Shown here: positions 1-64,000 of the stretch, in pieces | Layout of the letters: each line of letters opens with the position of its first letter | How positions within the stretch are numbered: the first letter of the stretch is position 1 | Origin: Amoebidium appalachense | Lineage: Eukaryota > Protista > Ichthyosporea | Direction of reading: 5' to 3' | NCBI GenBank assembly: GCA_963693365.1 | Contig: CAVNZM010000008.1 | Location: 8,126,818 to 8,190,817 of the forward strand | Length of the DNA stretch: 64,000 bases | Made by a program: the position numbers and the translations under genes | Notes under the pieces: generated by a model | Database searches by the model: none | Told to the model about the DNA's origin: nothing | Seen by the model: only the letters and a program-made list of their open reading frames with translations

Positions 1-873
1 GCCTAGATATCATAGTATGGGGCCCCGGGGGAGGGAGAGGTGGGGGGGGAGGGGGGAGGATCCACGGGAAAGACCTTTAGGTGCATGTTCTTATTTATAC
101 CCCCTTCGAATCATCCCCCCTCTCCCCCCCCCTCCCCCCCCCCTGAGTGCAGGCCGTGACGTAGCTACGATAACCCTGCAGAAGGCAACAAAAATGTATT
201 AATTACTAGCACTATACATGTGTTCATAGTGCAGCTTGCACCACGTATGATCTCAGCAACTTTAAAGTAGTCACAAAGTTTAGTTATTTTCATTATTTTC
301 ATTGCTCTGAACTCTATTACTCTGAAATGATCACCGTGCATGTGCCGCAAGATAACAACCCTATATGTGTGCAGCTGCTGCCTGCAGGTTAGACTCGCTG
401 AAAAGACAATTGTCAGTGTGCATCCGACGCTTGCAGCTGCAGCTAGCCTCTGCAACATTAATACTTGCCAAGTGAATGCTCTTACACTTGATCATCATTC
501 ACTCAAAAAACCGAGGACCGACAGATTAAATATTAATGTCGATCCGAATGATCAGCAAGTGTCTATGCGTACTACTATATATACACACACGTAAAATGCG
601 AAGCTATCAGTTACAAGGCACACCTGCTGCACTGGCACACATACACATACACACCGGCAGATCGATGCTGTCAAAATTTACTTTCATGTACTTCGTAGGT
701 CCGACACAGGTGCACATGAACACGTACATATGTACAAGCCGCGCACACACCACACCACACATACACACACACACACACACACTCACACACACACACGCAC
801 ACACGCACACACGCACACACGCACACACGCACGCACGCACGCACACACACACACACACGCACGCACGCGCGCG

Positions 874-935
<62 letters not shown>

Positions 936-1368
936 GACACACACACACACACACACATCACTGGGTGCGCTCGCTGGGGATTAGTTTTTTGGCACGCTGT
1001 TGACTTTATCGTGTGTTTATTATTTGCTATTTATTGGCCAGCGGCCAACATTTAAAAATATACTATATACCTAAAAATAGATACTGACTACGGCCAGCAG
1101 ACATTATACACCTTCCAGGACACATTAACACCAATAGTCTAACACACCATACTCTCGATCACAAAGAATTCCTAACAAACAGAGAAAAGTGCAAAGGCTC
1201 TGTACTATTACTCAGATTCTAAATTTTAATTCTTTACAGTAAACTTCGGAATGAAAGCTAGCCCCCCCCCCCCCCCCCTCCCCCCCTAACATGACTGTAC
1301 GAAGAACAGGTATAACTTGAAGCACTACAACACATATGAGATCCGTTACATTGGTGTACATTCCAATA

Positions 1369-3157
1369 TTAGACACTAGTTTGGCTACTCTGACTACTCT
1401 GAGATCCTGATTGGCTGCCTGCAGACTTGCGGCCACGATTACTTTGCTTTCGATCGTGCCATTGCAGCTGCGTCTCTCCAGCAGGTGGCAACGCCAGGCC
1501 CAGCACAGCAGATGCACGAGAAGGGGGTGGGAACTGCCCACCAGCCGAGGGCTGGCCCACATGGCCCAAGTAAGGATGGGGACCGTGCTGCGGCAGTAGC
1601 CCAGGCATGGGGAAGGCAGGGCCGGGCTGAGGCGGCATGATGCCCCACGGTGGGGGCCAGCCATGTGGGTGGTGCGGGCCTGGATGGGGTGCAGGGGGCA
1701 TGTGCGGCACATGGCCCTGCTGCATGTCAAGCGCGGGTGCTGGTGGCATGGCATCCTGATTGGCTGCAACCCAACGTGGGCAGCTCTTGGCCCGATTGGA
1801 GCCGGGGCAGCCCTTGCCCTGGCGGCCACACGTCTTGCAGGTCTTGGGGGCTCTCTGGGGTGGCTGCATAGGAGGGGGCACCGGCAAATCCATCTGCAGG
1901 GGCCCCTCAGGGCCAATGTTGCGATGCTTTTTGCCCACTAGCATGGGCAAGGGCCGCTCACGCTGCGCCCCTGCATCGACACCGTCTGGAACAGGGAGGG
2001 GTGGCAAGGGGGCAGGCCGTATGGTTGCTGGCACAGCGTCTGCCCTCTCCTCGCGCATACGCTTGCGGTGATCTGCCAGGCCCTCGTGTGTGGAGCGCTG
2101 TGCATGTGCCGTCTGCCAGGTCTTCCACTTGTCGAAATGCTTCTTGATGTAGGCCGCATCCTTCATGTAGATTCCCCCAGCCACAGAGGCAGCCTTGTTG
2201 AAGTCTTGGGCCAAAGCCTCGAACAGCTGGCCGTTGGGCTTTGCATGTGCCTTGTAGGTGCCCAGGAGCAGCGTGCTGAATAGCTTGCGCTCCTGAGGGG
2301 TAAGCACCGGAAGGAAGGGGATGGCCACATGTTGCTTCTGCGCCAGGAACTTGTAGTCGCCCCTCAGTGCAGGGTCCGGCTGTGGTGCACCACGCGCCAC
2401 CTGGTTGCCCCCCCCCATGGCAGCACCGTCACCCTCCTCGACCTCACAGTCCTCTGGCCCGCCCATCACGCCATTGGCTGCAGGCTCGATGTTATCAGAC
2501 GGAGGTGGGGGTGCGGGCACCGCAACTGGCTCCTGCGCCGGGGCATTGGCCACACAGGAGAGCGGGGCAAAGTTGAAGTACTCCTCCGGTAGCTTGTAGC
2601 AGCCTACGGGTACCCACTGGGGGTCGAGGTGATGGCCGTACAGCATCAGCGCCAGTGCCTCCATGTCGTCAACAATCCAGGGGCTGTAGTGGGGGGGCCC
2701 CGATGCCTGGCCCAGGCGGTTGCGGTAGTGTGCACGCAGGTTGTGGCGGTGGCGCCTATTGGACATGGTGGCGTCCAGCAGGCGCAGCGACATGCGTGTG
2801 GCCCCAAAGTGGGTGGCCAGGGGGTTGTGCACTGCCCCCTCCACCTCGTTGGTGCCCCGGATGCAGCGGTAGCGCATGAGCCCATCTGCGTCGGCAGTGG
2901 TCTCGTAGTAGAGGGGCAGGCCGGGGGGGTCCGACAGACAGCCATTTTGGGCGTGTTCGAGCAGCGACTGTGGGGGCACAAGCAAACATCAGAGAGATGG
3001 GTGGGTGGTGGTGGTGGTAGTGTGTGTGTATGTGTGTGTGTGTGTGTGTGTGGGGTGGGGGGGGGGGGGGGGGGGGGGGGGGGGATGGGGTTGCTAAGGA
3101 AAAAAACGAGCAGGGAAAGGCAAAAAACAACTGGCTAGGCAGCAAGGGCCGTGCGGG

Positions 3158-3229
<72 letters not shown>

Positions 3230-3233
3230 ATGT

Positions 3234-3275
<42 letters not shown>

Positions 3276-3817
3276 GGCTAGGGTGTGCGTGTGTGTGCAG
3301 ATGAACCAAGGATGACAAATAAGCGAAGAATCTTTTCTGTGGTGGTGGAGTTGTTGGGCGCCTGCAGGGGGGAGGGGGGGGGGGGGATGTTGCCTCGAGT
3401 CTTTCAAAGCCATCCTTCTTGAACAGAGGCTTGCCATCCGGTCCGGGCGGCACATCCTTGTAGGTGTTTTTGAACTCCACCAGCCGCGAGACCAGCGTGT
3501 ATGGGTCGGGAATAACCCGCCGGATGCGCTCCATGAAGTAGCTCAGGTCGCCGCCCTTGAGCTCGGTTTCAATGTCGATGCCCTTCTGCTCCAGCACCCC
3601 CTGTGAGGCAGGATGCCAATATTAATTTACTACGCACACTGCAATTTGGGTTTGGTAGACTTTGATACCTGCCGTTATTGTAGGACCCCTCCCCTCCACC
3701 CCCCCCATCTTCTCCCCCAACACAAGTAAAAAATGCATGTGGCTATTTCCCCCCACAACCCTACATTATTTCTCTCTAGGCATATGAATAACCCCCACTC
3801 TCCTCCCCCCCCCCCCC

Positions 3818-3861
<44 letters not shown>

Positions 3862-4911
3862 TTGCCCCCCCTCTCTCTGAGGCTCAGGCTCTCTCTCTTC
3901 CCTCAGAAGTTTTGTCGAAGGTGTGCATGGTTGTGGGTGGAATGGTGAGTGTGTGCTAACGAGTGTATGTGTGTGTGCGCGTCAGTCACGCATGTTGTTG
4001 TTGCCGTTTTTTTTATTTTTATTTTTTATTTTTTATTTTGGGGGGGGGGGGGAGGGGGGGGGGGGCACCTTCACATGTCCGTAATCCTCTTCATTCCACA
4101 CAAATATTGCCTCGCTGAGTGCGCGTGCGTACTCAGCCCTGCGGGGGTGTGACTTGTACGTGCCGTCCGCCGTGTTTGCAATGGAGTGGAAGGCGTCATT
4201 CAGCACAGTCTGCCACACCACCTCCCCAGGCGGTGCCTGGCCCAACATGCCCTCTCTGGGAGCTGCCTCGGGTCCCCCTGGGGCTGCCTCAAGGCCCCCC
4301 GGGGCTGCCTGGGGGTCCTGGGGGGGTGCCTGTGGGCCGGCAAGGGGTTGCTGCTGCTCGGCAGGGGGAGGACTGGCAGGGGGAGGGGCTGGGTCAGGGA
4401 CCACCGGCACCTCGGCACCTGGGTCCGGTGGGGGCTGAATGGGCCGTAGCCACTGCAGGTGCACCATCAGCTCAAAGGGCGGCGGGCCCAGCTCTCCCAG
4501 GGTCTTGCCCTTGTCGGGGCCAAAGGGCACCTGCATGGCCGGCGACAGCACCTGATCCACCCGCACCACTGCATGCTTCTTGCCCACCTTCATGCCCCCC
4601 CAGCGCTCCGGCTGCACAGCCAGCACCACCCCGGTGGCTGCTGCAGCATGTGGGCCCCGCCGGGGCACAATCTCAACCCCTTCACCGAGTGCCTTTGCAT
4701 GAAGCCGCGCTGCATGTCATAGAGGGAAGCAAAAAACTCAGCCAAAAAGCCACAGCACCAACGTTTTTCTCTTCGCTCCACAAAAATCAAATGCATATTC
4801 CTTAGCAACCCCCTTCCCCCCCCCCCCCCCCCCCCCCTTCTCCCTCCCCCCCCCCCCCCCTCTCCCAGTGCCCAGCTTGTGTGGCACTTGCACGTGTTAA
4901 CAGTGCTATAG

Positions 4912-4943
<32 letters not shown>

Positions 4944-6561
4944 ACCACCACCACCACCACCACCAATCACCCCCTCCTTTGATAGCCACCCGACACCCAG
5001 CATAACACAACTGGAACACTGGCCCATGTGGTCAGCCACCCCCCCCCCCCCCCCCCCCCCCCTCCCCTCCCCCTCCCCCTCTCCCTCTGGGGGGCCCACA
5101 ATCTTTCTATATCTGGCATAAGCACATAAGCACTGGGGCAAAAAGCAGGTGGGATACACACCTGACAGGTTTGGCCTATCGACCACGGCCGAGTAGACCT
5201 GCAGGGACGCATATGCATCAAGGGCAGCGTAGGTGGCCTGCACCTCTGATAGCGGCTCGTGCCAGTTGGAGCATCGAACAAGTGCCGGCTTGGGCAGCTT
5301 CTTGCCTATGACCTGGGCAGTGATGTCGGCCAAGCCCCGGGCCGCAGAGGTGATAGCTGCACGGGCATAGCAGAACCGGCCCAGCTCCAGATAGCTGGCC
5401 ACAGGGGTGCCGTAGTCCTTGTTGAGGTGGGCCGAGTCCGTGCCGATCTGCTTGCCCACCTTGATGATGCTGGGGTCCCTAAGCAGCGCAATCAGCTCGT
5501 CCACCAGCCGCGCGGGCGGGCTGTGGTTGGGGCCCATGCGTGCCAAGTGGAAGATGTACACGGCCCGTGCGGTGGCAATCTGCAGCGTGCAAACCTTGGA
5601 CCGCGCCTGGCCCACCCGATAGACCCACTCGCAGTCCAGCCCCACCACGCGGTGCTGCTGCCCCTCCAGGTCGGCACGAATGGCCGCTGTAGCCACCACC
5701 GCCCCCTGGCAGTCGGTGTACACCGGCTTAGGGTAGTTGGCCGGCAGCTCCAGCCCAGGCAGACCGTCCGTCACGCTTACCAGCGCAGCCTCGTTCAGAC
5801 GGACGGGGCATTTTGGCCGGGCTAGGGTTGGAAACATGCGCTCAACAAACGCCCGGTCTTGGCAGCACCGATCTGTGTAGAAGAAGGCCGGGCCCTTGCT
5901 GTTGAGCGCCGCCGTGGTGGCAGAGATGCGCTGGATCACGGGCTCAATCTCCTGGTGGCTGCAGTCCCGTGTAAATACCTGCGCCCGGATCTCTGGGGTG
6001 CCGCACTGTGTGAGAGGGCATCTCCGAGCAGCCATGCATGTTCTAGCTTCCCTTACCACATGGCCCTTCACGAGACTTCAGTGCCCACACAATCCTTTCC
6101 CCCTCCCTCCCCCCAAACCCATGTGCCCACATACTTTCCCCTCCCTCTCCCCCAAAACCCTTCCCCCTCCTTCCCCCCAAACCCATGTGCCCACATACTT
6201 TCCCCAGGCCTCCCTTTCCCCCAAAATCTTCCCCCCCCCCCTCCCCCTAAACCCATGTACCTACAATCCTTCCCCCTTCCTCCCCCTAAACCCTTGTGAT
6301 CACAATCCTTTCCCCCCTCTCTGCCTTCCCCCCAAACCCATGTGCCCACGATCCTTCCCCACTCCCCCTCCCCCCAAACCATGGGACAGCCCTCCATATG
6401 GCACCTACTGTCCCCCCCCCCCCCCCCCCCCCCCACCCCACCCCGGGCCTCTTGCCCTCTCTACCTTCAACCCCGACGGTGGTGTCTCTCCCCCCCCCCC
6501 CCCCCCCCCCTGCATCCCTTGCAATCACTGGCCCCTACTCCCATTCTGCTTGGCAGAAGCT

Positions 6562-6624
<63 letters not shown>

Positions 6625-6858
6625 ATTCCCCGCCAAAAGAAAGCTCCACCCCAGCCCACCCCAATCTCTACCCAGCAAAAACACATACACACATATCTGG
6701 AGCTTCCTAGTTTTTGCTCGACAGGGCAAGAATTGTCCCCAAAACCCACATACTACAAACCTCTACTCACAGTGTGCCACCTCATTAAATGTGGAGCCTA
6801 AGAGATTTAAAGGCCCTAGAGGGGGGAGGGGGGGGGGAGGGGGGGGGGAGGGGGGCGT

Positions 6859-6889
<31 letters not shown>

Positions 6890-7329
6890 GGGGGGGGGGG
6901 TGTGTGGGGGGGGGGGGGGGAGGGGGGGAGAGGGGGCCTGGGGGAGAGTGGGGGGAGGGGGGAGAAGAGGAGGGACCACACACCGCCAAGCTCGTTTACA
7001 CAAGTCCATAGGCCTCGGTACAGAGGCTCCCCATTGATGCCGGTGAGCTTCCCAATTTGGAAGGTGTGGTCGGCCTTGAGCACGTTGTTTACGGGCTTGA
7101 GCTGCGTGTCCAGGCTCTGGTACTTTGCCGTGCGGTCGCTGAACTCAGTATACACGGCACTCAGGTATTTGCCTGAACCCCAAGTACTGTTAGAACTCCA
7201 CCACCCTCCCATCAGGACCATCCCCCCCATTCCCTCTAGTCCCTCGTGTTCATCTCACCTCTCTGTATTTTCGTAAGTCTGTATGGCTTTTCCCATCTCA
7301 AAAACGCTACACACCCATCTCCGGCCGTT

Positions 7330-7384
<55 letters not shown>

Positions 7385-7561
7385 CCCCGCCTCCCGGCGC
7401 GCGCAAACCCTCCAAGTCATTGCACCAACTTTCACCTTCTTTCCCCTTTGTGCCCCATCTGCAGTTTGTCCCCTGCACGTCCGTTTGCCCTTCCCCCCAC
7501 ACCCTCCTGCCACTACTATAATAACCATTAAGTACCGCCACCAAGATCCAGTCTACCACCA

Positions 7562-7613
<52 letters not shown>

Positions 7614-7763
7614 CTCTCCACCTCCTTTCCCCCAACACACACAGACACACATGCGCACACCCACCATCTAATTTCAGGCATAACAGTTCTCCACGATTTC
7701 CCAAGCACACTCACTGGTACATGGACCGTTATGCTTTCACCCCTCTGATGATCCCTCTGCCCC

Positions 7764-7808
<45 letters not shown>

Positions 7809-7879
7809 ACCACCACCACCACCACCACCACCATGACTGATTGCCACCACCACCACCTAATCCATCACCATGTCCCCCC

Positions 7880-7914
<35 letters not shown>

Positions 7915-9335
7915 ACCCCCCCCCCCCCCCACACACACACACACGGACCCACAAGTACACGCACACTCACAGGCGCACATCCACCACCACACATCCACCA
8001 CCACCATAATAGAAACTTATTGACCACACTTCCAAAACCCATTTCCAAGTCCCCCCCCCCCCCCTAAAAAAAAAAATAAAAAATAATAAAACAAAACCCT
8101 ACCAAGCCAACCCAAAAAATGCCCAAGCACGTGCATACAAAACAATGGGGACCATTTACACACCCAAAATGCAGTGCACACTTGCCTGAAGGCACATGTC
8201 CAGCGTAACCATTTTTGTCACCAAACGCCGAGAACTTAGCCGCCTGCTCCTCTGGGGGAAGTTCTGTCAGGCGCTGGTCGTGGGGGCGGAAATCGTTACG
8301 CTTTTTGAGTTCATACTTGGTCCAATGCAGCGCCCTCGAGTAATACAGGAGCCGCTGCTCGTCGTATCGCTGCTTGTGGAGCTCCGAGAGGAGGGTGGCA
8401 AAGGCGTTTGGGCCCACACCTTTGTCTGCCAGTGCACGCAACAATGTTACCACCTTTAGGTCGAGCCCACTGCGGTGGCTAAGGTAGGCCGGAAACTGAT
8501 CACGCATGAAGAGTGGAAGGCGTTTAATTGTCTGGGGGTTTGTGCCGGCAAAGTTTTTTTTGCATGTGTCACAAAAGTACCGGGCCGTGATAATGTAGTA
8601 GCAGCTGTCAAAGTCGATAACACGCCGTCCTACGGGGTTGCTCATGAACCCATTGCGAGAAGTACGGTGTGGGTTGGGGTGGTTGTGGGGGTCCACGTAG
8701 TGATCATCGAAGGGGCACGGCACCATGAAACCGGGAGACAACCTTTCCGGAAGCCAGGCAAAACATCTGGGTTTGTAGAAAGGCGCTGGATCGCCCCCAA
8801 ATTTAAAGCCTATAATGGGAGGTGGAAGATGCCACCCCACAGGCGTCTTCTCATCTTTGAGACTCTCTTTCACTGTGTGCAGGTGCGACTTGATTGTTTC
8901 GCCCGCCGCGTCAGAAAACTCCTCTCCACCGTCATCCCCGTCCGTATTATCTTCTCCCTCTTCCTCCCCTTCATCCTCGTCTACCCGGTACGCATCTGCT
9001 GCTGCATTTAGCAAAGGTTCCTCGTCGGGTTGCACCTGTATGTCTGGTGGGTGTGGAGCAGGGGCCCGATCCATTTCTCTTGGTAACGAATGGACGCTAC
9101 CTGCCTCAACTACACGGGCCCTTATGTCGGCGGCCTTAGATAGAGGGGGCTGTTCGGGTTGTACGTTTACGTTTAGTTCCTGCAAAACAGCTTTGTTTGC
9201 CGTCCCAAAACCTGCAAAGTTCGCTAAAGGCTGAACAAATGCAGCATCTTTTTTTTTGCGCCCAGCTCCCTCCCTAGCTCCGCCTGTTTTATGCCCAGGG
9301 CGCTGTGTTGTGCCCTTAGGGCAGCCTGGCTTCAT
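1369..9335 (-). CDS. Spliced DDE transposase-like protein (DUF6729-type, Mutator/ISL3-like DxxH core) with an embedded DEDDy 3'-5' exonuclease, ~1538 aa
   Basis: Hand-built exons: 9335-8186, 7172-6984, 5992-5162, 4709-4069, 3600-3394, 2967-1369. Total 4617 nt in one open frame; introns 1 and 5 are GC-AG, the rest GT-AG. Motifs in order: AT-hook-like GGAREGAGRKKK; Cys/His region VPCPFDDH...YFCDTC and FPAYLSHRSGLD; LKADHTF (D1); FFYTDRCCQD (D2); exonuclease VGLDCEW / VGKQIGTD / SNWHEPLS...YAALDA; VLNDAFH (DxxH); GCLSDPPG; RGTNEVEGAVH (E); C-terminal CKTC..C..C knuckle and a Pro/His-rich tail. Confidence 0.85.
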
Positions 9336-10356
9336 TTTAAACACTTGGGGCCTGGCCCCCTGCCCCCCTAGTGCGACTACGTTACCGCAAACATTCCCGT
9401 ATTCCAGTGTGCTCGGCAATGCTGCTCATGGCCTTCCCGGACTGGTTGTGACCAGTAAAGAGCGCGCCAATTGGCCCGGGTACCATATCAGGAGCGGGCA
9501 ATTTTTGAATTCTCCCTCCCCGGCCCCGCCGGGGAAAATTTGAGGTTTTTGGACCTCAAAGAAGTCAAATCCTGCAAAATCCACTACCGGGAGGCCAAAA
9601 AGGGTGATTTTACAAAAAAGGAGGGACATACATGAAAAAGAGAAAATGGGCGAGTTCAGTGGGCTGCCGATAAGTATATTTCGTGCTGGGCCGGTATACA
9701 TGCTGCCGTGGTTGTTGCTGTAGACGGCAGTATGGCATCGCATGTGTCACGTGACCTGCACGTGAATGCGACCATGTGCAGGCACTGAGTCTAGGGGGAT
9801 TTGTATGTGTGTTTTGGAGCACCGACAAGGCAGAGCCAGGGTGAGGGATGTGTAAACATGGAGTTTAGGGAGATCGTGCTGCTATTGTAACATGTGCACA
9901 AAACAGCCACGTGCACCGGCACACTCCGGTGTACAGAACAATAATATGCACATGCGTCACTGTAATATCATGTATGCGCATGCCGCACAAGGTTTAGGAG
10001 ACCACCACAGTATATACTATTTTCTTTTGGTTGATATCCATGTAGGAATGGTGTGTTGCAGTTGTCATGATCAGCCTGAGGCAGGCACGTGCACTCACTG
10101 AATCACTAGAACTCATGAATAAAAAATACATTCGCTAAAAACGGCAAGGTAAATTTGGGGCCAAGCTATTATTTCCCCCTTTTAAACGTTTTTTTAGCTC
10201 CAAGAACTTCGACGCCAAAATTTCTATATTTGGCCATCGTATATGATAATGAACACGTGTACTTAAATTAAAGTAGTTATATAAATATGAGCGGCCCGTT
10301 ACAAATACAGTGACGAAAAACAGTGACCCACGAGCAGTTTTTCTTTCTATCCCCCC

Positions 10357-10387
<31 letters not shown>

Positions 10388-10846
10388 ACACACACACCAG
10401 ACACACACACCACCACCACGGTGACCACCACCACCACCACCACCACCACTCACCCCTTAAAAAAACCACACACATACGTGCACGTGTACACACACACACA
10501 GAACACCACCACCACCTCCACTGGACCCCATTTCCTCGTTGTTTTCTTAAGCCTTCAGACCAGTCCTGCACACTGGAGTTAAACAATTGAATTCACCTAG
10601 GCTGACATGCATCCACCCCCGCCTTCCACTTCCCTCCCCCCCCACCCCCTCCCCCCACCCCCCCACCCCCACCCCCTCCCCCTCGATGAAGAAGGGCCCC
10701 CGTAAGCCTTGGGGGGGGGGGGGGGAGGGGGGGGAGGGGAGGGGGGAAGGGGGAGCTCTTGAGCCTCCGGGTAGGGAAGTGGGGTCCGGGGATCCGGAGA
10801 GGAGGGGGGGGGGGGGGGGGGGGGGGAGAGGGGCATATAATATTGG

Positions 10847-11718
10847 GCCTAGATATCATAGTATGGGGCCCCGGGGGAGGGAGAGGTGGGGGGGGGAGGG
10901 GGGGAGGATCCACGGGAAAGACCTTTAGGTGCATGTTCTTATTTATACCCCCTTCGAATCATCCCCCTCTCCCCCCCCCTCCCCCCCCTGAGTGCAGGCC
11001 GTGACGTAGCTACGATAACCCTGCAGAAGGCAACAAAAATGTATTAATTACTAGCACTATACATGTGTTCATAGTGCAGCTTGCACCACGTATGATCTCA
11101 GCAACTTTAAAGTAGTCACAAAGTTTAGTTATTTTCATTATTTTCATTGCTCTGAACTCTATTACTCTGAAATGATCACCGTGCATGTGCCGCAAGATAA
11201 CAACCCTATATGTGTGCAGCTGCTGCCTGCAGGTTAGACTCGCTGAAAAGACAATTGTCAGTGTGCATCCGACGCTTGCAGCTGCAGCTAGCCTCTGCAA
11301 CATTAATACTTGCCAAGTGAATGCTCTTACACTTGATCATCATTCACTCAAAAAACCGAGGACCGACAGATTAAATATTAATGTCGATCCGAATGATCAG
11401 CAAGTGTCTATGCGTACTACTATATATACACACACGTAAAATGCGAAGCTATCAGTTACAAGGCACACCTGCTGCACTGGCACACATACACATACACACC
11501 GGCAGATCGATGCTGTCAAAATTTACTTTCATGTACTTCGTAGGTCCGACACAGGTGCACATGAACACGTACATATGTACAAGCCGCGCACACACCACAC
11601 CACACATACACACACACACACACTCACTCACACACACACACGCACACACGCACACACGCACACACGCACACACGCACGCACGCACGCACACACACACACA
11701 CACGCACGCACGCGCGCG

Positions 11719-11786
<68 letters not shown>

Positions 11787-12113
11787 GACACACACACACA
11801 CACACACATCACTGGGTGCGCTCGCTGGGGATTAGTTTTTTGGCACGCTGTTGACTTTATCGTGTGTTTATTATTTGCTATTTATTGGCCAGCGGCCAAC
11901 ATTTAAAAATATACTATATACCTAAAAATAGATACTGACTACGGCCAGCAGACATTATACACCTTCCAGGACACATTAACACCAATAGTCTAACACACCA
12001 TACTCTCGATCACAAAGAATTCCTAACAAACAGAGAAAAGTGCAAAGGCTCTGTACTATTACTCAGATTCTAAATTTTAATTCTTTACAGTAAACTTCGG
12101 AATGAAAGCTAGC

Positions 12114-12145
<32 letters not shown>

Positions 12146-12682
12146 CCCCCTAACATGACTGTACGAAGAACAGGTATAACTTGAAGCACTACAACACATA
12201 TGAGATCCGTTACATTGGTGTACATTCCAATATTAGACACTAGTTTGGCTACTCTGACTACTCTGAGATCCTGATTGGCTGCCTGCAGACTTGCGGCCAC
12301 GATTACTTTGCTTTCGATCGTGCCATTGCAGCTGCGTCTCTCCAGCAGGTGGCAACGCCAGGCCCAGCACAGCAGATGCACGAGAAGGGGGTGGGAACTG
12401 CCCACCAGCCGAGGGCTGGCCCACATGGCCCAAGTAAGGATGGGGACCGTGCTGCGGCAGTAGCCCAGGCATGGGGAAGGCAGGGCCGGGCTGAGGCGGC
12501 ATGATGCCCCACGGTGGGGGCCAGCCATGTGGGTGGTGCGGGCCTGGATGGGGTGCAGGGGGCATGTGCGGCACATGGCCCTGCTGCATGTCAAGCGCGG
12601 GTGCTGGTGGCATGGCATCCTGATTGGCTGCAACCCAACGTGGGCAGCTCTTGGCCCGATTGGAGCCGGGGCAGCCCTTGCC
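10847..12682. repeat. Direct copy of window bases 1-1818
   Basis: Identical ORF pairs at a constant offset (165..458 vs 11010..11303; 340..594 vs 11185..11439). Identity stops abruptly after GCAGCCCTTGCC at 12682. Confidence 0.97.
12233..12682 (-). pseudogene. 5'-truncated copy of the last ~150 codons of the transposase-exonuclease gene
   Basis: Encodes GKGCPGSNRAKSCPRW...SQSSQTSV*. An in-frame stop lies two codons beyond the breakpoint. Confidence 0.85.
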
Positions 12683-13348
12683 TTCTCTCTAGTAGTAGCT
12701 CCTGGCATGCCGCACCCCCCAGAACACGCTTGGGCGCCCTTTGTTATCTTCTTCTCTCAACCTTCTAGCTCACCCGGAACCGTCGTTACTTGTTATCAGA
12801 AGTAAACATACAAAATGGAGTGCAGTGGAAATTTTAGGTCAATTTTCCTCGTGTGTGGCATGGAAGAAGAACCGAACGAGCGTTGGCGCTCCAAAGAGCG
12901 AAGACATCTTTTGCACGATTTAGTGTGCATCGATAGGAGGAGTGGATCTTAGACTCTGGAAAGTTTGCCTGTCAAGCAACTAACGAAGCAAGCAACTTTG
13001 TTTTAAAATCCAAAAACGAAAGGAATAAAGAGGAAGTAAGAGGGAAATAGGAGACGTTCTCTGTTAGATCCGTAGCTGAAGCGAAGCATACATTTGAATA
13101 GCGCTACAGGATTCGAGGAAAGTTGACAGTTGTGGAAGGCAGAAATCCCATTCTTCACCCAAACAGATTCCCCCATATTTCACCTTTACGACATCTCACC
13201 AAAAAGCCATCATTCGCTCACAATTGACCGTCACGCTTACACCCGCACATTCATTTTATAAGCTTTCTCTCATTTTGCTCCTTAAAGGTCTAGACTTCGT
13301 TAGCTTCCTTGTTTTTCTGTTTCGTCCAAAGGCTTTCGACTGGATAGA

Positions 13349-13873
13349 ATGGTAACATCAAGCAAAAAGGCACTTGGCAGCGGGGATTCCGTGCTGAATT
13401 CCAGCAGCCAGGTACTTTTCTCAGCGAAGAATGGGCACAGTGCCTACACATGTCGCTGCTCCTACAGCCTGGAAACTGGTGACCACATCTGCTGCATCTA
13501 CGACGGAAGGAACGAGTTTTTCGAAATCCTGGCCGATTACATCAAGAAGGGGGTGGAGCAAAACCACATGGTATTACGCCCTTCACTCTCTCCACATATC
13601 CTTATACCATCTCTTTGAACCCACCCACCCAACCATCCACCTATTATGACAATCATGCAATTCCTTCTTGAGTTCCATTCCGAAGACCCTTGGGGGGTTG
13701 TGTCCATATTTTCAAATTTCACAGGCATTTAGGGTGCAAGAGAGAAAGGCGTTTCCTAATGTACTAGTATGCAAAATGATGATCTGAGAGGGGTCTGAGA
13801 GAAGGGAGCAGAGTAGGGGGAACTTCACATTGAAACTGGTTGACTGATTTTCTTTTATTCTTTTTTTTTTTTT

Positions 13874-13904
<31 letters not shown>

Positions 13905-14540
13905 GGGGGGAAAGGGGGGGGGGGGGGGGGGGGGCACTTGCAATTATTTGCCTGGAAGGAAAGAAGTACAGATGGAACATTGATGCTACGAATTTTTTTG
14001 TGAACCCCCCCCCCCCCCCCCCCCCCCCAGCCCCCGTGCGCCTCCCGCCTGCCGTTGAACCCCTGTTCAGGTTCATATTCAGCAATTCTTGCAGTCTCTT
14101 CATTTACAAGCTCGCTTCACTTGGCTCGTAACCCACCCGTTCGCTGTCCTAGCACCCCTGTCTGTTTTAATGTTCAACCATTTTTTTTTTGTGCTGTAGT
14201 CAACCTAATCAATCAATCTAAACAATATTTGTTTATCCACGTTATGAGTGGTGTGTTATTACGCATATCTGCCCTCTTTTCCCTCCTCCTCCTCCTCCTC
14301 CTCCTCATTCCTCTTCTTGTCTCTCTTCAACTTTTTGCAGATCGTTTACTTCCCCTTCACCTATTCGGCCTGTGAAACGTCGAGCACTCTGCGTTCGCTG
14401 GGTTGCAACGTGGAAGAGATGGTAGCAAAGGGGCAGCTGGTGATGATGGATGAGACGGGCAGCTCTTGTGTGACAGAGGGGCAAGTGGACTGGCAGAAAG
14501 CGCTCTGGTGCGTTGCTGGATGACTTTTTGATTACTGTGT

Positions 14541-14620
<80 letters not shown>

Positions 14621-15007
14621 TATGTGTGTGTGTGTTTGTGTATGTATACGATGCTTTGTTCCCGTTCTCCGCCTGTCTCCCCCCCCCCCCCCAAAATAAA
14701 ATAAAATAAGATAAAATAAAATAAAAGAGAGAGAGAGAGGGATGAGAGAGAGAAAGAGAGAGGGTGTATGAGTGAAAGGGATGCGGGGAGAAAGAGACAG
14801 AGAAGGGGGGAAGAGAGCAGGGAGTGTGTGTGTGTGCACGTGTGCGAGAGGGGGAGAGAGAGAGAGGCCGATGTACAAACGCCAACACCCAAGCGCACAC
14901 GCACACACTATGAGAGAGCGAGAGAGAGAGAGGGAGAGGGAGAAAGAGAGAGAGAAAGAGAGAAGAGAAAGAGAAACAGACAGACAGACAGAGAAAGAGA
15001 GAGAGAG

Positions 15008-15051
<44 letters not shown>

Positions 15052-16374
15052 TGTGTGTGTGACCGACACCAAGACAAAGACACACACGCGCAATATTTGC
15101 TTCTCTTCCTCCCACACAAACATCCTCATATCTCTATCTGTGTGTGTTTGTGTGTGTTTGTGCGCGCATGTGCGTGCCAGACACAGTGGGGGAGTAAGGC
15201 TTTGAAATTTTGAGGATTAGGTCATTTGAGGGGATAGTTGTTAAAAATGAGCTTTTTGTAGGATTAAGACGGAGGTGGAAAGGCGGGCAGCAGCAGAGGG
15301 CTATGGGGCGGTGAGACTGGCCGTGGATATGGAATGGACTCGGCAACATTTCAGTGGAAATGGTACCTTTTTTTTTGGGGGGGGGGGGGGGGGGGGGGGG
15401 GAGATGGTGTTTGTGTGTGGGGTGGGGTTGTGGGGGGACGGGTCGGAAAGGGGGGGGGGGGGGGGGGAGGGAGGGACGTGGGGGCGCCGAAGGTGTGTGG
15501 CACTGTGGCATGTAGATGGCGTGGATTGTTAATTTGAGTGAGAGAGGGTTATTTCCTCGTTTTCGTTGACTTCTTATTCTTCTTCTTTTTTCTTCTTTTT
15601 GTTTCTTCTCATTCCCATTCTTCTTACACTCAGTCGTACACTTACTTTTATTATCCTCCATTTTTCTCCTCCTTTTTGGGGGGTTTTTTTTTGGGGGGGG
15701 GGGGGTTCTTTTCCCCATAAAGGTGCTTAATTTCTCTGGCAATGTCTTTCGACTTGAAGTTGTTCGTTCTCTCTTTAATTTCCTTCCCCCCTCCTGCCCC
15801 TACCTCTCTTCTTTGTTTTGATGGTTGCCCAACACTGTCTTCTGATTCATCCTTCCCCCCCCCCCCCCCCCCCCCCCTCCCCTGCCTGCCCGCCCGCTCT
15901 CCCTGAGCCTCCTCTCCCTGAGGATGGACTGCTTACGACACATACTCTTTGTGTGTGCTTTGCAATCTACTTTGTGTTGTCCGTCATGAATGTGTACTTC
16001 ATACTTTGAAACGCATTATACCCCCCCCCCCCCCCCCCCCCCCCCCCCGCCGCCGCCCTTACTTTGTCTTAATTCAGTTTGGCTTTTCATTTTTTTTTTT
16101 TTTTGTTTTTTTTTTCTTCATTTTCATTTTCTTCTTCTTCTTCTTCATCCCCCCCCCCCCCCCCCCCCCCCGGCCCCGCCCTTTCCTCCCTCTCCTAACT
16201 TTCATCCCGTTGCAGGCGGCCCACGTGCGCTGTGTGAGTTTGAATGTCACGTGACCTCAATGTACTTCGCGCCCAACATCAAGTGCATCGACATGTGCAT
16301 GTATGATGCCAACACCTTCGACAGCAGAACTCTTTCGCGGGTGTGCAAGTTTACCAACCCCCCCCTCCTCCCCC

Positions 16375-16421
<47 letters not shown>

Positions 16422-16455
16422 ACGCTGCCCCGCACCCGCCCTGCCCCACCCCACC

Positions 16456-16499
<44 letters not shown>

Positions 16500-16876
16500 G
16501 TGTGATATACACATCCATATATCCATCTGCATACACTTTTTTCTCTAAAGAGCGGAGTTTCATGTGTGTGCGCGCAAACACAAACTCTCAGGCTCACTGA
16601 TTCTGCTTCTGCTGCCGCACGGGTGTTGAGGGTGCACACACATCTCTTCTCGGACTTGAAACAAGCACGTGCGCACACACACACAGACGAAAATGTTGAG
16701 CACGTAGATTATCACCTGCCCTCCCCCTAATTGAGCCGCTACTTTTCAATGGGAATATCCCAAAATAGGCCGCCTTAAGTGGATCGATCTGATTGCCATA
16801 TATGGTATTTTGGTTGTGGGTCCAAAAATGTTTGCCATTCTAACATGGGTACAATTCCGGGTTTTAGAGATCCGAT

Positions 16877-16922
<46 letters not shown>

Positions 16923-17339
16923 AAGTTGGATAGAAATGTTTGCCATTTTAACATGGGTACAATTCCGGGTTTTAAAGACCGAATATATATATATATATAG
17001 ATGTAGATATAAATAAGTTGGATCAGTCCGATCGCCATGAATGCTGATGAGCATCCGGAACTTCGATTGGCCACCATCCTAACATGCACATTTTTTTCAG
17101 GTTCTGGAAACACACCCGCAAGTGTTCGTATGGGGCCAGCTGTACGACAACATATTCTTTGTCCCCCCGGAGGATTTCCTCCAATCAAACGAGGATTTCG
17201 TTTTGCACAAACGCATGGACAATCTGATTCGTCGACGGGAGGTGGAAGCAAAGCTTAGGGAGGGGAGGGAGGAGGCTCTGAGGCTGAAACAACGAGCAGA
17301 GGAGCAGAGGGACTCCAAGTCCACCTTCCTGGCTCAGAT

Positions 17340-17418
<79 letters not shown>

Positions 17419-17632
17419 ATGTGTGCGTGTGCCCCCCCCCCCCCCCCCCTCCCACCTCCCACCTGCAAGCTCACCCCACCCACCCACCTATCATGCTTTG
17501 CCTACTAACGTCTACCCCCTCCCCCCTCCCCCCTTCCAACCCCCCCCCCCCCCCCCCCCCCCACCCCACTCTCCGACCCACCACGTCACGCATTCTGAAC
17601 GTCTACCCTCTCCCCCCCCCCCCCCCCCCCCT

Positions 17633-17671
<39 letters not shown>

Positions 17672-18317
17672 AAAAGAAAGGAAAAGAAAAGAAAGAAAGA
17701 AAGATGCGCATTACGTACATACACTTGAACAACACGCCCCCCCTCCCCCCACGCTCCTTCATGGGGGCGCTTATTCGCCTCCTGTGTAAACTTCTTTTCC
17801 TGCTCTTCCTTCAACCCGTGTGCACCGCGCACTCCCTCCTCCCCCTCCCCCCCTCCCTTCCCCCCCCCCCCCCCCCCCCCCCCCAAAACACGCACGCACG
17901 CACACACACACACACACACAATTTTTTTATTGATTTTCTTTTCTAGATCTGACATTCAGATGCATTCTGATATGTTCTGCTGGCACCCATGCATGATTGT
18001 CGCTAAACAATTTAAATGATCTGCTGGCACCCATCCATGATTGTCGCTAAAGAATTACCTTTTTAACTCTAATGTGTAAACCTCCTTGACTCTACCTGAA
18101 AACACGTTTTTTTTTAAACGTTAAAACACAGTCGCACGAGATCCGCACGCCCATGTCAGGGATTGTGACCGCAGCCGAGATGCTTGCGGCTACCGACCTG
18201 ACCGGTGAGCAGCGGGAGCTGGTCGAACTCATGAAGGTAAAAGTATATATCTTCTAGGGTTTGGCAATGTTCTATTTTTTGTTTTATTTTATATGGTTCT
18301 TCTTTCTTTCTTTCTTT

Positions 18318-18348
<31 letters not shown>

Positions 18349-20838
18349 GGGGGGGAGGCAGAGAGGTGGGGGGTGGGAGTGAAAGTGGGGAGGGAGAGAG
18401 AGAGGGAGAGCGGGACGAACGGAGGGAGATAGAGAGACTCACAATCTAGACTGACGCTGAGAGCACATTACTGATTCGTTCTGCCCTTCTCACCAACCAA
18501 CATGAAATGTGCACGGGGCACCCACACATACACGTACGCTTACACACCTACACAAGCACACATGACTACGTGCACCTACACTTGTGCACCTACACGTGCA
18601 CCCACATGTACACGCACACACACACACACACGAACACGTACCCGCACACATCCACGTTGTATACCCACACCCACACGTGTACACGTACACGCACAGGCCA
18701 GCAGTGGGCAGCTGCTACGAACAGTCAACGAGGTGCTTCTATTCTCAAAGGCCGACTGCAACATGCTTACCCTCGAGCGCAGCCCCATGTGCATGCGCAA
18801 CATCTTTGCTCAGGCACGTGTTCAGCTCCCCCCCCCCCCCCCCCCCTCCCCCTTCCCCTCCCCGCCTTCCTCTCTTTCTCCCCCTGCCCCCTTTCCTCCA
18901 CCTCCCTCTGCACCCCTCCCTCCCCCCCCCCCCCTCTCCGCAGAGGCTCGTCTTTGCTCCTTCGAGGGAACACGCTTTCAGATTTCCGATATTCCTATTA
19001 ATTTTTAGGCTTTAGGTCTGGCTTTGCTTTTTTTTTTTTTTTTTTTTTTTTTTGGGAGTCTTTTTCAGATCTCACTTTCGTGTTTATAGTCTTTTATACC
19101 TCACATTTCTTTTTACATCTATAGTGACGACGTTTTTGGTTTTCTTTAGCAGATATTTGAGCCGGGTTCTCGAGGTTGTCCAGTTAGGGAACGTTAGCCA
19201 GAACCATTAGTCGCTCATCATTATAATTTAAGCACACACACCTCACCGTAGGGGGGGGGCCGGCCAACTCGGCCTTCCTCCGCAACGGGGGCATTTGGTT
19301 GGCTAGGCCGGGGCCGGGGTTACGTAAGGCGGCGGGGGCCGGGAGGGCCAGAACACGATACAAGGTTTGGGGGGAGCTTGGCGTAGGGACTTACGTAAGG
19401 TGGTAAGGCGGCGGTAGGCCAGGGGAAGACCACGATACAGGAAAAATAGGGTTGAGGAAATTTGTTAGGCGAATAGGGTCGCGCGGTTGTGAAGGTTACA
19501 CTAATGACTGTGTTAGTGGAGGACCAATCGGAATGTTTGTTTGTTTGAATTTCAGAAAGTGGCCTCGTGAGTCGTTTAGTGAACCAGTCGGAGGGCCTGG
19601 TTGTGAGAGTTAGCTAATGAGCGTTAATTATACCTCTGGCTTGCAGAACGGAACGAAATGATTCGATGGGCTGTTTGCATTGCATGGTTGGATGGAGGTT
19701 ACGAAATCATAGCGGCGATGGGGAGACGGTATAAAAGAGGAGAACACGATATATTGTTGGTCAGTTCGTGACGCAGCGGGATATAGAGCGCAGAGCAGAC
19801 GAAAACTGTATCACGGTTTTTTTAAAAAAAAAAAAAGTCAAATTGTGTAGTGGTAAAAGAACGATTTTATGGCTGATTCAAACATTAGTTTTGTAAATTG
19901 TTCTTGATGTTTGTGAAATAGGGATTTAAGCTACATAGCTTGCGTTTTTTCCTTAGAAAGGCTGTGTTGTCAGTGTTAGCTATAGCAGAGGTGTGGCTCA
20001 TTGAGGTACGATTGAATCGCTTTTTGAAGGTTTGCGAATATCGGCGGCAAGTGATGGAAGTGCGAGCTGATGGCGCTTCAGTTTTACACTGGTCGGGGCC
20101 GGAATCGGATCCTTGACAGGTGCAGTGTGGGTCAAAAAGACGTAGGGCTACCTTTCGTAAAAACGGTTTTTTGCAGTTTCCTTATATGGCTAATCTGATC
20201 GAACCGGATTCGATCTGGACCAATCATAAATACCCCTTGGCAGAGTTTTCTCGTTACGACACGTAGGGCTACCTACACCCCTTCGTAAAAACGATTATTT
20301 TTGAAATTCCTTATATGGCTAATCTGATCGAACCGGATTCGATCTGGACTAATGGCAAATACACCTTCACAGAGTTTTCCCGTACGAAACGTAGGGCCCC
20401 CTTTCCGTCACGCACTCTTTTGCAAAGTAAATCCAACACACGGTTTATAGTTCCCAACCACCACTTCATACCTGCTCCGCAACGAACTTAATAACTTAAA
20501 GATAAGATTTAAAAAATCTTTAACACATTTCCGCCACCGCAGGCCGAGCAGGCGTACCGGCAGGCAGCCAAAGATGCTCACGTGACCCTTTCCTTCGATG
20601 TCAACGACAATGCCGTCTGCTGGGTGTTGGGCGATTGCACAAACTTGCTACACGTATTTGTCCCCCCCCCCCCCCCCCCCCAGCCTTTTAACCCCATCCC
20701 CACATTGCCACTCCCAACCAAAACACCCCTCAACCTCTCCCCCTCAACACCTCTTCCTTCATCCCTTTCTTCTCTCGCTCTCTTCTCTTTCTGCATTTCA
20801 ACCCAATCCCCACCCTGGCCATCCCATTCAAAAGCCCC

Positions 20839-20907
<69 letters not shown>

Positions 20908-21236
20908 ACAGACACAAATCCCCCCTGCTCCTCTCTATCCGTTTTTGGAATTGCTATTCCACCCCCCCTTTGGTCACAATATGAACTGCAGAGAGTGGTA
21001 ATTCAAACATGATTATTTCGGCCTTTCTCCGGAAGTCCGTTTTAGGGCTAGGGCAAGCGGGGATTCCTAAAAAAGGAAATCACTCCGTATAAAGGCAACC
21101 CTATCCGATTAACTCGACGTCATATTGACATTGTACTGCAGAGTGCTGACATAGACTATACCAGACAACTTCACAAAGCAACACGCCACTTATCTGCTAT
21201 CAATAAACCCCCCTGAATATTATATATCTGTATGTA

Positions 21237-21280
<44 letters not shown>

Positions 21281-23496
21281 TTACATATATGATATATATA
21301 CACACTATAATAATAACAATAATAATAATAAAATAATACACAGGTGGTCGGCACGTTGGTGTCGTATTTCATTTCCCGCACACGCCAAGGCGAGAACATC
21401 TCAGTCACGTGCAAGAGGGAGGAGCCCCCAGCCGGTGGGGATGACGTCACACTTCAATTCACGTTTGCGGACAGCATAGAAATGAAGGATGGGGAGTTCG
21501 ATGGCTTCTGGAAGGTATTTATCCCCCCCCCCCCCCCCCCCCCCCCCCCTTGTTATATCGAATTAACGAAATAAATTGAACCAAAAAAAAAAAAAAAAAA
21601 AGATGGATTAATGTGATGTATCAGTGTTAAGGCAAACACAAATTACCGTCACCGCTGCCACCACCGTTACTCCCCCCCCCTCCCTTCCCCTTCCGTTCTA
21701 TGGCACTTCTTAATCCCCACTCTATATTTTTTAGTCGGCACTCACATATGGTCAGACATTGAAAACGCACCAGTAATCAACAAGTAGGAAAAGGCTATCA
21801 TGACGGACCCTTATCACACAATAGTAGATACGACAGTTTTTGGGGGGCCTTCCCCAGGGGGGGGGGGGGGGGGGTGCTTGATGCAATTGCTGCTTTGGGC
21901 AAATAGCGATGAGGAGCAACGTGTGTGTGCTTGGATAGGGGACGTGGGAGAGAGGGGGGGGAGGGGGGGGTTGGCGCGGAAAAAGGGCCGGGGGAAGGGG
22001 GGGGAAGGGGGGAGGGGCAGAAGACGACATATCGTCTGACACTATGCTTAATTTTTGACATCTAATAACTGCAGACGGACGTCAGCACGATTTCCAAATA
22101 TGGGCATACTGGGCTGGGACTCGCCATCTGCGCCCGACTTGTCGGTCTTATGGGCGGAAAAATCTGGGTCACTCCGGAAACACCTTCCCCGGGTGTCGGC
22201 ACGCAAATTCATTTCACCATCGTGGTTGCGAAAGTGCAAAACGAAAAGGTGAAAGCGGGGCGCAAAGAGGGAAGGCGCGCGAGAAGAGGCAAGAGAGTGG
22301 CTGGTGGCCCGTCTATGCTGTGCGAGAATTCTGACTTGGACCCAATGAGACGTAAGCATTAAGAATTATGAATGGTAGTTCACCACCCTGTTGCAAGGGT
22401 TTTCGATCGCGCAATCGGGTGTGGTCGGGATCAATGATTCACTGCCGAGAAAAAAATGGTGGGGTTTTTTGTTCGTTTGGTCTAAGGTGTTCCCCTCACT
22501 TTTTTTTTTTTTTTTTTTTTTCACTTTTTTTTTTTTGGTCACCCTTTCCAAAGCCCCTTTCCAAATACCACCTCCCTATCACCTTTCCCCCTTATCCCCT
22601 CTCCTGTCAATCTTATCCAAATCCTTCCCCCCTTTGTCCTTTCCATATCCCTCTCTCTTTTTGTCCTTTTCCAAGTCCTCCCCTCAAACTACCCTATTCT
22701 ACATCCCCCTCTCCTTGCGGTGTTATCACCCCTTTTCCAGAATTATTCCTTTCACTCCTCATCCGATGACCCCCTCCCCCCCCCTCTCCCCCGAGGGGAA
22801 TAGGTCGAAACTCGGGTACTGTGGATGACGTGGGCCCCCCCTGAGGATGGGCTCTGCTTATTATGCATACTCTTTATGTATGGCTTGCATTCTGCATCGT
22901 GTTATCCGTTTGTTCTTGTGTACTTCGTACTTTTTGACGCATTCAAACCCCCCCCCCCCCCCCCCCCAACGAGGGGAATAGGTCGAAACTCGGGTACTGT
23001 GGATGACGTGGGCCCCCCCTGAGGATGGGCTCTGCTTATTATGCATACTCTTTATGTATGGCTTGCATTCTGCATCGTGTTATCCGTTTGTTCTTGTGTA
23101 CTTCGTACTTTTTGACGCATTCAAACCCCCCCCCCCCCCCCCCAACCTCTGCTTCCCTGCTATTCACCCCCATCGACATTAACTAGGAGCAAATAAATAG
23201 ACTGGTTTTTCAAGCCTCTCCCCCCCCCCCCCCCCCCCCCCCCGGATGAGACACGCAGAGAAAGAGAGAAAGGGGAGACAGCGAGGAGGGTTGGGGGGGG
23301 GGGGGGGGGGAGGGAGGGGGGAGAGGAGATGGAAGCCGGGGAGAGGGAGAGGGAGAGAGAAGAAGGGAAATTGACAGAAAAAGAAAATTGCAAGAAAAAG
23401 GATCCCGCCCCACGTAAGCCTCTAAATCTTACCCCTCCATCCCCCATTCCCGATTCCACACTTCTCACCTACACCCACCCACCCATCCCCGTGTCC

Positions 23497-23548
<52 letters not shown>

Positions 23549-23590
23549 ACACAGCACCCACCCACATCTGCACATCCCTCCCCCTCCCCC

Positions 23591-23621
<31 letters not shown>

Positions 23622-23961
23622 ACATACACACACGTGCATACACACACACAGTGTCAGGAGGCAACAGTGACTCCTCCTCCACCTCCCCACCACCCAACCC
23701 CCACCTTCCCGTGAAAGAATGCTGCATTCTCTTGGCAGACGACAACAGAATCAATCGTCGTGTTGTGGGCCGGCTGCTGTGTGGGTTGGGGTGTGGTCGG
23801 GTGGATCTGGCTGAAGATGGAGAACAGGCGGTGTCAATGTGCAGCCAAAACAGATATGATGTCGTGCTTCTGGACATACACGTATTTACCCCCCCCCCCC
23901 CCCCCCCCCCCCCCCCTTTCCTCTTCCCCACTCCGGGTCCTTGCCCCACTCACCCAAACAC

Positions 23962-24028
<67 letters not shown>

Positions 24029-24133
24029 CAACACCTTGACGCCAACACCTTACCCTCCTCCTTCTTCGCTTGGCTCACCCCAGGCTCCCTACCCCATTTC
24101 AATCCATCCCCACCCTACCAACCCCAACCAACA

Positions 24134-24176
<43 letters not shown>

Positions 24177-25266
24177 AAAAAAAGGAAGGGAAAAAAGAAA
24201 CAAAAAAACACCACCACCACCATCATCCCTTTCCACACTCTCTTTCCACCATTTCAACGATTGTTCAGACACCGGTGACCAACTAGTCTGATCCCATAAT
24301 ATCGGGCTTAGTAGGGGCGTGGTTGCCCTGCAGTCTTACCTGCCCCCCCCCCCCCCTTCTCTCTCTCTTTGATTCACTGTCCCTTCCCCCCCTTCCTTCC
24401 CTTGTCTCGTGATTGAGGTTAACAAGTTAGATCCATTTGTTTGTATACTAGTAGTTTATTGCATGAGCCCCCCCCCCTTAACCACCACCACCACTACCCA
24501 CCAGATAAATATATATGTCATCATGAAATAAATGAATAGGAAACAAAAGTTAAAGTAGAAATAAAAGGCTCATGACAACATGTAACCATGCTCACTATGT
24601 ATCCGAACCTATAGATGCCGGTGATGGATGGTTATGAGGCAGCCCAGGAGCTACGTGCCCGGGGGAGGGACAAGGATACAAATACAAAGGTGGGTGGGCG
24701 GAATTCGTGTGGGGGTTTATGTTGTCTTGTTATCACACCCCTTTAGAAGGTTACGTGTGTTGTAAAACTGCCGGACCCTATTAGCATGTAGGGAGTTGTG
24801 CTTGACAACGGGATACATCTCTATTATCTATTTATTCTTATGCACTTCTATAACAACATTGAATAATTAAATTCTACTCCTAAAGTTGAAGGATTAATTT
24901 CACTCCTAATGTACTATTAACATAGTACTAGATTTATTACTCTACGTAATAAATATGTTAAATACATATTTAATAGGAATATTAATTCCATTAATGACAT
25001 CCACACACATGCGCGCGCACACTCAAAAAGTGTGTGTGTGTGTGTGTGTGTGTATTTTTTTTTTTTGGGGGGGGGGGGGGGGGGGGAGTAAAGAATATCC
25101 CCTAACCGTGTATGTACAAATGCAGGTGCCAAAATTGGTTGCGCTGTCTGCAGAGTCACTTCAGTTCCACGGGGAGAAGGGGCATCTGTTTGACCACTTC
25201 TTATTGAAGCCCGTCACAAAAACACAACTGGTATCGGCACTGTCGGATATGGGAATCGGTTTCTGA
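13349..25266 (+). CDS. Hybrid histidine kinase-like protein: MEDS sensor - coiled coil - HisKA - degenerate HATPase - receiver, ~693 aa
   Basis: 13 exons: 13349-13570, 14341-14507, 15262-15362, 16216-16340, 17101-17340, 18132-18236, 18697-18813, 20543-20653, 21344-21514, 22075-22351, 23652-23881, 24615-24689, 25126-25266. Total 2082 nt with phases consistent; intron 7 is GC-AG. MEDS motifs [34 protein letters not shown]; H-box [19 protein letters not shown]; G2 [21 protein letters not shown]; receiver ILLADDN, VLLDIHMPVMDG, ALSA, LLKP. Confidence 0.92.
16826..17010 (+). repeat. Two tandem ~108 bp units, each ending in (AT)n
   Basis: AAATGTTTGCCATT(C/T)TAACATGGGTACAATTCCGGGTTTTA... occurs at ~16826 and ~16934, each time followed by an (AT)n run. 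Confidence 0.85.
19177..20118 (+). mobile_element. Probable solo LTR in intron 7 of the kinase gene
   Basis: ~940 bp with TGTC...GACA ends, an internal duplicated TTACGTAAGG...CACGATACA block, CCAAT at 19524 and TATAAAA at 19730. Nearly free of the microsatellites seen elsewhere. Only GGT is repeated at the flanks. Confidence 0.6.
20141..20400. repeat. Tandem repeat, ~121-128 bp x 2.1
   Basis: CGTAGGGC at 20141, 20262 and 20390; shared core CCTTATATGGCTAATCTGATCGAACCGGATTCGATCTGGAC. Confidence 0.85.
22793..23125 (+). mobile_element. Poly(C)-tailed repeat family A, two tandem 5'-truncated copies
   Basis: GAGGGGAATAGGTCGAAACTCGGG...CCCTGAGGATGGGCTCTGCTTA...GACGCATTCAAA+(C)n at 22793-22947 and 22968-23125. 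Confidence 0.85.
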
Positions 25267-25357
25267 CAGACCAAAGATTAAAGACGGGTTGGAGTAATCG
25301 TTTTTTCCCTTTTCTTTGTTCTTTTTATTTCCCCCCCCCCCCCCCCCCCCCTCTTTT

Positions 25358-25396
<39 letters not shown>

Positions 25397-25512
25397 ATCG
25401 GAAGCAGCGATCACTAAAAGGCGGGTTGGGGCTTTTTATTTTATTTTTATTTTATTTTTTCTGATTGGATACAGCGATTAGGCGGGAGGTGGACTGGAGG
25501 TCGGATGAATAT

Positions 25513-25551
<39 letters not shown>

Positions 25552-26217
25552 TTCTGCTAAATAGTAGGGCGTAATTTCGATTGATGGCACATTTACTTAA
25601 ACAATGACCGCCAGATTTTAGATTATCAAGACAACTGTACATGAACGGGCACATACCGACCAATATGAGTTATATCGTGAGCAGGAACTAAATGTCTTTT
25701 ATATATACGGGGTACAGATGTATACTTATAATAAAATAGCACATGCACAGAGCCGATGTTGGTGATTATCTGTAAATATCGATAATATATTAAAAATGTT
25801 CGTTTCTAAAATCCTATGGATATTCTATAGCTGTGCATCTGTGCACACGGTGGTGTTCATTTCAGCGCTCATGGAATGCAAATATCTCCCTTCATCCCTT
25901 GCTTCCTCCCCTTTGCCACCTCCCCCCCCTCTCTCTCTTTCTCTCTCTCCGCAAAAGGGTGTTTGTACATGTTTCGTTTAGATGTCACTTTGACCCAAGA
26001 TCTTGAGATTTGCAGAAAACTTTGCCCTCTCGTCAGATCATCTCCCCCCCACCCCACCCCCCCCACCTCCACCCCCCTCTCTCCTTTTCCTGCCACCCCA
26101 ACCATGACATCTGCATTGCCTCTCCCCCCCCTCCCCTTTGCCTCCCCTCGGCCTCCTCTTCTTTTACAGATCCGGTTGCATGTCCACGTGTCCAAGGCTC
26201 ACACACATGCAGGCACA

Positions 26218-26307
<90 letters not shown>

Positions 26308-26593
26308 TGCAGGACACCGCACACACACCCGGCAGCAGCATACACCTTACTATTGGCCAGTACGCATGCACGTCCGATCGAGGGTTAGGCCTTGGGTGAT
26401 ATATTGCGCCTATCTACTATGTAGGATATCTCCCTCTTACCGGAAATTACTTTTCCTTGAAGCACCTACCGCAAGATATTCAAACTTTGAATTAAGTGTG
26501 TTGCAATATTTAAAAAGGCAAGGTTTAATGGAGATTTATAAGTATTAGCCTAGGGAACGATTGTCACGGACAAGTATCAGGACACGGTATTGA

Positions 26594-26665
<72 letters not shown>

Positions 26666-27343
26666 AGCCTGAAAAAAAAGAAGAGCACCCTCCCCCCTCC
26701 CCCCCACCCCCTTTCCGAATGTGTTTCGTACAAACCCACTGTAAGCCTCCCTTCTTCGTCTTCCTCCAACCCTCGAACACCCCTCTCCTCCCCCCCCCCC
26801 CCCCCCCCCCCTTCCCCCCCCATCCTTCCGGGACACGGGAGACACACACACACTCTCTCTCTCTCCCCCCTCCCTCCCTCCCTCCCTCCCTCCCTCCCTC
26901 CCTCCCTCCCTCCCTCCCTCCCTCCCTCCCTCCCTCCCCCCCCCCCCCAATGGGGATACCCCCACTAGCCCCATCCTCCCATTCTCCCCCCTCGGAAGAA
27001 TGCAAAACAAGTCAAGACCCCCCCCCCTCCCCCCCCCCCCACCCCCACCCCCTCCAAGGAGCCCTTCTTCCTCCTCCTGCTCCCCTTTTCCTCGGCCAGA
27101 TCTGATGTTGCCCCACCACTGCCTGTGTACACGCAGCAATAGAAAACACACAGCTGTATAAAAGGGCCTGAAAGCGATAGCGACATAGTAGGCCCCTGAA
27201 GTACACCCACGAACTACATACGTAATTATTTTTTTCCCCTTTGTTTTGAAGGCTTTGAGATAGATGGTTACAAAAAAATAGGTTCGAGAAAGACGCTCAC
27301 ACAAGTGCAACGGCCCGAGCTGCCTAGCATGCACAAATAACCT

Positions 27344-27376
<33 letters not shown>

Positions 27377-27633
27377 ACCAAAAAAGAAAAAATAAAAAAG
27401 AAGGAGGTAAAAACGGAAACCCCCACTACCTCCGCAAGCTGCCACTCCCCTTCCTTCCATATCTAATGTACTTCAAGACCCAAGAACCCCACCCTCCCCC
27501 CTCCCCCTCCGGCGCGTGCACACACACACACACACACACACTCTGGCACAAACACTCGCTCGCGCACACACCCGGCCCTGGCACACACGCACACACACAC
27601 ACACACACACTCAAGGACGCACACACAGAGAGA

Positions 27634-27717
<84 letters not shown>

Positions 27718-27734
27718 GAGAGAGAGAGAAAAAA

Positions 27735-27825
<91 letters not shown>

Positions 27826-29124
27826 TAAATTTTAAAATCACATGTTTCACGCAGGCACTTTGCATTCCCGAACATGTGGGCACAGTTTTCTTCCACCGCC
27901 AACAGCCTCATCCAATCAGACCAGCCTAGCAGGGAGACACGTGTTTAGCCACGCATTTTATACCTTTTTATACCCTACTTAAAAGTTTGAATAATTAATT
28001 ATTGTGTTTGGTAGCTTGCTGTGAAACTTCTGTTAACGTATGTCGTTTTTCTTTTTTTCTTTTTTTTCTTTGTTTCCCTTTTTTTCCTTTTCCTTTTTTT
28101 TGCGGGGCCAACACCGAGCCGATCAATTTATTCAGGCTTTTGAAATCGCCAAATTCAACATCCAATAGGATCGTATCAAGGAAACACATGGTTAGCCGCG
28201 GATTTTATACTCTCGACACCTAAGCGGGATAACTAATTGTAAAAGACAAGAATTGTCGTTGTTTTTTGCTCGCTTTGTGTGGGCCAACACAATGGTTTGA
28301 TTGTTAATTAGGCCTTTGAAATGGCCTGATTGAATAGCATATAGCTTGGATATCGATTGAGTATGTCACGGAATTGTTTATTAATCATTTTGAAAAATGA
28401 AATAACCATGTATGTCATTGGCAAATTGGAGGCCAATTCGATTATGGACTGCTAGTACTGCTCATGTACTGCTTGACGATGAGAAAGCACGTTAGGTGTT
28501 GGTGTGAAGCCACTCAGTTTAACCCTAATAACATTCATACCCAAAAATCTGTTAACCTATAGTCGTGGTCGGATTTTTCTACAAATCATATAATTTTTTC
28601 ACAACATGGCAATGGTTTTTCATTAGCCAGTTGATTTTGATTTTGATCTTAGAGGCCTTTTTTTCACAGGAAACATGATGTTATATCGATCCAATACAAA
28701 ACAAAGGTAATAAAACTCTGTGAAGAAACAAACCTTGTCATGCATGGCCTGTTTAATATTCAATGTATGGCCCTTGTTTGAAGCACCATGGCTTTGCAAT
28801 GTAACCGATAGCATGTGCATACGGTCCTTTTTTCCCCACTGTACTGCGTTTCCATTTACATATATCGTCCGGTGTCCAGTGTGCACGTGATTGAGGCCGA
28901 GTCTTGTCATGGCACACGGTATACAAACATAACAAAATCCACACTTGAAGAGGACGCCTACTGCAGCTTCACTATGATACTTCAAATTCACTTTATTTAG
29001 AACCAGCACAAATACTACATATTACGTACAATAGGTTCATGCGGCTAGGACAGCAACCCTCCCCCCCCCCCCCCCCTGTGACAGCCTCTGTTCAAGTGGA
29101 AGCTTCTAGATCTGCCTGCTCGTC

Positions 29125-29159
<35 letters not shown>

Positions 29160-29460
29160 CCCCCTCTCCCCGCCCCCAACGAGCCACCCCCCAAACCCAC
29201 CCCAACCTCCGAAGTTTAATTTTAGTTTTTGAGGGTTGATATCGCTTTCAGTTTTTTAATTATTTTTTCTAATTTGTGACGTTCTGTCTTGTCTTTCGGT
29301 GTCTCCTCCACACTTCCAACCCCTCTAAGGCATACATCCCCCCCTCCCCCCCTCCCCCCGTCCCTTTCTTCCCCCGCAGCTCCCTTCCCCATGCACTTCC
29401 ACACAGCCTTTTGGTTGGTGGCGATTGTGTTACATGCCGTTAATGTGTATGTGAGTGCCT

Positions 29461-29560
<100 letters not shown>

Positions 29561-30421
29561 ATGCATGTGTGCGTGTGTGTTGGTGGCTGCGTGTGTGTAC
29601 GTGTCTTTGTTTGCGTGAACGTGTGCGCGCCTGAGTGTGTCTGTGTGTGCGTGTGTTTTGTGTCTGCGTACGTGTTTGTGTATGTGCGCACATGTGTGTG
29701 CTTGTGTGTGTGTGTGTGTGTGTGCCTCCGTGCATGTGTGCATGGGTGTTTCTGCCTGTGTAAGTGTAGGTTTGTGTGTGCGCACGGGCGCGTGTGGGTA
29801 GTTTTTTTTTTTTGGGGGGGGGGGGGAGGGGGGGAGGGGGGGGGAGGGGGGGGGGGGGGGGGGAGGGGGGCGGGCTCAGGAGGGGGTTTAAGGGGTTTGC
29901 ATGATTTAGAGGGCATTCAACGCATTGTCACTGTGTACGAGACGATTTGAATGCAGGTTGCACTACAGTGAACCTAAACGAATCAACTTACCCAACCGTC
30001 GGTCTCTCTCTCTGAATCTCGCTATTTCTCTCTCTCTCCTAGCCTCCCTCTATCTCTCTTTTCCTAGATCCCGATCCCCTCTCCCCCCTCAAACACACAC
30101 ACAGATATACGACACACTTGCACTCATTCAAACGCATGCACCCACCCACCCACACCCGCACGCGGCAAACACACTCAGGCATGCCCACACACACCCACGT
30201 ATCCCACACCCTGCAGACACACACACACAAGAACTCCATCCCACGCTTTACACACCACAAATGGTGACTAACACTTATCCAAATTGCAGCCTCTTGTCTT
30301 ACTAGGAAAAACCTAACCCCCCAGCCCCCCCCCCCACCCCCCCCCCCCCCCCCCCCCCTCCCCCCCCCCCCCCCCCCCCCCCCCCTCCCCCCCCTCCCCC
30401 CCCCCCCCCCCCCCCCCCCCC

Positions 30422-30476
<55 letters not shown>

Positions 30477-30693
30477 ACACACACACACCGTCACCACCAG
30501 CACTCCTCTCCCCTGCTCTCGAAGTCATACCTTGGCGTGACAGCCCACATCACATAGCAAGAATTCATCCCTTCCTCCACCCATCTCCCATCTCCCTCCA
30601 ACCCCGGAAGGGGGGGGGGGCGGGGGAGGGGGGGAGGCGGAAGATAAGGTGCAGGTTCTGAAAGAGAGAAGGGAGGGGAAGGGGGGGGAGGGG

Positions 30694-30731
<38 letters not shown>

Positions 30732-30885
30732 GAGAGGGGGGGAGGGGGGGGGGGGGGGGGGGTACGAAGGAAGGAGAAGGCACCCCCAGGGCGGGCAATT
30801 AGCTGGGTGCTGAAGTTTGACGGTGACGGAGGCCAGATGGCAAGACCAGAAAATGACAGGGCTTTTTTTTTTTTTTTTTTTTGGG

Positions 30886-30943
<58 letters not shown>

Positions 30944-31232
30944 AATATTGCAGAAAAAGGAGAAACAACACACAACACACAACGCATGTATGTTAACCGC
31001 GGCCTTCCACGTTTAAAGTTTTTCAAAGTTTTTATTTTTTTTAACAGTGCCTGATGCATTGTCACAGGCTGTAGTGTGGTCTTGAGTCAACCAGTCAACC
31101 AAGTGTCTGATAAGGCAAGGCATGCTGATGCAAGATCACGGGACTGCACGTACTTATCATCACATGGAAGACATTTTGAGGAACGTCGGACGGGGTGCTG
31201 GGAGGATCGGTGGGGGGGAGGGGGGCTCTTTA

Positions 31233-31271
<39 letters not shown>

Positions 31272-32380
31272 ATGGAATCGGGATGGTGGTGGTGATGGTG
31301 CTCTCGAGGAAATAATTCTGTCTTTTGGCCCTCTCTTTGTGTAGACCTGTAAAGCACGTGACCTTTGTTGTGAAGCGGAGTCCTAAACTTAAGTTGACCA
31401 ATAGATGCGTTAATTAAAAAGTTGTAGAAAAGTTGGACCAATGGATCAAAAGTAATAGCGTTTTTATTGAGTTTTTAAATTACCGTTATACTGGGCCAGT
31501 CAGAGAGCCGCAAATCAGACCAAAAAAGGCGTTTTGACCCTTTCAGATTTACGATTGGTTGTTCGACTTTGAGATTTGCTGCCCTAGGCTCGGGTGCCGT
31601 GTCCCTGGAGAATGATCTAAAGTGGCTCACCGATTAAGGGTAGTAGTACATGACATTAAATATTGATAAGCCTTAAACACAGTGAGATATAACATTAAAT
31701 GTTTAAAGTTTTGATAGCAGGTTTTTATTGGGTCACCCTCTCGGTTTAGTCATTCCTCAATTTGGCGCAGATATTCGAGGGCGTTCCAGAAGAACGGAGC
31801 TTCGATCGGCAAAAATTCTGGTGTCATGACAATAATGTGATTGGCTTAGTGCAAGGGGTAAATTTATGCCTTGTTAGTGTGAAGTCTGCTAGGAAATACT
31901 TCGCGAATTTTCTTGAGCTTTCTCTCACTAATGAAATATGAATACGGTATAAGGATGTCTAAAGATTATTATTTATGTGTTGAATGAGGCTTACACCTTT
32001 TTCAATTCACCAGGTGTAGATCATTCAATGACGCACGATCATCAGTAGGCCAATGCGCGGTTTGTGTAAATTCTATACATTCGCTGAATATCATGCAAGC
32101 AGATTAGCATTTTCTCTCTTGGAGAGGATATTTATTCTTCGACCCATCATCTCCTCCCTATGTTTTTTCCTTCTAAACTGAGCTTTCAAAAGGTAAAACA
32201 TAACCATAGTATGGTTCGCGCCAAAAAGAAAAAAGGGTAGAAGAAGTTATTTGTTACATTCCAACTCTGTTCTTTTATAGAATTTTAGTTTTATGCCAAG
32301 TGACTTCTTTTTCTTTGGTTTGTGATTTTTTTCTTTCAACCAGCTAACAAAACAGGAATCAACTCCAAGCAAACAGCAAA

Positions 32381-32743
32381 ATGCCGAACACCAAAACCGA
32401 ACCGATTGTGTTCCCCCGCCTTGCACCTGATGCAGCGGCCGCTCTTCACGAGATCACAGAGGTGAAACATGAGCTTGTGAAGCTACGTGCCCAGAACAAG
32501 AAGATCTACACGACAGAGGAGGTCAACCCGCTAATCGGCCGTCTGTTCGAGGTGGATTCGAAACATGTGGATGCTGCTGAGCATGGACAGGACCCGTTGG
32601 TGTGGAAGTTGATCGAGCGCCAGGTCAACAAGGTCTGTTAATGCTCTTTCACTTCTAAGAATCTCTTTGTGTTGCCATCTGTTTCCTCTGTTCTCTAGTT
32701 CTGAAAGCTCCTTGGCGTATCCTCTTTCTTCCCCCCCCCCCCC

Positions 32744-32776
<33 letters not shown>

Positions 32777-33546
32777 GACGGGTGACCTACTCATGTTCAA
32801 GTGAAACAGTATCTGAGTTGGGTTTCGTTAACGAGGGGAATAGGTCGAAACTCGGGTACTGTGGATGACGTGGCCCCCCCCTGAGGATGGGCTCTGCTTA
32901 TTATGCATACTCTTTATGTATGGCTTGCATTCTGCATCGTGTTATCCGTTTGTTCTTGTGTACTTCGTACTTTTTGACGCATTCAAAACCCCCCCCCCCA
33001 ACTCTGGCCTGCCTTCGGAGTTTTGTACCCCCGCATATCTGTTTTTTCATGCTATTATGAGCCTGGTTACCGGGGGTTTGAAGGTATATATACTCTTCAT
33101 GTCCCGCAATCTAACCCCCCTCCCCCCCCCCCCCCCCCTCCCCTCCCCCAGGTTCCCCGCCTCATTTCCCTCCCCCCCCCCCCCCCCTCCCCCCCCCTCC
33201 CCCCCCCCCTTCCCCGCCCCCTCCCCCCTCCCCTCCCCTCCCCTCGCGCCTCCTTTTCCCCACGTGCTTCATTCCCCCAACTCCTCTTTTCAAACAGGCC
33301 TACAGCCTTGCGTGGCTGCTTCTTGAGGGCGAGATGCACACCGACGTGACCCTCCGTCCAACCCTCGAGTCCCTTGCCAGCGTCTGGACTGGCCTCCGCC
33401 GGCTACAGAAACTTGGCTACACGACCGATGACGTGCGCAAGTATCAGGAGAGTCTTCACGAGATCGATGCTCAGAGGGTCGATGGGAAGTTTTTCAGTGA
33501 CGATGGTGAAGTACGTGTGTTCCCTCGCCTCCCTGCCCCCTTTCTT

Positions 33547-33593
<47 letters not shown>

Positions 33594-34463
33594 CCTCTGC
33601 CCCCCATCTCCCCCCCCCCCCCCCCCCCCCCCCAAACCTCAAACCCCGTCCCACCCCATGCCTGCCTCCCGTCCCCGTTGCTTCTTCCCCTTCCATGTGT
33701 TTTCGCTTTTCCTTCCGTCGGACAGCATGACGCCATCTAACCAGCCCCTTTCCCCCCTCCTCTCCGCCCCGCCCCAGTCCACCTCCACACACACGCTATC
33801 ATCCCTCCCTCCCCCCCCTCTCCCCCCCCCCTGCATGCACGCTCCACTGGACCTGTACACGTACACGTACATGCACATGCACGTACACGTACAGGTTGCA
33901 ACGGGACAGGCCGAGCTCTCCTCTCTCCTCCACCACTGCTACCGGTTGGCGCACAACATGCTCGTGGAGACTGAGGAGATCGACCCAGCCCTTGAGCCGA
34001 CTTACAACAAATTGGTCTTTGTGCGCGGCAAGCTGGACGCTTTGAACCGCCGCAAGAGGTAGGTCCAGACACTTTCATGAACCTTTCACCCTCGTCTCTC
34101 TCCTACGTGCGTCCCACCCGTTTTTCTGCATCTCTCTTCCTGCTTCATTCCCTCCCTTTCTGAGCATCTATCTCCCTGCTTCCCTCCTATTCTCTTCTCC
34201 CCGTCCACAAAGACCCCCCCCTCCCCCCATTCCCGGGCTCCTGTCGGCACCCCAACCAATGCACTTTTCCCTACTACCCAGCCCCCCCCCCCCCCCCCCC
34301 CCCTCCCCTCCCCCTCCCCCGCGACGCATGCGCGCGCACACACACACGCACACAAAAAGTGTGTGAAGGGTTTGGGAATGACGTTTAAGAGGTTTTAGGG
34401 TCAAAACATGTTGCTATGCGGAGGCATGTGAACCTCCGCGATGATATGCTTTGTTCGGGTGCT

Positions 34464-34499
<36 letters not shown>

Positions 34500-34932
34500 T
34501 GGGGGGGCATTTCAGAACCCGCCTCACCCCGTCCAGCCACACCCCCCCCCCCCCCCCCCCCCCGCGGTCTCCACCTCTTCTTCTGTCTACCCCCCATATG
34601 TGTACGCTCACATTCCTCTCCCATGTCGTTATGCTAGACGTTTATCCATTGTCCGTCTTTACTGCATACTCAAGTGTTTGTGCTGAATTTCATTGCCTGC
34701 AACCGTGCTCTTTTTGTGTGTGGTGTTACTGCCACCCCCCCCCCCCCCCCCCCCCCCCCTCCGGGTCTCCACCTCTTCTTCTGTCTACCCTCCACATGTG
34801 TACGCTCACATTCCTCTCCCATGTCGTTATGCTAGATGTTTATCCATTGTCCGTCTTTACTGCATACTCAAGTGTTTGTGCTGAATTTCATTGCCTGCAA
34901 CCGTGCTCTTTTTGTGTGTGGTGTTACTGCCA

Positions 34933-34963
<31 letters not shown>

Positions 34964-35136
34964 CCCCTTCACACACACCTCATGCATATCCCCCCCCCCC
35001 CCCCCCCCCGTTCCTCCCTCCTGGCCCTCCACATCCACATGGGCCGTGTTCCTGCTTTCCCTCATCCTCTGCACCAAGTGCTCTGCATCATACCCACTCC
35101 TTCCAACCGCCCCCCCCCCCCCCCCCCTCCCCCCCC

Positions 35137-35180
<44 letters not shown>

Positions 35181-36114
35181 CCCCTCCGCACCCCTCCCCT
35201 CATAGGAAAAGTCCCATGAATCATGGGCTCTGGTCAAGTTTTTCTTTCCTTCACATTTTTTTGGTGTCTCTGGGCTGTGTTGCGGTTCACCCGTATATAT
35301 TATATTGTTTTACTCCCCCTCCCCCCCTCCCCCCCCTCTTCCCCACCCTCTTCCCACCCCACCACCACTGCCGCTGCCACTCCCACTTCCACTCCCACTC
35401 CCACTCCCACTATGTATCACTCACACAGAGATACACAATACTCGCATGCTCACACCCACACTCACACTTACAATACCACCACACTTCTTACATCTGCCAG
35501 CGATAGAGCTAATAAAACAACGACCAAACACCGACTCACGGACCAAAATGACTTACAAACCCCCCCCCCCTCCCCAATTGATGACTTGGGCCCTCCCTGA
35601 GGATGGGCTCTGCTTATGACGCATACTGTGCGCATGGCTGATGCTGCATACTTGAATGTTTGCCTTTGCATGTGTCCTGCATCATGCTTCTCATCGTCTA
35701 TGCGTACTTCGTACTGTGTTCCGCATTCAAACCCCCCCCTCCCCCCCCCCCCCCCAACCCCCCGCCTCTCCCCTCCTTCCGCTTGCTCCTCCTTTTCCCA
35801 CCCCAATTGCGATCGACTTTCACACTCCTGAGTCGCATAAACCCCCCCATTTCCCCCCATGCTCACGAATGTGTATTACGTACTCTGAAACTGCACCTCA
35901 TCCATCTGTGAGCATCGTCTTTCTGGCACTCCCCACCATCATTCCCCTTCCCCCCTGCCCTGCCCCCCCTCCCCCCCCCCCCCCTCCCCCGGTCGCCTAT
36001 GCTTGTCTTTGTATATTTATTTTCCCCACAACATATTCTTTGTGGAACCCCTTCCCCCCCCCCATCCCCCCCTCCCCAAACACACACACTTTTTTCCTAA
36101 GATCAGTGTATCGC

Positions 36115-36169
<55 letters not shown>

Positions 36170-37557
36170 ACCTCCCCCCACCTCCCCAACCAAAGAACAA
36201 CAGAACAGTTCTAACCCTACCCTGTCCCCGCCTTACCCCTCATCTCCCCCCTCCCCCCTCCCCCCCCTCCCCTCCTTACCCTCTTCCCCCCCCCCCTCCC
36301 TCCCCCTTGCGCACACACAAAACACACACAAACACCCACCCACAGCTACACCGAAAGTGAAGTGCGCCCGTTCCAGCAGCTCCTATCCGACATCGAGCAG
36401 ACACGTACCAACGGTATCTTCACCCCCGAATGCACCACCCCTGCCCGGGACACCCGCTCCCCGGTTCCCCCCGGGGCAACCACCCCTGTTCCACCCGGCC
36501 AGGCGATCCTGTCGAATCTCCTCGATAGCTGCTACGATAAGGTGCACAGTTTGCTGGTGGGGGTGGAGACTATCGATCCTGAATTGATGCCGATTATGAA
36601 GAAGCTCGAGGAGATCAATGCCACCCTGGACCACTATGCGTATGCCCCCCCCCCCCCCCCCCCCCCTACGTTTGACTTTACTCTTCTTTGATACCTTCAC
36701 TACTCCTGCCATCATTAACTTTAATGCCATACTGATATCATTATTCAACAAGGTTAGAGTACTTTAGATGAACCCAGAAAATTTAGGGTTCCCTTCCCTT
36801 TGCATCAGATAAAGAAATTATATTCTCAAGTACAAGAGCACCTTTCTAGGATCCCATTCCAAAAATCACCCTCCTAGGACCCCTACCCTCGTTATAAGGT
36901 AATTCTAATAGTGTTGGACCGACCGCAGGGAGACGACTTAAGAGGTAGTTTTAAGATGTAGATTTGGTTATCATGCACTTGAGACTATAATGTTGGACCG
37001 ACCGCAGGGAGACTCATTATAAGGTAATTCTAAGTGTTATGAAGAAAATAATTATGTAACTATTGGACCGACCGCAGGGAGACTCGTTATGAGGTAATTC
37101 TAATAGTGTTGGACCGACCGTAGGGAGACTCGTTCCAAGTATAACTATGTCATTGTGATAACTATTTTCTTCCTCTACTAACACTTAGAATTACCTTTAT
37201 AACGAGTCTCCCTGCGGTCGGTCCAATACTTACAAGTTATCTTAAAACTATTTTCTACCTCTTAACTATTAGAATTACCTTATAACGAGTCTCCCTGCGG
37301 TCGGTCCAATACTTACAAGTTATCTCTTAACGAGTCTCCCTGCGGTCGGTCCAAAACTTACTTCATAACACTTAGAATTACCTTATAACGAGTCTCCCTG
37401 CGGTCGGTCCAACTATTACATAATTATTTACTTCATAACACTTAGAATTACCTTAAAACTAAAATAGTCAGCTGCTAAAGTTGGTACCCCCATAGGAGCG
37501 AAGCGAGTATAGGGGGGTACATAGGCGCAAGTAGAGATATCATGAGGGGCCAGTCTA

Positions 37558-37588
<31 letters not shown>

Positions 37589-38048
37589 TTTCCCCCGGGT
37601 GCCCCGGCCCAGGGAAAAAAGGAAAGAAAGAAGGCTCTCCTTTTGTTATCCCCCTGCCCTCAACCCCCCCAACCCCAACCCCACAAAGACCTATCTGAAA
37701 CGCCTTTTCTTTGTCCCTGTCCCCCGTTCTTTTCCAACTCCTTCTCCCCCCCCCCCCCCCCTCTCCCCTCCCCCCCACTCTCCCTTCCCCCCCCCCCCCC
37801 TCCCCCCGGCCCCCCTTCGCCGCCCTCACCGGCCCCCCTTTCTGAACCTGATTGACTGCACTTTGCCGCTTCACCCCTTGGCAGCAAACCCCCCCCCCCC
37901 CCCCCCCCCCCTTTTCCTTCTCATTGGCAATTGGCATGTATGTACATCCCGCCTTCACATGGCCCACCCTGCACGTGCACTCACTTACACAATTCGGTAC
38001 TCATTTGATCCTCCACCCTCGCCTTAGCATCTTGTAGGTGTTCAGGTT

Positions 38049-38089
<41 letters not shown>

Positions 38090-38652
38090 CCCCCGTGGGA
38101 GACCAGGACCCTTCGCCCTCCCACATCTGGACACACATCCCCCCCCCCCCCTCTCCCCCCCCCCCCCCCCCCCCCCCCCCGGCCAAACATACACACATGC
38201 TCTCTCTTGCTCTTGTTCTGCACTCCACGTTACAACTCTCTCTCCATCTGCACCACCCTCCTCCTTGCCCCCTCTATAGCACATTCCATACCTGCTTCCA
38301 CCAACCCCCCCCCCCCCCAAAAAAAAAAAAGAAAAAAAGAAAAAAAGAAAGAAAAGACCACCACCACCACACGCACACTCCCCCCCCCCCCCCCCCCCCC
38401 CCCCCAGTCAACTGAAGATGGGCGCTTATGTTGCACCATCGTGTGTCCTCCTTGCTGCTACATGTGCACTGGACGCACACACACGCACACACACACACAC
38501 ACAATCACCTGACAGCACGCACGCAAACACACACACTCTCTCACTCACACTCACTCAGTCACCCCCACAGGCGCGCGCGCACACACACACACATACACAC
38601 ACACACACACAACCGCCTGACACAAACCTGCACGTACACACACACACACACA

Positions 38653-38683
<31 letters not shown>

Positions 38684-38936
38684 TCCCCCTCCCTCCCTCA
38701 CTCCCACGCTCACTTCTCAACCCCCTCACAGAACCACCAAGTCATATACCCTCGAAGACATCCACCACGTTCAGAACCGTCTGGACAACATCGATGATGG
38801 TCGGCAGGGGGGTCGTGTGGCGTTTGGGGCCAAGCCCGGTGTTGAGCCCCCCCGGGGTCAGGCTGCAATTTTCGCTGCGCTGGATGAGTGCTATGATAAA
38901 GCAAACGACCTGCTCACGGCCATTTTGAAGGAGTGA
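32381..38936 (+). CDS. DUF2408 / UPF0662 (S. pombe C32A11.02c-like) repeat protein, ~375 aa
   Basis: Exons 32381-32632, 33298-33510, 33895-34058, 36346-36639, 38732-38936 (1128 nt, phases consistent). The repeated module Y..DV..YQ..L.EID..R.DG.F....GQA.L..LL..CY recurs about four times. Confidence 0.85.
32775..32988 (+). mobile_element. Family A copy (longer 5' end)
   Basis: Starts AAGACGGGTGACCTAC after a poly(C) tract and ends GCATTCAAAA+(C)n. Confidence 0.85.
34565..34932 (+). repeat. Tandem pair of ~170 bp poly(C)-tailed units (family D)
   Basis: GGTCTCCACCTCTTC...GGTGTTACTGCCA+(C)n at ~34565-34734 and ~34763-34932. Confidence 0.88.
35580..35731 (+). mobile_element. Poly(C)-tailed repeat family B (shares ends with family A)
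   Basis: CCCTGAGGATGGGCTCTGCTTATGACGCATAC...TACTTCGTAC...CCGCATTCAAA+(C)n. Other copies at 55078-55214 and 57468-57610; truncated copies at 59989-60063 and 63179-63205. Confidence 0.85.
36888..37520. repeat. Palindromic array of sub-repeats with a terminal hairpin (foldback/Helitron-like non-autonomous element)
   Basis: TTGGACCGACCG(C/T)AGGGAGAC forward at 36914, 36993, 37063, 37109 and inverted at 37206, 37289, 37334, 37392. Hairpin GTACCCCCATA..GAGCGAAGCGAG..TATAGGGGGGTAC at 37484-37520. Confidence 0.85.
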
Positions 38937-40147
38937 AATCTGAAATTTGGTCAGGGCATCCCACGGGGTTTGGTTTCAACATAAGTCGTCTCTACTAGGG
39001 AAATGGAGTTGGTATAGGGGGGGCCTGGAGGTATAGAAAGAGAAGTATGTAGGTATTGTATGTGTGGCTATGGAATTGGGTAACACGAGATATTTTCCTC
39101 GTGCTTTCCTTTTTTTCTTATTTTTTTGCCCTGGGTGGGCGGCGGATGGCGGGCTGGAAGGCGCCGGGTGGGGCTGGAGGGGGGGGGGGGGGGGGGGGTA
39201 GATTTTGACGGAGGCTATGTGAAGTGGATGATGGGACAACGGTTTTGGTGTGTGTGTGTGTGTGTGTGTGGTGGGGGGGGGGGGGGGGGGGGGGGGATAA
39301 CCCGTCACTATAGGGTTGGAAAAGATACGGTGTTGACTGAGAGAATTGATGAGAGAAGCGACGAGTCTAAACCTGGAAAGGAAAGGACCGGTAGGGGTGT
39401 TGGTATTCAATTTGGAAGCTTATGTTTTATGTGTAGGAAAAAGAAAGCAAATGGTCAATGGTCTATTCACCCACCCCAAAGTTTTGTTTTTAAATTGTGA
39501 TCACCGGGCTGTGGCTGATTATGTTTATCAGTATGGGCACACACACACATAAGCATACACAGAACTTCGGACCATGGGCTCATAGTTGCTTGTTACTAAA
39601 TCTTACCAAAAAGTCTTTTCTTCCTACGTATGTATGTGCTATAGATTATTTCAAGTGGAGCATTCGTCGAATTATGTACGAGTACAACTGGGAAATAGTC
39701 ACAAAATATGTAAGTTCCCTTCGTTTTTGAATCAAAGAAAGTAATAAAAAAAAAGTAATGAAAAAAGAAAGAAAAAAAGAAAGAGAAAAAACTCGTCGGT
39801 TGTACCCGGTGACTACTATTAGCTATGGCTACCACCACCACCACTACAACCCCCCCCCCCCCCCCCCCCCCCCCACACACATACACACCCACCCGGCGCC
39901 ACACGTCGTGCACATGACACACACAAGACACACCCATATATTCACTTTTCACAGATACATGCACACCCACACACCCCCACACGTGCAACCCATGCCATCC
40001 ACCACCCACCCACCTGCCGACCCACCTGTAACCTGCAGGGTATCCCCACTGCAGTACTGGCCAACTGATAACCAGGTCTTGAAATTTCAACAGGGCTAAA
40101 TAGGAACGTGCTAAAAGGAACCCCTTGTTTTTAGCAGGTCATGCCAA

Positions 40148-40195
<48 letters not shown>

Positions 40196-41110
40196 CCCTG
40201 TGGGTGGGTGGGTGTACCGTTGGGGGGGGAGGGGGGATTGAGCCAGCATGATGTGGCAACATGTATCGGTCAGTCTGCATGTCGTACAACTATCCCGAAA
40301 TTCCGTTAAAAAAGACCGGACTTAGCCATAAACATAGAGCTAAAGCTTTCTTGCTGAAAAAAATTCTTGTTAGAGCACACCGGTCACCTCTATTCTATTT
40401 ACAGGACCTAAAGTAGATCACCACACGGAGGTGTGATATACATTTGCAAATTATCAAAAATACCTATCCCGCTAAATATGGTATGAAATGAAGATGTCTG
40501 GGATATGTTGATGCGAAACCAATATGTAGGTAATTATATACAAAGTCGACTACAAATAGTAAACTTGACAGCAAAATGTCGGAGACAATGGCAAGAAGTA
40601 TTCTAGCAACCGATTATTTTGCAGCACTAACACTTGCCAGCATCTTGGTGTGAGTGTTGGGTAACTGTCGAAGTATCTTTGTAGATATACAGCCTCACCA
40701 ATATGCCTAAACCACAGTGGATAGGCCAAAAAAGGTAACATAAGAGAACGCAACCACATGGTGCATATATAGGAGCATAATAAATATGAAGGCTAAAGAA
40801 GGAGAAAGGAAGGAAAGAGATTAGGAAGGACGATTGCATTAGAAAACGCGAAATAGAAGATAATCGAAACACATGAGAAAAACACTTCCATACAACAAAA
40901 ACAAGCACTACCAGATAAAAAAGTACTATCCGTCAGCTGTTGAAATATCGATTATCCACGAAATCCCTTCCCATCGGACATAACTTACTGTAGAAAAACA
41001 GCGAATGCCTCACCCCCCTCGCACCCAATTTTCTCGAATGAACCGGGTCTTAACCAAACATAATTTTCATTGATCTGCCGGGGTGATCTAAGAATAAATT
41101 TGGATATATG

Positions 41111-44451
<3,341 letters not shown>

Positions 44452-45240
44452 GGTCGCTTACGGATGTATTTCGAGCTTAAGATGGCTAGTACATGACCGA
44501 GGGGATGTTATAAGGTAACTTGACAAGCACAAGAGCAGCAAAATTTTGAACTGTGGGGCGGGGCCGCCGTAAAAGCTGAATGGGTGTGTCAACATAAAGT
44601 ATTCTTCCAAAATTACATTTTAGTTTAACTTTGAAATCGTGTTAAAAGCTTTAAAAAACAAATCCCTCAAAACTTTCCTGGACAGGTTTATGACAGTCTG
44701 CGGCGTGTTTGCGCCATCATTGCACGTGTACATACAGGGATTCACAACCCAAAGGCTTGCATGTTCTACAGCTAAAAGAGGTGGTTAAATGTTAAGAAAG
44801 GATAGCAGGAATATAAGCGAGCAAGATTGCCTCTTTTTGTGATTATCATTGTCCTTATAAGCAGCTTCTATCAAGACGTGCTGTTCATCAAAGGTATGCC
44901 ATGACCAGTTCACACACGATGTTTTCATAGGAGCAAAAGCACACGGGCATCTACGTGTGTGCGCTTCTCGATACTCGTACATACAGTGTTGCGTGTGCGT
45001 GCCATAATTCAAGACACTCATTCACGCATAGCACCGCGTGCGCAAGCACACACCAGCAAGCCTAGCCTTGGCGGCACATGCACCAGGGCACACACGCAGA
45101 CATATAAACACACAAAGATACACACGCTGCGCACGCACGCACACACAAAACACAACACACACACAAAAACACATACACAGACGCACACACACACGCGTAC
45201 GCGCGCGCGCGCACACACACCCACCCACACACCCACCCAC

Positions 45241-45308
<68 letters not shown>

Positions 45309-45845
45309 TCGACATGCACACACACACATACGCACATACATACACGCACACCTTCACTACACAGTCCTAGCCATCCATGAGGGGAGAGATGTCAGTAATG
45401 TCGGGTATAGAGGCGCAGAAGACTCCCCCCTATATACCCCCCTCCCCGCTCCCCGCCGGAACTCCCCTCCCCCTCCCCTCCTCCCCCCGCCTTTCCCCCT
45501 CGCACCCCTCCTCCCCCTTCCCCTCTCCCTCCCCAAGGGCGGATTATCGTCTGACAAAATACCTAATCTCCCCTCCCTTGCTTGCCCTCAGTCTTCCTTC
45601 AACTCCAGCCTCCCCCCCCCCCCTCCCCCCCAGGGCTGGCTCTTTTACTCCCTTCTCTCTTCACCCTCCGCCTACCAACCCCCACTATTTTCGACTTTTG
45701 TATGTGTGCGCGTGCGTACGTGCGTACGTGCTTGCGTGCGTGTGCGCGTGTGGGCGGGCCGGCGGGTGCGCAGGCGGGCGGGTGTGTGTGTGTTTGTCAT
45801 CATATTGATCCATTTTTTGACCCTTTTACTTTGTTAGGTTTCATC

Positions 45846-63470
<17,625 letters not shown>

Positions 63471-64000
63471 GTAGGTGGCACGTGCATGTGGATATGCTGT
63501 AGTTTGGTTATTGTGTTTGCAATGTGTGCTGTATTTGGTTGTTTTTGTTTTTGTTCTCTCTCTATGTGTTGTGTGTGTTTTTTGTTTGTTTGTTTGTTTG
63601 TTTTTTCCTTCTTTTTTTTCTTTCTTTTTTTCCCTTCTATTATTCTTGTCGCTATGGTTGAACGAAGGGGATGCCAAAAAAGGAAAAGGCTGCAATTGGT
63701 AGTTGGCAAGTGCACCTGATGATGCTATAAATAGGATAGTGTGTGCGTGCAGTGTCTACTGGTACTTTTGTGTGGTTTCCTTTCCTGGAGTATTCTTGTT
63801 TTTTCCTTCCTTTTCTCTCGTTCACTCTTTTTTTCCTTTGGTGATTCTGCCTTTGTGTCAAATGTTGTCTTCCCGTGTCCCCAACCTTTTTTTTTTACTA
63901 CTAATACCGTTTTTTTTCTTTTTTTTTTTTTTTTTTTCTCTTTCTTTCTTTCGTTCTTTTTTTTTTCCTCCTTTAGGGGGTGTTTCTGAATTTGACGCCC

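What the first reader, a model, noticed from the sequence alone, without database searches (positions are those of the whole stretch)
1369..9335. DDE transposase with an intact WRN/EXD2-type 3'-5' exonuclease inserted inside its catalytic core
Seen: six exons splice into one uninterrupted ~1538 aa frame. The putative second Asp (FFYTDRCCQD) and the DxxH motif (VLNDAFH) are separated by a complete DEDDy domain (LDCEW, IGTD, YAALDA), a short beta-rich segment and a Pro-rich linker. Established: D...D...(C/D)xxH...TNxxE is the IS256/Mutator/ISL3-type signature, and in these families DxxH normally follows the second Asp closely. Inference: an autonomous, intron-containing transposon that carries its own end-processing nuclease, which could trim excised ends, repair the donor site or help form circles. 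Similar DUF6729-plus-exonuclease proteins are, as far as I recall, annotated only as uncharacterised.
Basis: partly seen in the sequence, partly recalled or inferred. Interest (0 to 1): 0.85.

Follow-up and report, generated by a model that had tools for sequence, protein, structure and literature searches.

The report
Intact Dada transposon with built-in exonuclease
This is an intact, spliced, repeated jumping gene of the protist Amoebidium whose cut-and-join enzyme carries a nuclease module that likely trims DNA ends, a design already described in 2013 for the Dada superfamily, so it is a new member of a known kind.

Summary
Six exons splice to a 1538-aa protein identical to a transcript-derived Amoebidium protein. 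A WRN/EXD2-type DEDDy exonuclease with all catalytic residues sits between the second Asp (D487) and DxxH (D895/H898). The flanking core folds like the IS256-family transposase ISCth4 (Z 13.0). The design is not new: Kojima and Jurka 2013 (PMC3706591) described exactly this insert in Dada-1_LB, Dada-2_LB and Dada-1_ES, and this scan found it before on other DNA. Added here: public contigs give the ends (9473 and 12720; GG...CC, no true TIR, a 10-of-12 sub-terminal inverted repeat), an intact length of about 11.0 kb, many different flanks and about 100-fold depth over the host flank. No small-RNA target is seen, unlike the target-specific Dada families. The window copy is a composite: a full-ORF copy lacking 143 bp of its 5' region, joined to the 3' part of a second copy. 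The exonuclease's job is untested; it is probably accessory, since one fungal clade and a fish relative lack it.

The parts
8186..9335 (-). Exon 1: start codon, low-complexity N-terminus, DUF6729 domain with zinc-finger-like Cys residues (C207, C255, C258); GC splice donor
6984..7172 (-). Exon 2: first catalytic Asp D418 (codon 7071-7069)
   Evidence: D in 60 of 61 aligned relatives with a residue there
5162..5992 (-). Exon 3: second catalytic Asp D487 (codon 5873-5871) followed by the exonuclease
   Evidence: 72 of 74
5187..5666 (-). DEDDy 3'-5' exonuclease domain, WRN/EXD2 type (D566, E568, D632, Y701, D705)
   Evidence: WRN exonuclease Z 26.4, rmsd 1.8, 183 aligned
4069..4709 (-). Exon 4: beta-rich domain, Pro-rich linker, DxxH motif D895/H898 (codons 4197-4186)
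   Evidence: (64 of 64 and 63 of 63)
3394..3600 (-). Exon 5: helical insertion domain; GC splice donor
1369..2967 (-). Exon 6: catalytic Glu E1049 (codon 2841-2839), C-terminal Cys4 cluster (C1383, C1386, C1393, C1402), stop codon
   Evidence: 61 of 64
1..9472 (-). Copy A of the element: full ORF; its downstream end lies before the window start; lacks 143 bp of the 5' region found in other copies
9473..12682 (-). Copy B: downstream (left) terminus at 9473 plus the 3' part of the element; 10847-12682 repeats 1-1818 at 98.6%, with one substitution and otherwise only repeat-length differences
12681..12720 (-). Last 40 bp of the upstream (right) terminus, joined to copy B through a 2-bp microhomology; host DNA follows at 12721
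   Evidence: contigs of X6, X8, X12 stop here; four different flanks in X11
9484..9495 (+). Sub-terminal inverted repeat, left arm (positions 12-23 from the end)
   Evidence: 10 of 12 matches in register
12698..12709 (-). Sub-terminal inverted repeat, right arm (positions 12-23 from the end)

Best explanation
This is a repeated, transcribed DNA transposon of about 11 kb of the exonuclease-bearing Dada kind, whose DDE transposase likely binds the short inverted repeats near both ends, cuts the element out and inserts it at varied sites, while the inserted DEDDy exonuclease is predicted to be an accessory module that trims 3' DNA ends made during transposition. Shown: gene structure, transcript, motif order, both folds in a predicted model, the two ends, varied flanks, deleted derivatives. 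Inferred: catalysis by D418/D487/E1049, end binding, recent activity, and the substrate of the exonuclease. I think the flanking donor ends or stalled intermediates are the likelier substrate than the element's own 3'-OH, which strand transfer needs (established DDE chemistry, own knowledge). The window locus most simply arose when one copy inserted 183 bp inside the 5' end of another and one deletion then removed most of the newcomer together with 143 bp of the resident's 5' region.
For: Architecture equals the published one: a DEDDy exonuclease between the second D and DxxH in Dada-1_LB, Dada-2_LB, Dada-1_ES (exonuclease alignment). D418-D487 spacing is 69, against 68 in Dada-U6_DR. The model of P0001 matches ISCth4 transposase across the insert (Z 13.0, rmsd 4.1, 250 aligned, model range 11-726). 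A fish DUF6729 relative without the insert aligns D361/D430/D457/H460/E623 to D418/D487/D895/H898/E1049 and its model ranks ISCth4 first, then integrases (Z 13.2). Ends: 7 of 18 shown loose-end rows lie before 9468-9480 with at least six different flanks; 4 of 11 rows lie behind 12710-12727 with four different flanks. One 1556-letter contig of X6 appears in both calls and links exon 1 to 12681-12720. In X11 the host flank has depth 18, exon 1 about 1960 or more. An X6 contig joins 10098 to sequence of intron 1 near 7390, an internally deleted derivative. Introns, length and lack of true TIRs fit the 2013 description.
Against: No named Dada protein could be aligned by program: the paper's protein file is not readable here, so the link rests on architecture, spacing and a comparison by eye. 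No tRNA or snRNA lies at the window's ends, nor in 60 of 60 related loci scanned for tRNA or 16 of 16 scanned against Rfam; split genes can escape both programs and most loci are too short to hold the ends. No target-site duplication can be read. The C-terminal finger is Cys4, not CCHC. Contig depth is not a copy number. Convergence of the three acidic residues was not measured, as no coordinates are returned. Six of 18 relatives found with a C-terminal query have lost the DEDDy residues yet keep DxxH and E, so the nuclease is not needed in every lineage, if those copies still move.
Confidence: 0.88

Rival explanations
1. Same transposon, but the exonuclease works on RNA or stray nucleic acid rather than on transposition ends, for example degrading small RNAs or intermediates that would trigger host silencing.
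For: The closest folds after WRN include RNase D and Nibbler/MUT-7 exoribonucleases (Z 20.3, 20.2). The domain is dispensable in one fungal clade and absent in the fish relative. The host methylates transposons (PMC11244446, abstract and passages).
Against: WRN, a DNA exonuclease (own knowledge), stands clearly first by sequence and fold. The domain is fixed inside the catalytic core, next to where DNA ends are held.
Confidence: 0.15
2. The element moves through a joined-end circle (copy-out/paste-in, as IS256-family elements do), and the exonuclease processes the junction; the A-B tandem would then be a by-product.
For: The nearest solved transposase is ISCth4, a copy-out/paste-in enzyme (abstract start of PMC7780238). 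Tandem Dada copies without spacer and flank replacement are reported.
Against: No end-to-end junction was seen among the shown loose ends. The A-B junction lies 183 bp inside A's end, not at it. A shared fold does not fix the pathway.
Confidence: 0.2
3. It is a target-specific Dada whose small-RNA target was missed, the window copy being an off-target or rearranged insertion.
For: All Dada elements with defined ends in the 2013 paper lie in small RNA genes, some with a non-target flank on one side. One X11 flank shares its first 7 bases with the window's right flank. Copy A's other flank is outside the window.
Against: At least six left and five right flanks differ from one another, and by eye none shows the published target words beside the end; the window flank has no tRNA or snRNA.
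Confidence: 0.2
4. It is a domesticated, immobile host gene derived from a transposon.
For: Intact, spliced and expressed; a domesticated Dada exists in carps.
Against: Catalytic residues intact, two partial copies in the window, defined ends, varied flanks, deleted derivatives, depth far above the host flank.
Confidence: 0.02

Closest known systems
Exonuclease-bearing Dada families Dada-1_LB, Dada-2_LB (Laccaria bicolor) and Dada-1_ES / Dada-1_Ec32 (Ectocarpus); Kojima and Jurka 2013, PMC3706591; supplement table of PMC12477816
   Same: DDE triad with DxxH; DEDDy exonuclease with all catalytic residues between the second D and DxxH; introns; similar D-D spacing.
   Different: Host is an ichthyosporean, not listed in the 2013 table (the nearest host there is the choanoflagellate Monosiga). 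Here both ends, an expressed full-length protein and many flanks are seen, whereas Dada-1_Ec32 is listed as incomplete with unknown TSD and the 2013 text names no target for these three families.
Target-specific Dada families (Dada-U6, -U1, -5S, tRNA-targeting; PMC3706591, PMC8869645)
   Same: No true terminal inverted repeats but short sub-terminal ones at equal distance from the ends; one end starting with GG or AGG; internally deleted derivatives; tandem copies; length near 11 kb.
   Different: No small-RNA target seen; an exonuclease insert that the fish relative lacks; C-terminal Cys4 in place of CCHC.
IS256/MuDR-type transposases, structure ISCth4 (6xg8)
   Same: RNase H-like core with a helical insertion domain after the DxxH strand; Z 13.0 over 250 residues.
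   Different: 13% identity; no exonuclease; whether the pathway (copy-out/paste-in) is shared is unknown.
KolobokD (PMC9587614, passages)
   Same: A C/DxxH-type DDE transposon that encodes a DnaQ-like 3'-5' exonuclease, proposed to degrade intermediates.
   Different: Its nuclease is DEDDh (TREX/ERI1-like), and the passages read do not place it inside the catalytic core.

Membership tests
Exonuclease-bearing Dada group (Dada-1_LB, Dada-2_LB, Dada-1_ES) | DDE triad with DxxH after the second D, RNase H-like fold | tested here: met
   D418, D487, D895/H898, E1049 conserved; ISCth4 match spanning them
Exonuclease-bearing Dada group (Dada-1_LB, Dada-2_LB, Dada-1_ES) | DEDDy exonuclease with all catalytic residues between the second D and DxxH | tested here: met
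   against the text
Exonuclease-bearing Dada group (Dada-1_LB, Dada-2_LB, Dada-1_ES) | Intron-containing transposase gene | tested here: met
   five introns, transcript-confirmed
Exonuclease-bearing Dada group (Dada-1_LB, Dada-2_LB, Dada-1_ES) | Computed homology to the named Repbase proteins | not testable with these tools
   Dataset S1 is not readable; the exonuclease rows of Fig. S1 resemble agaric relatives such as P0012 by eye only
Dada superfamily, general | N-terminal CCCC zinc finger | tested here: inconclusive
   C207, C255, C258 align with three of the fish relative's four Cys; the second ligand may be a His (H212 or nearby)
Dada superfamily, general | No terminal inverted repeats, short sub-terminal inverted repeats at equal distance from the ends | tested here: met
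   10 of 12 matches at positions 12-23; 819 of 200000 random in-register pairs reach this
Dada superfamily, general | 6-7 bp target-site duplication | not testable with these tools
   The paired left flank of the composite lies before the window start; no duplication between 9472 and 12721, as expected for a nested end
Target-specific Dada families (U6, U1, 5S, tRNA) | Insertion at a fixed site in a multicopy small RNA gene | tested here: not met
   No tRNA or snRNA at the window's ends; flanks differ among contigs
Target-specific Dada families (U6, U1, 5S, tRNA) | C-terminal CCHC finger as in Dada-U6_DR | tested here: not met
   A Cys4 cluster stands at that place (C1383, C1386, C1393, C1402)

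The most novel reading that the evidence does not exclude
The exonuclease-bearing elements are a separate lineage that has no small-RNA target, inserts at varied sites and uses its nuclease as part of the reaction; the Amoebidium family, intact, expressed and at high copy in a culturable relative of animals, would be the first member with both ends defined in the papers searched and a ready system to test what a nuclease inside a DDE core does.
Probability: 0.55. Interest if true: 0.4.

Novelty: new member of a known kind. Interest (0 to 1): 0.22.

Why it matters
The odd architecture has been in print since 2013, so the finding itself is not a surprise. Its use is practical: the role of the exonuclease was only guessed in the papers read, and the published exonuclease-bearing families are incomplete or lack defined targets. 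An intact, transcribed, high-copy family with mapped ends in a culturable protist makes that guess testable, and suggests that small-RNA targeting is not general in the superfamily. It also shows that Pfam DUF6729 very likely marks Dada transposases.

Tried and rejected
No whole genome is held for this window, so copies and empty sites could not be counted directly. The run search listed no holder on record as RNA; X1 and X5 were judged RNA from a spliced junction. A search with residues 380-1320 returned only the protein itself, a limit of the word index. KDZ/Plavaka and a recalled name 'Sagan' were considered first and dropped: the TET/JBP transposon paper has no exonuclease passage and the Sagan search found nothing relevant. 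All 142 Rfam matches in 1-20000 are below their gathering scores and come from poly-G/C or microsatellite runs. An independent MITE at 9473 was considered and rejected: it has no matching inverted end near 10098, and its partner repeat lies at the element's other end. A 5'-truncated retro-copy or Helitron reading of copy B was dropped when the 40 bp after 12682 proved to be the element's other end. One published target hexamer (TGGCGC, of nine tried) lies 3 bp from the left end; about 0.3 such hits are expected by chance (own arithmetic). The tree does not place the Amoebidium protein (support 85/77, open node; one row of 43 dropped for length; fish branch long). Hermes and P-element transposases score lower than ISCth4 against the fish model (Z 8.8, 9.2). 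Paper searches: DUF6729 0 papers; Dada with Amoebidium 0 papers; Repbase Reports and subscription journals are not searched, so an entry there cannot be excluded.
Full report
Observation. The gene lies on the minus strand. Exons 9335-8186, 7172-6984, 5992-5162, 4709-4069, 3600-3394 and 2967-1369 join to 1538 codons without a stop. Introns are 1013, 991, 452, 468 and 426 bp; the first and fifth begin with GC. A search with part of exon 6 found a 100% match in EukProt; its cluster holds 18 members, of which 15 were listed, labelled Amoebidium parasiticum transcript isoforms. One of them, P0026, is identical to the spliced product over its whole length; others show a 5-residue deletion or alternative splicing.

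Domains. Pfam finds DUF6729 in exon 1 and DNA_pol_A_exo1 in exon 3; the PDB sequence search gives WRN, EXD2 and MUT-7 exonucleases (6 distinct sequences). In an alignment of P0001 with 79 relatives, chosen from the hits for matching more than the exonuclease, the conserved acidic positions are D418 (60 of 61 rows with a residue), D487 (72 of 74), D895 (64 of 64), H898 (63 of 63) and E1049 (61 of 64); the exonuclease residues D566, E568, D632, Y701 and D705 are kept in 71 of 77, 71 of 74, 76 of 79, 73 of 73 and 73 of 73. Most rows were found with an exonuclease query, so the second set of figures is biased upward. Among 18 of the 20 relatives found with the C-terminal query, 10 keep all five residues, one has D to E, one is truncated and six have lost the site while keeping DxxH and E; four of those six that entered the tree fall in one supported agaric clade.

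Structure. P0001 (residues 383-1538 of the protein, less five, behind 18 other residues) was folded with the 80-row alignment: mean pLDDT 71.6, pTM 0.57. The order of elements is three strands, helix, strand (ending at D487), helix, then the exonuclease, a beta-rich domain and a disordered linker, then the fifth strand with DxxH, a helical domain and the helix bearing E1049. The wide structural search ranks WRN exonuclease first (Z 26.4) and gives ISCth4, an IS256-family transposase, Z 13.0 with 250 residues aligned over model range 11-726, that is on both sides of the insert. As a natural control without the insert, a fish DUF6729 protein (P0188) was folded; it ranks ISCth4 first, then retroviral integrases, and its five signature residues align with ours. 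Distances between the acidic residues were not measured.

What is known. [quoted passage not shown] That is this finding. Kojima 2022 (PMC8869645; parts 1-3 of 5 read; first part of the supplement) covers fish families and their small-RNA targets. A supplement row of PMC12477816 lists Dada-1_Ec32 as incomplete, TSD unknown, with a WRN-like exonuclease within the integrase domain. PMC9587614 (passages) describes a DEDDh nuclease in KolobokD. PMC11244446 (passages) reports transposon methylation in Amoebidium; the passages shown do not treat this element. Searches for DUF6729 and for Dada with Amoebidium returned no paper. After I had reached this reading, the scan's notes showed seven earlier Dada reports on other genomes, six of them with the exonuclease.

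Ends and mobility. Window 1-1818 is repeated at 10847-12682 (98.6%; one substitution, otherwise repeat-length changes). Contigs of four runs laid on 8100-10300 show two things at 9472/9473: in X1, X5 and X6 the transposase side continues into one shared sequence that the window lacks, and the sequence starting at 9473 is preceded by different flanks (7 of 18 shown rows; 22 rows not shown). Laid on 12160-13840, contigs of X6, X8 and X12 cover 12681-12720 and stop, coming from another shared sequence, and X11 shows four different flanks behind 12710-12727. A contig of X6 with the same length (1556), depth and strand appears in both calls: letters 1-40 lie on 12720-12681 and letters 184-1556 on 9472-8100; I take it to be one contig. 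So the intact element runs from a left end like 9473 through the gene to a right end like 12720, about 11,029 bp, just above the 4666-10979 bp range of 2013. The ends read GG...CC and share 10 of 12 bases at positions 12-23; 819 of 200000 random pairs do as well, and the 12-mer has only one other such match in the window. In X11 the host flank has contig depth 18 and exon 1 about 1960 or more; in X8 host pieces have 7-8.5, the right end 178 and the 3' part 1475. The tool warns that such depth is no copy number, so this says only that the element is strongly repeated. An X6 contig joining 10098 to intron 1 marks an internally deleted derivative. X1 and X6 may be the source of the window; X5, X11 and X12 come from other studies.

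The window locus. Copy A has the full frame but lacks 143 bp of the 5' region; the spliced contig of X1 runs 127 letters into that missing stretch, so the transcripts seen come from other copies, and the window copy may have lost its start site (inference). Copy B supplies a second left end and 3.2 kb of the 3' part and is joined to the last 40 bp of the right end. One nested insertion and one deletion explain this. An X11 contig begins 24 bases inside the right end and runs on through the host flank, too short an overlap to count as bridging but in line with the assembly.

Targets. No tRNA lies in the window, no snRNA or tRNA match in 1-20000, none in 60 of the 80 related metagenome loci scanned for tRNA (the other 20 mostly match only the exonuclease) or in 16 scanned against Rfam. 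These tests are weak for split genes, but the variety of flanks points the same way. I therefore file the element with the exonuclease-bearing group that the 2013 paper placed in Dada, and not with the target-specific families.

Mechanism and verdict. Most likely a cut-and-paste element (about 0.7 against a circle pathway) whose exonuclease trims DNA ends as an accessory step. Two of four X11 right-end junctions start 8 and 10 bp inside the end, which would fit nibbling but may be simple divergence. The finding is real, well supported and a new member of a known kind; interest 0.22.

Noticed in passing
window 8181-8189 and 7168-7176: The same 9 bases stand across the donor and the acceptor of intron 1, like a target-site duplication; transcript isoforms also use alternative sites in this intron.
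   Followed up: partly
window 8185 and 3393: Two of five introns use GC donors, both confirmed by the transcript-derived protein.
   Followed up: yes
window 13481-13567 (+): First exon of a host gene with the start of a MEDS sensory domain (E 4.7e-06, just under the Pfam cut-off because only 29 profile positions lie in this exon), about 760 bp beyond the element's right end.
   Followed up: partly
window 12721-12727: One other insertion flank in run X11 shares its first seven bases with the window's right flank; a weak target preference or a longer end in some copies is possible.
   Followed up: no
window 9473-9495: Loose ends at 9480 in X1 and X5 look like a variant left end of the same length, also starting with GG and keeping the sub-terminal repeat: possibly a sister subfamily.
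   Followed up: no
window 51323-51672, 57002-57334, 42207-42553, 32774-32999, 22792-23143: A dispersed repeat of about 330 bp, 94-100% alike, in both orientations, bounded by poly-C runs.
   Followed up: no
window 43272-43536, 52322-52651, 53264-53572, 54581-54753, 58203-58511, 58626-58824: A second dispersed repeat of 150-310 bp, 85-98% alike.
   Followed up: no
proteins P0006, P0007, P0008, P0010, P0011, P0021: Agaric relatives keep an insert of the same length and the DxxH and E residues but have lost the exonuclease active site.
   Followed up: partly
protein P0039: An unnamed 3352-aa record holds three near-identical tandem units of a related transposase with exonuclease, probably a tandem array annotated as one gene.
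   Followed up: no
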